Part shown: positions 1 through 64,000 of the stretch, piece after piece
Layout: each line of letters opens with the position of its first letter
How positions within the stretch are numbered: position 1 is the first letter of the stretch
Source of the DNA: a virus
DNA length: 64,000 nucleotides
Direction: 5' to 3' (one strand)
Virus record (IMG/VR): IMGVR_UViG_3300021406_000010
Coordinates: 64,001 to 128,000 of that record
Notes under the pieces: generated by a model
Database searches by the model: none
What the model was told of the DNA's origin: nothing
Seen by the model: only the letters and a program-made list of their open reading frames with translations
Position numbers and translations under genes: made by a program

Positions 1-1310
1 ACCAGCTCGGGCCGTCCCCAGGCGGGGTCGCGGCCCTGCCACGGGGCGAACATGTCGTCGATCCGGGCGGCGTTCAGGTAGGCGTCGAGGGCAGTCTGCC
101 AATCCGATCGCCTCTCGACGGCGAACGCGTCAGGGTTGGCCTTCTCCTCCCGCGCCATCTCCTCGTCATAGGCCTGGATGGCACCCCGCAGGGACTGCAG
201 CACCGGCAGGCGCTCCGGGTCATGCTCACCGAGGTCGCCAGTGAAGCCCTCCGGGAACAGCGGCAGCAGGTGCGCCCGCTCCCAGTCCTCGTAGATCGCC
301 CAGGACTCCAGCTGGACCATCAGCTTGGTCGGGTAGGCGGGCATCACCTCGCCCGGCTCGGGGGCGGGCTCGGACTGCAGGGAAAGGTTCCACAGCTCGT
401 AGAAGCCGCCGGTCATCTCCCAGGTGGACGAGGGCAGCACGATGAACCCGTCGGTGCCGAACTGGTCGAGCGACGGCCGGGCGGCCTGGTAGATGACCTT
501 GAACTCCCGCGTCACTCCCGCGTTCTTGACGTGGGCCGCCTCATCAAAGCCGAGGATGCAGCCGGCCGGGCCACGGGGGGCCAGCGGGGTCGACTCGCGG
601 GGCACGATCCGGAAGGTGGCCGCGTCGCGGGACGAGTCGATGCCTCGCCGGGCCAGCTCGTGCATCCGGACGAAGTCGTACGGGGCGTAGACGGTCAGCG
701 ACTCGGCCTGCGCCTCGGAGATGTAGGGGGTGAAGCACGGCGCGGTGGTGATCACCGAGTACAGGTCGCCCCACAGGTTCTCCTTCGCCTGCTCGCGCTT
801 CCCGGCGAAGCAGGCGACGGCCAGCGCCTTCTCCTGGGAGATGCCGTAATGGGCCTGGGGGTTGCCGAGGGACAGGTAGTTCCACAGCACGTACGACATG
901 CACAGGGCCGAGAAGTACCCCTTGGAGCCGCGCCGGCCGAACGCCAGGATCAGCTCGGGGAACCACCGGTAGCCGCGCTTCTTCAGGTAGGCGATCCGCT
1001 CGTAGAGGTCAGGCTGGATGCCCTTGGTGCGGGCGGAGAACTTCCCGTCGGCGGCGTCCGGGTTGGTGTCGCGGAACCGCTGCTGCCACTCCGCGATCAC
1101 CCGCCGGTCGTAGTCGGTGAACAGGTCATCGCGCAGGAACGCGATCTTGAGGAGGGTCGACTGACGGGGGTACAGGCCCGGCTTGGCCAGCCACTCCTCC
1201 CCCGTCACGAACGTGACCGGGTCCGGCACCGGCGGCCCGTCGTACCACCCCAGCATGTCCAGCGGGCCGACGGCGGTGGTGTCAGGCGCCTGCCAGCGGC
1301 TGATCGCCAC
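1..1310 (-). CDS. terL: Terminase large subunit, ATPase region (runs off the left edge)
   Basis: Manually translated frame missing from the ORF track: GTG at 1310, MAISRWQAPD...; adenine-binding LYPRQ, Walker A FGRRGSKG, Walker B ILGFDEAAH, coupling motif LPSST. Confidence 0.85.
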   Translation of the reverse strand, partial: MAISRWQAPDTTAVGPLDMLGWYDGPPVPDPVTFVTGEEWLAKPGLYPRQSTLLKIAFLRDDLFTDYDRRVIAEWQQRFRDTNPDAADGKFSARTKGIQPDLYERIAYLKKRGYRWFPELILAFGRRGSKGYFSALCMSYVLWNYLSLGNPQAHYGISQEKALAVACFAGKREQAKENLWGDLYSVITTAPCFTPYISEAQAESLTVYAPYDFVRMHELARRGIDSSRDAATFRIVPRESTPLAPRGPAGCILGFDEAAHVKNAGVTREFKVIYQAARPSLDQFGTDGFIVLPSSTWEMTGGFYELWNLSLQSEPAPEPGEVMPAYPTKLMVQLESWAIYEDWERAHLLPLFPEGFTGDLGEHDPERLPVLQSLRGAIQAYDEEMAREEKANPDAFAVERRSDWQTALDAYLNAARIDDMFAPWQGRDPAWGRPEL

Positions 1311-1593
1311 CGGATGCCCCCGTCGACTGGGTCACCGTGACGATGCCCCGCCAGTCAGGGCGCCCCGTTAGCTCCCAGGCGATGAACCAGACCATGGCCT
1401 CATATCCGGCATTGTGGGACTCCCAGCCGCGCTTGCCCTCGACCTCGTCCCACAGGTCCTCGGCGTCCATGCCGAGGACGGCGGCGACGGCGGTCACCAC
1501 CGGGGGACACTCCGGCTCCTGCCATGCCTCCTCGGCCGCTCGCAGGGCCGTGCCGTAAGCGTCCCACATGAGGCTGATCACGCCAGTCTCCAC
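1282..1593 (-). CDS. Hypothetical protein
   Basis: ORF with GC-rich third positions, fills the gap in the operon. Confidence 0.45.
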   Translation of the reverse strand: METGVISLMWDAYGTALRAAEEAWQEPECPPVVTAVAAVLGMDAEDLWDEVEGKRGWESHNAGYEAMVWFIAWELTGRPDWRGIVTVTQSTGASGGDQPLAGA

Positions 1594-1889
1594 TGATGGC
1601 CCTCGTCGAGGTAGCCATGCCAGCCGTCGTCGGTGGCCGGGTCACCGCCGATCATGGAGCCGATGCTGTTCCTTACCTCCAGCGAGCCGTCGGGGCACTC
1701 CCTGAACAAGTGCGGCGGGGAGCAGACGTGCTGGACGCTGCGCGCCCTGGGCGGGACGCCGGGGTCCCTCGCGTTCGGCTTGAGGAAGAACACCGCCGGG
1801 ATCCCGTTCGTGTAGCCGCCCGTTGGCCCGAAGTAGTCGCCTGGCCGCTCGATCTCCCCCATCGAGGCGACGCGGCGGCCCGTCAGCAT
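1578..1889 (-). CDS. Hypothetical protein (DUF6527-like, C-terminal WHGYL motif)
   Basis: ...DGSLEVRNSI...GWHGYLDEG.W. Confidence 0.5.
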   Translation of the reverse strand: MLTGRRVASMGEIERPGDYFGPTGGYTNGIPAVFFLKPNARDPGVPPRARSVQHVCSPPHLFRECPDGSLEVRNSIGSMIGGDPATDDGWHGYLDEGHQWRLA

Positions 1890-1933
1890 CGCGCCTGCTG
1901 GACACCGGCAATGATGCTTGCCATCCTGTGATC

Positions 1934-2098
1934 ATGTCGACGTACGCGGTGGCCTTCTTCCTCGGGGGCCTCCTGGCCGGATACCCCTGCTACCTGTTCG
2001 GGGTGCACCGGGCGCTGCGCCACCTCGGGTCGGCCGAGTACCGCAAGCGCAAGGAAGAGATCGAGGCCGAGCGGGCCAGGACCCGGCTGCACCTGTAG
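1934..2098 (+). CDS. Small membrane protein, probably leaderless
   Basis: MSTYAVAFFLGGLLAGYPCYLFGV hydrophobic helix then a charged tail; CTTGC-CATCCT 6 nt before the ATG. Confidence 0.55.
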   Translation: MSTYAVAFFLGGLLAGYPCYLFGVHRALRHLGSAEYRKRKEEIEAERARTRLHL

Positions 2099-2199
2099 CC
2101 GGGCATGAGAGCCCGGCGGCAGGCCGCACCGCCCGCAGGGCACCAAGCCGTTCTCGTCGTACGCGCCCAGGCCGTTGCGGCTCCAGGGATGCGGGACCA

Positions 2200-2958
2200 T
2201 CATCCTGGACTCACGGGAGGCAACGGCGCGAGGCCGGCCCGGATCTCGGCGGCAGTAGGCTCCTTGACGTCTCCCCGGAAGCTGGTCCGCCGGTCAGTGG
2301 CAGTCCGCTCCACGGTGGGCAGGTACGGGTCCCATCCTGGGCCATGGTTCGGCGAGAAGGGCCGCCACAGCTCCGCCATCTCGACTCCGGTATCGAAGGC
2401 GAAGTCCTCCATGCATTCATGCCGGTCCACATCGGACAAACGGTCGAACAACCACCGCGTCCAGGACTGCTCGTTATAGGTCGCGGCCGGGACGGGGAAG
2501 TAGTGGTTGACCCGCATCTGCTCGTCATGGCGGTAGGAGTTGGGGCCGTGCCGCTGGACGATGAGGGTCAGGCCGCGCGCCTCGCCCTTGTGCCTGCCGG
2601 GCTTGTCGCGCTGGCAGTCATCCTCCAGCCACACCCGCCAGCCGAGGTGCCGCCGGTACCGGAGGCGATCAACCAGGCCCGCCAGTTCATCCGGGTAGGG
2701 GGCGACCTGGCGCATGAGCGGGGGAGGCTCATCATCCTCCAGCCCGAAGGCCTCCCCTATGCCAAGGCGAAGCGCCAGCTCGTAGTTCCTGGCCGGGGTC
2801 CCCGGCTCCGCTTCGCCGTCCAGGGGGAGGCCGGCCTTAACGCAGGCGGCTTCCAGCACGGCCCGCAGCAGGCCCTCCGCCGCCCTCTCGCCGAGGGCGC
2901 CAGTCGCCTCGTCAATGGACGCGCTGTCGCCGGGGTTCTTCCCGAATGCGCCGCTCAT
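2200..2958 (-). CDS. Hypothetical phage protein
   Basis: 252 aa ORF with a GGAGG RBS and globular composition. Confidence 0.65.
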   Translation of the reverse strand: MSGAFGKNPGDSASIDEATGALGERAAEGLLRAVLEAACVKAGLPLDGEAEPGTPARNYELALRLGIGEAFGLEDDEPPPLMRQVAPYPDELAGLVDRLRYRRHLGWRVWLEDDCQRDKPGRHKGEARGLTLIVQRHGPNSYRHDEQMRVNHYFPVPAATYNEQSWTRWLFDRLSDVDRHECMEDFAFDTGVEMAELWRPFSPNHGPGWDPYLPTVERTATDRRTSFRGDVKEPTAAEIRAGLAPLPPVSPG

Positions 2959-2977
2959 GGTCGGCCCTCCTAAGACT

Positions 2978-3370
2978 TCAGTGCTGGTGCCCGTGCCCTC
3001 GGCTGCCGTCGAGGAAGTTCCGCAGCGTGTCCTTGTCGGTGTGGATCCAGCCTTCCTCGCCGATGCCGAGGACGTCGTGGACCGCCTCGTGGACCCTCTT
3101 GTCGGGGTCGAACGGGGGACCGCCGGGGACCCGGCCGGTGATGGTGACCTCCGGCATCGCGCCGTCCTGCAGCTGGCCGGCCGCCGCGAACCGGTACCAG
3201 TTCACGTCCACCGTGAAGCCGATCGCGGCGAACCGGTCGCGGATCTCGCGCTCGAAGTCCGGGTAGTTGTGCCGCTTGGCGGCAGCGCGCTGGTTCAGCT
3301 CAGCGTGCAGGGCGATGACCTGAACGACTTCCGAATCGAGCAGGTCAAGAACGTTCCCGTCATCCGTCAA
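2978..3370 (-). CDS. Hypothetical phage protein
   Basis: 130 aa ORF overlapping the upstream gene. Confidence 0.65.
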   Translation of the reverse strand: MTDDGNVLDLLDSEVVQVIALHAELNQRAAAKRHNYPDFEREIRDRFAAIGFTVDVNWYRFAAAGQLQDGAMPEVTITGRVPGGPPFDPDKRVHEAVHDVLGIGEEGWIHTDKDTLRNFLDGSRGHGHQH

Positions 3371-3980
3371 GCTGTCCTCCCTGCGGCGCCTCCCCCGCCA
3401 GCACCGCCCGGATCTCCGGGGAGGCGTACACGTCGGCGGTGAACGCCTTCCACTGGGCCGGGGACAGGTGGCGGCGGACGATGGCGAAGAATGACATAAA
3501 GGCTCCCTGCCACGCGGAGGCCTCCACCCCTTCGCCCTTCCGGTCCCGCTCCAGCTGCGCCAGCAGCCGCATCGCGGCCACCATGTCGCGGGGGGCGACG
3601 TCGCCCTCCCCGTGGACGAGCCGCTCGGTACCCCGGGCGATGATCGCGGCGAGGGCGTCCTGCGGGCGGGCCGAGGTGACGGCGGTGTCGTCGCCCCGGG
3701 CGGCAGCCGCCTCCTCGAGCGCGAGGCGGGCCTTGCGGTGCGGCTCGGCGAGGTGCGCGACGTGGGCGCGAAGCGACTCCTCCTCCGGGACGGCGGGGCT
3801 CAGGCCGGCCAGCAGGCGGCGCACCTGGCGCAGCGAGTACCCCTCGGCGAGGGCGGAGTCGATGGAGCGCAGGTGCGGGGACCGGCACGCGGGGCACAGC
3901 GGGTCCCACGGCTTGTCGTGGGCCTGGCCGCCGATGACGACGCGGCGCAGCGGCAGCGGGCCGCTAGTCGTCCCCGTCAC
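3360..3980 (-). CDS. CxxC + HTH protein, candidate terminase small subunit
   Basis: CPACRSPHLRSIDSALAEGYSLRQV...HVAH motif; lies upstream of terL. Confidence 0.5.
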   Translation of the reverse strand: MTGTTSGPLPLRRVVIGGQAHDKPWDPLCPACRSPHLRSIDSALAEGYSLRQVRRLLAGLSPAVPEEESLRAHVAHLAEPHRKARLALEEAAAARGDDTAVTSARPQDALAAIIARGTERLVHGEGDVAPRDMVAAMRLLAQLERDRKGEGVEASAWQGAFMSFFAIVRRHLSPAQWKAFTADVYASPEIRAVLAGEAPQGGQLDG

Positions 3981-4281
3981 TGCCGTCGTCGCCGGTGTAG
4001 GTGTCCAGGCCGTCCTGGGCGCGCCTGACCGGGTACCAGCCGTCGCGGGAGTTCAGGTGCGGGTACTGGGAGTTCCACGCCCTGGAGAACTGCCCCCGGC
4101 GGACGGCCGGGTCGGCGGTGCCGGAGGCCGGGTAGACCTCGTGGTTCCACCTATCTTGTTGTTTCCATTCTGTCAGGATGTCCGACTTGGCCGCGCGGGA
4201 CGTCACCCCCGCTAGGGACGCCTTGATGAGCGCGTCCGCCTGCGCCTCAAGCTCCCTGCAGACCCCGAACCGCATCCGCAC
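3964..4281 (-). CDS. Hypothetical protein
   Basis: 105 aa ORF in a coupled operon. Confidence 0.55.
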   Translation of the reverse strand: MRMRFGVCRELEAQADALIKASLAGVTSRAAKSDILTEWKQQDRWNHEVYPASGTADPAVRRGQFSRAWNSQYPHLNSRDGWYPVRRAQDGLDTYTGDDGSDGDD

Positions 4282-4597
4282 CAGCCCCGCCTCCCTCCCA
4301 TGCCGCCAGCAGCTGTTCCAGGCCCTCGTCGGCGCATGCCGCGATCAGGGTGCCTGACGGCAGGCCCACGGCGGCGGCGGCGTCAGGCTCGCGCATGTCA
4401 CGGTAGAGGAGCATCTCGATGGCCCTCGCGCGCAGTGGCGGCAGGACGCTCGCCCGGCTGGCGTACATGGCCCGCAGGTCAAGGACGGAGTACTGGGTCC
4501 CGTCCGGGGCGGTGATCATCTCCGTTCCCTCAGACAGGTAGAGGGACTCGATGGCCTGAAGGTGCCGGAACAGCTCCCTCAGGTGCGTGAGGTCAAT
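4247..4597 (-). CDS. Sigma-70 region 4-like HTH protein, probable ATT start
   Basis: LPPLRARAIEMLLYRDMREPDAAAAVG resembles sigma region 4; frame is open to ATT at 4597, behind AGGAGGAGG. Confidence 0.5.
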   Translation of the reverse strand: MDLTHLRELFRHLQAIESLYLSEGTEMITAPDGTQYSVLDLRAMYASRASVLPPLRARAIEMLLYRDMREPDAAAAVGLPSGTLIAACADEGLEQLLAAWEGGGAGADAVRGLQGA

Positions 4598-4710
4598 CGC
4601 CCCTCCTCCTCTCAGAGTGCCGGCAGGAAGGCCCGGGGACTAAAGCTCCCTGGCGCGATCATAAGCCATGGAAGGGAGAAGAGGGCATCCCTGGAGGGCC
4701 CGCGCGCAGG

Positions 4711-5409
4711 TCAGGGGGTGCCGATGCCCTCCAGGAACCGCTGCATGCCCTTCATCGACCAGACCACGGCGTCGGCCCGCTTCGAGAGGGAGGCGCGGAA
4801 CACGGCGAAGTAGCGTTCCTCGATCGCGTAGCTCACGCCGTACTGGGTGCGGTCCTCAATCGTCGGCCTCCCGGCCGCCTCATGGCCGGGCATCACCCGG
4901 AACCCCCGGGAGAACCGCTCCTCCCATTCCGCCTTGGCGAACATGGAGTCCGCCCAGATGGAGGCGGCGGCCAGCTCCCACTCGTACATGCGGGTGAACA
5001 TGACGCCAAGCAGGTTCCTGCGGTCCCGGTCCGACAGCCTTCCCCAGTCCTGGACCGGGACGCCGAGCTCGTCCTTCTCCCACATCGGGGAGCCGTCCTC
5101 GTAGCACCTCACCTCGCCGGTCTCCGGGTCCGACAGCGGGACCTGGACGTGCCGGTTGACCCGCTCCAGGACGGCGAACGCCACCGCGAACCGGTCCCGG
5201 ATCATCCCCGCCGCCAGGGCCTCCAGCTCTGCCAGGGCCTGGCGCTCCGCCTGCGGCCAGTCGCGGCGGATCCGGGCCAGCCCGGTCCCCTTGAAGGTGC
5301 GCGCCCGGTCGGGGGCCGTCTCGATCTCCATCGGCTTCTCGTCGCCGGGTTCCAGCGGCCGGTCCATGTCCCGCAGTGCCCGCTCGGCCTGCTCATGCAC
5401 GTCGCTCAC
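4711..5409 (-). CDS. Conserved hypothetical phage protein
   Basis: GTG start overlaps the upstream stop; coding-like codon bias. Confidence 0.65.
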   Translation of the reverse strand: MSDVHEQAERALRDMDRPLEPGDEKPMEIETAPDRARTFKGTGLARIRRDWPQAERQALAELEALAAGMIRDRFAVAFAVLERVNRHVQVPLSDPETGEVRCYEDGSPMWEKDELGVPVQDWGRLSDRDRRNLLGVMFTRMYEWELAAASIWADSMFAKAEWEERFSRGFRVMPGHEAAGRPTIEDRTQYGVSYAIEERYFAVFRASLSKRADAVVWSMKGMQRFLEGIGTP

Positions 5410-5585
5410 CGCTGCTCCCCCAGTAGCCCCCTGCTGGAAGCGCGGGCGATCCGCGCCTCGTGGACCATCGCGTCCCCGGCGGGCACCAGCGGCCCCGCCA
5501 GCTCGTCGCACTCCCCCTGGCTGCCGCACCAGCACTGCCCGCAGTCGGCCAGCAGCACCCGCCGCGCCAGCTCGGCACCCGTCAT
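5406..5585 (-). CDS. Small Cys-rich protein
   Basis: CGQCWC...C...H motif; start/stop overlaps on both sides. Confidence 0.5.
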   Translation of the reverse strand: MTGAELARRVLLADCGQCWCGSQGECDELAGPLVPAGDAMVHEARIARASSRGLLGEQR

Positions 5586-6190
5586 GGCGCCGCCTGGGCC
5601 TTCAGGTCCCAAAGCCACGTCACTCCAGTAGCGATCGAATCGCGGATGTGCTCGTTGTAGCCCCGCCCCGCCGCCTCCGGCACCAGCTCGATGACGGCCG
5701 CGCGGATCCTCTTCTTCCGCTCGTCGCTGCGCACCCGGGCGTCGCCCAGCATGACCGCCGACACGCGGGTGGCGGACACGTCATGGCAGTTGCCAGGGTC
5801 CATGGACCACACCATGAAGCCGGCCATCAGGCTGGACTCGACACGGTACCCGCCGCCCACCGACGGGGCCTCCAGGACCACGTCGGCCGGCCTGACCCGG
5901 TCAGTGACGGCGCTGATGGCGTCGCGCAGCTGCGTGGCCTTGTCCCAGGTGCCCCGGTAGCCGGTCAGGGCGGTGCGCGGTCGGATGGTGCCCTTCTCGT
6001 AGATGACCACGCCGTCCCCGCCCGCCGCCATCAGCGCCCACGCGCAGTTCGTGAGGGTCGCGTCCCAGGCGAGGACCGGGCGGCCCGGCTCCAGGTCCCG
6101 TGCTGTCGGCGGCCTCCACGGCGGGGGCGCGGGCTGCTCCTTCAGCCTGGCCCGCAGCCGCGTGCGGGACTGCTCCACGACGGCGCTCAA
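5582..6190 (-). CDS. RuvC-like Holliday junction resolvase
   Basis: VLAWDATL, VVLEAP and HIRDSIA give the D-E-D RNase H-fold pattern. Confidence 0.75.
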   Translation of the reverse strand: MSAVVEQSRTRLRARLKEQPAPPPWRPPTARDLEPGRPVLAWDATLTNCAWALMAAGGDGVVIYEKGTIRPRTALTGYRGTWDKATQLRDAISAVTDRVRPADVVLEAPSVGGGYRVESSLMAGFMVWSMDPGNCHDVSATRVSAVMLGDARVRSDERKKRIRAAVIELVPEAAGRGYNEHIRDSIATGVTWLWDLKAQAAP

Positions 6191-6963
6191 GCGATGATCT
6201 CCACTCCGCGCTCGTAGTGCGACAGCACGGCCCGGTACTTCGCGGCCACGCCCTCGGCGAACTCCTCGTCGTAGCCGAAGTGAAACTCCCGGGTGTCCCA
6301 CGGCATGCCCATCGTCAGGAAGAACACGATGTACTTCCGCAGGCCGGACAGCCTCATGCACTCCTGCATCTGCGCCCAGTACCTCGGCCACCGCTCCCGG
6401 AACTGGGCGGAGTCCATGTCCCGGATGGCCGGCCGGTCCCTCGTCGCCTTGAAGCCGAAGACGTAGATCGACTTGAAGTCAAAGCCCAGCGGCCCCTCGC
6501 CGCCCAGGTCGAGGATGGCGTCCAGGTGGCAGCGCGACCGGGTCTCATGGTCAGCGAACCCGTGCTCCGTGCAGTACTTCTCCGGGTCGGGCCGGGCGCG
6601 CAGCATCCTGCGTGGCCGGCCGCAATTGGGGCAGCAGGTGGCGGGCAGCGGGACCGAAGCCCCCATCCAGTCGAGGAACGACTCGATGATCGCGTGCCCG
6701 AGGGAGCCGAACATGACGCTCATCATCGACTGGTAGTCCATGTCCTCCGGCCCGGCCTGCCCGGTGAGCCACAGCCACAGCTCGCGGTCGGTGGCCAGGG
6801 GATGCTGGGAGGCGTGGAACCAGCCGTCCGGCTCGCGCCGCACCGGCCGGGACACCATCAGGTTCAGCGTGGCGGGAGCCTCCCGGAGGATCCAGGAATA
6901 GAACAATGGTTTAATCAGGCATCCTTCGGCAGCCATATCGCCAATCCCAGTGATAATTGGCAT
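6187..6963 (-). CDS. Cas4/RecB-like PD-(D/E)XK exonuclease
   Basis: GSLGH, HLDAIL, FDFKS and YWAQMQ motifs. Confidence 0.75.
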   Translation of the reverse strand: MPIITGIGDMAAEGCLIKPLFYSWILREAPATLNLMVSRPVRREPDGWFHASQHPLATDRELWLWLTGQAGPEDMDYQSMMSVMFGSLGHAIIESFLDWMGASVPLPATCCPNCGRPRRMLRARPDPEKYCTEHGFADHETRSRCHLDAILDLGGEGPLGFDFKSIYVFGFKATRDRPAIRDMDSAQFRERWPRYWAQMQECMRLSGLRKYIVFFLTMGMPWDTREFHFGYDEEFAEGVAAKYRAVLSHYERGVEIIA

Positions 6964-7521
6964 CTACGTCACCAACCCCCGGTGAGTCGCATAATAGCTA
7001 CGATTATAATCCCGCTGACAGATGATGCACCGCCTGCCTTTTCCGTTGGATCTGCTATGCGTACTTTCGTCAGTAAACTCATGTCCATTATCGCAGTGAG
7101 TGCGATTGGCTAGCGGGTGATGTCCATTGCGTACGTAGTCATTCATGTTCTGCTGGTGGGTGCCGTAGTACAGGTTGGTGCAGTGATTATTGGAAGGAAC
7201 GTCATCCAGGTGGCAGACTTCAGTGTGGTCAGGGGCTGGCCCGATGAACGATGCCGCGACTAGTTGGTGAACATAGAATCGCCTGACCAGCAGCTTCCCG
7301 GAACCGTCCTTGCCTCCTTCATAAAGACTGACCATCGGATGCCCGCTCTTTGGGTGTACTGGCGTTTTGAGTAGGCCACCACGAGACCCCTGACGCTTCG
7401 CACTTTGCATTCTGCCGCACGAAGAAATTGCGTAAAATCCGTAACCTTCAATGGAAGACCACTCCTCTGAAGCACAGCAGCCGCTGTTGGCCATGTCCCC
7501 TATCCCGGCGATGACGGGCAT
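6964..7521 (-). mobile_element. Free-standing NUMOD4-HNH homing endonuclease, low GC
   Basis: EEWSSIEGY..YAISSCGR, VHQLVAASFIG, VCHLDDVPSNNHCTNL, THCDNGHEF...CIIC; clear drop in GC. Confidence 0.9.
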
Positions 7522-8045
7522 CAGCGGCCTCCCGCGATGAGCTTGCTGGGGTATCTCTCGATGCGCCCCTGGTAGGGCGGGGTCACGCAGTGCCACTGGG
7601 AGAAGTTCCCGGCCGTCCTGCTCATCCGGATCGCCTGCCAGGTCCCGCTGCGCCTCGACCTCGGATCGCGCTCAGGGTAGGCGGGGAAGCCGAACACGGC
7701 GGTGGCCTCCGCGACGAGCCGGGCGTTGCGGTCCTCGTAGGTGGTGCCAGGCGGCATCTCGATGACGGTGACGCGGCCCGGAAGGCCGTCCAGCGCGGGG
7801 TCCTCCCACCAGGGGTCCACCCGGCTGCGGTCAGCGGGGACGATGACCACGTGCTCCGCCCCGGGGCGGTTCACGTAAAGCCACCGGCCGATGGAGGCGT
7901 CCCCGCCGGTGCAGCCTCCGGTCAGGTAGCGGTCAGCGTGCGGGACATGGACCGTGAGCACGTTGGTAACAACGCCCTCGGCTGCCTCGTCGCTCAGGCT
8001 CCTGGCGGCGGTGAAGGACACCGTGGCCAGGCTGGCGGGAGTCAC
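7521..8045 (-). CDS. SLOG (DprA/YspA-like) nucleotide-binding protein
   Basis: TGGCTGGD, RNARLV and SGTWQAI motifs. Confidence 0.7.
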   Translation of the reverse strand: MTPASLATVSFTAARSLSDEAAEGVVTNVLTVHVPHADRYLTGGCTGGDASIGRWLYVNRPGAEHVVIVPADRSRVDPWWEDPALDGLPGRVTVIEMPPGTTYEDRNARLVAEATAVFGFPAYPERDPRSRRSGTWQAIRMSRTAGNFSQWHCVTPPYQGRIERYPSKLIAGGR

Positions 8046-8887
8046 CCGACCTCGATCGACGGATCGGACGCGCACACCCGGACGACCAGCTTCCCGTCCG
8101 CGTACAGGTCGCCGTCGGGGACCCGCAGGTCGTTGACGACCAGGCGCGGCCGGTTGGACGAATCGGGGGACCGCTCGACGCGCACCGAGCTGACCCCGAA
8201 GAGAAGCTGGTGGCCCTGCTCGTCGTAGGCGATGCCGGACCGGACCAGGCGGTCCGGCACCTGCACTGATTCTGGCACCCGCGCAGAGTGGATAACGCGC
8301 CATGGCAGCCGGGGTATGTACGGCGGAACCTCGGGAGCTCCTTCGCGGGCCTCGGCCAGGGCGGCAAGGGCCTCGGCCAGGGCGTCGGACAGCTTCCTGG
8401 CAGCCTGTTTTGCCGCGTCCGCCCTGGCGTTGGCATTCTCCAGGCGCACCTCAGCCGTGGCGACCTCGGCCCGCATCCGGTCCAGCTCCTCGCGAAGCTC
8501 GGGGAGGGTGCTGAGGGAGGCCTCGACCTCCTCCCACTTGCGCGCCGCCTCCAGGATCTCGGACAGGTCCACGTCCCGGATGGCGACCAGGTCCCAGGCG
8601 ACCTCGGTCAGCTTGCCGTTGGCGTACCACCGCATCGGCAGCGCGATCCGGTCTCCCTGCGCCTGCTCGTTCAGCTTGTCGAGCATCTTCCGGGTGATGG
8701 TGATTGACTCGCCCAGCGTCGACTTCCCGTCCCACCGGAAGGTCCACTGCCCGCCTAGCGGCGTGTGCCCGTCCAGCTGGTCGTCCCACTGGTTGCCGCT
8801 GCTGCCCGTCTTCTGGCCGCCGAGCACCCGGGCGGTGTGCAGCTCGTGCAAGCGCCCCATCTCGGCCGTGGGGGAAGTCCCCGTCAT
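8042..8887 (-). CDS. Restriction-fold (HJR-like) nuclease with a coiled coil
   Basis: SSGNQWDDQLDG...WDGKST.GESITIT. Confidence 0.55.
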   Translation of the reverse strand: MTGTSPTAEMGRLHELHTARVLGGQKTGSSGNQWDDQLDGHTPLGGQWTFRWDGKSTLGESITITRKMLDKLNEQAQGDRIALPMRWYANGKLTEVAWDLVAIRDVDLSEILEAARKWEEVEASLSTLPELREELDRMRAEVATAEVRLENANARADAAKQAARKLSDALAEALAALAEAREGAPEVPPYIPRLPWRVIHSARVPESVQVPDRLVRSGIAYDEQGHQLLFGVSSVRVERSPDSSNRPRLVVNDLRVPDGDLYADGKLVVRVCASDPSIEVG

Positions 8888-9951
8888 GGCGTGCCTTCCT
8901 CGTCTTCGTCCTCGTCCTTCGGGTCCTCGAAGGGGATCGCGGCCCGCACCTCGTCACGCGCCTCCTGGCTAGCCCGCAGCCTGGTCAGCACGGCGGCCTC
9001 GCCATGGAGCCGGTCGCCGCCTGGCATCACGTAGTAGCCGCCGGGCTGCTGGTCTATCGCCTTCAGCCGCACCCCCAGCTTCAGGTGCTCGTGGGCGGAA
9101 TCGATGCCCTGCGGACCATGCTCCTCGGTCGCCTGGCTGTTGATCCAGAACTCGGCCACCCGGGACGAGGCGCCGGTCTTCAGCCGGGAGACCCGCGCCC
9201 GGCTCAGCCGACCGGTTACCTCCTCCTCGCCCCAGTAGGCGCCCTTGCGCTGGCTGCCCTGCGCGAATACCTGCGCCATCTCGATCTTGGCGGTAGTCGC
9301 GTGCTGCATCGCCTTCGGCCCGGCCGACACGTCACCGCTCATCATCGATCCTGGATTGGCGCGGTACTGGTTGACCAGCAGGATGGTGACGCCATTGTCC
9401 CGGGCGAGGGTGGCGAGGTGCTTGGACATCCTGGTGATCACCTGGGCGTTCTTGCCGACCAGGTCCTTCTCCGCGTCCTTGTCCAGGGCCTTCTTGCTCT
9501 CCAGGCCGCCTATCGAGTCGACGATGATCAGCGACGCGAGGCCGCTGGCGCACCACTCCCGGGCCATGTCGCTGGCCGTCTCGGAGTCCGGCGGGAAGGG
9601 ATGGTTCCAGCGGCCCGCCTGGCGTGCCCGCTTCGAGCAGTCCACCCCGATGGCGGTAGCCCAGGCGGGCTTGAAGGTGCCCTCGATGTCCTCGTAGACG
9701 ACCCCCAGGTCCGGGAACATTCGCTGGTAGTTGACGGCGGCTGACAGTACCAGGGAGCTTTTCCCGGCGTCCTTCACGCCGACCAGCTCGTAGATGCGGC
9801 CCCGCCGGAATCCGCCCTCGCGCAGCGCCCAGTCCACGGCGATCGACCCGGAGGGAACTATCTCGGCAGCAGGCCGGACCAGCCCCGCCTGGCGCTCCCC
9901 GTAGGACCTCCCCATCTTCGCGGCGAAGGCCGCAAGCTGGCGGGCGGTCAC
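8884..9951 (-). CDS. recA: RecA-like recombinase
   Basis: PSGSIAVD, GRIYELVGVKDAGKSS, IIVDSIG, LLVNQYR. Confidence 0.92.
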   Translation of the reverse strand: MTARQLAAFAAKMGRSYGERQAGLVRPAAEIVPSGSIAVDWALREGGFRRGRIYELVGVKDAGKSSLVLSAAVNYQRMFPDLGVVYEDIEGTFKPAWATAIGVDCSKRARQAGRWNHPFPPDSETASDMAREWCASGLASLIIVDSIGGLESKKALDKDAEKDLVGKNAQVITRMSKHLATLARDNGVTILLVNQYRANPGSMMSGDVSAGPKAMQHATTAKIEMAQVFAQGSQRKGAYWGEEEVTGRLSRARVSRLKTGASSRVAEFWINSQATEEHGPQGIDSAHEHLKLGVRLKAIDQQPGGYYVMPGGDRLHGEAAVLTRLRASQEARDEVRAAIPFEDPKDEDEDEEGTP

Positions 9952-10193
9952 GACAGCCGCCTGCGCCGCAGGCCGCGCCGGTAGAGGCGCGCGGACTCAG
10001 CCGTCCAGGATGCGACGACGTACGCGAAGCAGGCGTTGCCGAGCAGGAACTGCGACGGGTTGAAATGGATCGAGGCGTCGCCGTAGATGGCGAAGAGGAA
10101 CTGGAGGAAGAAGGCGAGCCACCGCTGGCCGAGGGGCCTGCACCAGTACCGCGCGAAGGGCAGCGCGTGCGCGGCCGCCTGCCTGAGGATCAT
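9948..10193 (-). CDS. Small membrane protein
   Basis: Two hydrophobic segments; coupled overlaps. Confidence 0.5.
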   Translation of the reverse strand: MILRQAAAHALPFARYWCRPLGQRWLAFFLQFLFAIYGDASIHFNPSQFLLGNACFAYVVASWTAESARLYRRGLRRRRLS

Positions 10194-10408
10194 GGCTGGC
10201 CCGCCCGGTGCTTCTTAACCCACGAGCGATGGCGGCCAGTCCAGGCGAAGGCCTCGCTGCGCGCCTCCTCGCCGCTGCCCACCCGCACTCCTATGCGCCA
10301 GGAGGCGATCCACACCCGGAAGAACGGCCACCAGGCGATGTCCTTCGCCTTTGCCCGGTCACGCCGGTAAGAGCGCGCCAGCCTGCGTGGTCCTGGGTAC
10401 CGGCTCAT
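10190..10408 (-). CDS. Small basic hypothetical protein
   Basis: Coupled to the downstream ORF. Confidence 0.4.
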   Translation of the reverse strand: MSRYPGPRRLARSYRRDRAKAKDIAWWPFFRVWIASWRIGVRVGSGEEARSEAFAWTGRHRSWVKKHRAGQP

Positions 10409-10479
10409 GTCATCGCCTGCTCTCAATAGCTTGAAACATTGTATTCGACGCGGGCACCCCGCCGCTAGTGAAGGAGGGG

Positions 10480-13400
10480 TCAGTCCCCGATGGGGGTAAT
10501 CCCCGCCAGCCGCCAGCCGGTGCGCACGCCCCGGCCGGGCACCGCGTAGGAGCGCCGCTCCGCGTCGGCGAGGACCAGGGTGCCAGGCCGGATGCGCCGC
10601 AGGTCGCCGGGGACGTCCGGCTCGTCGTCGCGGCGGGGGGAGAAGCAGGCCATGGACAGCGACGACACCTCCGTGTCAATCGCCGCCCACCACATGGTGG
10701 TGCCGGCGCGGGTCAGGGCGGGATGCCACTCGGCGAGGATCCCCGCGATCGGGAAGGTCCCCGCCCGCGCCGCCGAGGCCGCCAGGGCGATCTCCCGCGC
10801 CTGCTGGCGGGTGCCCTCCCCGTGCCGGTCCAGCTGGGCGAACGGCAGGGGCGACATCCAGGTGCCATAGGCCTCCCGGTCCTGCCGGTACAGCTCCGAG
10901 GCCCGGTACTCGGCGGCGGCGGCGGGGTCCGCCGAGGGCGGCGGAGAGTACTGGCGGCAGGCGACCGTGCACCGCTTCGGGGGGCCCTTGACGGCGAGCT
11001 TCAGCGCCCGCTTCCCCGCCGCCATCCGCTCCGCGTTGACGGCCGCGTTGCGCTCTCCCTGGAGCGCCGCCTCGGCCTGCCAGTCGTACGCGCACGGCAG
11101 CCCGCCGGGGCCGCTGGCGGCGGGGTCCTTGTGCTCGCAGCGGGTCGCGGTGCCGTCGCGGGCGCCCTGCAGCAGCAGGGCGATCCCCCGGCGGGAGGGA
11201 ATGATCGCGTCGAGGGCGCCGGCGGAGACCAGGGCGCGCAGGACGTCGGCCCTTGCCCCTGACCGGGACCGGAAGTCATCCCAGGACGAGTACGGCTGCC
11301 CCCTGGTGATCGCCTTGACGGCGGCGTCCCCGACGCCCCTGACCGACTTCAGGCCATAGGTGACGCTCAGCGGCCCGCACGTGAAATCGGCGCCTGAGAA
11401 CCTCACGTCCGGGGGGAGGACTGAGATTCCCCTGCGGCGGGCGTTGACCGCGAACGGGGCCATCCGGTCCATCTCCTTGAGGGTGGACAGGATCGAGGCG
11501 GTCATCTCGACCGGGTAGTGCGTCATCAGCCAGGCAGTCCAGTAGGACAGCACGGAGTAGCACCAGGCGTGGGCCCTCCCGAACGCGTACTTCCCGAACT
11601 CGGCCATGGCCGACCACAGCTCGCGGACCTGGTCCTCGTCGTGCCCCCGCTCCGCGCACCGGCGGATGAACTCTTCCCCTGCCGCCTCGATCTTCTCGGT
11701 CAGCTTCTTCCCCATCATCTTGCGGACGCCGTCGGCCTCCAGGTCGTCATACCCGGCCACGATCTTGCAGGCCATGAGGATGTCCTCCTGGTACGCCATC
11801 AGCCCGTAGGAGCGCTTCAGGTGCTCCTCCAGCAGCGGGTGCGGGTAGGTGACCGGCTCGGCCCCGGAGCGCCGCCGCAGGTAGGCCTCGGCGGCGCCCG
11901 AGTTGCGGGGCCCAGGCCGGATGATGGTGGTCAGGTCCGACAGGTCGCTGATGGAGCCGGGCTTCATCCGCTCGCAGTAGTCGCTGCACAGCGGGGTTTC
12001 CAACTGGAACATCCCGAGCGTCTGGCCGGTCCCGATCTCGTCGTACACCTGCGGGTCCAGGTGCTCTTCCTCCCAGCCGCGCAGGTCCAGCGCGATGCCG
12101 GCGCGCGCCTCGATCAGCTCGACCGCCCTGGCGATCGAGTCGAGGTTGCGCAGCGTCAGCATGTCGACCTTCATGTAGCCGAGGGCCTCCACGGACCGGA
12201 AGTCCCACTGGGTGACCATCAAGCCCTTTCCGCCCTCCTCGCGGCGCATCGGGATCCTCCCCGCCAGCGGGACGCCGGGGGAGATGACCAGCCCGGCGGG
12301 ATGCTGGCCGAACGCGTACACCCGGCCGGACAGGGCCTGGGCGACCTCGAACAGCTGCGGGTACCGACCCGCGTACCGGGCGATCTGCGGGTCGGTGACG
12401 AGCTCGTCCCATGGCAGCCCCAGCCCGGCGGTCCCGGCCTCGGCCTCCTCGATCAGCCCGGAGACTACCTTCATGTCGCCCACGGCCTCGTCGGGCAGGA
12501 TCGCGGCCATGACGGTGGCGAGCTTGGCCAGGCTGCGCTTCATCCCGCCCCGCAGGACGGTCCCTATCCGGACGACGTGCTCCTCGCCGTACTTCCCGAT
12601 GGCGTAGTCCTGCGCCTGCCCGCGCCTGCTGGAGGGCAGGTCCAGGTCGAAGTCGGGCAGCTCCCTGCGGCCCTCGGTGAGGAACCGCTCGAACATCAGG
12701 CCCGCCCTCAGCGGGTCGACGCTGGTGATCCCGGTCAGGTGGCTCATCAGCGACCCGGCCGCCGACCCCCTGCCGGGGCCGACGAGGATGCCCTGCGACC
12801 GGCACCAGGAAACAAGGTCCGCGACGATCAGGTAGCAGCCCGCCAGGCCCTTGCGGGCGACCATGGCGAACTCGCGGTCCTCCCGGTCGCGGTACTCCCG
12901 GGTACCGGGCACCTGGTGCCAGCCGGCCTCGCACAGCTGCCGCAGGGCCCGGGCGTCATCATCGGGGGTGCCGCCGGGGGTGAACACCGGCGGCTCGACG
13001 TGGCCGCCGACCCTCGCGGTGCACCGGTCCGCGATCTCCAGGGTATTGCGGAAGGCCGCGTCCAGCATGTCGCGGTCCAGGTAGCCGAGCAGCTCGCGGG
13101 CGCGGTCCTCGGAAAGCATTCCGCTGAAGTTCCAGTAGTTCTCCTTGGACTTCCCCGCCTGGCAGGCCATCCACAGCCTGTGCAGCCCCTCCTCGGCGGG
13201 CGACGGGTAGTGGGCGTCGGACGCGGCGACAATCGGCAACCGGTACTCCCGGGCGATGTCCTGCAGCATCAGGTTGAGGCGGCGCTGGTCGGGGATCTCG
13301 TTGGGTTGCACCTCCAGCATCAGCCGACCGGGGAACAGGGCGCGGAGCCGGTCCAGGGAGTCCAGGGCCTCGTCCACCCGCCCTTCCAGGAGGTCCTGCG

Positions 13401-13938
13401 ACAGGACGCCGCCCAGGCAGGAGGTGGTGGCGATCAGGTCGCTCCCGTAGCGCTCCAGCAGCTCCCAGTCGACCCGGGGGCGCCCGTAGAAGCCGGTAGC
13501 GAAGGACTCGCTGGAGGCCGCCCACAAGTCGTGCAGGCCCCTGTTGCCCTGCGCGATGAGGATGAGGTGGTCGCCGTTGACCAGCTGCTTCTGGGCCGCC
13601 TTAGCCGCCTGCACCTCGGCCTCAAGGCGGCGGATCTCCGGCGTGACGATGGTGCCGTCGCCATCCGCGAGGGCGGCCAGCCGGGCACGCTGCCCGGCGG
13701 TGTCCGGCGGGCGGGCGAGGCGGTCGGGCCGGAAGTAGGCCTCCATGCCGAGCAGTGGCTTGATCCCCGCCTTGTCGCACTCGGCCTGGTGCTGGACGTG
13801 CACGGCGGCGTTCCCGTGGTCGGTGCACGCGACGGCGGGGATCCCGAGGCTGGCGGCCATCGCGGCGACCTCGGCGGGAGTCTGCTCGCCGTCGAGGACG
13901 GACAAGTCGGTGTGGCAGTGCAGGTCGGCGTACGTCAT
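10480..13938 (-). CDS. dnaE: DNA polymerase III alpha subunit
   Basis: PHP domain LHCHTDLSVLDG/TDHG, GPGRGSAAGS, PDFDLD, GQHPAG, KYAFGRAH; no intein. Confidence 0.95.
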   Translation of the reverse strand: MTYADLHCHTDLSVLDGEQTPAEVAAMAASLGIPAVACTDHGNAAVHVQHQAECDKAGIKPLLGMEAYFRPDRLARPPDTAGQRARLAALADGDGTIVTPEIRRLEAEVQAAKAAQKQLVNGDHLILIAQGNRGLHDLWAASSESFATGFYGRPRVDWELLERYGSDLIATTSCLGGVLSQDLLEGRVDEALDSLDRLRALFPGRLMLEVQPNEIPDQRRLNLMLQDIAREYRLPIVAASDAHYPSPAEEGLHRLWMACQAGKSKENYWNFSGMLSEDRARELLGYLDRDMLDAAFRNTLEIADRCTARVGGHVEPPVFTPGGTPDDDARALRQLCEAGWHQVPGTREYRDREDREFAMVARKGLAGCYLIVADLVSWCRSQGILVGPGRGSAAGSLMSHLTGITSVDPLRAGLMFERFLTEGRRELPDFDLDLPSSRRGQAQDYAIGKYGEEHVVRIGTVLRGGMKRSLAKLATVMAAILPDEAVGDMKVVSGLIEEAEAGTAGLGLPWDELVTDPQIARYAGRYPQLFEVAQALSGRVYAFGQHPAGLVISPGVPLAGRIPMRREEGGKGLMVTQWDFRSVEALGYMKVDMLTLRNLDSIARAVELIEARAGIALDLRGWEEEHLDPQVYDEIGTGQTLGMFQLETPLCSDYCERMKPGSISDLSDLTTIIRPGPRNSGAAEAYLRRRSGAEPVTYPHPLLEEHLKRSYGLMAYQEDILMACKIVAGYDDLEADGVRKMMGKKLTEKIEAAGEEFIRRCAERGHDEDQVRELWSAMAEFGKYAFGRAHAWCYSVLSYWTAWLMTHYPVEMTASILSTLKEMDRMAPFAVNARRRGISVLPPDVRFSGADFTCGPLSVTYGLKSVRGVGDAAVKAITRGQPYSSWDDFRSRSGARADVLRALVSAGALDAIIPSRRGIALLLQGARDGTATRCEHKDPAASGPGGLPCAYDWQAEAALQGERNAAVNAERMAAGKRALKLAVKGPPKRCTVACRQYSPPPSADPAAAAEYRASELYRQDREAYGTWMSPLPFAQLDRHGEGTRQQAREIALAASAARAGTFPIAGILAEWHPALTRAGTTMWWAAIDTEVSSLSMACFSPRRDDEPDVPGDLRRIRPGTLVLADAERRSYAVPGRGVRTGWRLAGITPIGD

Positions 13939-14006
13939 GGGCGGCCTTCCGGGGACAGGCCGGCCGTGCCACCCCGGGGAAAGTGGCACGGCCGGAGATC
14001 GGGTGG

Positions 14007-15038
14007 CTAGAAGGCGGGCGCCATGTCTTCCTGGTCGTCCTGGGGCGCCTGCGCGGCCTCGCGCTCAGCGAAATCGCGGTCGCCGTCCGCCGCCGGGGCG
14101 CGCTTCTTGACGCGGTCCCGGAACTTCTGGGCCGCCGGGGCGTCCACGGTGGGGGCAGAGGCGGAGGCAGTCTCGCTGGCGGCCTCGCCGTCCTCGTCCT
14201 CGCCGTCCTGGCCCTTGCGTCCGTAGCCGCCCTCGGGCTCCTCGCCCTCGATGAACCAGCGGCGGTAGTGGTCGAGGGTCGAGTGGTCCAGCAGGTATGT
14301 CTCCAGGTCGAAGCCGATCAGCTCCAGGGTGCTAGTGTAGGCCTCCCATGCTTTGGTGCCCGGGGCCAGGTCCGGGGTGGGCCGGAGGGTGGCGACCGTG
14401 TACTCGTTCTCCTTGCGGGTGACCTTGACGTCGGCGTCGGACCAGGTGCCGGTGATGTACGCGGACGCGGCCGGGGCGGCCCAGAACGTCTCGTAGTTCA
14501 TCGCGACGATGACGAGCTGCGGGACCTGGTGGACGTTGCCGTCCTTGTCCTTGTGCTCGGTCATCTTGTCCCGGAGGCCGACGGGCTTGCCGGTGGCGGG
14601 GTCCTTGACCAGCTCGCGGACGGCGGCGATTCCGTACGTGAGGTACCGGGTGCGGCTCATGTCCTTCTTGAACTTCGGGTCGGGCACCCCGGCCCACCTG
14701 TCGTGCAGGTAGCAGACACCGTCGTAGCCGTCCTCCCATCCTTCGAGCGGCATCCCGTCCGGGCCGCCCAGCCGGAACTGGCGGTCCTTGCGGCAGACGC
14801 CCCACATCTTGTCCGGCCACTTGTCGCCCTTGAAGCCCTCGGGCTGGGGCTTGGTCGGCATGTAGGAGTGGACCTCGAACGAGTAAACGTCGGCCTTGTC
14901 GGTGATAAGGCGGAGGTACACGGGGTCGTCCCCGTCCTTGATGATGAGCTGGTCCAGGCGGCCGAATGACCTCTTGCGTGCCCTGGCGATCTCGTCGGCG
15001 ATCTTCTCGGCGGCTTCCGCGCCCCTGCTGAGTGGCAC
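14007..15038 (-). CDS. Single-stranded DNA-binding protein (gp32-like, putative)
   Basis: Next to dnaE; H/C-C motif and an acidic C-terminal tail ending APAF. Confidence 0.55.
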   Translation of the reverse strand: MPLSRGAEAAEKIADEIARARKRSFGRLDQLIIKDGDDPVYLRLITDKADVYSFEVHSYMPTKPQPEGFKGDKWPDKMWGVCRKDRQFRLGGPDGMPLEGWEDGYDGVCYLHDRWAGVPDPKFKKDMSRTRYLTYGIAAVRELVKDPATGKPVGLRDKMTEHKDKDGNVHQVPQLVIVAMNYETFWAAPAASAYITGTWSDADVKVTRKENEYTVATLRPTPDLAPGTKAWEAYTSTLELIGFDLETYLLDHSTLDHYRRWFIEGEEPEGGYGRKGQDGEDEDGEAASETASASAPTVDAPAAQKFRDRVKKRAPAADGDRDFAEREAAQAPQDDQEDMAPAF

Positions 15039-15058
15039 TGAGTGCCCCTTTCTCCCTG

Positions 15059-15964
15059 CTAGGTGACCTTCCGGGCGATGACCGTGCTCACGGCGTATCG
15101 TGCCATCTCGCTGGTCGCGCGCCCTGCTCCTGTCATGAACACAATACAGCCTTCATTGCTATCACGCCACACCCTCGGGCCGTCGCCCGGCCACGCCCCC
15201 ACGGCGAAGCGCATGAAAACCCCACGGGAGGAGAGCTCGGCCGCGATCATGCCCTGCCACCGCGACAGCTCCCCCCTGCCGGGCCAGGAGGAGGCCCCCT
15301 GGGGGTCGCGCATGCTGTACCACCCCCACTCCCACCCCTGCCGGGGCGGCGGCTCCTGCGGCCCCGGCGGGGACGCGGGGACGTGCATGAAGCCCCACTC
15401 CTGAAGCACCTGCTCCTGGGTCACCGTCACCCGGCGCCCCGCCAGCCACGCCCGCGCCCGCAGCGCGGCGGCCCGCAGCGCGGCGGCGCGCTCGATGCCC
15501 TCCCGGTTGTCCCGGTCGAGGAACAGGCCGCCCTCCGGCGTCAGGTCATAGGCCCGGCGGGTGGCCGGGTCGAGCAGCTGCAGCAGCGCGTAGCGCAGCC
15601 CCTCGTCCCTCGCCATCGGGTCGAGGGCCAAGTAGGCGAGGCGCAGCTCCCGGGTGGTGGCCCGGGTGGGCACGCCCAGCCTGCGGTAGTAGCCGCGCAC
15701 GTCGCGGACGGTCCAGGGGACCAGCTCCTGGCAGGACGACGCAAGGAAGACCGGGCCGCCCTCCCTGGCGACGCTCCAGCCGTCATCGGTAATGCGCTCC
15801 CCCGGCTCTGCCGTCCAGGCGGCGGGCTCCGCCATGGCGGACTGGGCCTCGGCGAACTCCCGGGAGGCCGAGGACAGGACCCTGGTGTAGTGCAGGACGC
15901 AGCGGGCGCCGAGGACCTCGTCCAGCCGCAGGTCCCCGCTGTCGCCGGTGAAGGGGCTACTCAC
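15059..15964 (-). CDS. J-domain (DnaJ-like) protein
   Basis: YYRRLGV...ATTRELRLAY...LLDPATRRAYD; HPD motif absent. Confidence 0.65.
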   Translation of the reverse strand: MSSPFTGDSGDLRLDEVLGARCVLHYTRVLSSASREFAEAQSAMAEPAAWTAEPGERITDDGWSVAREGGPVFLASSCQELVPWTVRDVRGYYRRLGVPTRATTRELRLAYLALDPMARDEGLRYALLQLLDPATRRAYDLTPEGGLFLDRDNREGIERAAALRAAALRARAWLAGRRVTVTQEQVLQEWGFMHVPASPPGPQEPPPRQGWEWGWYSMRDPQGASSWPGRGELSRWQGMIAAELSSRGVFMRFAVGAWPGDGPRVWRDSNEGCIVFMTGAGRATSEMARYAVSTVIARKVT

Positions 15965-16400
15965 CGTCCTCCTGGTCCGGGCCGGGGGCCGCGCGTTCCT
16001 CGCCCGCAGCTTCGCCGACTTCCGGGGGCGGGTCCGGCAGCGGGACGTCCTCGGCATACACGGGCCGCAAGGCGCCGCTGCCCGCCTCGATGCCAGTGAC
16101 GCGGCCCGTCACCGCGCCGGTCTTCCTGATGCTCATGCCGTCCGTCCTCTCGTCGCCTTCCCCTAGCGTGCCACCTTCCGGCGGCCGGGTGGCCGGCTCC
16201 TCCGTCCACTGGCAGCCGCACGCCCGGCACCTGATGCACAGGTGCGGCCCGGCGCCGGGGTCCTCCTCGCAGGGGAACCCCGGCAGGGGCCCGAAGGTGA
16301 GCAGCGGGACCTCCTCATGGAAGGCGACGCTGGCGTCCTCCGCCCCGCAGGCGGGGCAAAGGTGCTGCGGATCGTGCGGGCGCAGGCCGTAGGGGCTCAC
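15957..16400 (-). CDS. Zn-ribbon protein
   Basis: CPACG...CRACG. Confidence 0.55.
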   Translation of the reverse strand: MSPYGLRPHDPQHLCPACGAEDASVAFHEEVPLLTFGPLPGFPCEEDPGAGPHLCIRCRACGCQWTEEPATRPPEGGTLGEGDERTDGMSIRKTGAVTGRVTGIEAGSGALRPVYAEDVPLPDPPPEVGEAAGEERAAPGPDQEDGE

Positions 16401-16750
16401 CCCGGGCCCCGGCCTAGCGCGGCGCTCATCGAGGCGACCGCCTCCGGGTTCAGCGCGCGCCATGGCGCCCACGAGTCGTCGTCCAGCTTGTGCTCCATCC
16501 ACCCCGGGACATCCGGCGTCGGCTCGAACGACGGCTCGCCCGCCGCGCACCGCTCGCACTGGTAGCCCAGGTGCTCAGCGCAGAAGTACAGCCCGCAGCC
16601 GTCCTCGCCGCCGAGCGGCACCTCCCCGGCGCAGACGAAGGCCAGCCCCCGGTCAATCGCCGCGCCGCAGCCGGCACGGTCGCACGTCGCGGGCACCCCG
16701 TACCCGATGTCCCGCTGCCACCTGGCGTCGTACCCTACTGCCCAGCTCAC
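16397..16750 (-). CDS. Cys-rich hypothetical protein
   Basis: RDIGYGVPATCD...IDRGLAFVC...GCGLYFCAEH. Confidence 0.65.
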   Translation of the reverse strand: MSWAVGYDARWQRDIGYGVPATCDRAGCGAAIDRGLAFVCAGEVPLGGEDGCGLYFCAEHLGYQCERCAAGEPSFEPTPDVPGWMEHKLDDDSWAPWRALNPEAVASMSAALGRGPG

Positions 16751-16770
16751 GGAATGCTCCTTTCGCCCTA

Positions 16771-16917
16771 CAGTGCAGTTCGCTTCCCGTGTCCCCGCAA
16801 TCCGATCTGCACTTGTGCACTATCAGCCTGTCAGCGAGTATTTCCGATAGTAAGTTCTGCACTGGTATCTGCACTTCAGTGCACATCTTCTGCACTCACT
16901 CCCCCGGAAGTGCACTG
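16771..16917. repeat. TGCAC(T/A) iteron cluster A
   Basis: Seven TGCAC copies in about 115 bp, including ATCTGCACTTGTGCACTATC, at the 3' end of the primase-helicase gene. Confidence 0.8.
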
Positions 16918-19307
16918 CCGGAGAACGGCAGGCGCACCTGCAGGCCGGGGAAGCCCGCCCAGCCGTTGCCCCGGTAGTACTCGTGCTCCTTGCGCAGGCT
17001 CGCCGTCAGCCACCTCTGCGCCCGGGGCGGCATGTGCCCCTCGCGCTTGCACCACGCCGCGTACGAGGTCCAGATGTCAGCGCAGCTGCGGCTGACCGCG
17101 TACCTCTCGGGCGGGACGACCTCCAGGCAGTCCTCGGCGAACTGCGCCACGATGTCCTCGTCCTTGCGGTAAGACTCGGCGGCCTCGACTGCCGCCCCGG
17201 GCACCTGCAGGCCCCGCCGCCGCCATTGCACGGCTCCCTCGATGATCCAGGCGAGGATGCCCTCCCCCTCCTCGCGGACCAGACGGCGCTGCAGGTCCCG
17301 GTCGCGGTGCTCCTCGGGGATGACCACCGGCCAGGTGATCAGCCGGACGCGCCGCCAGGTGGCGCCGTCATCAGAGACGCGGGGCAGGTGGTTGGTGGTC
17401 AGGTGTATTTTGCCGACCGGCTTGAACTCGAAGAAGTCGTTGCGCATGAAGCGGGCCGCCACGGCGTCCTCGCCGGTCAGCTGCTTCAGCTTCTGCTCGT
17501 CGAGGCTCTTCCCGGCCTTGGTCTCGCTTGCCCCCAGCCAGCGGCGGCCGACCATCCTGGCCACGTCATTCGGGATCCGGCCGTCAATGGAGGACGCCAT
17601 CAGGGTCTCGACCGGGAGGGTCTGGGAATAGCTGCCCAGCAGGTGGCTGATGACGTTGTGGAAGACGCCCTTGCCGTTCGCGCCGCTGCCATGATGCAGG
17701 AAGAAGACCTGCTCCGAGGTGTCGCCAGTCGCGCAGTAGCCGGCGATCAGCTGCAGGTAGAAGCGGATCGTCGGGTCCGGCTGCACCGTGGCGAGGAACG
17801 CCTCCCACTGCGGCGCCCTCGCCCCCGGCCGGTAGGCGGCCATGCACTGCAGCGTCATCCGGTCCTCGGGATCGTGCGGGCGCCGCTCCCCGGTGGCCAG
17901 GTCCACCACCCCGTCGGTGACGTTCAGGGCCATCGGGTCGGCGTCGAATGTCGCCTGGTCGATCTGCATCAGGGGAAGGCCGCGCGCCAGCTTGTTGGCG
18001 ACGTTAACGGCCTTAGCGGTCTGCTGCTTCTTGACCCATTCCAGGAAGCGGTCGCGGGGCGACGGCAGGACGGTACCGTCGGCGGCCACGTCCGCCTCGT
18101 CGTCGAAGGACATCGCCTCCGTGTCCGCCAGGGTCCGCAGCATCACCTGGGCGGCCCACTCCCCTGCCTCCGGCACGTCGGTGACCCACACGCCGGCCTT
18201 GTAGCGCATCCAGGTGCGCTGGGTGGGGTTCCACCGCAGGGTATCCCCGTAGCGGTCGGCCATCCGGTCAGCCAGCCCGAACTCATTCTGGGGCCGGGCC
18301 GGCCAGTCGGCCTGGGTGGCCTGCCACTGGATGACGCGCGGCTCGGCAAGGCCCTTGCGCCACCCGCTCGTGAACGTCCGGTTGGCCTCCCCCTCGCCGA
18401 GGCCAGCCGCGCGGGCCGCGTCGCACAGCGCGGCCCGCGCCTCCGCCTCCGACAGGATGCCCGCCCCGCCGAGGGTGCCGAGGGAGAAGGCGGCGGCGTT
18501 CAGCGTGTCGTTGCGCTCGCCGGACGGGGCGTCCCGGACCCGGGCGGCCTCGGCCCGCAGCGCGGCCTCCGCGTACCGGCGGGTCGACCCGGCCGCCTCG
18601 GCGGGGAACGCGCCGGCGAGCGCGCTGCCGTTCTGCACCCTGTCGTGGCCCCGCAGCAGGTCTATGAGCCAGCCAGGCGCCTCGGCCGGGTCGATGTCAT
18701 GGGCCGGGCTGAGCTCGTAGGCGCCCTTCGCCGAGACGGATGGCGGCGCGACGATGAAGCCGTTCTCGCCGCGCACGTCCAGGCCCCTGCCGAGGGCCTT
18801 CCCGGCGGAGTTGCGGATGTCGAAGCCAGGGTGGGCGAACAGGTAGTGCACGCCGCCGGAGCCGGTATGGTGCACCCGGGTCTCCGGCAGCGGGCCGTGG
18901 CGGCGCTCGTAGCCGGCCAGCGTGGGATCTCCCCCGTTGTAGGTGTCGACGTCCATCGCGAAGATCCCGGACCGCCGGCCGGTGACGATGCCGATGTTGG
19001 CGTAGGGCCACCACTCCGTGGCGGGCATCATCGCCTCCGGCCGCCACCAGCCGGCGACCTCATCGACGTCGCTGCTGGCGAAGTCAGGCCATGACTGGTG
19101 CACCGGGTGCTTGCCTGGGCTGGCGCACTGCGCCCCGGCATGGCAGGAGCAGTGCCCGTCAGGGCCTATCCAGCGGACCGGCATGACCTGCCAGCCGCGC
19201 CGGGCGTACGACAGGGCGGAGTCCAGCAGCTCCTGACGGCGCTCCTCGTCAGGGGCGTCCAGGACCGGCGGGAGGGCGCCGCCGGGGGGGTCGTCCTGCG
19301 CCGTCAT
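16896..19307 (-). CDS. Bifunctional primase-polymerase + D5_N + SF3 helicase (P4 alpha/D5-like)
   Basis: CSC..C..PGKHP, NIGIVTG, MDVD, TGSGGVHYLF, DVRGENG; Walker A GSGANGKG; LKQLTGED. Confidence 0.92.
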   Translation of the reverse strand: MTAQDDPPGGALPPVLDAPDEERRQELLDSALSYARRGWQVMPVRWIGPDGHCSCHAGAQCASPGKHPVHQSWPDFASSDVDEVAGWWRPEAMMPATEWWPYANIGIVTGRRSGIFAMDVDTYNGGDPTLAGYERRHGPLPETRVHHTGSGGVHYLFAHPGFDIRNSAGKALGRGLDVRGENGFIVAPPSVSAKGAYELSPAHDIDPAEAPGWLIDLLRGHDRVQNGSALAGAFPAEAAGSTRRYAEAALRAEAARVRDAPSGERNDTLNAAAFSLGTLGGAGILSEAEARAALCDAARAAGLGEGEANRTFTSGWRKGLAEPRVIQWQATQADWPARPQNEFGLADRMADRYGDTLRWNPTQRTWMRYKAGVWVTDVPEAGEWAAQVMLRTLADTEAMSFDDEADVAADGTVLPSPRDRFLEWVKKQQTAKAVNVANKLARGLPLMQIDQATFDADPMALNVTDGVVDLATGERRPHDPEDRMTLQCMAAYRPGARAPQWEAFLATVQPDPTIRFYLQLIAGYCATGDTSEQVFFLHHGSGANGKGVFHNVISHLLGSYSQTLPVETLMASSIDGRIPNDVARMVGRRWLGASETKAGKSLDEQKLKQLTGEDAVAARFMRNDFFEFKPVGKIHLTTNHLPRVSDDGATWRRVRLITWPVVIPEEHRDRDLQRRLVREEGEGILAWIIEGAVQWRRRGLQVPGAAVEAAESYRKDEDIVAQFAEDCLEVVPPERYAVSRSCADIWTSYAAWCKREGHMPPRAQRWLTASLRKEHEYYRGNGWAGFPGLQVRLPFSGSALPGE

Positions 19308-19615
19308 GGCGCGTCATCGCCCCGCGCCTCGGCGAGGAGGGGAAGCGCGAAGAACGAGTCGTGTCCCGGGCCGAACCGGGCCACGGTGACCGGGGCGCCG
19401 CGCCAGTAGCCGCCGTGAGGCCCGAACGCCTGGCGGCACACGGCCATGGCGTCCCCGGGGCCGAAGCGCTCCAGGAACCCGCCCGTCACCTCCCGGGCGC
19501 GGAAGTGCGGCAGGTGGGGACCGCAGCAGCGGGTGATCTCCGCGATCACGTAGTCGTGGAACTCAAGGTGGGCAAGGGTCTGACGGGATGCGAAATCCGG
19601 TGACGTGGTCACCAT
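19304..19615 (-). CDS. Conserved hypothetical phage protein
   Basis: DYVIAEI...GYWRGAPVTVARF; ATGA overlap with the primase gene. Confidence 0.65.
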   Translation of the reverse strand: MVTTSPDFASRQTLAHLEFHDYVIAEITRCCGPHLPHFRAREVTGGFLERFGPGDAMAVCRQAFGPHGGYWRGAPVTVARFGPGHDSFFALPLLAEARGDDAP

Positions 19616-19695
19616 GGAGGGACACCTTCCGGGGTTTTGAGGATCCGTCGTGAAGGCCGTGCACGCTGGCCCCTGAGGGGCCAGGCACTACCGGG

Positions 19696-20580
19696 TCACT
19701 GCCAGAGCGCCCCCCTCTCCGCCCGCGCGGCGAGCGACGACAGCTCGTAGCGCCGCAGGAAGCCGGTCAGGCCCCCGGTGACGGCGCCCTCCCACCTGGC
19801 AGCCTCCCAGAAGCCGTCCCCGGAGGGTACCCCTGGCTGGCGCGGCGGGTCGGCCAGCTCCATGATGTCCTTCCATGCCTCCACCGGGGCTTCCGGGTCG
19901 CCCAGCGTGGCCCTGTCCAGCGCGGGCAGCGGCCAGCGGAACCCCGACCCGGCCAGCGCCTGCACGGCGCGGGCCGGGCCGATGCCGCGCACCCCGGGAA
20001 TGCCGTCGGACGCGTCCCCCGCCAGGGCCCGTAGGCACGGCAGCAGGCGGGGGTGCGCGCGCCACCTGCGCTCGACGTCCACGTCCCGGTCCGGCGGGAC
20101 GCCCCGCAGCGTGGCGCGCTCAGTGCGGCCGTCAAGCAGCTGCAGCAGGTCATCGTCGCAGGACCAGATGACGATGCGCTCGCCGGGCAGGCCCCGGGAG
20201 GCAGCCCGCCACAGGGCCGCGATCACGTCATCGGCCTCAAACCCGGGCACCGTCACCTGGGGGATCCCGGCGGCATCGACCAGCTCGCGGGCCTGGGCCT
20301 CCTCCAGGCCGCCATCGCGCGCCCGGGGGCGACGGCCCCGCTTGTACGGCCCCCACAGGGACCGGCGCCAGTCCAGGCCGCCGGGGCCGTCCCACGCGAC
20401 CACGACCCGGCCAGGGCGCGTCTCGCGCACCCGCGCGGCCAGGGTCCCGGCGAGCATCATCAAGGTGGCGGTGGGCGTCCCGTCAGCGGCATGAAGCCCG
20501 CTGCCCCGCGCGGCGCGGCTGCACCTGACGAGCAGCCCGGTCCCGTCCGCCAGCAGGACGGGGCCGTCAGGCGCGGGCAC
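19696..20580 (-). CDS. 5'-3' exonuclease / flap endonuclease (PolA N-terminal-like)
   Basis: LADG, VAWDG, FEADDVIA, DDDLLQL, GDASDGIPGVRGIG. Confidence 0.9.
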   Translation of the reverse strand: MPAPDGPVLLADGTGLLVRCSRAARGSGLHAADGTPTATLMMLAGTLAARVRETRPGRVVVAWDGPGGLDWRRSLWGPYKRGRRPRARDGGLEEAQARELVDAAGIPQVTVPGFEADDVIAALWRAASRGLPGERIVIWSCDDDLLQLLDGRTERATLRGVPPDRDVDVERRWRAHPRLLPCLRALAGDASDGIPGVRGIGPARAVQALAGSGFRWPLPALDRATLGDPEAPVEAWKDIMELADPPRQPGVPSGDGFWEAARWEGAVTGGLTGFLRRYELSSLAARAERGALWQ

Positions 20581-21007
20581 CGCTGGCCTGCCGCGCCGCT
20601 GGCGCGTCCTCGCCGAGGCCGTACAGGATGGTGACGGCCCTGACCACGCCGAGGACCTCCTCCAGCCGCTGGTCCGCCGCCGTCCTGGCATCCGGCCCCG
20701 TGCCGTGGAAGGCGCCGAGGGCATGCAGGCTCCGGGCCATCGGCTCGATGTCGGCAAGCGAGAACAGCCGGGCGGAATCTGCCTTGTCGGGGTCGGAGCG
20801 GAGGAACTCCATCGGGGTGCCGTCAGGGCTGACGAACCAGGTCAGCGGGTGATCAGGATCCGGGGAAAGCTTGCCGCGCAGCCAGGAGGCGCTCTTGCCG
20901 AAGAACGTGCGGGCGGCCTCGTCCACCCGCCACACGGGCGTCTGCTTGCGGTGCCAGTCCCGGCTGGCGATCGCTTCCCTCGTCACGATCGGCTGGCGCA
21001 CTGCCAT
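20567..21007 (-). CDS. MerR/excisionase-like HTH DNA-binding protein
   Basis: VDEAARTFFGKSASWLR...RLFSLADIE. Confidence 0.6.
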   Translation of the reverse strand: MAVRQPIVTREAIASRDWHRKQTPVWRVDEAARTFFGKSASWLRGKLSPDPDHPLTWFVSPDGTPMEFLRSDPDKADSARLFSLADIEPMARSLHALGAFHGTGPDARTAADQRLEEVLGVVRAVTILYGLGEDAPAARQASGARA

Positions 21008-21087
21008 CTGTCCCTGTCCTCCTCAGTCAGCGGCGCGGCCCCGCCGGTTGCCTCCCGGGGGCCGCGCCGTCTCTCGCCCTCTCAGGC

Positions 21088-21816
21088 TTACTTCTTCGGT
21101 GCGTGCAGCGACGCCGTCGGCGCGCTGCGGGTGGTGATCGCCGCGAGGATCTGAAGTCCCCGCAGCGGGTGGCGCCGGATCCAGTGCGCCATCTTGACGT
21201 GGTCCAGCACCCGGACGGACCGGGTAAGCCCGTTGTACTCGGCCTGGGTGACCTTGCCGTCGGCCAGCAGCCTTAGCAGGACTGCCCCCGCCGGCTCGGC
21301 CTTGCCCTTGACGTACCTCTGCTGCCATGCGTCCTGGTAGCCCTCGACGGGCACCTCGAATGGCTTTTCCGGCTGGGCGGCGAGCAGGTGGCCCTTGCCC
21401 TTGCCGGACTCGATGACGGTGACGGGAAGGCCCGCCTCGCGGGCGAGGTGGTCCTGGTGGACTCGGATCATCTCCTGGACGGCGGTGCGCCGCTTGCCGA
21501 TCTCGTCGTTCACCGCGTCGATGGCGCTGACTTCCTCGGTCAGCGCCTTCACCTCGGCGGCCTCCAGCCGCCTTGCCTCGGTCGGGCTCACCCTCCCGAA
21601 CACCTCGGGCAGGTGGCGCAGCGCCCCGAGCAGGCCCTCGGTCAGCGGGACCTGCTCGACGGGGTCAGGCGCCGGGGGAACCTCGGGGGCCGCCGCCGGG
21701 CGGGCGAGAAGGTCGGCGAGCTTCTCGATGGTCCAGGGCTTGTCTCCCTGGACCATCGACAGGACGCCGGGGGCTACTGCCTGGTCGAGGGCAGTGCTCG
21801 CGGTCGCTTCAGTCAT
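21088..21816 (-). CDS. Hypothetical phage protein
   Basis: GAAGGAAG RBS with the promoter motif upstream. Confidence 0.65.
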   Translation of the reverse strand: MTEATASTALDQAVAPGVLSMVQGDKPWTIEKLADLLARPAAAPEVPPAPDPVEQVPLTEGLLGALRHLPEVFGRVSPTEARRLEAAEVKALTEEVSAIDAVNDEIGKRRTAVQEMIRVHQDHLAREAGLPVTVIESGKGKGHLLAAQPEKPFEVPVEGYQDAWQQRYVKGKAEPAGAVLLRLLADGKVTQAEYNGLTRSVRVLDHVKMAHWIRRHPLRGLQILAAITTRSAPTASLHAPKK

Positions 21817-21888
21817 GATGCTTCCTTCGGGTCGGGTGTTGCTGTCGTGCCGATGATAGCAAGAAAACCTGCTATCAGGCAACCAGGG

Positions 21889-23661
21889 CTAGTCGTCCCC
21901 GCCGGGGTCGACGTTCCAGGCCGGCTCGTTGCGACGGGGCTCCTCGTGCCGCCTGATGTCGTCCTCGTGGGAGGCGTAGAACTTGTCGGCCACCTCCTGC
22001 GCCACGGCGGACAGCCCGCCGATGGTGGCCGCGAACTCCTTCAGCTCCTCCGCCGGCGGATCGTTGACGGGTGCCTCCTCGACACGGGCCACGATGCCCG
22101 TGAAGTCCTCCGCGAGCCCCTCGAACAGGGCCGGGAGGCCGGCGAAGAATCCCATGATCGACGCGGCGTTGTCGAACTGGATCCCGCTGAGGACCTCGGA
22201 GACGTGGTCCTTCAGCTCCGTGAGCGCCGGTGATGGTGATGGTGCCATGTCGTGCTCCTCTGATGGTGACGGGGGCGGCGGGCGGTCACCGCCCGGTCCG
22301 TGCCCGGGGTCAGGCCGGGCCCTCCTGGACTCGTAGGTGACCTCCGGCCCGGGGTCATCCACTGGCGATGTTAGCAAGGAAAGCCTCATCCCGCGAACAA
22401 GCCGGAACAGCCGGCGCAGGCGGTGCTTCCACCTGCGGTACAGGCGCCCGACCAGCCGGACCAGCCGGAAGTCCCCGTTCCCGCCGGCCCGCCAGGTCAT
22501 CAGCTCCGGGTCCGGGCGCGGCGGCGAGGGCCGGAACCGGAGCCTCGGGCACGGGATGGCGCCCCGCCGGCGCCACGACCACCGCAGCCCGCGAGCGCCT
22601 CCCCGGGCGGCACCGCGAGCCGCCGTCCAGGGCAGCCTGCGCCACCGCACCCTCGCCGCCCCCCTCCTGGCCCAGTAGAGCGGGGACAGCGGGGGGACCC
22701 ACCCCAGGCCGCGCGGGCGCGGCGGGCGGCCGGGCATGCCACCCCGGCCGCCAGGCGGGCGGAACGCCGCCCCGGAGCGGGAGGCGCCCCGGGACCGGGC
22801 GCCGCCAGCCCGGGGCACGCCGCCTGGGCGGCGCCCGGTCCCGCCGGGATGGCGGCTCCCCCCGCCGGGGATGCCCCGGGACCGCCCGGCCGCCATCCCC
22901 GGGAGGCGGAATGACGACGGGCGGGACCCTCCGGGCATCCTGCCCCGCGCCGGGGCGCCCCAGCCGGGCACCCCGGAGAGGCGCGCCCCGCGAGCGGAAC
23001 CGCGCGAGGGACTCGCCCCGGCGCGGGGACGCGCGCCCCCCGGCCAGGGCAGGTGCATGCCCCACGGGCGCAGGCTTCCCGCGCGAAACGGGTGCGCACT
23101 CCCCGTGCGGAATGAGTGGCCGCCTCCTGCACGGGAGAGCGCCGCGCCCCCTGTGCGGAAGAAACGTGCACCCCCCGCACGGGAAGAGGCCGCACCCCCT
23201 GTGCGCACCCCCCTGTGCGCACCCCCGTGCGCGGCGCTACCCCCCGGGGGTAGCGCGCCCCCCGGGCCGCGCCGGCGCGAGCTGCCCGCACCCCCGGAGA
23301 ACCGCGCCGGCGCGCTCTGGGCGGCCATGCGCAGCCAGGGCACGCGCCGCGCGATGCGGGGCGCGCCGCTCATCAGCGCACGCGCCAGCGAAGCGCCCCC
23401 CTGGCGCACCCCCCGGGGGCCGCGCCGGCGCGGCATGCCGCCGCCTCGCCAGTTCCGGGGGTGCAGCCGGCGCAGTACCGCGCCGGCGCGGCGCAGCCTG
23501 CGCCGCACGTGCCGCAGGACGCGGGGCGACACCGCGACGCCGCCGCCCGCTGCCAGGCCAGCCCCCCAGCCGGCCAGCCGCGCGGTGCCTGCCGCCGCCA
23601 GGATGGCCAGGAAGACCACGATGGCGGCCCTCCTGGCCCGGACGGCGTCCCACTTACCCAC
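21889..23661 (-). CDS. Membrane-anchored Arg/Gly-rich protein with a plasmid TraA-like helical C-terminal domain
   Basis: N-terminal TM helices, low-complexity middle, C-terminal HEDDIRRHEEPRRNEPAWNV; internal starts at 22362 and 22248. Confidence 0.55.
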   Translation of the reverse strand: MGKWDAVRARRAAIVVFLAILAAAGTARLAGWGAGLAAGGGVAVSPRVLRHVRRRLRRAGAVLRRLHPRNWRGGGMPRRRGPRGVRQGGASLARALMSGAPRIARRVPWLRMAAQSAPARFSGGAGSSRRRGPGGALPPGGSAAHGGAHRGVRTGGAASSRAGGARFFRTGGAALSRAGGGHSFRTGSAHPFRAGSLRPWGMHLPWPGGARPRAGASPSRGSARGARLSGVPGWGAPARGRMPGGSRPSSFRLPGMAAGRSRGIPGGGSRHPGGTGRRPGGVPRAGGARSRGASRSGAAFRPPGGRGGMPGRPPRPRGLGWVPPLSPLYWARRGAARVRWRRLPWTAARGAARGGARGLRWSWRRRGAIPCPRLRFRPSPPRPDPELMTWRAGGNGDFRLVRLVGRLYRRWKHRLRRLFRLVRGMRLSLLTSPVDDPGPEVTYESRRARPDPGHGPGGDRPPPPSPSEEHDMAPSPSPALTELKDHVSEVLSGIQFDNAASIMGFFAGLPALFEGLAEDFTGIVARVEEAPVNDPPAEELKEFAATIGGLSAVAQEVADKFYASHEDDIRRHEEPRRNEPAWNVDPGGDD

Positions 23662-24769
23662 GAGCGCCCGCTCCTCCCGGGAGCTGGCCGGCCGGGGCGG
23701 CGATCAGCCCTGGCTGGCGTCCTGCCCTGGCCAGCCGGGGAGTGGCCCGGCGCTCTTCCAGCAGCGTCCGCGCGACGCGGCGCCGGTCCCTCCCCGTCGG
23801 GTCCAGCTCCCGGGACAGCTGGTTGATGGACGGCAGCCTGGATTCGGGCAGCCCGGCCAGGCGCTGCCGGGCCCCCTCAATGACCTCCTCCGCAAGGGCG
23901 GGAGCAGTCATGGACGGCACGGCGTGCAGGGTCGCGGAGCCGCGCACGACCTGGGGGTGCACAGGCGGCGCGCTCTCTTCCTGCACAGGGGGTGCGCCGT
24001 CCCCGTGCACAGGGAGTGCGCTCTCCTTGGCGCGGGGGGTGCGAACGGGGGGTGCGGCCTCCTCCTGCGCGGGGTGCACAGGGGGTGCGCCATCGGGCAG
24101 CGCGGGGGGTGCGGCGCTCGCCTGCACAGGGGGTGCGGGGATCTCGCGCACGGGAGGCGCGCTGTGCACCGTGCGCAGGGCGCGCGCACGGCCGGCGCGG
24201 CGCTCGTCGACCCAGGCGATCGCGCGGGCGGGGCTGCTCTCCCCGACCCAGGCGGCATGGGAGGTAGCGCGCAGCGAGAGCAGCGGGTGCCACATCCAGC
24301 GCGCCGGGCCAAGCCGCACGGCGTGCTCCTCGACCAGGCCGAGCTCCATCAGGCGGTCGCGGCTGACACGCCGGGAGTGGATGCCCCATAGCCAGGGGGA
24401 TAGGGCGCTCATCATGAGCATCCCGACCGCCATCACGGTCGGGCGCCAGTGCACGGCGGCGAAGTGGCTGTAGTTCATTGCGCCTATGACCAGGCCGAAC
24501 GCGTAGCTGGCCAGCCGCAGCCGCATCGAGGAGTCGTTCTTCATCTGCGCCGCGTGGGCGTGAAAGGCCAGGTAGACGGCGATGGACTCCAGGGCCAGGG
24601 CGACGAGGACCTGGCCCCCGACCGGCCAGGGCACGTGCTGGCGCAGGTAGGCGAGCTGCCCGATGAACGCCGTGGCGTTCACCAGCACGACGGGAACGGC
24701 GGCGGTGACGGCCAGCGCGCGGCTGCCAGCGGGCGCGGCCGGGCGATCCGCCAGTCCGGTAGGTGTCAC
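23654..24769 (-). CDS. Spd/DUF2637-like multi-pass membrane protein of actinomycete plasmids/AICEs
   Basis: Four TM helices, APPV repeats, C-terminal HTH-like PSINQLSREL. Confidence 0.6.
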   Translation of the reverse strand: MTPTGLADRPAAPAGSRALAVTAAVPVVLVNATAFIGQLAYLRQHVPWPVGGQVLVALALESIAVYLAFHAHAAQMKNDSSMRLRLASYAFGLVIGAMNYSHFAAVHWRPTVMAVGMLMMSALSPWLWGIHSRRVSRDRLMELGLVEEHAVRLGPARWMWHPLLSLRATSHAAWVGESSPARAIAWVDERRAGRARALRTVHSAPPVREIPAPPVQASAAPPALPDGAPPVHPAQEEAAPPVRTPRAKESALPVHGDGAPPVQEESAPPVHPQVVRGSATLHAVPSMTAPALAEEVIEGARQRLAGLPESRLPSINQLSRELDPTGRDRRRVARTLLEERRATPRLARAGRQPGLIAAPAGQLPGGAGARG

Positions 24770-24902
24770 GGGGAGCCTCCTCGGGGGAGCGGTAAGTTGC
24801 CCTACAATACCAAGAAAGCCTGTATTCGGTACACTGGCCCTGGGGGGCCGTGGGTGACGGCAGGGTCACACGTCACACTTTTCGCCCCCTGGCCTGCGGA
24901 AA

Positions 24903-24975
24903 CGTGAAGTGTGACCCTCGCGGGGTGTGATCCTGGCATGGCAAGGATCATTGCCCGCGAGGGTCACACTTCACG
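24903..24975. promoter_or_regulatory. Perfect 22-bp inverted repeat within TCACAC repeats, between divergent transfer genes
   Basis: CGTGAAGTGTGACCCTCGCGGG (24903-24924) and its reverse complement (24954-24975). Confidence 0.8.
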
Positions 24976-25025
24976 GCCCGCAACTCACACTCCGCTGGCA
25001 AGGAAAGCTAACATTGGAACTCGTG

Positions 25026-27086
25026 ATGGATCACATGGATCACAGTGCGCGCGTGCGGGTCGTCACCTCCCGCGCGGACCCGGGCGCGGGACAGCCCGTC
25101 GCGGCAATGACGCCGCCCGGCGCCGCGCCGCCGCACAGGGCGAGGGCATGGGCGCACGCGGCCGAGACCGCCTTCGCCGCCGCGCTGGCCGTCACCGCCG
25201 CCACGGTCATCGCGCCGCGCGCCGGGGCCCCCGGCTGGGCGGTCCCGCTGGTCTCCGAGCTGACCGGTCTCGTCATCGCGGTCATCGCGCGCAGCCAGCG
25301 GCGCAGCGCGCTGGCAGGCTGCTGCGCCGCGATGGGAACGTTCCTCGCCACGTGGGGAGGTCTGGCCGGAGCCGACCCGTGGCGGTCCCCGCTGCTGATC
25401 GCCTGGCTGGCCGGGATGGCGGTCCTGGTGCCCGCCGTCGCCAGCGTCGCCCGCCGCCGGGACCGCGACCCGGAGCCGGCCATCACGCCGCCCACCCCGG
25501 AGGACGAGCACGACGCCGAGATGCGCAAGTTCGAAGCCATGCTCGCCGACCACGGGTGCGAGGTCCGGGTGCTCACCCTGTCCGAGGGACGGGCAGGGCG
25601 GGTGCTGCAGCTGGAGCTGCCCCTGTCGGGGAAGGTGACCCTGGGCCACCTGGAGTCGATCGCCGTCAACATCGGCGTCAGCCTGCGGCTGCGCCACGGG
25701 GCGGTCGAGTTCGCGGCGGGCGCCCACTCCGGCCTGGTGACCATGAGGCTCCGGGAGCGCAACGTCCTCGCCGAGGTCCCCGTGCTGACGCCCGAGCTGC
25801 GGGCCAGGACGGTGAACAGGCCCTTCGCCGTCGGCATCAGGGAGGACGGCCCGCCGCACTGCATCACGGTGCGGGAGCTGAACTGGCTCGTCGTCGGGAC
25901 CCTGGGGGCAGGCAAGTCGACGTTCCTCAACACGGTCATCCTCCAGCTGGCGTCCTGCCCGGACGCGGTCCTGTGGGGCATCGACCTGAAGGGCGGCCGG
26001 ACGATGAGGGCCTGGCTGCAGGCGTGGGCCGAGGGGAAGGCCCCCTTCCCGGCGCTCGACTGGATCGCCACCACCCGGGCGGAGGCGAACCTCATGACCA
26101 TCGCCTTCGAAGCAGTCTGCAACGCCCGGATGAACAGCGGCCGTGGCGGCAGCAAGATAGCCCCGAACCGCAACATGCCGCAGGTCGTGCTGTTCAACGA
26201 GGAGGCATCCTACCTGTACTCGACCGACCGGGGGACCCGCAAGGAGCTGATCATGGAGCTGGGCGAGGAGGAGGGCGCGAAGGCCACGTCGAACACGGAA
26301 TTCATCGCGCGGGCCAAGCGCACCAACCCGGGAACCCGGTCGGAGGCGGCGACCTACTTCTGGGCCACCCAGCGGGGGACCGCGTCGATGGGCGGCAGCG
26401 CCGACCTCAAGGCCCTCACCCGGGGCCGGGTCGCCCTCGGCGTGACCACTGAGGGCGAGCTGCAGCACGTCATCCCGGGAGTGCGGGCCGGCCGCAAGAC
26501 GCTGGTGGCGCTGGGCGCCCCCGGGGTGGGGATGACCGCCGTCGGCACCGACAGCAGCGGCCTGGTGAAGTTCTTCCCCACCGACCACGTCGCTGGACAG
26601 TGCAGCGAGAACGGCAACGACGGCTGCGTCCCCGCCTGTCCCATCTACGCGGCCAGCATCGAGGTCGGCCCGGTCCGCCCCCCGCTGGACGAGGTTACGG
26701 CCGCCGGGGTGGAGGAAGCGCTGGCCGCCGCCGGGCACCCGGGCGCGTACGCCCGCCGCTGGGACCGGGCCGCCGCGATCCTCGGCCCGATGGCCGCCGG
26801 CCGGAGCGAGTCGCCCGGGAGCGCGGACAGGGCGCGCGAGGTGGCCAGCCGGGCCCCGGAGCGGGTGCACCCGGCCAGGATCCGGGCCCGGAACATCCTC
26901 GCCTCCCGGGGGGTGGAAGGCGGGACCACCAAGTACCTGATGGACCGGATCAGGGACGAGGGCATCCCGCTGGTAGAGCGCGAGACCTTCCAGCGGTGGC
27001 TCGCCGCCGATGACGAGGCGGGCATCATCCACCACGCGAGGTTCAACCGGTGGGTGACCGGCCCGGCACCGGAGAAGAAGGACTAG
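25026..27086 (+). CDS. TraB/FtsK-SpoIIIE-like DNA translocase
   Basis: N-terminal TM helices, Walker A GTLGAGKS, WGIDLKGG, Walker B VVLFNEE, ATQRG, C-terminal wHTH. Confidence 0.85.
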   Translation: MDHMDHSARVRVVTSRADPGAGQPVAAMTPPGAAPPHRARAWAHAAETAFAAALAVTAATVIAPRAGAPGWAVPLVSELTGLVIAVIARSQRRSALAGCCAAMGTFLATWGGLAGADPWRSPLLIAWLAGMAVLVPAVASVARRRDRDPEPAITPPTPEDEHDAEMRKFEAMLADHGCEVRVLTLSEGRAGRVLQLELPLSGKVTLGHLESIAVNIGVSLRLRHGAVEFAAGAHSGLVTMRLRERNVLAEVPVLTPELRARTVNRPFAVGIREDGPPHCITVRELNWLVVGTLGAGKSTFLNTVILQLASCPDAVLWGIDLKGGRTMRAWLQAWAEGKAPFPALDWIATTRAEANLMTIAFEAVCNARMNSGRGGSKIAPNRNMPQVVLFNEEASYLYSTDRGTRKELIMELGEEEGAKATSNTEFIARAKRTNPGTRSEAATYFWATQRGTASMGGSADLKALTRGRVALGVTTEGELQHVIPGVRAGRKTLVALGAPGVGMTAVGTDSSGLVKFFPTDHVAGQCSENGNDGCVPACPIYAASIEVGPVRPPLDEVTAAGVEEALAAAGHPGAYARRWDRAAAILGPMAAGRSESPGSADRAREVASRAPERVHPARIRARNILASRGVEGGTTKYLMDRIRDEGIPLVERETFQRWLAADDEAGIIHHARFNRWVTGPAPEKKD

Positions 27087-27754
27087 GACGGCGGCGGGAC
27101 CGCCGCCGCGACGGCCCGGTCAACGTCATCCTCGAGGGGGCCGCGCTCTTCCTCCCCCGCCACCAGCTGGCCGGTCAGGTCATGGATGGCGGAAAGCCGC
27201 CGCAGGGTGTCGGCGTGCCGGCCCGCGATGGCCTCCAGGCGGCGCCCGGCGACCTCGCTGACCGCCGTGGCGCGGGCGGTCGCCTCGTCGGTCACCCTCT
27301 TCGCCTCCTCGCGGGCGCCGGCGAGCACCACGTCCGCCTGCTGCCGCGCCCCGGCCGTAAGGGAGTCCGCCTCCCGGGCGGCCTCCGTGACCGACTGGCG
27401 GCCCCGGGCGGTGGCGTCCGCGAGGATCTTCTCCGCGTCGGCGAGCGCGGCTGCCCGGTTGCCCTCGATCTCGGCCGCCGCTGTCCGCAGCACGTCCTCG
27501 ATCAGCTGCTGGCCCTGAGGGCTCTCCGCTCCCCGCAGGAGGGCTCCCCCCGCCTCCCTGACGGCCCTGGCGGCCCGCTCCTCGGCGGCCCGGACCCTTT
27601 CCAGCAGTGCCAGGATGACGCGGTCCACCTGGCCGGGATGATAGCCGTCGGGAACCCGGTCGAAGCGGCGCGGGTCGGGGGCGAGCGCGCCCGGCGGGGG
27701 AGCCGCCGGCTGGGGGCCTGTCCGGCCTTGCCTGGGAGCGGGGGGAGTGGCCAA
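27083..27754 (-). CDS. DivIVA-like coiled-coil protein
   Basis: FDRVPDGYHPGQVDRVI matches the DivIVA F...GY...VD motif; long Ala/Glu coiled coil. Confidence 0.65.
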   Translation of the reverse strand: MATPPAPRQGRTGPQPAAPPPGALAPDPRRFDRVPDGYHPGQVDRVILALLERVRAAEERAARAVREAGGALLRGAESPQGQQLIEDVLRTAAAEIEGNRAAALADAEKILADATARGRQSVTEAAREADSLTAGARQQADVVLAGAREEAKRVTDEATARATAVSEVAGRRLEAIAGRHADTLRRLSAIHDLTGQLVAGEEERGPLEDDVDRAVAAAVPPPS

Positions 27755-27767
27755 CGGGTCCTCCTGA

Positions 27768-27956
27768 TAACGGCCCGCTGTACGTCCCGGGCTCTATCGC
27801 CGGGACCGTCACCAGCGGCCCCGGGACGACGGGGCCGCGAGGGGCGGGGGTGCTGCACTGCACCCTACCGGGGAACACCAGGATCCGCTGGGCTTGCGTG
27901 AAGCAGGCAAGGACGGGACTGGCGGCGAGGGCCGCCGACGCCAGCTGGACGGCCAT
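27768..27956 (-). CDS. Small hypothetical protein whose credible coding region ends at a TTA codon
   Basis: TGATG overlap with the upstream gene; after TTA (27770-27768) the frame runs out of phase through the DivIVA-like gene. Confidence 0.4.
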
Positions 27957-28213
27957 CAGGACGTCATCAGGCTCCCCGTCGCGACCTGCGCGGCGGTCAG
28001 CGTGTACGTCAGGTCGGCGAGGCCGTAGTCAGTGCTGCCTGACGGGACGTTCGCCAGTCCCCGGGCCACCTGGCACTGAGCGTGGCTCCCGAGCAGGTCG
28101 AACCCGGCCATGGTGACGGTGAGGGGGCCGATCACGACGGTGGAGCCGTTGGCGGTCAGGGTGGAGGAGGACGCGTTGCCGGCGTAGCTGAGGTTAGTCG
28201 GGGACTCGGCCAT
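27956..28213 (-). CDS. Hypothetical beta-rich protein
   Basis: GGAAGGAG RBS, 85 aa. Confidence 0.6.
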   Translation of the reverse strand: MAESPTNLSYAGNASSSTLTANGSTVVIGPLTVTMAGFDLLGSHAQCQVARGLANVPSGSTDYGLADLTYTLTAAQVATGSLMTS

Positions 28214-28227
28214 TCAGGCTCCTTCCG

Positions 28228-28488
28228 TCACGCCTTCCGGGGCAGGCCGTAGCGCTCCCTCACCGCCTGGTACTCCGGGGTGCCGATATACCAGGCGACC
28301 ACCTCACTGGCCACGTCTCCCTCGTCGCGCCCGGTCAGGAGGATGTAGGCCTGCTTCAGCCCGTCGTACCTGCCCACAGCCTGAGCGCTCCTGTCGGGGT
28401 CGGATCCGTATGGCTCGGCGTCCATAGCCGCGTAGGCGGCCTTCAGCTCCCGCATCAGTGCCACGGCTGCGCTCTTCCTCGTCCTCAT
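28228..28488 (-). CDS. Hypothetical protein, leaderless
   Basis: Promoter motif with TATCGT 6 nt before the ATG. Confidence 0.65.
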   Translation of the reverse strand: MRTRKSAAVALMRELKAAYAAMDAEPYGSDPDRSAQAVGRYDGLKQAYILLTGRDEGDVASEVVAWYIGTPEYQAVRERYGLPRKA

Positions 28489-28529
28489 GGCAGCACGATA
28501 TCAAGAAAGCCTGTATTGAGATAGCCTGG

Positions 28530-29354
28530 TCAAGAGACGGGGTCCGCGATCGGGACCGCGACCACGTCGTGCGAGCCGCAGGTGCGGCACTGGAAGACCG
28601 CTCCGCTGCCGTGGTTCCCCTGCCGGAGCTGCAGGTTCGACAGGCTGTTGTCGTGCTTCTTCCTGTTGTCCTTGTGGTGAACCGTTTCGTAGTCAGTAAG
28701 CGGGCGGCCAAGGGCCTTGGCCATCACCAGGCGGTGCTGCATCACGTAGCCGTTGACGCCCGGCGGGCACAGCAGGGCTTCCTCCGGCGAGGGCATGACC
28801 ATGGTGTATCCCTCGACGATCCTGATCCCTCCCTTCCAGTTGTGGTGGTCCTCCCTGGCCCTGTACCGGTTTGACCTGGTGTCCACCCCGGCTCGCCGCA
28901 GGGTCCCCCTGATCGTGATCGGGTTACCGCCGTGCTTCCTGGCTAGTTCGGCTAGGGAGGTCCCGGCCTTGAACTCCTCTGCCAAGACAGCAGTCTGCTC
29001 CTCGGTAAAGCGGTGGTGCTTGCCTCCCAGGCGGGGCGTGATCCCGGCCTCGCGCAGCACCAGGGAGACGGTGGTGTCCCTGGCGTGGACCAGGGCGGCG
29101 GTGTTCTTGACGCTAGTGCCCTCGTGCCAGAGCCGGATGATCTCGGCCCGGTTCTCCGGGGTGTCGTGCCAGTTGTACTCGGCACTGGGACGGCCCCGGC
29201 GTTCGATTCCCAGGCGCTTGAGGGCTGCGATGACCGGCACGGGAGAGGTCCCGTAAATGTCGGCGACCTGCTGAAGCGTCTTGCCGGCCTGATAGTGGCA
29301 GGCAATCTCGGCGTCCTGCTCGGGTGTGAAGAGTGGTTTTTTCCCTCTTGGCAT
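28530..29354 (-). mobile_element. HNH endonuclease with three N-terminal HTH repeats
   Basis: HHNWKGG, GYVMQHRLVM, ETVHHKDNRKKHDNSLSNL; lower-GC upstream flank. Confidence 0.88.
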
Positions 29355-29485
29355 GCCTTAACTATATTAAGACGACACTATCGCTGTCAGGGAGAATCGC
29401 CTCGAACTTACAGCTTTAACTGCCCCTGACGGATCGCCCGAACTAGGACAATCACATCCGAAGCGTATGTAGTCGACTATACTCT

Positions 29486-29878
29486 TTAGGCTGCGAGCGT
29501 GAGCGACCCGCTGGCGATCGTGAAGGTGTCGCCGGAGTTCGTCGTTTTGGCCGCCGTCAGCGGCCCCCACCACAGCCGTACCGGGGTTCCCGAGGCATCC
29601 CACAGCTCGATCCCGTTGATGGTGGTGGCGGGCATGTTGGTGACCGTCACCGCGACGTTGGAGGCCTTGGAGCCAGCCGAGGCCGCCGCGAACGTGACGG
29701 TCGGGGCGCCCGTCCCGGCGGTGTAGCCGCCGGAGGTGGCCAGCTCGGTGCCGTTGGCGGTGTTGGTGCCGTTGGCGGTCATCAGGCGGCAGGTGAGCGG
29801 CGTCACCGGCGGGGTGAACGAGCCGCCGCAGCTGGCGTCCAGCAGCCTGTTGGAGAAGGTCTGGTCAAGGCTAGACAC
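29486..29878 (-). CDS. Virion structural / tail-fibre-associated beta protein
   Basis: ...GIELWDASG...WWGPLTAAKTTNSGDTFTIASGSLT. Confidence 0.65.
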   Translation of the reverse strand: MSSLDQTFSNRLLDASCGGSFTPPVTPLTCRLMTANGTNTANGTELATSGGYTAGTGAPTVTFAAASAGSKASNVAVTVTNMPATTINGIELWDASGTPVRLWWGPLTAAKTTNSGDTFTIASGSLTLAA

Positions 29879-30068
29879 CGGACTGTGCTCCCGTCATCGC
29901 GTCGCAGGTCCCGTCGGGGCACCCGGCCGCCGCGCAGCAGGCGAAGTGGCGGCCGACCGTCACCAGCCCGTCGTCGCCGGGCACCACCACCTGGTGGTGC
30001 GGCTGGTCGTCCACCTGGTGGCAGCCGTCGCACTCGCGCAGCTCCCGGGGCGGCTCCGGGGCGGTCAT
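29871..30068 (-). CDS. Small Cys/His-rich protein
   Basis: CDGCHQVDDQPHH...HFACC...C...C. Confidence 0.55.
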   Translation of the reverse strand: MTAPEPPRELRECDGCHQVDDQPHHQVVVPGDDGLVTVGRHFACCAAAGCPDGTCDAMTGAQSGV

Positions 30069-30134
30069 AGGTCCCTCACGCTCCTTCCGGGGCCGGCGTG
30101 GCAATCACCGTGCGCACCGAGAAGAGAATGGCGC

Positions 30135-30355
30135 ATGAGCATCAAGCTCCTGCGCCGCCGAAAGCGCAGATGGCTGTGTCCCTTCTGCGGTTCCCCGTTC
30201 TTTGTCATCACTGCGGGGCTAATACGCAAGAGAAACCATCTGCCTGGACTCACGAGCATCGACGGGCTGCTTACCTGCGCGGAATGCGGCCTCGGCGTCG
30301 GATACGAGGATTTGGTGCGGCTAGAGCGCACCGGGAGATTAGCGAGCCCAGGTAA
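30135..30355 (+). CDS. Zn-ribbon protein (TTA at codon 69; zero-frame stop only at 30518)
   Basis: CPFCG...CAECG; lower GC than its neighbours. Confidence 0.5.
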
Positions 30356-31360
30356 CCACGTGCACCAGCAGGCCGAGGCGGCGCAGCCCTGCTTGGAGTC
30401 CAGCCGCCGCAGCTCCACGACCGTGACCTGGCCCCACGGGACGAGGGGGACGACCGGGACGGAGACGCCCGTCCGCAGCGCGACGGTCACGGTCCGCACG
30501 GCCTTGCCGGAGCGGTAGAAGGTCACCTGCACCGCCGCCCCGTCATCCCCCGCCAGGGACAGCAGGCACCCACGGGGCGCCGCCAGGACCGGGACGGCTA
30601 CCGGGCCGCCGCCAGGCGGCAGCTGGACGAGGGCCTCCATCTCCGGCGCGGCGGGCAAAACCGGGGGAACAGGGACAGGAGGAGGCGCGGGGGCGGGGAC
30701 CGGGGCCTTCGGGGGCGCGGGAAGCGCGATGCCGGCCAGCTGGGCCGCCGACCCGTGGAACGCCGAGCAGTCGACCGGGCCGGAGATCCCGGCGATAGAC
30801 GCCGAGGGGGTGAACTGCAGCAGCGCCGGCGACCGGCCACCGTACGGCGCCCACCAGGAGGCCGGGACCCTGCCGTAGAGGGCTGCCGGGTCGCCCGAGC
30901 CGCTGACGTACTCGCTGGCCCACAGCCAGTCGGCAAACGTCAGGTCCATCCCCGCCGTGTACCAGTGCGGGGCGTAGGCGCCGATGCGGTGGCCCGGGTA
31001 GCAGTGCCGCAGCCGGGCGGCGGCGTCGACCGCCTGCTGCCGGGTGGGCGGCCCGTCGGGGGCGCGCTCGTAGTCGATGACGACCCCCCAGCCCGCCAGG
31101 TCGCCGGCCACGTCCGCGAAGTGCTGCGCCTGGTCCGCGCCCGCCCCGGAGGCATCCAGGAACAGGTAGGCGAGCGGGATGAACCCGTGGCGGGCGGCGG
31201 CGGCCATCGACGTCCGGGCGGCTGCCCACCTGGGGTTGACGTAGCCGGTGCCCTCGGTGACCTTCTCGGCCCCGCCGCCGCAGGTCGCGGCCACCCGCCC
31301 CCAGTCGGGGGCGCCCTGCCAGGAGGAGCAGTCGACAAGGTACGTAATGGATCCGGTCAC
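30339..31360 (-). CDS. GH25 muramidase endolysin (zero frame continues to 30065 after a TTA codon)
   Basis: VDCSSWQG, KVTEG, VIDYE, LWASEY, LLQFT, VDCS; Pro-rich linker. Confidence 0.88.
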
Positions 31361-31378
31361 GTACCTTCCGTGGAAAGA

Positions 31379-31681
31379 TCAGGAATGCGCCTCCGCGTCG
31401 GCCTGGGCGTACAGCTCCCGGACGGCCGCGTCGTACGCGGCCTGCGGGGAGGACGGGTCGAACGCGTCGCGGGCGATGACCAGGGCCCAGTCGTCGGCCG
31501 TGCCGGGGACCCGGACCCCGACCATGAGGAAGAACCCGACGGAGGCACTCCCCGGGCCACGGGGCATCGCCGCCGAGGGGAGGGCGTCCCACAGGACGGC
31601 GTCCCGGACCGCCTGCAGGACTGGCAGCGCCCGGACGGCCGCCTCCATCCGCCCCGTCACGACGTCAGAGATCCTCGGCAT
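31379..31681 (-). CDS. Hypothetical protein
   Basis: Coding-like codon bias. Confidence 0.5.
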   Translation of the reverse strand: MPRISDVVTGRMEAAVRALPVLQAVRDAVLWDALPSAAMPRGPGSASVGFFLMVGVRVPGTADDWALVIARDAFDPSSPQAAYDAAVRELYAQADAEAHS

Positions 31682-31995
31682 CGGCCTGCCATCCCCTTCC
31701 TGAGTGACCGCCATCTTCTCCTGGCCCGGTACCACGGCCACGCCGCGCACCGCATCCAGAGGTGCCTCGCCCTCGCGCCGAGGGGGTACCTGCCATGCCC
31801 GATGTGCAGGTGCGGGGGAGCCGTCCTGCCCGCCTTCCAGTCCGGGCCCCACGTGCACGCGTAGGGCTGCAGGGAGTCAATGCCCCGCTGACGGAGCCAG
31901 ATGCGGGCTATCGCGGCCCAGGCACGCGGCCTGGTCCGGTACTTTCGCTTCCCGCAGTGCTGGGCGCGCCACTGCCGGAACCCGTTCCGGCTCAC
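31657..31995 (-). CDS. Basic C/H-motif hypothetical protein
   Basis: CGKRKY...PYAC...HLHIGH. Confidence 0.5.
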   Translation of the reverse strand: MSRNGFRQWRAQHCGKRKYRTRPRAWAAIARIWLRQRGIDSLQPYACTWGPDWKAGRTAPPHLHIGHGRYPLGARARHLWMRCAAWPWYRARRRWRSLRKGMAGRCRGSLTS

Positions 31996-31998
31996 CGC

Positions 31999-33543
31999 CT
32001 ACCCCGTCACCCCCGTGCGGGCGTACATCTCGCGCCTGTCGGCCGCCGTGACGTAGCCGCCGCCCGCCCCGGCGTCGCCGAGCATGAAGTCCATGTCGGC
32101 GTTGCGGGCCAGCACCGTGCGGACCGAGGAGTCCGCCTCCAGGGTGCCCTCCAGCACGTAGGTGATGAACGTCAGCGGCTTGGCCCTTCCCAGCCGGTTG
32201 CCGCGCCCGGACCGCTGCACGCGGATCGCGTGGGTGCGCCCGATGTCGTACTCGTCGACCACGTCCACCTCCGGGACGTTGATGCCGTCGGCGGCGGCAT
32301 CGCTGGCCAGCAGGACGGCCGGGCCGGAGGCGGACCGGAAGGAGGCCAGCTGCCGGTCCCGCTCCGCGCTGGTCATGCCGCCGTGGCAGGCGAACGGCTC
32401 GAAGGCGGCCAGCCTGCGCTGCAGGACGGGCAGCACCGTCTGGCCGTAGAAGGTGAAGGCCATCAGCTTGCCGCCCCAGCCGGTCACCTCGGCGGCCAGC
32501 TCCTCCAGCTCGGCCGCCTTCGCCGAGGAGCACTTCTCCAGCTCCGCGCCCATCTCCTCCGCCACCATGACGGCGAGCGGGGAGGATCCCGCCCGCGCCG
32601 CCTCCAGCACCGCCAGCGGGTCCCCGGCCAGCTGGCGCAGCAGCACGCTCAGCCCCGGGACCTCCTCGCCGGGCTGCTCGCGCAGGGCGGCCAGGGCGTG
32701 GTAGGCACGGGCCTGGTCGGGCCTCATCCGGATGCGGCGGAACCGCTCGGTCAGCTCGGGGAACTGGTCCCGGACGTCCGGGTCGGAGCGGCGCTTGCGC
32801 AGCACCCACGGGGCTGTCCGCTCTCGCAGCCACTCCCGGCCGTTCGCGGTGTAGCGCGGCCGTCCGTACATCGGGTCGCGGGACCGGATGACGTTCTCCT
32901 CAAAGTCCTTCACGGCCGACATGCCGGGGACGACGACCCGCATGACGGAGAAGAAGTTCTCCAGGTCGGTGTCCATCGGGGTGGCGGACAGCCCGATCAC
33001 CCGGGTCCCCGGGTGCTCCTTGCGGAACTGGGCGATCATCCAGTAGTGGGCCTTGTACAGCCGGGAGGTGCGCCGCCCGAGCTTGGCGACCTCATCGTAG
33101 ACGACCATGACGCGCCTGCCGCGCAGCGCGGCCATCAGCGGCCCGGGGGCCAGCGCCCGCGCCCGGCTTCCCTGCGGGGGGAAGACGGCGATGTCGTTGC
33201 GGCACGTCTCGTAGGTGACGATGATGGCGGCCGGCAGGGAGCCGAGGTTCCGCTGGCGCTTCGCCCCGTCGTAGACCAGGGCGGGGATGCGGGTGTGGCG
33301 GCTGAAGTCCCGGTGCCACTCGCCCAGCTTGTTGGGCTTGCAGACGACCAGGACGTGGTCGATGAGGCGGTCCTCCATGGCGATCCCGGCATCGGCCAGG
33401 GCCATCATCGACTTGCCCAGCCCGGTGTCGGCGACCATGAGGGCGGACCCCAGGGCGAACGCCTGGCCGGCCATGTCCATCTGCCACTCGATGTAGGTCG
33501 GCGGACGGAACAACTCCCCGTCAGCCCAGGGGGTATCGTCCAC
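31999..33543 (-). CDS. SNF2-like SF2 helicase
   Basis: DTGLGKS, VYDEV, LSATP, DGINV, QRSGRGNR. Confidence 0.88.
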   Translation of the reverse strand: MDDTPWADGELFRPPTYIEWQMDMAGQAFALGSALMVADTGLGKSMMALADAGIAMEDRLIDHVLVVCKPNKLGEWHRDFSRHTRIPALVYDGAKRQRNLGSLPAAIIVTYETCRNDIAVFPPQGSRARALAPGPLMAALRGRRVMVVYDEVAKLGRRTSRLYKAHYWMIAQFRKEHPGTRVIGLSATPMDTDLENFFSVMRVVVPGMSAVKDFEENVIRSRDPMYGRPRYTANGREWLRERTAPWVLRKRRSDPDVRDQFPELTERFRRIRMRPDQARAYHALAALREQPGEEVPGLSVLLRQLAGDPLAVLEAARAGSSPLAVMVAEEMGAELEKCSSAKAAELEELAAEVTGWGGKLMAFTFYGQTVLPVLQRRLAAFEPFACHGGMTSAERDRQLASFRSASGPAVLLASDAAADGINVPEVDVVDEYDIGRTHAIRVQRSGRGNRLGRAKPLTFITYVLEGTLEADSSVRTVLARNADMDFMLGDAGAGGGYVTAADRREMYARTGVTG

Positions 33544-33546
33544 GGC

Positions 33547-33744
33547 CTACCCTTCCCGCTTGCGCAGCCAGCGTTCTGCCTCATCGCTCGCGGTGAGGAT
33601 GTGCGCCGCCAGCTTGCGTGCGGCAGCCACGGGCATGGCCTGGCCGCAAACCACGACGAGGCCCCGGCTCGTCCCGGCGCTCGCGAAGCCGCCGTAGGCG
33701 TCCTGGACGCGGCCTGCTTCCGTCGTCCCCGTATCCTGGCCCAT
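33547..33744 (-). CDS. Small hypothetical protein, leaderless
   Basis: TATTCT 7 nt before the ATG. Confidence 0.5.
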   Translation of the reverse strand: MGQDTGTTEAGRVQDAYGGFASAGTSRGLVVVCGQAMPVAAARKLAAHILTASDEAERWLRKREG

Positions 33745-33753
33745 GCCCCCTAG

Positions 33754-33816
33754 AATACAGGAGTTCTTAGCAAGGCAGCATCGGCAGTTGATTACAGCTT
33801 TCCTTGCCATTATGAT
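33754..33816. promoter_or_regulatory. Divergent promoter pair built from the phage motif
   Basis: AATACAGGAGTTCTTAGCAAGG and ATTACAGCTTTCCTTGCCATTATGAT between divergent genes. Confidence 0.6.
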
Positions 33817-33869
33817 GGGGCCGTGAGACTCCGGCGGAGCCGGGGGACCGGGACAGCGCAGGAGGACCA

Positions 33870-35909
33870 GTGAGCACGCCAGCGACCGACCAGGCAGCGA
33901 TCCCCACGACGTTCGCGGAGGCGCAGGAGGTGCTCGCCAGGGCGCTTCCCGGCTACACCCGCCGCGCCCACCAGATGGCCATGGCCGAGCGGGTCGAGGC
34001 CGCCATCCTGGGCAAGGTCCACGGGCTGTTCCAGGCAGGATGCGGAACGGGCAAGTCATTCGCCCTGCTGATTCCGGTAATCCTCGGCGGGAACCGGACG
34101 ATCGTGGCCACGGCGACGAAAATGCTGCAGAGCCAGTACCGAGGAGACCTCTTGTTCCTCCAGGAGCGCCTCGGGGTCCCGTTTGAGTGGGCGATCCTGA
34201 AGGGCCGTGGCTCGTACCCGTGCCTGGCCAAGGCGCAGGACATCACCTCCCCCACCCCCGGCCAGAAGCAGGTCCTCATCCGGCTGGACGAGCTCGCCGC
34301 GCCTGGCGCGGTCGCGGCCGGAGAGGTGGCCGACAAGGAGGACTTCCCGAGGCTGACCGACCCCGAGTGGCGGGACTTCTCCATGAGCGCCTCGGAGTGC
34401 CCTGGCAAGAGGGACTGCCCGTTCGGGGACGTATGCATCGCCGAGCGCGCCAAGGCCAAGGCAGCACAGTCGAAGATCGTCGTCACCAACACCGCGTACC
34501 TCATCCAGGACCTGCTGATCCGCGACGTGACCGAGGGCGACGTCGCGCTGCTGGGCGAGATCGGGCAGATAGTGGTCGACGAGGCGCACACGCTGGAGGA
34601 TGTCGCCACCGGCGCGCTTGAGGACTCCCTGAGCGAGCGGGGGTTCGACGTCCTGGGCCGCGACATCGGGGGGTACCTGCAGCGCGAGGGCGGCAGCGAG
34701 GACGACGGGATCGCGGTCGGGCACGCGGCGCGGCTGCTGTGGATGCGGCTGGGGTCCATGCACGCGGACTGGGCGGCCAAGAGCCGGGCCAGCCGCGACC
34801 CGATGCCGCTGACTACCCGGGACATGACGTCCCCCGAGGGGCTGGGCGAGCGGATCATCGCCCTCGGGCAGGCGATCGACGCGGCCAGGACGGAGGTGCG
34901 GCGCCGCCGTCCCGACGAGGGGGACAAGCGGGCCGTGGCGGCCCGCTACCGGCTGCTGAACCGCGCCGGCCACCTGCTGGCCCGGCTGGAGGCCCTGCAC
35001 GACGACCCGGCCGACATGACCATCCGGTGGGCCGAGGAGGAGGAAACCGAGTGGAAGGGGCAGAAGCGCAAGAGGATCGTGCTGCGGTCGGCCCCGGTCT
35101 CGGTAGAGCCGTTCCTGCGGCGCGCCCTGTGGGACGTGGCGCCCGTCATCCTGTCCAGCGCCACCCTCGCCCCCGGCGGGGACTTCACCGCCCTGCGGGA
35201 GTCCCTGGGGCTGGCGCCGGACGAGGTGATCACCCACGACGCCGGGACCCCGTTCGACTACCCGCGCCAGGCGATGCTGTTCGTCCCGCCGAAGGGGATG
35301 CCGGAGCCGGTGCGGGACAAGGTCCCCGCCTGGCGGGGGTACGCCCAGGCGACCACCCGGCACCTGGTGGAGGCCTCCGGCGGCGGGGCGCTGCTGCTGT
35401 TCACCAGCCGGGCCGCGATGAACGAGGCCTGGGACGCGCTCGCCCCCGGCTTCGAGGAGCAGGGCCTGACGGTGCTGCGGCAGGGCGACCAGCCCGCCCC
35501 GCAGCTGGTGAAGGTGATGAAGGAGGACGGCAACGGGGTGCTGTTCGCGCTGCGGACCTTCTTCGAGGGCGTCGACATCCAGGGCACCGCGCTGCGCCTG
35601 GTGATCGTCGACAAGCTGCCGTTCGTGCCGCCGTCCGACCTGGTCCACAAGGCCAGGTGCGAGGCGATCGAGCGCAAGCACCACGACCAGTGGGCGTCCT
35701 GGGACAGGCGCATCATCCCCGGCATGGAGCTGGTCCTGATGCAGGCGCTGGGCCGGCTGATCCGGCACGCGGACGACCGGGGGCTGATGGCGGTCCTGGA
35801 CCCCCGCCTGTCGAGCAAGGGGTACGGCGACAAGATCCTGAAGGCAATGCCGCCCGCCCGCCGGACCACCGACGTCCACGAGGCGGCCCGCTTCCTGCGG
35901 TCGCTCTAG
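33870..35909 (+). CDS. dinG: DinG/YoaA family Fe-S helicase
   Basis: AGCGTGKS, LKGRGSYPC, C..C..C, DEAH, SSATL, EGVD, QALGRLIR. Confidence 0.93.
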   Translation: MSTPATDQAAIPTTFAEAQEVLARALPGYTRRAHQMAMAERVEAAILGKVHGLFQAGCGTGKSFALLIPVILGGNRTIVATATKMLQSQYRGDLLFLQERLGVPFEWAILKGRGSYPCLAKAQDITSPTPGQKQVLIRLDELAAPGAVAAGEVADKEDFPRLTDPEWRDFSMSASECPGKRDCPFGDVCIAERAKAKAAQSKIVVTNTAYLIQDLLIRDVTEGDVALLGEIGQIVVDEAHTLEDVATGALEDSLSERGFDVLGRDIGGYLQREGGSEDDGIAVGHAARLLWMRLGSMHADWAAKSRASRDPMPLTTRDMTSPEGLGERIIALGQAIDAARTEVRRRRPDEGDKRAVAARYRLLNRAGHLLARLEALHDDPADMTIRWAEEEETEWKGQKRKRIVLRSAPVSVEPFLRRALWDVAPVILSSATLAPGGDFTALRESLGLAPDEVITHDAGTPFDYPRQAMLFVPPKGMPEPVRDKVPAWRGYAQATTRHLVEASGGGALLLFTSRAAMNEAWDALAPGFEEQGLTVLRQGDQPAPQLVKVMKEDGNGVLFALRTFFEGVDIQGTALRLVIVDKLPFVPPSDLVHKARCEAIERKHHDQWASWDRRIIPGMELVLMQALGRLIRHADDRGLMAVLDPRLSSKGYGDKILKAMPPARRTTDVHEAARFLRSL

Positions 35910-35927
35910 CCAGCGAGGAGAACCATC

Positions 35928-36164
35928 ATGTCGCACAATGAGGTCCTGGTAGCCGATCTGTACGTCCAGTGCTCGTACCCGATGCGCCCGGACGCCATCA
36001 CCGCATCCGATAACTGCCGGGGTCCCGCAAGCACCGCCGTGCAGGACGCCGGGGGCAACTCGTGGTGGCGCTGCCCCGTTCATGAGGGCCGGCTTGCGGA
36101 CGGAACGCCCGGCAAGGTCGTTGCCAGCGTGCCGAGGCATTCTGCCCCGCTGCCGCCGTCATGA
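35928..36164 (+). CDS. Small Cys-containing protein
   Basis: GAGGAG RBS. Confidence 0.55.
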   Translation: MSHNEVLVADLYVQCSYPMRPDAITASDNCRGPASTAVQDAGGNSWWRCPVHEGRLADGTPGKVVASVPRHSAPLPPS

Positions 36165-36373
36165 GCACCGCCGCCCTGGCAATCGCCTTTGCCGCGCTAT
36201 GGGTAACCGCCGCCGCCGTCATCTGGAACCGGGCATGCACCAGCTTCCGGCGGGCCGCCAGGCTGTACACGGCATGCCGGTTCGCGGAGGGGAAAGCCGA
36301 GATGAGGCGCGGCCGGGCGCTGCGCCGCCGGGCTGACAGGATGGTGCTCAGGCTCATGCCGCCTCGCAGCTAG
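36161..36373 (+). CDS. Small membrane protein
   Basis: N-terminal TM helix, basic tail, ATGA overlap. Confidence 0.5.
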   Translation: MSTAALAIAFAALWVTAAAVIWNRACTSFRRAARLYTACRFAEGKAEMRRGRALRRRADRMVLRLMPPRS

Positions 36374-36383
36374 CAGGGACGAT

Positions 36384-36418
36384 CAAGGCCCGCCACGGTA
36401 CGGTCGCGGCGGGCCTTG
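36384..36418. terminator. Hairpin between convergent transcription units
   Basis: CAAGGCCCGCC / GGCGGGCCTTG 11-bp stem. Confidence 0.7.
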
Positions 36419-36496
36419 GTGCTTCCGGTCGAGCAGTGACAACGGGTCCTCGCCTTCGAGGTTACCAGCGGGTCACCCGGCCAGCAATCATCATTG

Positions 36497-38098
36497 CTAG
36501 GCAACCACCTGCTGCACTACCTTCCCTATCAGCCCGGCCGACCCGGCCGACCCGGTGCCGTGCCCGGAACCCCCGGCCCCCTGGGCCACGGTGACGGTTC
36601 CCGCCCCGGTCACCGGGGACGCGGTGCAAATGATGACGCAGCCGCCACCCCCTCCGCCGCCGCCCCCGACGTTGCCGGTGATGGGGGAGGCCCCGTTGCC
36701 GCCCTGGGAGGAGATCACCCCGGCGTTGACGAGCGACCTGGCCGCGATGACGAGGACGCCGCCGCCGGACCCGCCCCCGCCCCCGGCGTTGGTGCCGTCC
36801 CCGGACCCGGACCCGCCGCCGGCCCCGCCGGCGAGCAGCGCCAGCTGGCCATTCCACAGCGCCGCCCCGGCCAGGGCCGCCGACGGGATCGTCCACGGGG
36901 CAGTGCCCGGCGTGGCGGAGACGATGCCGCCCGCGCCGCCCGCGCCCTTGGCGGGGCTGGCGCCGCCCGCGCCGCCGGCGCCCGCCGAGATGGACGACAT
37001 GGCGGGAGCCGCCGCCCCGGCGTTCACCGTCCCGGTCGCCCCGGCTCCCGCCAGGTACATCAGGGACCCGGCCAGCGCCCCGGGTGATGCTCCGGACCCG
37101 TTAGCGCCAGAATTCGTGATGGTGCCGTTGTTGATGACCGGCCCGTTCACCTGCAGCGGAAGGCCCGCCGTGTCGAGGGTGACGCCGGAGTTGACGGTGA
37201 GGGAGGACGGCGGGGCGGACAGGAACGCCGCCGTCATCGTGTACACGGCCCCCGCCAGGGTGGTGCCCGCGCACGGGGTGGTCCCGTCGAAGGTGACGGC
37301 CCCGCCAGAGCCGTTGCCGAAGATCCCGTAGAACGCGATGGCACCGGGGGCGGTGAGGGCGCCCGGGATGACGACCGTCGACCCGGCGGTGCCGAGGACC
37401 ACCTGGTTAGGGACGATCGAGGTGGCGCCCTGGCCGATGGCGACCGACCCGGTGGCCGAGGCGCTGGCGCCCTGGCCGAGGGCGACGCTGCCGGTTCCGC
37501 CGGAGGTGGCCCCGGTCCCGATGGCGATGGCGCTGGTCCCGGGCGCGCTGGCGGCGGCTCCCAGGGCGACGGACTGGTTCCCGGCCGCCGAGGACCGCTG
37601 GCCCGCCGCCGTGGCGGAGGCCCCGGCCGCGCTGGCGGCCTGGCCGAGGGCGGTCGCAGCGGTGACGGGGGCGGAGGCTCCCTGGCCAACGGCGAGGGAG
37701 GCTCCCCCGGCGGCCGATGAGGAGTCGCCGAGGGCCACCGCCTGGCTCCCGGCCGCGCTGGAGCCGCTGCCCACGGCGGTCGACTGGGCGCCCGCGCCGG
37801 TGAACGTAAGGCTGACGGTGGTGAGGGCGGAGACTTGCACGTCGATGTCGGGGAACAGCATCGGGGACTGGCCGGGAGGGGCGGCGGAGACGTCGACCCG
37901 CTGCGGGGAGTCCATGTAGAAGGAGACGTTCCCGTCGGGGGTGATCCACGGGTTGGGCAGCAGCGAGGAGCTGGTCCCGTCGGCGTAGATGGGGAGGGTT
38001 ACCGGAGAGGTGGTGCCGCTGGCGTAGACGGTGATCGCGGACCCGGGCAGCAGATCGCCGGCGGTGTCGGTGAGCGGTGCCCTGAAGTGCGCTCGGAT
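36497..38098 (-). CDS. Tail fibre/adhesin with YadA-head-like repeats and a Gly-rich domain, probable ATC start
   Basis: 14-aa A.G..SVA(I/L)G repeats; frame is open 61 codons upstream of ATG 37915 to ATC at 38098, behind GGAGG. Confidence 0.75.
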   Translation of the reverse strand: MRAHFRAPLTDTAGDLLPGSAITVYASGTTSPVTLPIYADGTSSSLLPNPWITPDGNVSFYMDSPQRVDVSAAPPGQSPMLFPDIDVQVSALTTVSLTFTGAGAQSTAVGSGSSAAGSQAVALGDSSSAAGGASLAVGQGASAPVTAATALGQAASAAGASATAAGQRSSAAGNQSVALGAAASAPGTSAIAIGTGATSGGTGSVALGQGASASATGSVAIGQGATSIVPNQVVLGTAGSTVVIPGALTAPGAIAFYGIFGNGSGGAVTFDGTTPCAGTTLAGAVYTMTAAFLSAPPSSLTVNSGVTLDTAGLPLQVNGPVINNGTITNSGANGSGASPGALAGSLMYLAGAGATGTVNAGAAAPAMSSISAGAGGAGGASPAKGAGGAGGIVSATPGTAPWTIPSAALAGAALWNGQLALLAGGAGGGSGSGDGTNAGGGGGSGGGVLVIAARSLVNAGVISSQGGNGASPITGNVGGGGGGGGGCVIICTASPVTGAGTVTVAQGAGGSGHGTGSAGSAGLIGKVVQQVVA

Positions 38099-38148
38099 GG
38101 GATCCTCCCGGAGTCGGGGTCACTCCTTCCGGGCGGGCACCAGGGCGG

Positions 38149-38382
38149 CTACCGCTCCTCGCAGGGCAGCAGCCGGTAACTCGCCCGTAGCGATCTCTCC
38201 CCGATGCCCCTGGCGGGGTGCGCCCAGTGACCGCTGTAGGACCCTATGGTGGCGGCGACCACATCGTAGTAAACGCGACCGTCGTCAACGGACGTGACGC
38301 GGATCCTCCGCCCCCTTACCTGCCGAGCCTTGCCAATCCACACCTGGCCTGCCTCGGCCTCCGGCTGCGCACTATCCGTCAT
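38149..38382 (-). CDS. Small SH3-like hypothetical protein
   Basis: GQVW...RRIRVTSVD. Confidence 0.55.
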   Translation of the reverse strand: MTDSAQPEAEAGQVWIGKARQVRGRRIRVTSVDDGRVYYDVVAATIGSYSGHWAHPARGIGERSLRASYRLLPCEER

Positions 38383-38570
38383 AGCTCCCCCCGTCGTGCC
38401 ATCGCGCGGAGGGCGGTGATGCTGGTCATCTGGAAGCCGCCGCTGGTGTCCACGCCCAGCTCCCCCTCCACCTCATCGCGGAATGCCGAGATGTCCCGGT
38501 CAGCCGGGACGGGCAGCACGAACGCGTTGCCGTCCCGGTCGATGATCACGATGGCCTCACGGATGCTCAT
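38379..38570 (-). CDS. Small hypothetical protein
   Basis: ATGA overlaps; GAGGAGG RBS. Confidence 0.55.
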   Translation of the reverse strand: MSIREAIVIIDRDGNAFVLPVPADRDISAFRDEVEGELGVDTSGGFQMTSITALRAMARRGEL

Positions 38571-38764
38571 GCGCCCTCCTCGCCTACGATCTCCACGGTG
38601 GTGTCGTTCATGTACTCGTTGACCGCCTCTTGCCACGCGACATCCAGGTACTTCTCGCAGGCCTTGGGATCGTCCGGGATGTGGTCATCGGGAACCTCGA
38701 TGTAGTGCGTGCCCTGCACGCCGATGTTGTGGCTGCTCCCGTAGGTGATCTTCAGGTATGGCAT
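38567..38764 (-). CDS. Small hypothetical protein, leaderless
   Basis: TATAGT 6 nt before the ATG. Confidence 0.6.
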   Translation of the reverse strand: MPYLKITYGSSHNIGVQGTHYIEVPDDHIPDDPKACEKYLDVAWQEAVNEYMNDTTVEIVGEEGA

Positions 38765-38770
38765 GGTCCT

Positions 38771-38793
38771 ACTATAGCAAGGAAAGCTGTATT
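38771..38793 (-). promoter_or_regulatory. Best copy of the phage promoter motif, AATACAGCTTTCCTTGCTATAGT
   Basis: Extended -10 (TGn-TATAGT) plus a conserved upstream box repeated elsewhere in the window. Confidence 0.7.
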
Positions 38794-41700
38794 AGAGAAC
38801 GGCGGCGAGAGCCTGGTAGGCGGCCAGCATCGCGGGCGGCGCGGTGGTAACCGAGTAGCCGCCGGTGCCCAGCCAGTACGCGTCGGAGCCGGGCTTGCCC
38901 GCTGCCCGGCGGGAGGCGAAGAACGAGGCCAGGTAGGCGGTGAAGGCCTCCCCCTGCGCGGCGGTGAAGGCGGCCAGGTTGACGCCGGTGCCCGCCAGGC
39001 CCAGCGGCTTGCCGTGAGCGTCGGCGAACGCGGCGGACGCGGCCAGGGTGGCTGCCCCGCTGCCGGGCGGCGGCCCCGTGCAGAAGAACGTCGGGGCGAT
39101 GACGTCGACCAGGTCATCGCCCGGGTACCAGGCCTGCAGCCACCCGGAGTCGACCGAGGCGGCGGAGACCGTCACGACGTGCCGGTAGCCGTTCTGGCGG
39201 ATGACGGCCGCGTAGCCGGGCAGCATGGCCAGCCAGTCGGCGGGATTGATGAACGCCGAGTCGGCCCCCGCCCAGATGCTCACCGACGCCTGCAGGCCAC
39301 CTGCCTGGCAGGAGGCGAGGAAGGCCCCCAGCCGGGCGGGGGTGGTGGTGGCATCGGGGCGGAAGTCGAGGAGCACCCGGCGCACCCCCGCGTCCCCCGC
39401 CGCCAGGGAGGACGCCAGGGACGCCGGGATGACGTTGCCCAGGGCGATCCGGCGGGCGGGCAGCGGCAGCCCCGTGGCGGCCAGCAGGGCGGCCACGGAC
39501 GGGTCAGAGGCGGGCACCGGGCCGAGGTCCGCGCCCAGCCCCCAGGCGGGCACCGGGATGACCAGGGCGGCGGCGGCGAGGGAGGCCGGGGCGGCGAGGG
39601 CAGCCGCCGCCGGGCGGACGGTGCCGGTGAGGACCTGGTAGTCGGCGCCGTACCCGTCGGCGTAGGGGTCGGCGTAGACGTCGCCCGCGCCGCCGGGGGC
39701 GTAGGTGTCGGTGAAGATGTCAGTGAAGATGTCGGTGAACGCCTGCGGCTCCTGTCCCTGGGCGGCGGGCGGCTCCCACGCCAGGGCGCTGCCGAGGACG
39801 GCGTCCGGCGGCGGCTGCGGCGGCCCGGGGAAGTCACTGGCCGGGGAGGACACCCCCAGCGCCTGCCGGGTGGCGAAGAACCAGTCGCTGGGCAGCGGCC
39901 CGGACGGCGCCTGCCAGCGGGGGTCCCTGTCCACCGTGCCGTAGCGGTCGAGCGGGGCGAGGTTCGGGCCGTGGCCAACCCCCGCCGCCCTGGCGGGGAC
40001 GCCGTGCGGCCAGGTGGCGTACCAGGGGCGGATGGCCAGCGAGGAGATGAACGTGCCCGGCTGCCAGGCGGTGGCCCGCCACATGAGCTGGGCGCCCTGC
40101 CCGGGGGCGGCCGGGGGGAAGGACAGCACGCCGTGCGGGTCGTTGCGGACGTCGTAGGCGGGGCACCAGGTGGCGCCGCCGTCGTTGGAGAACTCCCACA
40201 GCACGGAGTCCTGGAAGATGCTGATGTTATCGACGGACCACGCGTCGCCCGTCGACTCCTTCTGGATGAGCTGCACGGTGAGGGTCGTCCCCAGCGGGGC
40301 GGTGCTGGTGTCCGCCTGCGCCCAGGTGACGGCCCCGATGGCCGCCCACGCGGGGTAGGCGGAGGCCACCTGCGCCCAGTCAAGGGACGAGACGATCCCC
40401 TGGCCCATGGTGAAGCCGGCGAGCCACTCGGTGACCGATCCCCCGGCCACCGCCTGCTCCGCCTCGGCGATGACCATCCCGGTGGCGCCGTCCAGCAGCT
40501 GCAGGAACAGCGGGGCCGACAGCGCCGCCGGGGAGAACACGCGGGCGGCGGCATAGGCGCGGGCCGACCCGGTGGCCGTCACCGGCGGCCCGGTCCAGGC
40601 GATGCCGCCCATCGCGGTGGACGCGGGCGCCAGCCCGATGTCCAGCCACGCGGGAACCGCCGCCATCGCGCCCGCCCAGGTGCCCCACAGCGGCTGCAGC
40701 GCCCCCCAGGTCACTGGCTGGGCCGAGGCGCCCGGGGCTGGGGAGGCGCCGCGCGTCACCTGGGCCATGGCCCCCAGCTGCGCCTGCTGCGGCGACAGCG
40801 ACAGCGGCAGCGCGTCGCCGACGGCCAGCCAGCCGCCGAAGGACGGGCCGGAGAAGTCCGCGTCCGGAAGCAGCTGCGCCGGGCCCGACTGGACGGTGGC
40901 GAACTGCACCCCGGTGACCGCGTGCGCGGACGGCAGCACGAGGCTCCGCACCTGGGCGCCGCCCGGCGGGACATTGCCGGACAGCACCAGGCCGGTGCCC
41001 GGCTGGAGCGCCCATCCGCCCGGGGTAATGGTGGCCGGGTCGGCGGTCCCCGGGTCGGAGAACGTCTCAACGTACTGCTCCGTGTCGGCGGTCGCGGTGT
41101 AGGAGACCCTGAACAGGGCGACCGCCGACAGGGCGACGAAGTAGGCGACCCGGCTGATCACGGCGTAATCGGCCTCCTGGCAGGCCGTCGGGCCGGCTAG
41201 CTGGGCGGGCGCGGCGGCGGCGGGCGGCTGCCAGGGCTGCATGTTGTACAGGCTGCCGCCGCGCAGCGCGAGCGCCGAGGCGGCGGCCAGGTCCGGCGCG
41301 TAGAGCGCCTCGGTCGGCAGGACGGTCCCGGCTGGCGGGAAGCGCGGCGCCGCCGGGGTGTCGGGGAAGAACGTCGCCGCCGAGATGGCGGCGCTGGCCT
41401 GCAGCCCGGCGTCGGGCGCCGACCCCGCCGGGGGACCGCCGTCCGGGGGCAGGGGCGGCAGCCGGGCGGTGGCCGTGACGGGCCTCAGGTACTCGTAAGG
41501 CTCCGGCTGCAGGCCGGTGAACTCCAGCTTCCAAGCGGCGGCGAGCACCGGCTCCAGCTGGACGTACCCCCGCGCCAGCGTGAAGCTGCCCCGGACCGGG
41601 ACCCACGCGCAAGCCTCGTAGGCGCCGCCGAGGCCGCCGGCGAACCCCCACGGGCTGACCGGGGGGAGGATGAGGGGCGGGGCGAAGCGCAGCACCGCGT

Positions 41701-43218
41701 TCGCGGTGGTGGCCTGGCTGCCCGCCAGCGGGGGCGTGACGTAGGCCCCCGGCCCGGCGGCGAACTCCGCCAAGTCGGCCGGAATCCCGCCGGACAGGCC
41801 GAGGGCCTCCTGCTTGACGACGAACGCGGTGAGGGTGTAATTGCCCGCCAGGACCTGGATGCCGCCGGAGGCTGCAGCAGGCCGCCGAAGCAGAAGGCCG
41901 GGCCGCCCTGCAGGGGCAGCGCCAGCGGGGCCTGGAACATGGCACCCGCCGGAGCCCAGCAGAACAGCCGCAGGCCGTCCTGCCCGAACGCGAAGGCCAG
42001 CCGGTCCCCGGGCGCGAAGCTGAACGACCAGGTGCCGGCCGTCCCGCCGCCGGGCAGGGTGACGGCCCAGGTGCCCGCCGAGAAGGTGAGCGTCAGCACG
42101 CTGGTGTCGAGGATGACGTAGGTTCCCTGGTCGGTGCTGGCGAAGGAGGGCATCAGCTCGATCCCGGCCCACCACGGGGAGGAGGCGATGGTGCCGGACG
42201 CCTGGCCGGGCACGGTGAGCCAGCCGGGCTGGGCGGGGAAGGAGATCCCCGCCGCGACGGCCGACGGCGGGACGGTCCCCCCGGTCGTGATCAGCCCCGG
42301 GGGCACCGGGTCGTCGAGGGCCGCGAAGGAGGCTCCCGGCGGCGGCGGGGAAGGCGACCAGTAGATGCTCATCCGCACCCCGCTGGTCACCGGGTCGATG
42401 AAGATCCGGTCGGTGACCTGCGGGTTCCCGTTCGCGTCGCGGGAGTCCAGGTACAGCTGGACGACGCAGGACGAGGCGGGCTGCGGGGCGCACCGCCACG
42501 GCAGGCCGCCCAGCAGGCCGACGGCGCGGTTCTCGCGCAGCTGCACGGTGACGGGGCTGCCGTTCAGGTCGGCGGTGGTGGTGAACGGCTGGCGGAGGGT
42601 GGGGACCGACGGGCTGCGGGGCATCGGCGGCACGTCCGAGGACGACAGGACGCGGGTGCCGACGTCGAGGTTCATCGCCCCCAGCGGGTAGGGGACGGGA
42701 TGCCCGGACGGGCCGAGGGGGACCTGCTGCCACGGGGCGGGCGCGGCCCGGGTGAGGCGCAACAGCAGCCGGGACGTAACGACGGGCTGGACCTGCTCGT
42801 CGTGGTGAGCCCAGTGGCCGGCCCCGTAGTGGTAGGGGTTCAGCCCGGCGTCCAGGGCGACGGGGCTGTCCACCATGGCGGGCACCGACCCGCTGGTGGC
42901 GACGGACAGCGGGGCGCCGGAGGATCCGGCGAGCGGCTGCCACAGCGACCCGTCCCACCAGAAGAACGCGGCCACGTGCGGGAAGCGGGGCAGGTCGACG
43001 GCGACGTAGTTGACGATGCGGTCCTGGCCGAGGGAGACGGCGAGCTCCTCGACGGTGGGATCGCCTGCCAGCCGGGGCTGGGAGGACCAGAACCGCTGGC
43101 TGGCCGGCGGGGAGGACGCGGCGGCGGGCTGCGCCTGCGCGACGGGGATCCCGTCGGCGTAGACCGGGGCCACCGAGGGGATGGCGAAGGACCCGGGAAC
43201 GCGCAGCGGGGTGGTCAT
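38792..43218 (-). CDS. Large virion/baseplate protein split by a -1 frame break near 41870; C-terminal GH26-like domain
   Basis: Coding signal moves from the 41485..43218 frame to the 38792..42958 frame at ...GGLLQ|ASGGIQV; AWYPGDDLVDVI motif. Confidence 0.7.
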
Positions 43219-44594
43219 GACGACCTCATCACCGGCACCCGGGGACCGGACCAGGGGGCCGCCTTCACCGCGACGGAGGACGCCGCGCGGGCGGCGGCGG
43301 CCCTCGCGACCGGGATGACCGCCTCCTGCGGGAGGTACTGCACCGTCCCGCCGGCCTGGGGGCGGAACGTGACCGACTGGAAGTCCTGGCCGTCGGTCAC
43401 GGTCACGTCATTGGGGTCGGCGCCGGTCACCGCGCGGGCGGTGACCGCCGTGACGTCGGGCGCGTAGCTGCACTCGAACCCCGAGGAGCGGGACAGCGGC
43501 GGGGACGGCGTGACGTAGGACCCAGGCGGGAGCGAGGATCCGGACGGTCCCTGGTAGGACCCGGCAATGGCACTGTAAGCGCTACTCGAAGCCGGCGGGG
43601 TGACGACGGTGACGACCTCCCAGTACTGGCTGGGCGACCAGGCCGACCGGGCGGGGACCGGGACCAGCACCCCGGTCGGGCCGGGGATGACGGAGACGAT
43701 GCAGGAGGCGGGCTTCAGCACCTCGGCGACCGCCAGGATGGCGTAGTAGTCGGCGGACTGCCGGGCGAGGCCCTCGGTGGTGGGCGGGTACTGGGCGGAC
43801 GGCACGATGACGACCTCGCCGGGGGCGTTGCCGGCGAGCAGCCCGGTGTAGGCGGGGATGCCCTCCACCGATTGCCAGGGAGTCCCGGCCGGGAACGCGG
43901 ACCACAGCGGGTACTGGGCGGCGACCTGCGCCCAGGACAGGCCGCCCGGTGGCGGCCCGGGGGCGCCGCCGGTCAGCCGCCACATCTCGTAGACCTGGCA
44001 CTCCGAGCTGGTGACGGCCTCCGCGATGGCCCTGATGCCGGGCACGGTCCCGCCGAGGGTGATCGCCCGCGCCAGGGCGATGACGCGCTCCCGGTACAGG
44101 GCGTCGGCGGCCTCCACCGCGTCCCACCCGTCGGGGCTGGCCAGGTCGGAGTACGGGTTGACGGCAGCCCCGGTGGCCGGGTTGACCGGGATGGCCCCCG
44201 CCGGCCCGCGCTGGGCGCCGAACAGCGCCCCGTAGAAGGAGTCCAGGTCGTAGAACCGGGTGCTGGTGATGGCCTGCTGCAGGCGGGCCACCAGCTGCCG
44301 CTTGCGGAGCTGGCCGGCGCCCCCGGCCCCCAGCAGCGCCTGCATCAGGAGCGTCAGCAGCGAGCCGGGCGAGGTGTCGTAGACACTGGACGGGAAGTTG
44401 ACCAGCTGGGGCGGCACCTGCAGGTCGGGAGACAGCAGGCCGGTCGCGGTGGCGGTGCCCGGCGGGAGCGGCTGGGCCTGCGGCGCCTGCAGCGACAGCA
44501 CCGACGGCCGGGCGACGTTCGGCCAGGAGAACAGGTCGGTCCCCTCGTTGACGATGATGCTCGTCAGCGAGGGGTCAGTCAGCACTTGCGGCAC
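43215..44594 (-). CDS. Baseplate wedge protein (gpI-like, putative)
   Basis: DLDSFYG...YRERV...GGTVPGIRAIAEAV; follows gpJ. Confidence 0.65.
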   Translation of the reverse strand: MPQVLTDPSLTSIIVNEGTDLFSWPNVARPSVLSLQAPQAQPLPPGTATATGLLSPDLQVPPQLVNFPSSVYDTSPGSLLTLLMQALLGAGGAGQLRKRQLVARLQQAITSTRFYDLDSFYGALFGAQRGPAGAIPVNPATGAAVNPYSDLASPDGWDAVEAADALYRERVIALARAITLGGTVPGIRAIAEAVTSSECQVYEMWRLTGGAPGPPPGGLSWAQVAAQYPLWSAFPAGTPWQSVEGIPAYTGLLAGNAPGEVVIVPSAQYPPTTEGLARQSADYYAILAVAEVLKPASCIVSVIPGPTGVLVPVPARSAWSPSQYWEVVTVVTPPASSSAYSAIAGSYQGPSGSSLPPGSYVTPSPPLSRSSGFECSYAPDVTAVTARAVTGADPNDVTVTDGQDFQSVTFRPQAGGTVQYLPQEAVIPVARAAAARAASSVAVKAAPWSGPRVPVMRSS

Positions 44595-44689
44595 GGCGTC
44601 CTCCCTTGCTTCCGCGCCCGGGAGAAGGCTGCCCAGTTGGCAGCGCAGCCTACGGCACCGAAGGTTACCGGCTAGTAGGAGAAGGGCCA

Positions 44690-45350
44690 GTGCAGCGAGT
44701 GCACGGGACCTGGCGTTAAGGCTCCCATTGAAAGCTAAAGAACGTAAAACATAACTACTACTACTATTTTTTAATTATTTAGTATTTGTATTTACGTATT
44801 TAAGTCTTAGGAGGAGCTACGCGGGGGTCGTCCCCTCCCCCCTTTGGATGGCTACGCGGGTCGGCCCCCTCCCCCTCTGCCCACTGGAGGGCTACGCGGT
44901 CGTCAGTGCACATCGAACGGGGCCAGTGCACATCGCCTCTTTTTCGATTCATGCTATTGGCCAGGTGCAGTGCACATCGCCAGTTTCGCCAGTGCAGATA
45001 GCGTTTTTCGATTCATGTACCTGAGCTGGTATTAGTGCACAAGTGCAGTTCGATTGGCCGTTTTGGGTTCCCTCACGCGAGGCCCCGGATGGTAGTGACT
45101 AATACGCTACTTACCGTGGTCAAGTCTCATGCTGGGTATGGCAAGCACGTTGCTAGCTATTGCAAGCAATTTGAGTCTCCCCCGGGGCGATGCGTTCGCC
45201 AGGCGCCAAAATGGCGATTTTATCTGCACTTGTGCACTATCCGCACTTCAGCAGAACTTTTCGAGCGTCAGTTCTGCACTTTCATCTGCACTGGAAGTGC
45301 ACTGGCCCTTTCCCGATGTGCACTGGCAAGCGCATGCCGTGGTCGTGCAG
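44690..45350. repeat. Putative replication origin: AT-rich tract, 3x GCTACGCGG, inverted TGCAC iteron blocks
   Basis: Very AT-rich 44725-44810; about a dozen TGCAC/TGCAG units in two opposed blocks; 2x TTTTTCGATTCATG. Confidence 0.75.
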
Positions 45351-45355
45351 TGACC

Positions 45356-47176
45356 CTAAGCGAATGCGCCGAGAGTGTTGATGGCCTTCGTGACCAGGAC
45401 GACACCGCCGAGGACGGGCAGCGCTGCGGCGGCCATGGTCACGGGAAGCGGGTTCCCGGCGGAGTCGACGTACGAGGCGATCGTCACGCCCCCCAGGACC
45501 TGCTGGATCCCGACGTCGTAGTTGTTCGCTGCGGCGCCCGTGAAGCCGGGGTAGTCGGCCCCGGTGAGGAACCGGCAGGCGGTGATGCCGGGGGTGCCCT
45601 CCACTGCCTGCAGGACGCTGGACGGGTACACGACCGCCCCGAACCCGATGGCCCCGAGCCAGGAGGACAGCGCCTGGGTGACGGCCGCCTGGGCGGTCGC
45701 GGGAGTGGCTCCCGGGTCGTAGACGACCGCCAGGCTGAACTGCAGCTGCAGCTGGATGGCCTGGTGGGCCTGCACGTCGGTGCCCGCCAGCCGCCAGTTC
45801 TCCAGCTGCTTCTGGATGGCGGCGGGGACGTCGTTGTAGGTGTAGCCGTCGCTGATCGTCAGGGGGGTCCCGCCGGGGGGCTGCATCCCGGCGGCCCACT
45901 CCAGGCCGAAGTCGGAGTAGGGGGACCAGCCGAAGGCCCCCGTCCGGTGGGCCACCTGGTAGGCATAGCTGACGCCGCCCGCGACGCTGCCCAGCGGCTG
46001 CGCCAGGGTGGCCTGCCCGTAGGTGACCCCGTTGACGACCATCACCGGCGGGACGGTGAGGACCGGGCCCCATGGCAGGGCGATGAAGGCGTTCCCGGGG
46101 GCGGGGGAGCTGCCGTCCGGCCGGGTGAAGGACCCGGCGTACCAGGGGGAGGAGCCGGAGGCGGAGAAGACGGTGGCGGCCGAGAACCTCAGCGACGCGG
46201 CGGCGGCCATGGGGCGCTGCCCGGAGCACCAGACGTCGACCCGGCTGTAGATCCCCTGCGCCGGGGAGTTGCGGGAGTAGGCGTCCATGTACAGGAAGCT
46301 GACGTCGATCAGCTGCCCCTGCGGGAAGTAGGAGGCGTCCACCACCTGCACCGAGGGCGGGCTCGCGGCGGAGTTCCAGGTGTACTGCAGGCCCGGGGCG
46401 GCCACGTCCCCGTTGTCGATGTCGCGGCCCACCACCTGGCCCGCCGGGTAGGTGAACTGGGCGTCCGGGATGGTGGTGGCGGCCTGGCCGCCGGACACCT
46501 GCAGCTGCTCCCGGTACCTGGTGGCGCCGTCGATGACGTTGGCGGCGGTGCACTCCGGGTCGGCGAGGGCGATCCCGAGGAACATCTGGCTGGTGCCGGC
46601 CATCGACCGGAACGCGGTGGCGCTCCAGCGGGCCTGCAGCTGGGCGTCGGCCTCCTGGCTCGCGCCGCCGGACAGCGCGTTCAGGTTGGTGACCCCCGAG
46701 ACCTCGGAAACCGGGGTGAGCAGCTGGGTGAGGGACCCGGCCGCCGCGTTCCCGGCGGGGCCTGCGATCACCGCCTGGACCGGGAGGGTGACTGACAGCG
46801 CCCCCGGGTTGAGGATCCCGGCGGTGACCGTCTGGATCACCACGGTGCCGTCGGCGGTGGCCACCTGGGTGGCGACCGGGATGGTGACGACGTCGGTCGC
46901 GGTGCCGCGCGTGAAGGTGACGGTGCCGTAGGAGCGGGCGGCCGGGTACCGGGACAGGCCGAACAGCTGGACGAAGGCGTCGAGGTCCGCGCCCGCCTTC
47001 GAGGTGACGTCGTAGCTGTAAGCGAGCATTTGCTGGTCTATGGTGGCTGATGACACCGACGCGGCCACCACGTCGATGATCTTGCGGACCACGCTGCCCA
47101 GGGAGGTGTCCAGGTCGGGCACGCTGGCGGCGAGCACCGCGATCATCTGGGACGCGACGTCAGCCTGGCTGGCCAC
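45356..47176 (-). CDS. Baseplate J-like protein
   Basis: GADLDAFVQLFGLSR, AGPAGN, GGASQEADAQLQAR. Confidence 0.88.
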   Translation of the reverse strand: MASQADVASQMIAVLAASVPDLDTSLGSVVRKIIDVVAASVSSATIDQQMLAYSYDVTSKAGADLDAFVQLFGLSRYPAARSYGTVTFTRGTATDVVTIPVATQVATADGTVVIQTVTAGILNPGALSVTLPVQAVIAGPAGNAAAGSLTQLLTPVSEVSGVTNLNALSGGASQEADAQLQARWSATAFRSMAGTSQMFLGIALADPECTAANVIDGATRYREQLQVSGGQAATTIPDAQFTYPAGQVVGRDIDNGDVAAPGLQYTWNSAASPPSVQVVDASYFPQGQLIDVSFLYMDAYSRNSPAQGIYSRVDVWCSGQRPMAAAASLRFSAATVFSASGSSPWYAGSFTRPDGSSPAPGNAFIALPWGPVLTVPPVMVVNGVTYGQATLAQPLGSVAGGVSYAYQVAHRTGAFGWSPYSDFGLEWAAGMQPPGGTPLTISDGYTYNDVPAAIQKQLENWRLAGTDVQAHQAIQLQLQFSLAVVYDPGATPATAQAAVTQALSSWLGAIGFGAVVYPSSVLQAVEGTPGITACRFLTGADYPGFTGAAANNYDVGIQQVLGGVTIASYVDSAGNPLPVTMAAAALPVLGGVVLVTKAINTLGAFA

Positions 47177-47193
47177 CTGGCGTCACCCGCCCG

Positions 47194-47628
47194 TCACGGG
47201 GAGACCGTCCGGACGGCCGACAGGCGCTGGCCGCCCTGGGTGGTGAGGGAGACGGCCACCGCGATCGCGTCCGGCCGGGAGCCGGGCGCGGCGGTGACCG
47301 AGTCGACGGAGGCGATGACGTCGTCGGCGGCCAGCTGGCTGCGAGTGCCCGCCATCGCGGTGGCGGTGATCACCTGCTGCTGGGCCGCCATCAGCTGCGC
47401 CAGCACCCGGGACGCCTCGGCGGTGACCATCGCCCCGGTCCCGGCCAGCTGGGGGGAGCCGAGCATCCCGGTGAGGGCGGATCCCCACTGCGGGTGGAAC
47501 GGGTCGCTGCCGTACGGCTCGGACAGCGCCGTGGCCACCCGCTGGCGGAGGTAGTCGGTGCCGGTGACGGTGGCCAGGTCGCCGCCGGACACGAGCAGGT
47601 CGCCCCCCACGATGGCGAGGTCCCTCAC
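47194..47628 (-). CDS. Baseplate wedge gp25/gpW-like protein
   Basis: GSDPFHPQWGS motif; directly upstream of gpJ. Confidence 0.8.
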   Translation of the reverse strand: MRDLAIVGGDLLVSGGDLATVTGTDYLRQRVATALSEPYGSDPFHPQWGSALTGMLGSPQLAGTGAMVTAEASRVLAQLMAAQQQVITATAMAGTRSQLAADDVIASVDSVTAAPGSRPDAIAVAVSLTTQGGQRLSAVRTVSP

Positions 47629-47659
47629 GAGGGCATCACCTCCCAGGCCTTCCGTGCCC

Positions 47660-47974
47660 CTATGACGGCAGCGGGCCGATCACCTGCGCCTGGCTGCCGG
47701 CATAGACGTAGCCGGAAGCCGGCTGCGGGTAGCTTCCCGGCGGCAGGCCAGTGGTATGGATGAGGTACTCCGCGTTGCCGTCCGCCACCGCTGACAAGAC
47801 GGTCGGCGCCTCGGCCTCAGTCCAGCCGGAAGCCGCCGCCAGCTCCGCAGCGGACAGGCCGCTCGTCCACTCGTACAGCTTATTGATGGTCACGAGGGCG
47901 TTGCGATGCGCCAGCAGCGCCTGCTGGATGAGGGTCATCACCTGCGCCTGCGACAGGCCGGTGTTGATCGCCAA
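47660..47974 (-). CDS. Hypothetical virion-associated protein
   Basis: TTG start with AGGA RBS. Confidence 0.6.
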   Translation of the reverse strand: MAINTGLSQAQVMTLIQQALLAHRNALVTINKLYEWTSGLSAAELAAASGWTEAEAPTVLSAVADGNAEYLIHTTGLPPGSYPQPASGYVYAGSQAQVIGPLPS

Positions 47975-47982
47975 GGGTCCTC

Positions 47983-50900
47983 CTAGAAGTCGAGCGGATA
48001 GGTGCCGAAGATGCGGACGGTGTCTCCTGCCGTCGCGTCGTAGACGTGCACGACCCCGGTGCTGAGCATCTCGCAGACCAGCGGGATGCCGAGGAACGGC
48101 GACCCGGCGTTCTGCACGCAGCCTAGCGGCTGGTTGGAGGCCGGCCAGTAGGCGGCCGGCAGCGCCACGGTTATGTTCGAGTTATTCGCGACTCCGGAGG
48201 GGACGTTGAGGATTCCGGAGACCATGACCGTGTTGTCGGACCTGTACTTGTACTTGAAGGTCCCCGTCCAGCTGTTCGCGAGGGAGAACGAGTGGGGCAC
48301 CTCGGGCACCGCCGGGATGACGCCCGGCTGGAAGGCGGTGACCGGCCCGGTGTACCCGGCCGCGTAGGCGTTGCCGCCCGGGTCGGTGCCCGCCTGCGGC
48401 GACAGGGCGCACTCCAGGACTGAGCTGGACACGTAGGTGATCTTCACCTGGCCGTCGGCGCCGGATCCTCCGATTGGCTGGGAGCTGGACCCGGAAGTGC
48501 CGGTCACCGTGACGGAGGCCGAGCTCGCTCCCCCGGCGAAGTACCCGTACTGGGTGAGGTCCGGCTCGGAGGTGGACGGGCCGGTCATCAGCGACTTGGC
48601 CGCGCCGGACTTCAGGGCCGCCCCCAGGCCGGGCGGGTTGATGACCTTGGTCGCGCCCTCGGTGATGCCCGCCTGGTACTGGCCGTGCTTGTCGCCTGAG
48701 CCGAGCGAGGAAATGGTCCCGGGGAACGACGTCCGGTTCGACCACCCGAAGGTGATCGTCATGCCGCTGCCGTACCAGGAGTGCTGGTTGGTGATCTTCA
48801 CCGACGCGGACGTGATGGTCACCCCGGACAGGTCCGACTGGACCGATGAGGGCAGCAGCCAGAACCCGAACTGGTTGCCGGCCGGAGCGCCGCTCGACGC
48901 CCCCTGGTAGACGGAGCCGCCGGCGTTCCGCTGGGCCCCGCCGATGTCGGTGCCGTAGTACGACGCTGAGCTGCTGGCGTTGTAGGTCCTGCTGAACGGC
49001 GAGGTAGTAGTGGACTGCCCGGAGCCGCCGCCGCCGCCGCCAGGGCCGCTGCCGCTGGCCCCGCTTGCCGCGCTGCCGCCGCTCGCCCCGCCTGCGCCGC
49101 CGCCGCCCGCGCCCGCAGCCCCGCCAGGGCCGTTGTAGACGCCGTTGCCGCCCGCCCCGGAGGGGCCCCCGGAGCCGCCGCCGGAGCCGCCGTCCGCGTG
49201 GCCGCCGGTAACTCCCATGCCGCTGCCGCCGTCGTGGTGGATGGTGTTGGCCGACCCGGTGCCCCCGGCCCCGCCCGTCCCCTGGGCGGGTGAGGCGTCT
49301 CCCCCGTTGGCGTAGACCCCGGTCCCGTCGAAGAAGGTGTCGCCGCCGCCCTGCCCGTCGGAGTTGCCGGTGTACGCGCCGTTGCCGCCGTTGCCGACGG
49401 TGTAGCTGTAGGTGGTGGCCCCGGTCGGGTCGAGGGGGTAGCTCGGCTCGCAGGCGTACTCGCCGGCTCCCCCGCCGTCCTGGCCGGTAGTGCCGTTTCC
49501 GTGGTTGGCCCCGGCGGCGGCGCCCCAGCACTCGATTTTCCCGGACGGGATGCCGGGCGGGGGCGTGAAGGAGTAGGTTCCGGCGGCGGGCTGGGTGATG
49601 GTCGTGGTGGTGGTCGTGTAGGCGTAGAGCACGCCGCCGACGGTGTCGAAGGTGATGTCGGTCTCCGTCATCGTCCCGCCGGAGATGGCGGTCGCGGCGA
49701 TGGTGGAGGCGGAGATGGACCCGTCCTGGAAGCTTCCGCTGGCGATGGAGCAGGAGTTGACGTTCAGCCCGGAGATGCCGCCCTGCGCGACGAAGAGGCC
49801 GGCGGGGTAGGGGTTCCCCTGGCCGTCGGCGCCGGCCGCAGCCGACCACGACCCGATGAGGTTCCCCAGTGCCGGGGTGCCGGAGTAGACGAGGATCTCG
49901 CCGGAGGTGCCGAAGGCGATGAACTGGCCGCCCTCGATGGTGGTGCCGTCGACCACGCCCGCCAGGACGATGCCCGCCGCGATCTGCTCGGCGGTGATGG
50001 TCCCGGCGGCGATCTGCGCGGCCGTGATGGTTCCCGCCGCGATCTGCGCGGCCGTGATGGTATTGGCGGCGATGAGCGCGGCGGTCACCGACCCGGCCGC
50101 GATGGACTGGGTGCCGAACTGGAACGGCACCCAGTTGGAGCCGTTCCAGGTGGTCAGGGCGAAGCCCTGGTTGCCGTTGAACCACAGGTCGCCGGCGGCC
50201 GGGGACGAGGGCTGGGAGAACCCGACGCTGGTGGTGACGCCGCCGATGTCGGAGGCGGTGAAGTCGACCTGCCCGGGGGTGATGCCCGCGTTGGCGGCCA
50301 GCTGCAGGGCGGTGAGGCTGCCCGCCGCGATGGCCCGGGAGCCGAACTGCAGGAGCCGCCACCCGCCCCCGTCCCATACCGACACCGAGTTGCCCTGGGC
50401 CGGGTTGATCCAGATGTCGCCCAGGACCGGGGCCGGCGGCTGCGACGTCCCGGTGATCACGGAGGTGCCCCCGAGGTCGGAAGCGGTGACGGACAGCTGG
50501 CCGGCGGTGATCCCGGCGGCCGGGGCGAGCTGCGCGCCGGTGATGGTGCCGGGTGCTATCTTGGCCGCCGTGACGGCCCGGTCGGCGATGGCGTTAGTGC
50601 CGACCTGCAGCGGCACCCACCGGGACCCGGACCAGCTTGTGAGGGCGTTGCCCTGCGCGGCGTTCACCCACAGGTCCCCGGGCGCCGGGGCTGCGGGCGC
50701 GGCGGCGGAGGCCGTCACGGCGGGCGCGGCGGCGGCGGGGAGGTCTGCCGGGGAGGCAGCGGCGAACGCGGCGAACGTCCACGTGCCCAGGTCCTGGGTG
50801 ATGATCCACATCTCGCCCGGGGCCGGGGGCGGCGCCTTGCTGCGCTGCATCAGCATCGTCACGGCGACCTGGGTGCCCTGCCGGTCGACGGTGATGGCGG

Positions 50901-50997
50901 TGGCCCCGTCGGCGGATATCGACCGGACGGTGACCAGCTTGGCGGACAGGCCGACGCTGTGGGTGGCCGGGTTGAGCGGCTGGCGGGGAGCGGCCAT
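47983..50997 (-). CDS. Tail fibre/spike protein with internal repeats
   Basis: 3x GD(L/I)W.N..QG....W.G..W modules, ITAAQIAAGT repeats, Gly-rich region. Confidence 0.8.
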   Translation of the reverse strand: MAAPRQPLNPATHSVGLSAKLVTVRSISADGATAITVDRQGTQVAVTMLMQRSKAPPPAPGEMWIITQDLGTWTFAAFAAASPADLPAAAAPAVTASAAAPAAPAPGDLWVNAAQGNALTSWSGSRWVPLQVGTNAIADRAVTAAKIAPGTITGAQLAPAAGITAGQLSVTASDLGGTSVITGTSQPPAPVLGDIWINPAQGNSVSVWDGGGWRLLQFGSRAIAAGSLTALQLAANAGITPGQVDFTASDIGGVTTSVGFSQPSSPAAGDLWFNGNQGFALTTWNGSNWVPFQFGTQSIAAGSVTAALIAANTITAAQIAAGTITAAQIAAGTITAEQIAAGIVLAGVVDGTTIEGGQFIAFGTSGEILVYSGTPALGNLIGSWSAAAGADGQGNPYPAGLFVAQGGISGLNVNSCSIASGSFQDGSISASTIAATAISGGTMTETDITFDTVGGVLYAYTTTTTTITQPAAGTYSFTPPPGIPSGKIECWGAAAGANHGNGTTGQDGGGAGEYACEPSYPLDPTGATTYSYTVGNGGNGAYTGNSDGQGGGDTFFDGTGVYANGGDASPAQGTGGAGGTGSANTIHHDGGSGMGVTGGHADGGSGGGSGGPSGAGGNGVYNGPGGAAGAGGGGAGGASGGSAASGASGSGPGGGGGGSGQSTTTSPFSRTYNASSSASYYGTDIGGAQRNAGGSVYQGASSGAPAGNQFGFWLLPSSVQSDLSGVTITSASVKITNQHSWYGSGMTITFGWSNRTSFPGTISSLGSGDKHGQYQAGITEGATKVINPPGLGAALKSGAAKSLMTGPSTSEPDLTQYGYFAGGASSASVTVTGTSGSSSQPIGGSGADGQVKITYVSSSVLECALSPQAGTDPGGNAYAAGYTGPVTAFQPGVIPAVPEVPHSFSLANSWTGTFKYKYRSDNTVMVSGILNVPSGVANNSNITVALPAAYWPASNQPLGCVQNAGSPFLGIPLVCEMLSTGVVHVYDATAGDTVRIFGTYPLDF

Positions 50998-53624
50998 CAG
51001 GGGCCGGCCGTCCCTGTCCCGGGCAGCGGCAGGTTGGTGCCCGCCGTGAGGCCCCCCGCTACCGGCAGGCCGATGAGCTGGCCGCCGGAGTTGTTGCCGC
51101 TGCCGGGCAGCCGGGCGGGGGCGGCGATGTTCACCTGGGTGGTGAAGGACCCGCCGGGGCCGGTCTGCCAGGTGTGGGTGACGGTGGTGACGTAGGCCTG
51201 GAAGCCGTAGGCGGGGACCTGCAGCAGCATGCCGGGCCACAGCTCCGGCATGAAGGTGAGGGCGACGTCGGAGTTGTACTGGTAGGCCCAGCTCCTCATG
51301 AACAGGAACAGGGCGGAGAAGAACTCGCCCGACGGGCCGATGACCCCCGGCATCTCCTCCAGGTCTGGGCGGGCGCCGAACCGGCCGTAGACGTAGCTGA
51401 TGAACTTCTGCGCCTGGGCGGCGGTCGGCTCCAGGCCGAACAGGGCGTACATGATGGCGGGGATGTCGATGGTCGCGATGCCGGTGGTGGACAGGGCGTA
51501 GATGACGTCGAGGGGCAGCGTCTGGCCGGTGGCGGACAGGGTGATCCCGGACGCGGTGCCGCTGCCCAGGTCGACCTGCTGGGCGGGCGGCGCGACCACG
51601 TACTGGTGGGTGACCAGGTTGGTGTCGTCCCACGTGACGCTGAAGTCGATCAGCTCGATCGGCTCGACCTGCATGATGGCGGCGGTGCCCCAGATCCCGT
51701 AGTAGTCGGGGAACCACGCGATCAGGTCCCCGTTGGGGGCCGAGCAGTAGCTCCGCATGCAGGACCCGAGCAGGTTGCGGATGTAGGGCAGCAGCGGCTG
51801 GTCGTTGAGCAGGACGCGCGGCCCGGTGAACACGGCGGAAATGGCGGCCGACTCGGAGTCGAACGTCGGGAACCAGGGACTGGGGCCGAACAGCTTGTCG
51901 AACTGGTCGTTCGGGTTGTACCACGGCTGGGTGGAGGACGGGGATACTTGCAGCGCCTGCCCGCTGGCGGTCGCGGAGACCGCGCCGCCGGAGGTGAGGG
52001 CGCCGCCCGTCGGCACTGACTTGAACGCGGCGACGGTGCCGTTGTAGGCCGAGTAGTCGAACCCCGGGGCCAGCCCGGCGCACGTCCAGTAGGAGGCGGC
52101 GTTCCCGACGACCCCGGCGAATGTCCCGGTGTGGTGGGCGCCGACCGTGCTGCTGCCGGTCCCGGTGCTGATCTCGACGTGGCTGGACGCGCCGGGGCCG
52201 CCGAGGAACATCAGCGCGCCGGGGATGTTCATCCCCGCCTGGGCGGACACGATCTGCCCTGACGACTGGCACCAGGCGCTCTGCTCGGCGGCTGTGCGAG
52301 GGCACCCGCCGAGGCTGCCGAGGGCGTGGAAGACGCACCACTGGACGAACGAGGAGCAGTCGAGCTGGGTGGGGACCGCCACGTTGGGGGCGGAGTCGCC
52401 GCCCAGCTGGTAGGGGATGTGCGGGTCGGACTGGACCAGCCCGAGGGCGGTGCCGAGCAGCTGGGTGCAGCTGGCCTTGCCCGCCTTGGCGTTGGAGGCG
52501 AGCGGGGCGAAGCCGGGGGAGTTGCCGAGCGAGCTGGCTCCCTGGGCATTGGACAGGACGCCGACGATCTGGGTGGCCATGTTCAGCCACTGGTCGTAGT
52601 ACGCCTGCCCCTGGGCGGCGGTGTTGAACGCCACCTGGACCATGTTCGCGACCACGCCGGGGTCGATCGACGCCCGGTTGCCGATCTTCAGCTCCACCGA
52701 GAAGAACTTCTGCGTGGCGTAGGTGACGTTGGTGACCTGCGCCACCGTCCCCCACCCGGCGGCCGGCCGCTGCTGGAACAGGCCGTAGGCCCCGTCAATG
52801 TTGGGGGTCGGGATGTTGGTGAGGGTCGACTCCCCCATGGCGGTCTCGATGCCGATGACCGCGTCCCGGGTGGTGCCGCCCATCTGCAGCGCCGTGTTGT
52901 AGATCAGCACCGCGAGGGAGGCCTGGGTGGCGTCGAGGCTGAACCCGGCGTACGTCCCGGCCTTCAGCGCCCCCGACGGGACGGTCCCGCCGCCGCCCCC
53001 GGGCAGCGAGCCGCCAACCGACCCGCCAACCGTCCCGGCCGCCCCGAGGGTGGCGTAGAACTGCTGGGCGAGGGCGTCGGCCGCCGCCGTGTCCGCCTTG
53101 ACCGCCTGGGCGATCTTGTACGCCCACGCGGTCCAGCCCTGCGGGATCCCGGCGATGTGGACCTTCTCGGCCGGCCAGCCGGTGACGTTCTGCAGGATGG
53201 CCAGCACCGCCGCCGTGACGCCCCCGTCGTCGGGGTTCTTGGCGCTCGCCATCGCCTGGGCGACCATGTTCTGCGAGGCGGCGAGGCCGGGGTCCCAGAA
53301 CCAGTACTGCAGCCTCTTCAGCGAGCACGACGCGGTCAGCTGCACCGACGTGGGCCAGGCGGTGACCAGCGGGACCGAGTTCAGGTAGCCGGTGAAGACC
53401 CTGAGCCAGGTGATCCGCTTCATCATGACGATGATCCGGTCGTTGGGAACGAATATCCCGGTGTACTTCCGGAACGGGTTCTGCAGGGTGAAGGCGAAGG
53501 TCGACACCCCGTCGGAGCGGCGCACCATGGTCCCCTGGGTGACGTCGTCGCTGATGTCGATGATCCCGTTGGCCTGGGTGAGGATGTAGATCTTGCAGGC
53601 TGGCGAATACATCAGGACCGCCAC
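50997..53624 (-). CDS. Baseplate hub with lysozyme-like and NlpC/P60 peptidoglycan hydrolase domains
   Basis: AMGES...YGLFQQRP..GWG; YQLGG..LDCSSFV...HVEI. Confidence 0.85.
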   Translation of the reverse strand: MAVLMYSPACKIYILTQANGIIDISDDVTQGTMVRRSDGVSTFAFTLQNPFRKYTGIFVPNDRIIVMMKRITWLRVFTGYLNSVPLVTAWPTSVQLTASCSLKRLQYWFWDPGLAASQNMVAQAMASAKNPDDGGVTAAVLAILQNVTGWPAEKVHIAGIPQGWTAWAYKIAQAVKADTAAADALAQQFYATLGAAGTVGGSVGGSLPGGGGGTVPSGALKAGTYAGFSLDATQASLAVLIYNTALQMGGTTRDAVIGIETAMGESTLTNIPTPNIDGAYGLFQQRPAAGWGTVAQVTNVTYATQKFFSVELKIGNRASIDPGVVANMVQVAFNTAAQGQAYYDQWLNMATQIVGVLSNAQGASSLGNSPGFAPLASNAKAGKASCTQLLGTALGLVQSDPHIPYQLGGDSAPNVAVPTQLDCSSFVQWCVFHALGSLGGCPRTAAEQSAWCQSSGQIVSAQAGMNIPGALMFLGGPGASSHVEISTGTGSSTVGAHHTGTFAGVVGNAASYWTCAGLAPGFDYSAYNGTVAAFKSVPTGGALTSGGAVSATASGQALQVSPSSTQPWYNPNDQFDKLFGPSPWFPTFDSESAAISAVFTGPRVLLNDQPLLPYIRNLLGSCMRSYCSAPNGDLIAWFPDYYGIWGTAAIMQVEPIELIDFSVTWDDTNLVTHQYVVAPPAQQVDLGSGTASGITLSATGQTLPLDVIYALSTTGIATIDIPAIMYALFGLEPTAAQAQKFISYVYGRFGARPDLEEMPGVIGPSGEFFSALFLFMRSWAYQYNSDVALTFMPELWPGMLLQVPAYGFQAYVTTVTHTWQTGPGGSFTTQVNIAAPARLPGSGNNSGGQLIGLPVAGGLTAGTNLPLPGTGTAGP

Positions 53625-53710
53625 GGGCCGTCCCCTCCGCCGTGCCGCCTGATCCACACGACGATCAGCATCGCCGCCAGCACCCCCAGGACCAGCAGGA
53701 GCGCGCTCAC
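53612..53710 (-). CDS. Tiny single-TM peptide
   Basis: VSALLLVLGVLAAMLIVVWIRR; GTGA overlap. Confidence 0.35.
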   Translation of the reverse strand: MSALLLVLGVLAAMLIVVWIRRHGGGDGPWRS

Positions 53711-54339
53711 GGGCCGGTCCCGGTCAGGTTCGGGGGCGGTCCCTGCCCGGGGGCGTAGGGGATCGTGACGGGCGACGACGGCGCCACGGTGCCGTAGTTG
53801 AACGGCACCTGGGTCCCGGACAGCTGGTCGCCGAACGGGTAGAAGTACTGGATCGCCGGGTCGGACGCGAACGCGCTCCACTTGTTGACGACGGAGCTGG
53901 CGGCCACCACGGCGGGCTGGTGGGGCGACAGCCCGGCCTCGAAGATGAACTGCGGGGTGAACATCATCATCCCGGTGTGCGCTCCCCACTCGTAGCCGAC
54001 GAGGGGGATGCCGTGCTCGGTGAAGCCCCGCGACGGCACGGTGACCACCATCAGCGGGAAAGACGTCCAGGTGATGTTGGGGTCCAGCACCAGCTGGGCG
54101 AAGGACGCCATCCAGGCGTTGAAGTCGAGCCGCTCGTCCCAGTCCTTCAGCAGCACCTGGACGGAGAACTGCTGGCGGGCGCTCTTGTGCGGGTAGTAGG
54201 CCCGGGTGGTGCGGCCCTGGTCCTCGGCGGAGATCATCTGCACGCCGTGGGACAGGTCCCCGGCGCGCACCTGGTAGGCGTGGGTGACGCCCTGGGCGTC
54301 GGGGTAGCTGAACGTGGCGTTCAGGCCCTGCCGCGTCAT
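53707..54339 (-). CDS. Tail/baseplate structural protein
   Basis: Position in the tail module; coding bias. Confidence 0.65.
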   Translation of the reverse strand: MTRQGLNATFSYPDAQGVTHAYQVRAGDLSHGVQMISAEDQGRTTRAYYPHKSARQQFSVQVLLKDWDERLDFNAWMASFAQLVLDPNITWTSFPLMVVTVPSRGFTEHGIPLVGYEWGAHTGMMMFTPQFIFEAGLSPHQPAVVAASSVVNKWSAFASDPAIQYFYPFGDQLSGTQVPFNYGTVAPSSPVTIPYAPGQGPPPNLTGTGP

Positions 54340-54569
54340 CAGCGGGGCCGTGCGTCGATGCCGGCGGAGTCCATGACGACGGGCCCGGCGGCGGCCGGGG
54401 CGTAGACGGGCACGGCGAGGGACTCGTACTCGGCGGCGGTCATGTCGGGGACCAGCCGGTACTGGGTCATCCCGAACCCCATCATGGGGACCATGACGGC
54501 CTCCCCCGCCGGGAGCGGCATGGATATCGGGACGTCGGACGCCCAGGCGGGGCGGTCGGCAACGGGCAC
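54339..54569 (-). CDS. Small tail-module protein
   Basis: GGAGGAGG RBS; TGATG overlap. Confidence 0.6.
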   Translation of the reverse strand: MPVADRPAWASDVPISMPLPAGEAVMVPMMGFGMTQYRLVPDMTAAEYESLAVPVYAPAAAGPVVMDSAGIDARPR

Positions 54570-54605
54570 GGGGACCTCCTCCCTACTTCCGGGGAGGAGC
54601 CTCGC

Positions 54606-55213
54606 CTAGGGCCCGCCGAGCGTTCCTGTTGCCTGGCCGTTGAATTTTGTGAACTTCCAGCCGATTCCGTCGGATATGCGGGCCATGAAGGCGCTCACCG
54701 CGTCGTAGGCCTGCTGGGAGAAGGCCCCGTTGGTGGTGCCCGCCTTCACCAGCGACGGGCTGCCGTCCTGCACGATGAACAGGGTCAGGACGTACTGGTG
54801 GGAGAACTTGCCGTAGCGCATGATCACGCTGGCGTCCCCGTCGGGGTCGGCGAGGCCCTTGACGTAGACCAGGAAGTTCCAGTTGCGGGGCGGATAGGAG
54901 AAGACCGCCGGCGGGTGCATCTGGGCGTTCGCGGTGGCGTCGGCCGACTGGGCCTCCATGATGGCGGTGATGCCGCCGAGGAAGGCCTCGGCCTGCTGCC
55001 AGCTCTCCCCCGTCACGGCGTCGGAGTGGTCCTGGCCGAAGGACCCGCGCACCGTCAGGTCCGACAGCCGCGAGCCGGTCACCTGGATGACGCGCCCGCC
55101 GATGGTCTCCGTGACGGAGGTAAGAGGACCTCGTAGCTCCAATCGATCGCGTCAGGATCGATTCGGAAGGCTATCGAGGGGCCGCCCGGATATCCGAGCG
55201 TGGCAGTTCCCAT
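54606..55213 (-). CDS. Tail tube initiator-like protein, needs a +2 shift at CTC-TTA (55126-55121)
   Basis: Strong SD + ATG 55213 gives MGTATLGYPGGPSIAFRIDPDAIDWSYEVL, continuing in another frame as TSVTETIGGRVIQV. Confidence 0.7.
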
Positions 55214-55318
55214 AAGGCACCACCTCCCTTCAGTGCCCTGGCCCTGGCGAGCGATCCCCTGGCAAGGGCAAGTTGCTTCAGCGTCTCGGGCGTTTCGTCG
55301 TCCCTCCTTCCGGGCCGG

Positions 55319-57217
55319 CTACCGGCTCGCCTGGTGCACGTAGGGGTTGGCGGGCACCTGCGAGGTGGCAGCCGCCTGGTCGTTGTTCGCGGGCAGCACC
55401 TTCAGGAGCTGCCGCGCCTCGGGGGTCAGCGCGATGGTGAGCGCCTGGGAGAAGGGGCCGGCCGCCTGCGGCTGGGCCGGCCCCAGGGGGACCGGGGCCG
55501 GCTTCGGGACGGGGACCCTGGCCGGCGGCGTGACAGGCGGCGTGACGGGCTTCGGCGAGGTTCCGACGGGGATGCCGCCGAGTACGTTGCCCTGGGACCC
55601 CGGCGACGGGGACTGCCCGACGGGGATGCCGCCGAGCACGGTCGGCACGACGGCGGGAGGCGCGCCCCCCGTGCCGCCCGTCGTCGTGCCGCTGGTGCCG
55701 AGGGTGGCCTCGTTCACCCCTACCGTCTGCGAGACGATCCACTGGAACGCCTGGGCGGAAGTCATCTGGACGCCGGTGAGGGCGGAGATCTCCTGCGCCC
55801 ACAGGTTCTCGTTGATGTTGCCGCTAACCTGGTTGGCGTTCAGGAACGCGGTGGCGACGCTGTCGCGGAGGCCGGGGTTCCTCGCCACGGCGGCGGCGCC
55901 GCCTGCCTGCGCGATCAGCTGCTGCAGGGACTGCGTCATCTGGGGGGTCATCAGCCCGCCCAGGGTCAGGAACTGCATGTTCTGGCCGGCCAGCTGCTGG
56001 GCGTACAGTTGCGGGTTGTTGCGCGCCGTGTACTGCAGCTGGGCGGGGGACTGGCCGGTCATGCCCGCCAGCAGGTACTGGCGCTGCTGCGACAGCTCCC
56101 CGGAGAAGTTCACCCCGGCGAACTCCTTGCCCAGCAAGCCCTGCATGTTGGCGATCCCGCCAGCCAGGGCGGTGGCGCCGTTGCCGGCCCCCATGCCGAG
56201 CGCCTGGGAGAAGTACGCGTTGAACTGCTGGCGGGCCGTCTCGGCCGAGGTGCCCGCGTTGCCGGCGTCCTGCGACAGCTGCTCCATGGTGCGCGACAGC
56301 TGCTGCAGGTTGACGTTGGCGTCCTGGGTGGCGGACTGCAGGACGGACAGCGAGTCGTTCACGTCCATGCCCATGGAGTTGTAGTTGTGGTAGACGAAGT
56401 TGAGGGCGCTCTGCCGGTTCTGCGGCTGCTGGCCCTCCCCGATGGCCCCCTGGTTGAACCCCATCGCGGTCACCCCGGCGAACGACTGCGCCGCCGCGCC
56501 CTGCGGCATCAGGCCCGTCATGCTCAGCTGGTAGACCGCCTGGTGCAGCCGCTCGGTCTGGGCGTTCCAGTTGCCGCCGCCCTCGACCTCCTGGTACGGC
56601 CGGGCCGCCTCGCGCTGGGTGAGGTAGGGGTTGCCGTTGGCGAACCAGTTGTACAGGTCGGTGACCAGGCCCACGCCGGGGATCTGCTGCAGCAGGCCGG
56701 CCGGGGTGCCGCCCGAGGCTGCCACCCGTGCCCCGACCTGCTGGCCGAAGGTGAGGGCCGCCGCGCCGCCACCGGGGGCTCCGCCTCCTCCTCCGCCGCC
56801 GCCGCCGCCGCCTCCACCGCCTCCTCCTCCTCCGGGCGGCCCGTAGAGGGTCCCGCCCCCGGCCTGGCTGTAGAGCCACGAGCCCAGCTGCTGGGCGCCG
56901 TAGGCCTGCAGGTTCTGCAGGGAGGAGGCGGCCCCCATGGGCGACAGCTGGGTGGCGCCCGCCGTGGCCACGGCCGACCCGCCGCGCTGCAGCTGGGCGA
57001 TCACGTCCGGGTCCATGTTCGTCGTGGGCGGCACCTGGCTCGCCTGGTAACGGCGCGATGCGCTGCTGGTCCGGGTCAGCGCGCTGGTCTGCGCGCTGAT
57101 GACCTGCTCCAGGGACTGCAGCTGGCGGACCACCACCTGCAGCCCCTGGGTCATCTGGGCGGCGGCCGATGCCGCGCCCACCGTCGACTGCGGCTGGCCT
57201 GGCCAGGGGATGGTCAC
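55319..57217 (-). CDS. Tape measure protein (short, 632 aa)
   Basis: Ala/Gln/Gly-rich helical protein right after the tail assembly chaperones. Confidence 0.7.
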   Translation of the reverse strand: MTIPWPGQPQSTVGAASAAAQMTQGLQVVVRQLQSLEQVISAQTSALTRTSSASRRYQASQVPPTTNMDPDVIAQLQRGGSAVATAGATQLSPMGAASSLQNLQAYGAQQLGSWLYSQAGGGTLYGPPGGGGGGGGGGGGGGGGGGAPGGGAAALTFGQQVGARVAASGGTPAGLLQQIPGVGLVTDLYNWFANGNPYLTQREAARPYQEVEGGGNWNAQTERLHQAVYQLSMTGLMPQGAAAQSFAGVTAMGFNQGAIGEGQQPQNRQSALNFVYHNYNSMGMDVNDSLSVLQSATQDANVNLQQLSRTMEQLSQDAGNAGTSAETARQQFNAYFSQALGMGAGNGATALAGGIANMQGLLGKEFAGVNFSGELSQQRQYLLAGMTGQSPAQLQYTARNNPQLYAQQLAGQNMQFLTLGGLMTPQMTQSLQQLIAQAGGAAAVARNPGLRDSVATAFLNANQVSGNINENLWAQEISALTGVQMTSAQAFQWIVSQTVGVNEATLGTSGTTTGGTGGAPPAVVPTVLGGIPVGQSPSPGSQGNVLGGIPVGTSPKPVTPPVTPPARVPVPKPAPVPLGPAQPQAAGPFSQALTIALTPEARQLLKVLPANNDQAAATSQVPANPYVHQASR

Positions 57218-57229
57218 GGGACCACGTCC

Positions 57230-58128
57230 TCACGTCCACTCGGGATGGGGCTCCGGGGCCGGCGGCGGCGGCCGGGACGGCTCGCGGATCGTCACCCGGC
57301 TGCTGGCGGCCACCAGTGACTCGAGCGCGGCCATGTCGGAGGCGAACGAGGCGGGGGTGGCCCTCTCCAGCCGCAGGGCGCTCCCGGCGGGCGGCGTCCC
57401 GTCCCCGGGGGCGGGAGCTTCCTCGAAGTGACCGGGCCACGCTTCCAGGGCGCTGACCAGGCCGGAGGCGACCGCTGCGGACAGGATGAGGTCCTGGCGG
57501 TCCTGCAGGCGGCGCCCCTCGTCGAGCCAGTGCAGGACCTCGGTGGCGGCCAGGCAGGCGCGGGGGAGGTGCCGTCCCGACAGCTGCCCGCGCCTTTCCG
57601 CCAGCCGCAGCTGCTGCTCTACCCAGGGATCGCAGTGCCCGCCGGGGCTGGTGCTTTTCCCAGGGCCTCGATCACCTCCCGCTGGCGGACCTCCAGTGCC
57701 AGGTAGGCGGTGAAGATCGCGTCAATCGTCGGCGGGAACCACCGGCGGGCGTAGTTGTACCGCTCGTAGGCCCACTTGCGCTCCTGCCCGGGGTGCTCGC
57801 CGAGCGGCACCGGCATCGGCTGCCCGTCGATGGCGGTGACGCACATCCCGGCCATCGCCGTGGCGTAGGACTTGGCGCCGCCCAGGCCGCCCTCGTGGTC
57901 GCGGACCAGCGACGCGACGAGCAGCTCCTCGTCGGTGGTGAGGGTCTTCAGCTCGATCCGGTGGCCGCACCAGTCGAACCACGCGGTCAGGTACCCGAGC
58001 CGCAGCAGGCCGGTCAGGTCGTCGCGCCACGAGCCGGTGTCCGGCTCGTCGAGGTGCAGGTCGAGGACATCCTCCGGCGGCGGGACGGCAGACGCCGCCG
58101 GGGATTCCTCGTCGGGGAACGCGGTCAC
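57230..58128 (-). CDS. Tail assembly chaperone, -1 frameshift-extended form
   Basis: G-GGA-AAA slippery site at 57661-57655; the -1 frame is open to TGA at 57230 (..DPWVEQQLRLAERRG..). Confidence 0.85.
57619..58128 (-). CDS. Tail assembly chaperone, short form
   Basis: 169 aa, between the tube and tape measure genes. Confidence 0.8.
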   Translation of the reverse strand: MTAFPDEESPAASAVPPPEDVLDLHLDEPDTGSWRDDLTGLLRLGYLTAWFDWCGHRIELKTLTTDEELLVASLVRDHEGGLGGAKSYATAMAGMCVTAIDGQPMPVPLGEHPGQERKWAYERYNYARRWFPPTIDAIFTAYLALEVRQREVIEALGKAPAPAGTAIPG

Positions 58129-58304
58129 GCCGGGCTGCCTCCCCAGCGCAGCTGCATGGCCTGGCTGCGCATCCGGAGGTTCGGGTCCTCCTGCTCGAGG
58201 GAGACGCTGGCGGAGGTCGCGCCGGGCACGGTGACCGTCACCTCCGCCGAGCCGGTGGCAGTGCCGTCCGGCCCGGTGACGGTGGCGGTGATGGTGACGA
58301 TCAC
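58125..58304 (-). CDS. Small beta-rich protein
   Basis: GTGA overlaps on both sides; Thr/Val-rich. Confidence 0.5.
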   Translation of the reverse strand: MIVTITATVTGPDGTATGSAEVTVTVPGATSASVSLEQEDPNLRMRSQAMQLRWGGSPA

Positions 58305-58612
58305 GCCGGCAGCGCGGGGATGACGCCGGTGAAGACGGCGGTGCCCGCGACGTTGGACTGCTGGGTGTAGGCGGTGCTGACCGAGTCGGACACCGCGACG
58401 GTGAGCGGGAGGGCGGGAGCCGCGCCGGCGGTGTAGGTGGCGCTGCCGGTGGACGCGGTGCCGTCGAGGGCGGTGACGCTCGCGGTGACGGTGACGGTGA
58501 CGCCCGGGTTGGCGGGGTCGAGGTACTCGACGGTGACGGTGATCGGGTCGCCGACGGCGTAGGCGGCCTTGTCGGTGGCGACGGTGACGGCGGGCGGCAC
58601 GGGGGTGGTCAA
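58301..58612 (-). CDS. Ig-like virion decoration protein
   Basis: VATDKAAYAVGDPITVTVEY; GGAGG RBS, TTG start. Confidence 0.65.
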   Translation of the reverse strand: MTTPVPPAVTVATDKAAYAVGDPITVTVEYLDPANPGVTVTVTASVTALDGTASTGSATYTAGAAPALPLTVAVSDSVSTAYTQQSNVAGTAVFTGVIPALPA

Positions 58613-58679
58613 GGTTCCTCCACGGGCGGGGCGGGCAAGGGGTCTCACTTCTTCCGGGGGGCATCGCTATGCTCGCTGC

Positions 58680-58970
58680 ATGACCGTTCGCGCGCCCTTC
58701 ACCCCGGCCCAGGTCGCCAGCCTCAACGGCTACCAGGCGTCCGCTTCCTTCCACGGGTTCACCTGCGGGGATGATGCCTGTCCCGGCGCCGATGGCGAGC
58801 GTGTCGCCCTGCGCGCGCAGGAGGACGGCTGGCACTGCCCCGCGTGCCCGTACACGCAGGACTGGGCGCATGACTTCATGGCCGACGGGTCGTGGCAGCG
58901 GCTCTCCGGCGTTACCGTCACCGTCGGCGGCGTGCGGGTGAGGGGCGAGATCGGGGAGATCACGGGCTAG
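58680..58970 (+). CDS. Conserved small Zn-binding protein, leaderless
   Basis: HGFTC..C...GWHCPACPYTQDWAH; TATGCT 6 nt before the ATG. Confidence 0.65.
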   Translation: MTVRAPFTPAQVASLNGYQASASFHGFTCGDDACPGADGERVALRAQEDGWHCPACPYTQDWAHDFMADGSWQRLSGVTVTVGGVRVRGEIGEITG

Positions 58971-59365
58971 GCTGGGCGCAGGATTCCCGCAGGGGGACGC
59001 TCAGGAGATGGGATGGCCGGCGCAGCACGGAGCCGGCGGGCGCCAGCGGCCCGGAAGGCTGGCCCCTGTCCCCCATCGCAACAGCGAGGCCCGCGCCCTA
59101 TGTCAAGGGGCACGGGCCTCGCGCGTCCGCTAGGATGGCCGCCATGCTGCGGTGAGTACCGGGTGACGCCGGGAGGGGCCAGCAGACAGCGCGGGAGCCG
59201 CCGCAGGAGCCCTGGTACCGGGGAGACGCCGCGAGCACAGCGCGCCGGGCTATGCCCGCCCGCCACCACCGTATGCCGGCCTCCGGCCGGCCTGGGGGCC
59301 GTCTGCCTCCGGACGAGACTGGCGGTCGCCCGGACTATCCCCCTCGCCAGGACATCCTTGCCGGA

Positions 59366-64000: not shown

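Follow-up and report, generated by a model that had tools for sequence, protein, structure and literature searches.

Transfer of double-stranded DNA between compartments of a mycelium has been described for plasmids of Streptomyces. The TraB proteins of pSVH1 and pIJ101 are membrane-anchored, hexameric FtsK-like pumps whose C-terminal winged helix reads short repeats (clt/TRS). TraB works with SpdB2, a four-helix, pore-forming and DNA-binding membrane protein, and the TraB/Spd apparatus moves dsDNA across cross-walls during intramycelial plasmid spreading. traB is toxic when it escapes regulation, and a divergent promoter is the target of a repressor (PMC4447253, PMC4170104). The tra locus of pZL12 is needed for conjugal transfer, according to the account of Zhong et al. 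2010 (J Bacteriol 192:3747) given in PMC3583192. With regard to phages, the spreading of phage DNA was put forward in 2015 as a possible role of the Spd homologues of phiC31 and VWB (PMC4447253); both phages are temperate and, as stated there, have the Spd homologue only, unlike the phage described here. Among the papers we found, FtsK-like genes of Streptomyces phages are mentioned only in passing.

We analyzed a stretch of 64,000 nt of viral DNA (the window) from the complete genome of a myovirus (166,488 bp, CheckV 100%). The assignment to the myoviruses, made in the original prediction, is confirmed by tail sheath and baseplate wedge genes. The phage is lytic-looking and presumably infects a mycelial, high-GC actinomycete. 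The prediction had noted that the window holds no integrase; none was found across the whole 166-kb genome, nor were ParA and ParB, and the genome contains no Xer-type or other tyrosine recombinase.

GC3 frame analysis identified four real genes within positions 21889-27754. On the minus strand lie the genes for a partner protein of 590 aa (21889-23661, GC3 0.89) and for a multi-pass membrane protein of 371 aa (23654-24769). The ATPase ORF (24927-27086, plus strand) probably starts with the ATG at 25026, giving a gene at 25026-27086 and a product of 686 aa that is identical to a protein in the database (P0001). A DivIVA-like coiled-coil protein of 223 aa is encoded at 27083-27754 on the minus strand, and the stop codons of this gene and the ATPase gene share 4 nt. 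The arrangement is thus the predicted one, with the ATPase gene divergent from two membrane-protein genes and convergent with the DivIVA-like gene. The order of all four genes is kept in nine independent phage assemblies of ~160 kb drawn from NCBI, JGI, Logan and IMG/VR, across which ATPase identity is 38–48% and the catalytic motifs are retained. In the ATPase tree the viral clade is monophyletic (SH-aLRT 99). Judged from these sequence comparisons, the block is an old, conserved part of the phage genome.

The ATPase has one motor domain, along with membrane helices and a winged helix. Pfam FtsK_SpoIIIE (PF01580) scored 23.8–25.5 bits against a cut-off of 24, and phrog_31069 ('FtsK/SpoIIIE-like') 92.7 bits. 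Foldseek searches with the predicted model returned the FtsK motor first (6t8b, 2iut and 2ius, E 4e-12 to 4e-11), followed by TcpA and EccC. The protein contains a Walker A motif GAGKS, of which G-x-G-K-S is invariant throughout the family, and a conserved H/C/C/C cluster. Walker B reads hhhhDE in the relatives and N-E-E here, the exchange of Asp for Glu being found in this phage only. Four N-terminal helices are modeled between residues 36 and 147 with four hydrophobic stretches beneath them, of which only 123–141 (KD 2.3) and 45–63 (1.68) are clearly hydrophobic, the other two being weak. The C-terminal winged helix is modeled as H-H-H-strand-strand with a core pLDDT of about 95. It resembles Fur, IclR and MarR folds with Foldseek probabilities of 0.98–1.0 and FtsK gamma (2ve8) with 0.91; owing to the small size of the domain, all E values exceed 0.01. 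The predicted FtsK-like ATPase with membrane anchor and wHTH is thereby confirmed.

Its relation to plasmid TraB is a distant one. The sole NCBIfam match of the ATPase is the plasmid TraB model NF041214 (29.6 bits, E 2.4e-7), far below the curated cut-off of 800 bits; the N-terminal membrane region aligns with positions 8–358 of this model. TraB is also the commonest NCBIfam match among members of the ATPase family (38/59, best E 1e-30). A family HMM detected plasmid proteins with E 1e-58 to 1e-40, Keanu gp94 with E 1e-40 and pZL12-71 with E 2e-23, but neither pIJ101 Tra nor E. coli FtsK, both of which fall outside the family. In the tree the plasmid translocases are sister groups of the viral clade. 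In the placement between plasmid TraB and chromosomal FtsK, the nearest named relatives are plasmid transfer proteins. The predicted "TraB-like" label holds insofar as we regard the protein as a probable TraB-like dsDNA translocase of the FtsK/SpoIIIE family, a distant relative and not an equivalog of TraB.

The partner protein consists of an N-terminal TM helix, a basic R/G/P-rich low-complexity region of ~400 aa and a conserved C-terminal domain of ~110 aa (encoded by about 21889-22260) with the motif DIxRHExPRxxExxWN at its end. The same architecture occurs in the homologue of a related phage (L004, 614 aa), in Keanu gp93, in pZL12-72 and in the plasmid proteins L009_663 and L010_609. Profile comparison with pZL12-72 by hhalign gave 96.6% (E 6e-10), and the partner HMM detected plasmid proteins with E 4e-21 to 4e-9. 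In 20/20 loci from bacterial genomes the partner domain immediately precedes the ATPase; those named to family or genus all belong to hypha-forming actinomycetes (Streptosporangiaceae, Micromonospora, Polymorphospora, Kribbella, Thermobifida, Nocardiopsis). The partner is likewise found immediately upstream of the translocase in the plasmid loci L046–L049, and standalone proteins of 113–141 aa consisting of the domain exist (Atlas; L051–L064). "TraA-like", as the protein had been called, fits only loosely, by the naming used for pZL12 and SCP2.

In the 371-aa protein an N-terminal DUF2637/SpdB-like membrane domain is followed by a linker of APPV repeats and an HTH-like C-terminal tail; both minus-strand genes do encode membrane proteins as had been supposed. 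It matches Keanu gp91, annotated 'membrane protein', by blastp (E 2.5e-15), and tblastn gave hits in 57 plasmid records, 54 of them from Streptomyces and two with a DUF2637 annotation. The family HMM detected Keanu gp91 (E 2e-85), five further viral contigs and the homologues carried by the plasmid loci L047 (E 1e-46), L011 (5.5e-42) and L048 (1.5e-30). pZL12-73 showed no significant similarity to it, including with the family HMM. Atlas feature scores were 0.93 for DUF2637 clusters and 0.90 for SpdB clusters. The SpdB/DUF2637 family is represented in Pfam by PF10935 and, in Pfam 38.1, by SpdB_N and HTH_SpdB_C; PF10935 gave no match to the 371-aa protein at E up to 1, and matched Keanu gp91 with E 0.0012. 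Against SpdB of pIJ101, hhalign found nothing significant (probability 0.1%, E 0.51). The proposed Spd-like character is therefore tentative, the link being an indirect one through Keanu gp91, the DUF2637 annotation of plasmid homologues and the Atlas scores.

Taken together, the comparisons support the view that ATPase, membrane protein and partner are distant homologues of a trio found at tra loci on plasmids of Streptomyces and Actinomadura and on pZL12. The trio DUF2637–partner–translocase, homologous in every member, is present on Streptomyces plasmids between 152 kb and 968 kb in size, and a 16-kb Actinomadura plasmid carries partner and translocase (comparators NZ_CP054917, NZ_CP117710, pSSP121038 and pAGRA3207_2). 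Unlike the phage genes these are plasmid-borne and collinear, and some adjoin GntR/UTRA and WhiB genes; we found no experimental work on such loci in the literature. pZL12 (phiZL12) resembles the phage in its ATPase pZL12-71 (blastp E 3e-12), in the large upstream gene pZL12-72 with the C-terminal domain of the partner, in the adjoining membrane-protein gene, and in that these genes belong to a genome from which tailed virions are also produced. pZL12-71 to -73 presumably are the traA–C genes. However, pZL12 is a 90-kb plasmid-prophage, and the phage a 166-kb myovirus in which integrase, ParA and ParB are all absent. In pZL12 the genes are collinear, in the phage they diverge, and pZL12 lacks the DivIVA-like gene. 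The predicted anchored FtsK-like pump with winged helix and multi-pass membrane partner recalls TraB and Spd of pSVH1 and pIJ101, although sequence similarity to TraB is very low and SpdB of pIJ101 is dissimilar. Moreover, pIJ101 has no partner domain, and no GntR-type Kor gene is conserved in the phage. Among phages, the three genes occur in the cultivable tailed Streptomyces phages of Hiyaavirus (Keanu gp91–94, Hiyaa, Galactica, Spocter), where they are annotated 'membrane protein ... FtsK-like DNA translocase'. These genomes differ in being ~82 kb in size with collinear genes and no DivIVA-like gene, and ATPase identity is ~25%. What is new here is the setting in a virulent myovirus and the DivIVA-like gene.

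Assignment of the latter to DivIVA is borderline. Its product scored 27.4 bits with Pfam DivIVA (PF05103; E 3.7e-6, profile positions 9–113 of 131), below the gathering score of 28. The same model matched the homologues of the clade weakly in L001 and L004 and not at all in L003. NCBIfam gave weak matches to Wag31 and Scy, the DivIVA N-domain in the PDB (7o39) reached only E 0.18, and for the middle of the protein the matches were coiled-coil stalk proteins. The N-terminal motif F..V..GY...QVD (F-x-x-x-x-x-GY-x-x-x-[EQ]-V-[DM]) is present in 4/4 members of the clade. The gene has the same position in every ~160-kb relative covered past the ATPase gene (the L017 stretch does not extend that far), and a search of 50,697 phage records found no homologue of the protein.

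The block also carries copies of the phage promoter motif. A promoter-motif consensus was built from 20 copies in the 166-kb genome that match the core GCAAGGAAAGC with at most one mismatch; 14 of them are exact, against about 0.04 expected. Copies had been predicted near 22370, 24806 and 24995. The first and the last contain the exact core (22374-22384 and 24998-25008, both on the plus strand), while the middle one (24803-24826, minus strand, core 24810-24820) has two core mismatches. From its sequence, the latter is predicted to drive the gene for the membrane protein together with that for the partner; the GTG at 24769 follows behind a 34-nt leader that contains GAGGAGG. The copy at 24998-25008 is separated by 17 nt from the start codon of the ATPase gene downstream of it and is followed by TAACAT; it is inverted with respect to canonical promoters and missing from the same place in the relatives. 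The copy at 22374-22384 is situated within the partner ORF. In minus-strand reading, TAACAT comes next and, after a further 5 nt, an in-frame GTG, so that the C-terminal domain might also be produced on its own, with ~155 aa; the flanks of this copy are unlike the canonical motif, which makes its activity uncertain. The presence of the phage's own promoter motif together with synteny in nine phage genomes bears out the earlier description of the module as domesticated.

Between the divergent genes, within 24863-24975, a 14-bp site GGGTCACAC(G/T)TCAC occurs at 24863-24876 (plus), 24904-24917 (minus) and 24961-24974 (plus). These are its three occurrences in the genome, and the 8-mer GGTCACAC is likewise restricted to these three places in 166 kb. 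Two of the sites together make up a palindrome whose arms of 35 nt lie at 24903-24937 and 24941-24975. The relatives have inverted repeats of other sequence within the same intergenic region. The three sites could be a candidate operator or a clt-like loading site, an operator being the more ordinary reading for sites between divergent promoters.

The presence of a plasmid-type gene set for a dsDNA pump in a phage means that the phage may spread its genome through the mycelium without virus particles. We tentatively propose, with rather less than even confidence, that the block encodes a membrane apparatus of the plasmid type that pushes phage genomes into neighboring hyphal compartments. The ATPase would act as a TraB/FtsK-like pump anchored in the membrane, with the C-terminal winged helix selecting the DNA to be moved. 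The DUF2637/SpdB-like protein and the basic partner, the C-terminal domain of which is the constant companion of the ATPase family, would make up the channel and keep DNA at the membrane. The DivIVA-like protein would direct the complex to sites of membrane curvature (septa, cross-walls or hyphal tips), and the three 14-bp sites would serve either as a clt-like loading site or as an operator restraining a toxic pump. Most likely, replicated genomes would be pushed across cross-walls before lysis. Formation of such a complex, its localization, the DNA on which it acts and the direction in which DNA is moved are all presumed here. If true, one adsorption event could infect a stretch of mycelium. 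The suggestion that such spread is linked to a block of tail assembly by UUA decoding received no support here, the sheath and baseplate genes called here having zero TTA codons.

Some observations count against spread. A virulent phage lysing its compartment leaves little time for DNA export, and the phage genome encodes neither WhiB nor SsgA. The Walker B exchange in the ATPase of this phage counts in the same direction.

The pump and the DivIVA-like protein might instead act on septa or DNA of the host and not on phage DNA, blocking or redirecting septation or sporulation, or clearing host DNA from the compartment. Host DivIVA, FtsK-like and WhiB-like proteins direct Streptomyces development, and FtsK-like genes of phages have been read in this way (PMC13587820; bioRxiv 10.1101/2024.02.16.580700); the clade-specific DivIVA-like gene, tightly linked to the ATPase gene, would fit as well. 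We nevertheless consider such a take-over unlikely: the closest named relatives are plasmid transfer proteins and not chromosomal FtsK, the partner and membrane-protein genes correspond to those at plasmid tra loci, and a candidate recognition site unique in the phage genome adjoins the genes. A role within one compartment, either anchoring replicating or concatemeric phage DNA to the membrane or separating or positioning genomes before packaging, appears distinctly doubtful. The block does lie inside the replication gene region, flanked by genes for PrimPol-D5 and a 5'-3' exonuclease to one side and for SNF2 and DEAD helicases to the other, it has the promoter motif of that region, and a role in replication was suggested for an FtsK-like phage gene (PMC11536984). 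However, the recombinase needed for dimer resolution in the manner of FtsK is lacking, membrane helices and two dedicated membrane partners are ill-suited to a purely cytoplasmic task, and the homologous plasmid loci function in transfer. It is quite improbable that the complex keeps out or expels the DNA of incoming conjugative plasmids or superinfecting phages using the same route. Membrane location, kinship with plasmid transfer proteins and the PHROGs category 'moron, auxiliary metabolic gene and host takeover' are compatible with exclusion, yet specific support is nil, and genes for exclusion tend to be small, variable and specific to a lineage, whereas the block is a four-gene syntenic core at 38–48% identity. 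An assembly artefact or a recently acquired plasmid passenger without a phage role, as might be suspected from a GC content rising to 78% between 22 and 24 kb and from the ATPase gene being among few plus-strand genes within a long minus-strand run, is hardly credible and was rejected, because the constant gene order in nine independent assemblies speaks against both chimera and recent capture, as do the monophyly of the clade and the phage's own promoter motif in the block.

Repeat analysis further detected two arrays of a ~24-nt unit in inverted orientation at 23066-23230 and 23954-24161. Both arrays are in coding sequence of the minus-strand gene pair and flank the junction between the two genes. 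I1 has 89-nt arms with 73% complementarity and I2 41-nt arms with 88%; D1 and D2 show a spacing of 24 nt. Within the 371-aa gene the repeats encode the APPV repeats of the linker.

The full IMG/VR virus record is a single sequence of 166,488 bp, of which the window covers bases 64001–128000. CheckV rates it as 100% complete, its two ends overlap by 144 bp and its GC content is 71%. A tail sheath gene (60821–62443, minus strand) and a baseplate wedge gene bear out the original prediction of a myovirus; virion proteins, a DNA polymerase, a PrimPol-D5 primase-helicase, a 5'-3' exonuclease, a GH25 lysin and an SNF2 helicase are also encoded in the window. Since the closest known sheaths, those of the mycobacteriophages Phabba and Myrna, share about 30% identity, we regard the phage as a new large myovirus whose host is a high-GC actinomycete. 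The lack of an integrase, previously noted for the window, extends to the whole genome, in which neither a tyrosine integrase or serine recombinase nor ParB or ParA was found; WhiB and SsgA are also missing from the whole genome. From its gene content the phage looks virulent. A temperate or plasmid-prophage life style as in pZL12, described in PMC3583192 as a Streptomyces plasmid also forming tailed virions, was rejected because the complete genome lacks the Tyr/Ser recombinases, ParB and ParA.

Genes were called by GC3 frame analysis, which supported all four genes predicted at 21889–27754. The first (21889–23661, minus strand) encodes a 590-aa product, here called the partner, in which an N-terminal hydrophobic helix is followed by about 400 Arg/Gly/Pro-rich residues and, at the C-terminus, by a conserved domain of ~110 aa. 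Because its middle part is extremely rich in GC, several frames are open there. We accepted the long reading because the frame is open in all nine relatives, because a 614-aa protein with the same architecture is encoded in the related phage assembly L004 and because the order of TM helix, basic low-complexity region and C-terminal domain recurs in the homologues from plasmids and from the Hiyaavirus phage Keanu. The only tRNA called by aragorn in the 166 kb, an 89-nt tRNA-Arg(gcg) at 22745–22833 on the minus strand, lies inside this R/G-rich ORF in very GC-rich DNA and was dismissed as probably a false positive. The second gene (23654–24769, minus strand) encodes a 371-aa membrane protein whose multi-pass membrane domain is joined by an APPV-repeat linker to a short HTH-like tail. 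The ATPase ORF is located on the plus strand (24927–27086), divergent from these two genes as predicted, and its probable start at ATG 25026 yields the 686-aa database protein P0001. A 223-aa DivIVA-like coiled coil is encoded at 27083–27754 on the minus strand. Its convergence with the ATPase gene was correctly predicted, the stop codons of the two genes overlapping by 4 nt as they also do in the related assemblies L003 and L004. An identification as DivIVA by solved structures was rejected, the match reaching only E 0.18.

Two adjacent genes each contain an array of ~24-nt units (23066–23230 and 23954–24161), the one inverted relative to the other; the arms measure up to 89 nt (73% complementarity) or 41 nt (88%). 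APPV repeats are encoded by one array and RTGGAA-like repeats by the other, and the pair may be either a duplication in inverted orientation or a DNA element with a function of its own.

The ATPase scored at the threshold of Pfam FtsK_SpoIIIE and matched the PHROGs family 'FtsK/SpoIIIE-like' with 92.7 bits. An AlphaFold model was built from 12 relatives (mean pLDDT 66.6, motor 70–88). Foldseek ranked the FtsK motor first (E 4e-12), followed by the pCW3 coupling protein TcpA and EccC; matches to HerA were much weaker than those to the FtsK motor, and a HerA or packaging ATPase was rejected on these grounds. Four N-terminal helices (residues 36–147) each coincide with a hydrophobic stretch, two of which are clearly hydrophobic (123–141, KD 2.3; 45–63, 1.68) and two weakly. 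The last 97 residues, modelled alone, adopt a helix-helix-helix-hairpin arrangement with a core pLDDT of about 95, resembling the winged helices of Fur, IclR, MarR and Z-alpha as well as FtsK gamma (Foldseek probability 0.91). Motor fold, N-terminal helices and winged helix in the models thus agree with the FtsK-like ATPase with TM anchor and wHTH that had been proposed. Walker A, the Walker B glutamate and a TQRGT motif are kept in the family alignment. In the studied phage alone the otherwise nearly invariant Walker B Asp is replaced by Glu (LFNEE versus LI[VC]DE), and its ATPase carries an insert of ~8 residues further downstream of Walker B. A His/Cys/Cys/Cys cluster (DH..G.C ... C.P.C, residues ~521–538) between the motor and the winged helix is invariant in 12/12 clade members and may bind a metal. 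To our knowledge no site of this type occurs in TraB or FtsK.

The sole NCBIfam match to the ATPase was plasmid_TraB (E 2.4e-7, 29.6 bits versus a cut-off of 800), with an alignment spanning both membrane region and motor. Searched with a profile, 1.8 billion representative proteins yielded 4,348 matches at E ≤1e-3 and 326 at E ≤1e-30, mostly 600–850 aa long and aligned from the membrane region onward. Among 59 sampled family members NCBIfam matched TraB in 38, EccCa in 25 and FtsK in only 6. A type VII secretion ATPase of the EccC type was rejected since the EccC matches reflect the shared motor only, and a single motor domain is combined here with a winged helix. The family HMM detects translocases of Streptomyces and Actinomadura plasmids, pZL12-71 (the ATPase of pZL12) and Keanu gp94, and gave no match to pIJ101 Tra or E. 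coli FtsK. We placed the motor domain in a quick maximum-likelihood tree of 33 sequences, which includes a single chromosomal FtsK, several long branches and some IMG/VR contigs that are possibly plasmids. Eight ~160-kb phages are monophyletic (SH-aLRT support 99) and nested in a 19-row clade of viral contigs (support 94), while plasmid proteins and pZL12 form sister groups of the viral clade, with pIJ101 Tra and E. coli FtsK outside. Placement between plasmid TraB and chromosomal FtsK, suggested as a check in the original prediction, therefore puts the plasmid proteins next to the phages. Its description of the gene as TraB-like holds as far as the sole NCBIfam match and the plasmid sister groups go, but the score is far below the cut-off and pIJ101 Tra falls outside.

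Local BLAST and HMM searches showed that genes for the membrane protein and the partner accompany the ATPase family. The membrane protein matches Keanu gp91 (E 2.5e-15) and 57 plasmid records, 54 of them from Streptomyces and two annotated as DUF2637, and a clade HMM found plasmid proteins with E 1e-46, 5.5e-42 and 1.5e-30. Its neighbours in the ESM Atlas are DUF2637 clusters (0.93) and SpdB clusters (0.90). The Pfam DUF2637 model did not match the protein of the studied phage, and comparisons with pIJ101 SpdB and with pZL12-73, the membrane protein of pZL12, yielded no significant similarity. Direct SpdB membership and a direct match to Pfam DUF2637 were rejected accordingly, and because of the proximity in the Atlas we name the protein DUF2637/SpdB-like, not a member.

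The C-terminal domain of the partner matches Keanu gp93, pZL12-72 (hhalign 96.6%) and, on four plasmids, the gene that immediately precedes that of the translocase. In 20/20 bacterial-genome loci it is found directly upstream of the translocase subfamily, in about half of them as a standalone protein of ~110–160 aa. Named genomes among these loci are Streptosporangiaceae, Micromonospora, Polymorphospora, Kribbella, Streptosporangium, Thermobifida and Nocardiopsis, all hypha-forming actinomycetes. In the trio of Thermobifida cellulosilytica the first protein lies above the Pfam DUF2637 cut-off. This chromosomal DUF2637 - partner - translocase trio (locus L065, 4556–9608) is located beside XRE regulator, P450 and Cas1 genes, and no phage or plasmid genes were seen near it in the 17 kb examined.

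We regard the C-terminal domain of the partner as a candidate for a new family of domains associated with dsDNA translocases of actinomycetes. This unnamed domain is a constant companion of the translocase subfamily in phages, plasmids and chromosomes, a result that stands independently of any idea of transfer. Sequence comparison supports homology with plasmid transfer and spread genes as a distant three-gene relationship; of the proposed transfer and spread module this distant homology of the trio was retained, but not direct SpdB or DUF2637 membership.

Nine related assemblies share the order and orientation of all four genes and their position between the exonuclease and Gp80/GH25 genes: L001 (an NCBI MAG, 161 kb), L003 (JGI, 160 kb), L004 and L015 (162 kb), L013 (165 kb), L014 (162 kb), L016 (162 kb), L018, and L017 as far as its contig reaches. 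The module is thus present in related phages, and this synteny together with the tree rules out a chimeric assembly, which would have undermined the original prediction, as well as a recent plasmid capture. Keanu and more distant viral contigs carry membrane protein, partner and ATPase genes collinearly without the DivIVA-like gene, for which no homologue was found among 50,697 deposited phage records; nor did megablast match the region to any phage record.

The divergent genes are separated by a stretch holding three 14-bp copies of GGGTCACAC(G/T)TCAC, at 24863, 24904–24917 (minus strand) and 24961, two of which form a palindrome with 35-nt arms. The 8-mer GGTCACAC is found nowhere else in the 166 kb. 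In relatives this intergenic place holds inverted repeats that differ in sequence, several of them built on GTCACAGTCAC. By analogy with plasmids, on which unregulated traB is toxic and held by a repressor (PMC4447253), the triple site may serve as an operator. Alternatively, it may be a loading site similar to clt, in analogy to the assembly of TraB on 8-bp TRS repeats (PMC4170104). A genome-wide search for 8-mer clusters as clt identified this triplet as the sole locus-specific one; clusters of GCACCCCC were discarded as coding repeats at chance-expected frequency.

The promoter motif is real, its core GCAAGGAAAGC being present in 14 exact copies and in 20 with at most one mismatch in the 166 kb, versus ~0.04 exact copies expected by composition. 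On the strand of the served gene the consensus reads ACAGCTTTCCTTGCTATAGT, and the motif is common to L004, L013, L014 and L018. Written as TTAGCAAGGAAAGCTGTATT, this clade-wide promoter-like motif again has 20 copies with at most one mismatch, those in the window including copies at 33807, 38777 and 63239–63543. On the gene's strand the motif is an extended -10-like TGCTATAGT, with the start codon 5–7 nt downstream in most copies; the arrangement suggests that transcripts driven by the phage motif may be leaderless. All copies predicted in the block (22370, 24806, 24995) were located. The copy at 24803–24826 has two mismatches and points towards the gene for the membrane protein. The other two are exact cores: that at 22374 is situated within the partner ORF and is followed by an in-frame GTG, and that at 24998 precedes the ATPase start by 17 nt in opposite orientation. 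The cores at 22374 and 24998 are without canonical flanks and missing from relatives. A motif variant at 21853–21882 starts the next gene.

TraB and Spd proteins have been shown to make up the apparatus of intramycelial plasmid spreading (Thoma et al. 2015, PMC4447253), and recent Streptomyces phage papers name FtsK-like genes without analysis (PMC13587820, PMC11536984, bioRxiv 10.1101/2024.02.16.580700). Four features are new: the occurrence in a virulent large myovirus, the linkage to a DivIVA-like gene, the divergent/convergent layout and the unique triple site. As the most likely mechanism we tentatively propose a TraB-type pump moving phage dsDNA across cross-walls; the part of this reading that assumes a membrane dsDNA-translocation complex, whatever its substrate, is probably correct. 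The pump would be loaded at a phage clt consisting of the three 14-bp sites and positioned by the phage DivIVA-like protein at the cross-walls of mycelial actinomycetes. The genome would then pass as naked dsDNA from one compartment to the next, giving a lytic phage an infection route that resembles conjugation and needs no virions. That a virulent myovirus clade spreads naked dsDNA between compartments with its own pump, a phage clt and DivIVA-like positioning all combined seems rather doubtful. Should the pump indeed transport phage DNA through cross-walls, it would offer a lytic phage a second way to infect, one that bypasses receptors, surface defences and free-virion neutralisation. Such a route would help to explain how infection progresses and halts in multicellular Streptomyces colonies, and, seen from the side of the phages, would make their boundary with conjugative elements less sharp. 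Since cultivable Hiyaavirus phages carry the same trio, the question is directly testable at the bench.

A link to UUA decoding, suggested as a possible block to tail assembly, found no support: the sheath and baseplate genes contain zero TTA codons, and TTA gating of tail genes was therefore rejected. A small minus-strand gene at 27768–27956 (ATG 27956), with homologues of 58–61 aa in L001, L003 and L004, has an in-frame TTA (27770–27768, codon 63) within 1–2 residues of the relatives' stop, and its frame stays open for ~195 further codons past the TTA, across the DivIVA-like gene. Elsewhere in the window, AGTGCAGA occurs four times in 84 bp (16806–16889) just downstream of the PrimPol-D5 gene, and AGTGCACA four times in 130 bp (44905–45034) as a tight cluster of related 8-mers; both tight clusters look like iterons.

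Follow-up and report, generated by a model that had tools for sequence, protein, structure and literature searches.

Probable occasional use of UUA as a stop signal in a soil phage, at the end of its endolysin gene, and in related phages

Two convergent genes and their facing TTA codons

The virus record, contained in soil metagenomes, is 166,488 bp long with 71% GC and is rated 100% complete; the window, the stretch of 64,000 nucleotides analysed here, corresponds to its bases 64,001-128,000. The site under study is the junction of a minus-strand GH25 endolysin gene and a small plus-strand Zn-ribbon gene (Table 1). An earlier note on this DNA had described, at 30339-30355, a 17-bp segment in which each gene meets TTA instead of a stop, and re-reading of the sequence placed the 17-mer at exactly this position. 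The lysin TTA was present in contigs of run X1, which is possibly the source of the record, in a contig from run X2 spanning 30145-30462 with 0 differences and in JGI contig L005, which shows 0 mismatches to the window over 2,465 nt. A sequencing or assembly error was thereby ruled out. RNA run X5 and DNA run X3 leave the site uncovered and are silent on it.

Table 1. Features of the lysin/Zn-ribbon junction and of the other TTA-bearing genes of the window.
Feature	Position	Strand	Support or remark
GH25 endolysin, 335 aa to W335	30356..31360	-	PF01183, 85 homologues, AF2 model
TTA in place of the lysin stop (proposed functional stop)	30353..30355	-	homologous loci, strain P0112
Run-on frame (95 codons past TTA), translated only with UUA as Leu	30065..30352	-	ATGA overlap with next gene
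Possible hop route: landing TGG (30350-30348), GCT, CGC, TAA	30339..30350	-	would add Ala-Arg
Zn-ribbon gene, CxxC..CxxC, 68 aa	30135..30338	+	L004 and 10 aligned homologues
TTA at the end of the Zn-ribbon gene (less well supported)	30339..30341	+	TAG in +1; aligns with Leu of L004
Spacer, 11 nt, between the facing TTA codons	30342..30352	.	sequence
Inferred insertion of ~248 bp bearing the inverted Zn-ribbon gene	30107..30354	.	composition, junction similarity; boundaries inferred
Possible orphaned ancestral TGA, the spacer after it resembling that of homologues	30105..30107	-	sequence comparison, inference
62-aa gene upstream of DivIVA-like gene, ending in TTA (27770-27768)	27768..27956	-	another terminal TTA of the window
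Putative tail tube gene, starting with ATC after a strong SD	59366..59897	-	7-nt gap from TTA, 59810-59804
Gene after putative tape measure, 2-nt insertion giving CTC-TTA at 55126-55121	54606..55213	-	

The lysin ORF runs on the minus strand from 31360 to 30065, and its codon 336, immediately 3' of W335, is TTA. The encoded protein matches PF01183 over residues 9-160 (43 bits versus a curated cut-off of 27) and consists of a catalytic domain, a Pro-rich linker and a C-terminal β-strand domain. The latter is shared by 85 homologues, all of which end at the residue equivalent to W335; the 96-codon run-on was found in none of them, and only the protein of this phage continues past the domain. At the homologous loci the TGG is followed by TAA, TAG or TGA, and the lysin of strain P0112 (JGI 3300050821; 333 aa, same 90% cluster), 94% identical in the C-terminal domain, ends with W and an ordinary stop. 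Isolated phages match the lysin in the GH25 domain only, with ~35% identity. The database entries for this lysin are 431 aa long. In its AF2 model the last strand covers residues 328-334, and the pLDDT is below 50 for residues 340-431, where the run-on tail is without alignment support. The run-on frame has a negative codon score and terminates at a TGA overlapping the ATG of the following gene. The earlier note had suggested that the lysin C-terminus could depend on how UUA is read and had pointed to homologous C-termini as the relevant comparison; the homologues without tail, together with the other UUA-dependent sites of the genome described below, bear this out.

In the Zn-ribbon ORF, which starts at the ATG at 30135, TTA is codon 69 and follows AGA, and a run-on of 58 further codons lies beyond it. 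TAG stands immediately in the +1 frame and AGG-TAA is found 14 nt downstream; the AGG-TAA, like TGG-GCT-CGC-TAA in the shifted frame of the lysin, had been read in the earlier note as well. Its homologues indicate that the gene is real, and the phage family to which it belongs is mostly 62-89 aa long with a variable end. A homologue search in the 90% database gave no match, and no copy was found in five relatives, in a search run without positive control. The case for the TTA as the end of this gene is the weaker of the two, given the adjoining +1 TAG and the Leu of L004 that is aligned with the TTA.

The segment had been presented as a reciprocal 17-bp overlap. The sequence is as described, but the reciprocity is no independent design feature and adds no evidence, because any TTA is TAA on the opposite strand and the 14-nt offset is symmetric. 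Under the standard code the lysin and Zn-ribbon ORFs overlap by 384 nt, and with TTA as the end of both the overlap is zero; the arrangement is more aptly described as two TTA codons that face each other across 11 nt, each at the end of one of the convergent genes. Neither the plus nor the minus frame which ends in an opposite-strand TAA is coding (codon scores of -15.5 and -13.6, respectively), and terminal TTAs as by-products of the TAA stops of convergent genes were thereby ruled out.

The segment taken as an insertion has 61% GC versus 75-77% in its flanks, and the spacer measures 34 nt at the P0112 locus versus 284 nt in the window. Its right junction possibly consists of the displaced stop and spacer. 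The lysin TTA probably arose with or after this ~248-bp insertion at the old stop and would have been kept since UUA terminates. The same event could be seen as an ordinary loss of stops, in which the insertion destroyed both of them, UUA is read as Leu, and a disordered tail of 96 residues, whose stop overlaps the start of the next gene, is tolerated on the lysin. The insertion is indeed real relative to strain P0112, a Leu codon of L004 is aligned with the Zn-ribbon TTA, a stop-free antisense tail has a chance of ~25%, and the candidate hosts have a tRNA-Leu(UAA) and read TTA as Leu. We nevertheless consider this explanation unlikely: it accounts neither for the rarest codon standing so often exactly at the homologous stop in stop-less genes of eight phages nor for the TTA gaps of tail genes, which require an undecoded UUA.

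Terminal and internal TTA codons in eight related phages

This genome (G000) was compared with seven related phage records. In the conserved cores of the 8 phages TTA accounts for 4 of 179,313 codons, all in antisense or out-of-frame calls, and CTA for 85. TTAs preceded by coding sequence with homology support number 34: there are 16 terminal ones, 9 close to a gene end and 9 in the interior of conserved genes, each at a frame break or next to one. As the comparison shows, TTA takes the position of homologous stops, coincides with frame breaks and is missing from conserved cores. Exact homologous C-termini followed by TTA were found five times (binomial P ~1e-5, post hoc); counting TTA as a stop, it ends 5/333 exact ends and is thus used by a small minority. 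It also occurs in 13/145 windows with a missing stop versus ~2 expected, this test being post hoc as well.

Clear terminal TTAs with long run-ons are those of the lysin, of the 62-aa gene (window 27770), of the G012 sheath gene and of sites G000 47988 and 146021, G012 21519, G003 53580, G001 129250 and G004 22250; two more sites, G000 134032 and 41514, are listed without firm classification. The TTA at G000 47988 is supported by 5 homologues. The 62-aa gene has homologues in G012 and G013 whose stops come one residue sooner, and its run-on in the window is 196 codons. In the putative tail sheath gene of G012 (109264, L092), TTA stands where 7 homologues stop, with a run-on of 144 codons and TAA next in the +1 frame. 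The terminal TTA sites resemble normal gene ends: the median GC3 is 0.9 and the next genes start at +2, -5, -8 and +22; stop/start coupling is found there, including a TTATG overlap. No terminal TTA is shared by two of the phages in the same gene. The lysin TTA is lineage-specific, because the lysins of relatives with tail-gene gaps have ordinary stops. Taken together, this soil phage and those related to it probably employ UUA, on occasion, as a fourth stop.

Other genes near these sites were also noted. An FtsK/SpoIIIE-like membrane ATPase gene (window 24927-27754) is convergent with the DivIVA-like gene. Two helix-turn-helix genes of lower GC lie at 28530-29354 and 59961-60824; the first matches HNH weakly, and the second lies antisense, as an insertion, between the genes for the putative sheath and tube.

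Several of the near-end TTAs overlap an AT-rich motif which may be a promoter. This conserved motif of ~20 nt starts with TTA (G002 53477, G003 6091, G004 34591, G012 30795, G000 47681) and adjoins the tRNA array in G002-G004. Furthermore, one orthologous gene of five phages has TTA near its 3' end in repeated GTTACC words (L021, G000 45824-45832; G001 153015, G003 94377, G012 22061, G013 45871). In G000, decoding of this TTA fuses the gene to the next one; the words could be a DNA motif or serve translational control.

Two late genes of the window contain internal gaps, of 7 nt in the putative tube gene, named by gene order and without Pfam match, and of 2 nt in the gene after the putative tape measure. 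Both gaps are initiated by TTA and absent from intact homologues, and the junction is conserved. The tube gene is intact in 8 relatives and has differing TTA gaps (4-15 nt) in 4 others; the post-tape-measure gene is intact in L036 and L041-43 and carries a different TTA gap in G011. As read from these alignments, an intact product of either gene requires UUA to stay undecoded, which was also proposed for phiHau3 (PMC10732093). The gap-bearing tube genes have unusual starts behind strong SDs (ATC at window 59895-59897, ACG in G001, TTG in G011; L033 and L034, upstream of 6001). More TTA-initiated frame breaks were observed at G001 89757 (a baseplate-region gene), at G004 86455 and 86387 (a Zn-finger gene) and at G011 33588 (the post-tape-measure gene).

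Bypass must operate in this genome, in the tube and post-tape-measure genes, which speaks for a hop at the lysin end too. The ribosome would stall at UUA and re-pair from TGG to a TGG 8 nt on, add Ala-Arg and reach TAA; in the Zn-ribbon gene it would slip +1 to TAG or hop from AGA to AGG and reach TAA. Both genes do have a nearby shifted stop, a matched landing codon followed by two codons and TAA is present in the lysin, and the 8-mer after the lysin TGG is identical to the gap of the tube gene of relative G011. However, a TGG landing with a stop is found by chance at 4-5% of positions, the fold around the lysin TTA is nothing unusual (z 0.22), and no lysin homologue has residues after W. All ten internal TTA sites have AT-shifted upstream codons with a GC3 of 0.45-0.75 versus 1.0 upstream of the lysin TTA, which falls in the terminal class. 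No conserved coding resumes 3' of the lysin TTA, the homologues ending at W335, as would be required of a phiHau3-type gap. Most other terminal TTAs of the family are without matched landing codon and nearby stop. Most of them lack any nearby shifted-frame stop, several having none within 28-228 codons, and slipping to a stop is therefore not the general route. A hop at the lysin end is accordingly judged improbable.

Rescue by tmRNA at UUA would lead to degradation of the lysin, so that active enzyme would be made only when UUA is decoded and the TTA would delay lysis. This logic is opposite to that of the tube and post-tape-measure genes, which need an undecoded UUA, and the G012 sheath would be either tagged or burdened with a 144-residue tail. 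Unassigned terminal codons of recoded E. coli have more than one outcome, tmRNA tagging and degradation being the dominant one (PMC6207430); rescue has been discussed for bldA too, but few tagging changes were seen in a bldA mutant (PMC2635970). On balance, we find it very hard to credit that TTA acts as a tagging-dependent delay of lysis, and the routes put forward in the earlier note, a hop to CTWAR* or tmRNA tagging, are not supported as the main one: the terminal TTAs mostly lack a landing codon and stop, and the lysin lacks the AT shift. As recoded E. coli gives mixed outcomes at such codons, a mixture at terminal UUA is plausible in the phage.

Translation components of the phages and of the inferred host

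The seven relatives carry 33-40 tRNAs each, none of them Leu-TAA or Leu-TAG, and one tRNA of G011 has a CTA anticodon; G000 has no tRNA cluster and one doubtful tRNA-Arg at window 22745-22833. Five phage genomes yielded neither a release factor nor a Pth, and no prophage copy of this phage was found in GTDB. Three giant ORFs (L239, G000 48810-62820) contain five Arr-type ADP-ribosyltransferase domains as well as NUDIX and 2H domains, and a flavohaemoglobin-like phage protein has globin, FAD and NAD domains (L241:2328-3473; G000 149328-150476). The giant proteins, and the missing Leu-TAA in the tRNA sets of the relatives, would be compatible with a phage that itself abolishes UUA decoding or alters termination, for instance by modification of a tRNA or release factor, independently of the host state; UUA would end the lysin as in the preferred reading, with another cause. 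With no RF-like or Pth gene found and host features already offering a cause, such an action of the phage seems most doubtful.

The host clade is likely to be formed by MAGs of Streptosporangiaceae type, and probably not by Streptomyces, as suggested by one gene: the best matches of a DUF397-like phage gene, at 64-83% identity, are Streptosporangiaceae (one labelled Trebonia) and unclassified actinomycete MAGs. The bldA mutant which the earlier note had proposed for measuring lysin size may thus be the wrong test system, the host probably not being Streptomyces. In the candidate hosts, TTA represents 43/65,046 codons, as Leu, in regulators of WhiJ-like and LuxR-type families. No real TTA was found in 51,035 conserved codons around rpoB, and none of ~143 exact gene ends has a terminal TTA. 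A host-wide change of the genetic code was ruled out, TTA being aligned to Leu at 40/43 conserved host positions.

The candidate hosts retain a tRNA-Leu(UAA), which is the short-armed species of 75 nt noted for Streptosporangiales, with C33 in 26/27 copies inspected (L225:101-175; L243-L271). Position 33 of tRNAs is usually U; in tRNA-Leu(UAA) elsewhere it is C in Nocardiopsis and U in Amycolatopsis. The codon-reading tripeptide of RF2 was scored in 31 candidate-host MAGs and was SKY in 30 and SRY in 1 (example genes L300-L302 and L305-L307, that is, G032, G036, G044, G019, G047 and G015). Among the 64 other Streptosporangiales scored, an order-wide sample which leaves out the unpublished genome G068, it was SPF in 62, SAY in 1 and SQY in 1. 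RF1 of the candidate hosts is normal, and ArfB is present in 8/8 genomes examined. The commonest stop here is UGA, which RF2(SKY) must still read. A literature search with most subscription papers outside its reach found no published SKY RF2. As organelles that stop at UUA have altered release factors (PMC12574857), the change to SKY is a strong mechanistic lead for a possible release at UUA, and its restriction to one clade (SPF to SKY) makes the idea directly testable in vitro.

Proposed reading of UUA and comparison with known systems

We consider it rather probable that infected cells do not decode UUA as Leu but end translation at it, so that the lysin is made as a normal 335-aa protein. 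The codon would remain unoccupied and, in an ordinary context, peptide release would yield the native enzyme; the two convergent genes would then end tail to tail, the lysin at 335 aa and the Zn-ribbon protein at ~68 aa. Near the start of some tail genes, where the 5' context is AT-shifted, UUA would instead provoke a short ribosomal bypass. The protein released at a terminal UUA should be full-length and untagged, and release could be due to RF2 of the host (SKY variant) or to ArfB/drop-off, prevailing over a scarce and atypical tRNA-Leu(UAA). When this tRNA is active, read-through would produce junk tails and a broken tube, which would couple lysis and virion assembly to the state of the host. 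Terminal TTAs could be neutral once UUA terminates.

A wider scheme may be proposed tentatively, and we regard it as possible rather than likely. In an acid-soil actinomycete clade, RF2 (SKY), which would terminate at UUA, and a weak, regulated tRNA-Leu(UAA) would compete for this codon, so that UUA would be a dual stop/Leu codon in these bacteria; in their phages it would mark the end of the lysin and sheath genes and set off bypass in the tube gene, and lysis and virion assembly would follow the host state.

Stop-codon-recoding phages read TAG as Gln or TGA as Trp, and lysis and late genes are affected. The present family resembles them in that phage and host would read a codon differently and that lysis and late genes are concerned. 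It differs in direction, which is here from sense to stop, and in that no phage release factor was found.

UUA has become a stop in organelles, namely labyrinthulean mitochondria (NCBI table 23), peDinoflagellate plastids and Marsupiomonadales mitochondria (PMC12574857). As in these codes, UUA stands in the phage family at the stops of homologues (the lysin and 15 other sites, 8 phages) and is absent from gene interiors, and a release factor, here that of the inferred host, has a changed codon-reading region (PMC12574857), with a possible effect on UUA. The organellar change concerns 'Ser204' (PMC12574857), whereas in the host motif Ser is kept and PF is replaced by KY; the substitution differs. 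Unlike the organelles, these are bacterial phages, no more than a few percent of their genes end in UUA, and internal UUAs exist and are bypassed; moreover, the inferred host keeps tRNA-Leu(UAA) and the Leu meaning in regulators, so this is not a full reassignment.

UUA-triggered translational bypassing was described for the terminase of the Streptomyces phage phiHau3, with internal gaps and in 3/100 terminase genes (PMC10732093). The tube and post-tape-measure genes of the window are similar, with short UUA-started gaps in essential late genes that need an undecoded UUA. The lysin TTA differs in being terminal, with no resumption and no hop-site context, and in a host that is probably not Streptomyces.

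The role that bldA has in development may be confined to Streptomycineae (PMC4255298). As in the Streptomyces bldA system, TTA in the inferred host is missing from housekeeping genes and found in regulators, WhiJ-like ones among them, and this distribution lies outside the group in which a bldA role is expected (PMC4255298). In contrast to bldA, the tRNA of the inferred host is a 75-nt short-arm species with C33, and while Streptomyces TTA genes need decoding, these phage genes need non-decoding.

A terminal UUA in bacteria or phages was not found reported in the literature, most subscription papers lying outside the search. The same search met UUA as a sense-to-stop change in mitochondria and plastids alone and, for phages, UUA recoding solely in the form of internal bypass. 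What is added here, by computation throughout, is that a single family of 160-kb phages shows both uses of UUA, with a lysis gene among the targets, and a candidate for the cause on the side of the host. The results bear on the old bldA-type question of the fate of a ribosome at UUA when its tRNA is scarce. They also imply that, with standard gene callers, proteins of these phages receive false C-terminal tails and tail genes are split. If the proposed reading is correct, one codon serving as gene end and as hop trigger within a single phage family would join the organelle-type stop to the phage bypass.

Follow-up and report, generated by a model that had tools for sequence, protein, structure and literature searches.

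A probable UUA-triggered ribosomal hop from CUC to an overlapping CUU at the scar of a homing-endonuclease cassette in a phage baseplate gene

To our knowledge, programmed bypassing has few natural examples: gene 60 of phage T4 and its homologues, the byps of yeast mitochondria, and the terminase of phage phiHau3. For the byps, we know of no UUA trigger and no endonuclease cassette. Smith et al. 2013 proposed a UUA bypass in the large terminase gene of Streptomyces phage phiHau3, and support came from Antonov et al. 2023 (PMC10732093), where reporter and mass-spectrometry data from a heterologous system back the two 10-nt gaps of this gene. The same paper describes 7-nt UUA gaps in the terminases of StrepC.1 and S. 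catenulae prophages, and its text does not mention HNH or homing. Read from the phiHau3 record, the two gaps are GGC-TTACTCCGGT-AAG and TCT-TTAACGGTCC-ACG (take-off codon, gap, resume codon), the same pattern as in the alleles presented here. In T4, the 50-nt bypass of gene 60 lies within the MobA homing element (Bonocora et al. 2011, as cited in Manning & Atkins, 10.1101/2022.08.31.505936); the insert blocks self-cleavage by MobA, and loss of the endonuclease with retention of the bypass has been documented (10.1101/2022.08.31.505936). In E. coli, short hops as well as +2 shifts have been described where a codon is hungry or slow (Weiss et al. 1987; Gallant and Lindsley; both as cited in PMC10732093); the mitochondrial 'byp' elements are those of Magnusiomyces capitatus (as cited in PMC10732093).

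The locus compared with these systems lies in the window, the whole stretch of 64,000 nucleotides that was analysed, corresponding to bases 64001-128000 of an IMG/VR virus record of 166,488 bp and 71% GC, from an uncultured soil phage, that is graded complete by CheckV. All features of the locus are on the minus strand. A 632-aa gene from the ORF list (55319..57217, stop TAG at 55321-55319) is presumed to encode the tape measure. It sits after the tail assembly chaperone (phrog_2792) and had itself no match in the family search; the upstream orthologue in a relative, L114, had weak LysM and transglycosylase matches. About 100 nt separate its stop from the tail gene, and at the 3' end of this interval lies a strong, cassette-borne SD, AAGGGAGGTGGTG (55218..55230), preceding an ATG at 55213. 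The interval also holds the last 27 codons of an HNH ORF (ETPETLKQLALARGSLARARALKGGGA; 55216..55296), and it is the 3' end of this remnant that forms the SD of the tail gene. From the ATG, 30 recoded and AT-richer codons (MGTATLGYPGGPSIAFRIDPDAIDWSYEVL; 55124..55213) extend to the take-off codon CTC (55126-55124); they end in GAG GTC CTC and are followed by a rare TTA (55121..55123), which occupies the A site of a ribosome whose P site is on CTC. If TTA is decoded, a zero-frame tail (...LPPSRRPSAGASSR; 55079..55120) is read up to a TGA at 55081-55079, with 44 aa in total. The remainder of the gene (54606..55121) resumes at ACC and comprises 171 codons plus TAG (54608-54606); its frame reads ACC TCC GTC ACG GAG ACC ATC GGC from 55121, is open to 54606, and is one and the same whether counted as +2 or as -1 from the zero frame. 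The 2-nt coding gap is TT (55123-55122), the first two bases of TTA, and the landing codon CTT (55124-55122) overlaps the take-off CTC, such that 30 and 171 codons together give a 201-aa protein. Re-reading the sequence reproduced exactly the coordinates, the SD, the ATG, the 30 codons, the stop 13 codons on and the long frame to 54606 given in an earlier sequence-only reading.

The short and the long ORF match adjoining parts of one family, residues 1-29 of the former aligning with phrog_2786 positions 20-48 and residues 9-173 of the latter with positions 51-179. Pfam and NCBIfam held no match for the tail protein or for the endonuclease ORFs described below, for which PHROGs gave matches. 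A protein search returned 203 relatives, mostly of 200-205 aa, and the consensus of the uninterrupted homologues is MGTATLGYPGGP..AFR.DP..I.W.W.VLTNV.ETIGGRVIQV, with VLT(N/S)V variants. The N-terminal motif and the ETIGGRV motif lie 93 nt apart in 74 unbroken loci (IMG/VR and JGI metagenomes) and 95 nt apart in the window; hence, the window carries two extra bases. The tail gene is single-copy in the phage genome. Candidate products, in which codon 30 was joined to ACC, were scored against an HMM built from 25 full-length homologues. The product of a +2 hop scored best (352.5 bits), followed by that of a -1 shift with one extra Leu (347.3 bits), a margin of only 5 bits at which sequence alone does not separate a 2-nt overlapping hop from a -1 slip, and by a product starting at TTG 55142 (289.6 bits). 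The +2 product (...WSYEVL/TSVTETIGG...) is collinear with the approximately 74 uninterrupted homologues across the junction, the region over which an alignment had been suggested as a check, and no indel is needed. Collinearity and the best HMM score support the re-pairing from CUC to CUU, with resumption at ACC, that the sequence-only reading put forward.

An AlphaFold model of a 70%-identical homologue (mean pLDDT 62, approximately 80 over the first 20 residues) places residues 1-36 in three predicted beta strands. Foldseek searches with this model retrieved phi812 9euf_M (E 1e-6), eCIS 6j0n_b, diffocin 8v3w and SPP1 Dit, and the predicted product resembles a tube-fold baseplate protein of the Dit or tube-initiator type. 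The baseplate protein is essential. A sheath gene (phrog_2839) is also present, which together with the chaperone gene fits a contractile-tailed phage.

DNA was fetched for homologue ORF calls that start abruptly at the junction or have small inserts there, and gap bases were counted from TTA through the landing codon. The window and nine other alleles are interrupted at this site. Two of the gaps are 2 nt long, CTC-TT-ACC in the window and ATA-TT-ACC in L114. The others are AAT-TTAAT-ACG in L115 (5 nt), CTT-TTACCTC-ACC in L112 (7 nt), CAA-TTACCCAG-ACC in L107, CAG-TTAGCCAG-ACG in L113 and CTT-TTAGCCTC-ACC in L116 (8 nt each), CAG-TTACCGCAG-ACG in L109-111 (9 nt, in frame), CTA-TTACAAAGCTC-ACC in L009, L062 and L063 (11 nt), and CTT-TTAAAAGGACCGCTC-ACC in L108 (15 nt, in frame). 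The ORF calls P0034, P0044, P0049, P0068, P0078, P0082, P0089 and P0100 also begin at or after the junction and stand outside this series, which leaves out P0073 as well. In unbiased scans, a gap was present in a few percent of loci. In all ten alleles TTA follows the take-off codon directly and is the sole invariant of the gap, the codon before the resume codon equals the take-off codon at its first two bases, and skipping the gap restores the consensus V-(L/Q/N/I)-T-N-V. The take-off/landing pairs, CTN/CTN, CAR/CAG, AAT/AAT and ATA/ATT, covary over Leu, Gln, Asn and Ile. In both 2-nt alleles, the third base of the take-off codon plus TT makes up an overlapping landing codon (CUC to CUU; AUA to AUU). 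The in-frame gaps of 9 and 15 nt follow the pattern though no frame correction is needed; if read through, they would add 3-5 residues within a predicted beta strand.

A second cassette lineage, with HNH and HTH, occurs in the baseplate gene of L135 and L136, where the gap follows codon 17 (CGA-TTAAGGT-ATC and CGA-TTAAAGGC-ATT, respectively) and the landing GGY pairs at two of three positions. These two alleles are the main exception to the take-off/landing rule, which, given also a poor match in one tube allele (L128, below), is not absolute.

The series resembles phiHau3 in that the rare UUA leads the gap after the take-off codon, a synonymous landing codon stands just before the resume codon, removal of the gap restores a conserved protein, and the setting is a high-GC actinophage. 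It differs in that the phiHau3 gaps are of 7-10 nt and non-overlapping, whereas the window gap is of 2 nt with a landing codon that overlaps the take-off codon, and its sister alleles have 5-15 nt. Furthermore, the interrupted gene there is a terminase and here a tail or baseplate gene, and the present case is a natural series of 2-15 nt at a single site, known from sequence alone.

The alleles also bear on a different reading of the two extra bases, an unlikely one, according to which the UUA stall provokes a -1 frameshift: the tRNA on CUC would slip back by one, C 55124 would be read twice, and CUU would be decoded as a second Leu (...EVLLTSV...). The -1 and +2 frames are identical, the -1 product still reaches 347 bits, and hungry-codon stalls provoke several types of slip (Weiss 1987 and Gallant, as cited in PMC10732093). 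Insertions of 3-5 aa would moreover exist at this very site if the in-frame alleles were read through. However, the window sequence G GTC CTC TTA contains no X XXY YYZ heptamer and no significant structure (z -0.47), the slipped tRNA would sit on CCU, a worse pairing than CUU, and no uninterrupted homologue has an extra residue here. The gaps of 5, 7, 8 and 11 nt share the pattern, and a 1-nt slip would add junk residues to their products. In addition, L114 (AUA to AUU) independently satisfies what an overlapping +2 landing requires.

The gapped genes are accompanied by endonuclease genes. Intact HNH ORFs adjoin the gapped gene in L108, L116, L109/L111, L135 and L136, and in L108, L116 and L136 they lie directly upstream and are joined to the native 5' end. 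The first ~24 codons of the tail gene, native and GC-rich (VGTATLGYPGGP..AFRLDPELIT), form the beginning of the HNH ORFs of L108 (L108:806-1501) and L116 (L116:641-1252), so the endonuclease uses the start of its own target, and the new SD is encoded by the 3' end of these ORFs. The HNH ORFs of L108, L116 and L109/L111 have in common the motifs ..CEHCG..YDWAFN..Y(I/L)RLCR(A/S)CH..FDETPE..GGGA, the last at the stop. Matches were obtained to the PHROG HNH-endonuclease families phrog_5351 (2e-14), phrog_1271 and phrog_8446, and to annotated HNH genes of Gordonia, Mycobacterium and Rhodococcus phages. L009 derives from a deletion that joined the native N-terminus to the HNH C-terminus. The remnant in the window aligns end to end with the last 27 residues of L108:806-1501 (13/27 identical, E 3e-4), and no intact copy of an L111-type HNH was found in the window's genome.

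On a tree of the C-terminal, non-cassette part of the protein (68 distinct rows), the 11 gapped rows need 10 state changes, at least 7 of which are forced by well-supported branches. L112, with its 7-nt gap, and the unbroken L005 share ~99% identity on both sides of the cassette, up to the SD and from the landing codon onwards, and all that separates them is a 26-nt endonuclease remnant, the gap and the 30 recoded codons. As the landing codon is CTC in L112 and the corresponding codon in L005 is CAA, the landing codon is part of the cassette. Gap presence and absence are scattered among near-identical phages, which indicates mobility.

Likeness to T4 extends to several points. Endonuclease and bypass insert form one mobile unit whose flanks diverge from the unbroken allele, the insert is thought to protect from self-cleavage while the conserved protein is unaltered, and the endonuclease can be lost with the bypass kept. 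In both systems, the landing codon matches the take-off codon and decoding of the A-site codon is poor. In contrast, the T4 bypass spans a 50-nt gap and involves a nascent-peptide signal, a stem-loop at take-off, an internal SD and a stop (or hungry) codon; no sign of these is seen here. The endonucleases of the present cassettes match different PHROG HNH families, and the cassette duplicates and recodes the 5' end of its target and brings a new SD and start.

We further compared the composition of the coding segments. TTA accounts for 8 of 36,159 codons (0.22 per 1000) in a crude gene set of the window's 71% GC genome, and aragorn predicted a single tRNA in the phage genome, for Arg, and no tRNA-Leu. 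Recoding sites could not be listed genome-wide from a crude comparison of every TTA trinucleotide with local GC3, as its output was too noisy. In the window, GC3 is 0.72 over the first 25 codons and 0.95 over the rest of the gene. The corresponding values are 0.40-0.80 and 0.86-0.98 in all gapped alleles but L115, which comes from an AT-richer phage (0.48 versus 0.71). In comparison, the 74 unbroken alleles have 0.90 and 0.92; hence, the remark in the sequence-only reading that the codons before TTA are A/T-richer holds. All gapped alleles share the SD GG(A/G)GGTG(G/A)TG, followed by 4-5 nt and ATG; the unbroken alleles have varied SDs and start with ATG, GTG or TTG. Folding of the ten alleles around the gap gave no conserved RNA structure or internal SD (z-scores from +0.3 to -2.9) and only allele-specific hairpins with weak z-scores, such as GGTCCTT-TTA-AAGGACC in L108. 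The N-terminal segment is under purifying selection in the ten gapped alleles (pS 0.66, pN 0.20, pN/pS 0.30). It had been considered that homologues might lack the N-terminal 30 residues, the gene then starting at TTG 55142; the homologues do have this segment.

These data make it improbable that the gene is simply broken, that is, a decaying endonuclease scar with no full-length protein made or in a defective phage. Decay has reached the endonuclease itself in the window, L113 apparently has no standard start codon, and metagenome contigs carry no information on viability. However, the interrupted gene is a single-copy structural gene in a CheckV-complete record, and the allele was found in at least five samples with SNP variation. 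Downstream of the gap, the 171 codons are intact at a GC3 of 0.95, and upstream of it the 30 codons show the selection described above. Random decay is not expected to break at least ten alleles at a single site and to leave TTA and a matched landing codon in each of them.

More doubtful still is a split gene, in which an N-terminal peptide of 30-44 aa and the C-terminal part would be made separately and then assemble. Gene splitting linked to MobA/MobE, with fragments that assemble, is documented (10.1101/2022.08.31.505936), and the predicted N-terminal strands could in principle complement in trans. No SD precedes TTG 55142 or a later GTG, however, and the C-terminal frame of several alleles has no start near the junction or has a stop just upstream. 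Under a split, the in-frame alleles would be senseless and the matched landing codons unexplained.

That the two bases are a sequencing or assembly error is barely credible: although the record is a metagenome assembly, the identical junction, with 0-1 SNP per kb, occurs in five other metagenome assemblies (L089, L117-L120; JGI samples 3300021170, 3300021402, 3300021404 and 3300020580, and Ga0222750_1004573), which excludes an assembly error, CTCTTACC contains no homopolymer, and a recoded 5' segment with an endonuclease remnant at the locus is unlike an error. L089, which at 90% identity in the tree had been taken for a diverged relative, is really the window sequence joined to unrelated DNA after ~570 nt, and is thus a second assembly and no second lineage. 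Four further candidates were rejected: canonical -1 frameshifting (heptamer absent at the site), transcriptional slippage (no homopolymer), an expanded-anticodon tRNA (the phage has none, and the gaps differ in length), and an intron or intein (gaps of 2-15 nt are too short).

The tube gene of the same window is interrupted in a similar manner (GGC TGG-TTAATGC-GAG, 59813-59801), with an SD, AGGAGGTGGT, and an AT-rich 5' segment before the gap. Directly upstream, on the opposite strand, is an intact gene for a 287-aa HNH endonuclease (59961-60824), which matches phrog_1872 (5e-18), phrog_20467 and phrog_59. Related tube alleles are TGG-TTAATTGT-GAG in L122, TGG-TTACCTGG-GAG in L125 and TGT-TTAC-GAG in L128, the last with a poor landing match. 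In L126 the gap lies at a different site (TCT-TTAGGAGCCTAGTCT-GGT) and contains an in-frame TAG, seen in no other tube allele. The tube gene is unbroken in eight relatives. The 'shared design' of the two genes to which the sequence-only reading pointed is thus real, and its cause, which that reading did not give, is that homing-endonuclease cassettes have left a scar at each of the two sites. TTA gaps seem to be used by at least three unrelated HNH lineages, two in the baseplate gene and a third implied beside the tube gene.

Taken with the gaps of the relatives at the same spot, beside a selfish gene for a DNA-cutting enzyme, the window allele is most likely hopped by ribosomes such that the normal protein is made. 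Comparative evidence that the gapped genes are expressed as normal proteins is strong, and we consider a UUA-triggered ribosomal hop from CUC to the overlapping CUU, at the scar of a homing-endonuclease cassette, the probable explanation of the locus. In the proposed course of events, an HNH homing-endonuclease cassette once invaded the 5' end of the baseplate gene. This cassette consists of an endonuclease ORF that continues in frame from the native first ~24 codons, a strong SD within the 3' end of that ORF, a duplicate of codons 1-30 that is synonymously recoded and AT-richer, and a short coding gap with TTA first and, last, a landing codon that matches the one preceding TTA. The window has since lost the endonuclease by deletion, except for its final 27 codons, and retains the SD, the 2-nt gap and the 30 recoded codons. 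A ribosome would stall when UUA, which is hard to decode, enters the A site while peptidyl-tRNA-Leu occupies CUC in the P site; the tRNA-Leu would then unpair and re-pair two bases on at the overlapping CUU, and decoding would resume at ACC to give the normal 201-aa protein. The junction peptide of this product would read ...SYEVLTSVTETIGGR, ...IDWSYEVLTSVTETIGGR, with a single Leu (EVLTSV). Decoding of UUA would instead yield a 44-aa dead-end peptide.

By analogy to mobA/gene 60 of T4, the probable effect of the gap is to ruin the target of the endonuclease while no residues are added to a conserved beta strand. One small hint of such a role in self-immunity is that the unbroken alleles have their most conserved DNA, codons 37-44, directly 3' of the gap. 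Even a hop of low efficiency could suffice for a baseplate protein of which each virion contains a few copies.

In mechanism, the proposed hop is close to what E. coli does at hungry codons, where, as cited in PMC10732093, a P-site peptidyl-tRNA re-pairs at a nearby cognate codon under A-site starvation, overlapping +2 shifts included. The difference is that those events are low-level and occur on engineered or overexpressed messages, whereas the present one would be natural, fixed, recurrent and needed for an essential protein. The byps, as cited in the same paper, are likewise short, mobile and numerous inserts, and their bypass runs from a take-off codon to a matched landing codon, but they are of 27-55 nt, GC-rich and structured, in an AT-rich mitochondrial genome. 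At the level of sequence, the baseplate locus combines the phiHau3 pattern with the cassette logic of T4, and adds a duplicated, recoded 5' exon, which together with the homing-endonuclease cassette sets it apart from phiHau3, and a 2-nt gap. A full-text literature search found no paper describing bypass, homing endonuclease and TTA in combination.

The genome collection yielded relatives only as unbroken alleles, located on a 152-kb contig of Streptomyces sp. A0642 and on a 151-kb plasmid of Streptomyces sp. cg35. A Streptomyces-like host in which UUA decoding is bldA-dependent is plausible, and through the gap, tail synthesis may come to depend on how much UUA-reading tRNA the host supplies (bldA in Streptomyces). 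We tentatively suggest that TTA-led micro-gaps might be a general device of homing-endonuclease cassettes in large soil actinophages, by which a cassette would destroy its own target and leave the host protein unchanged, with tail output hinging on UUA decoding.

The locus links the UUA case of Streptomyces to the logic of T4, in that the bypass insert belongs to a homing-endonuclease cassette, and this gives an evolutionary reason for such inserts, namely immunity of the target site with the protein undamaged. For annotation, it means that a structural gene in a high-GC phage metagenome can look frameshifted and yet be intact. If the reading is true, the series of 2-15 nt would be a natural titration of hopping distance, from overlapping +2 re-pairing to a 15-nt bypass, and ten natural alleles at one codon, with covarying codons, would be suited to measuring how distance, landing match and A-site starvation affect efficiency.

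The tail tube gene of the window is broken on the minus strand at 59801-59813 by a 7-nt, TTA-led gap, with take-off codon TGG, gap TTAATGC and resume codon GAG. Here TGC, as landing codon, is no more than near-cognate to the take-off codon. Directly upstream, on the opposite strand, lies an intact HNH endonuclease gene of 287 aa (59961-60824, plus strand). Among relatives, versions of the tube gene gap of 4, 8 and 15 nt were found. Since the tube is a high-copy protein, a hop in its gene would need to be efficient. In the tube gene of locus L126 (1330-1530; record IMGVR_UViG_3300043778_000098) the gap is 15 nt long and lies elsewhere, following codon 11, with TCT as take-off codon, TTAGGAGCCTAGTCT as gap and GGT as resume codon. 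In this allele the landing codon is identical to the take-off codon, and a TAG stands in frame within the gap, which makes read-through impossible.

In two homologous loci, L135 and L136 (1110-1170 in each), the same baseplate gene as that broken in the window holds a second cassette lineage, borne by an HNH+HTH endonuclease; the L136 copy of this endonuclease is joined to the native 18 codons. The gap of this lineage follows codon 17; the two alleles have CGA as take-off codon, with TTAAGGT as gap and ATC as resume codon in one, and TTAAAGGC as gap and ATT as resume codon in the other. Between the take-off codon CGA and its landing codon GGY, only two of three positions match, making these alleles an exception to the rule that landing and take-off codons match.

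Unusual alleles and remnants of the baseplate gene cassette were also observed. The unbroken allele of L005 (2970-3100; record IMGVR_UViG_3300047585_000133) retains a cassette-type SD (GGGGAGGTGATG); its 5' end is partly AT-richer, and its junction reads GTG CAA ACC, with the rare codon CAA. From these features, it looks like a formerly gapped allele that has since lost its gap ('hit and run'). The gapped allele of L113 (995-1010) has ATC at the start position, where all others have ATG, and a search of its frame for ATG, GTG or TTG found none; this copy may be decaying, or a non-standard start may be in use. Locus L009 (2998-3177) contains a chimeric 59-aa ORF, which opens with the first ~22 codons of the tail gene in their native, GC-rich form and passes directly into the C-terminal ~35 residues of the HNH endonuclease (..CRSCHKKFD..GGGA*). 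An internal part of the endonuclease has been deleted in this ORF, with both copies of the 5' end remaining. In intact cassettes the stop of the HNH ORF overlaps the ATG of the tail gene (GCG TAA TGG or TGATG). At the HNH-stop position of the window (55213-55215, minus strand) the sequence is GCC TTA TGG, another TTA replacing the stop in the endonuclease remnant.

The presumed tape measure (55319-57217, minus strand), which had no match in Pfam or PHROG, contains an unbroken stretch of ~18 glycines, after which comes AP(G)3. The sole tRNA-like gene reported by aragorn in the 166-kb genome is a tRNA-Arg(gcg) on the complement strand (22745-22833; genome 86745-86833), unusually long at 89 nt.

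Two relatives of the window's ~160-kb phage group, a 152-kb contig of Streptomyces sp. A0642 (L137) and the 151-kb plasmid pRLB1-9.1 of Streptomyces sp. cg35 (L138), are extrachromosomal-looking records of ~150 kb within Streptomyces assemblies. These records hint that the group leads a phage-plasmid lifestyle, with Streptomyces as host.
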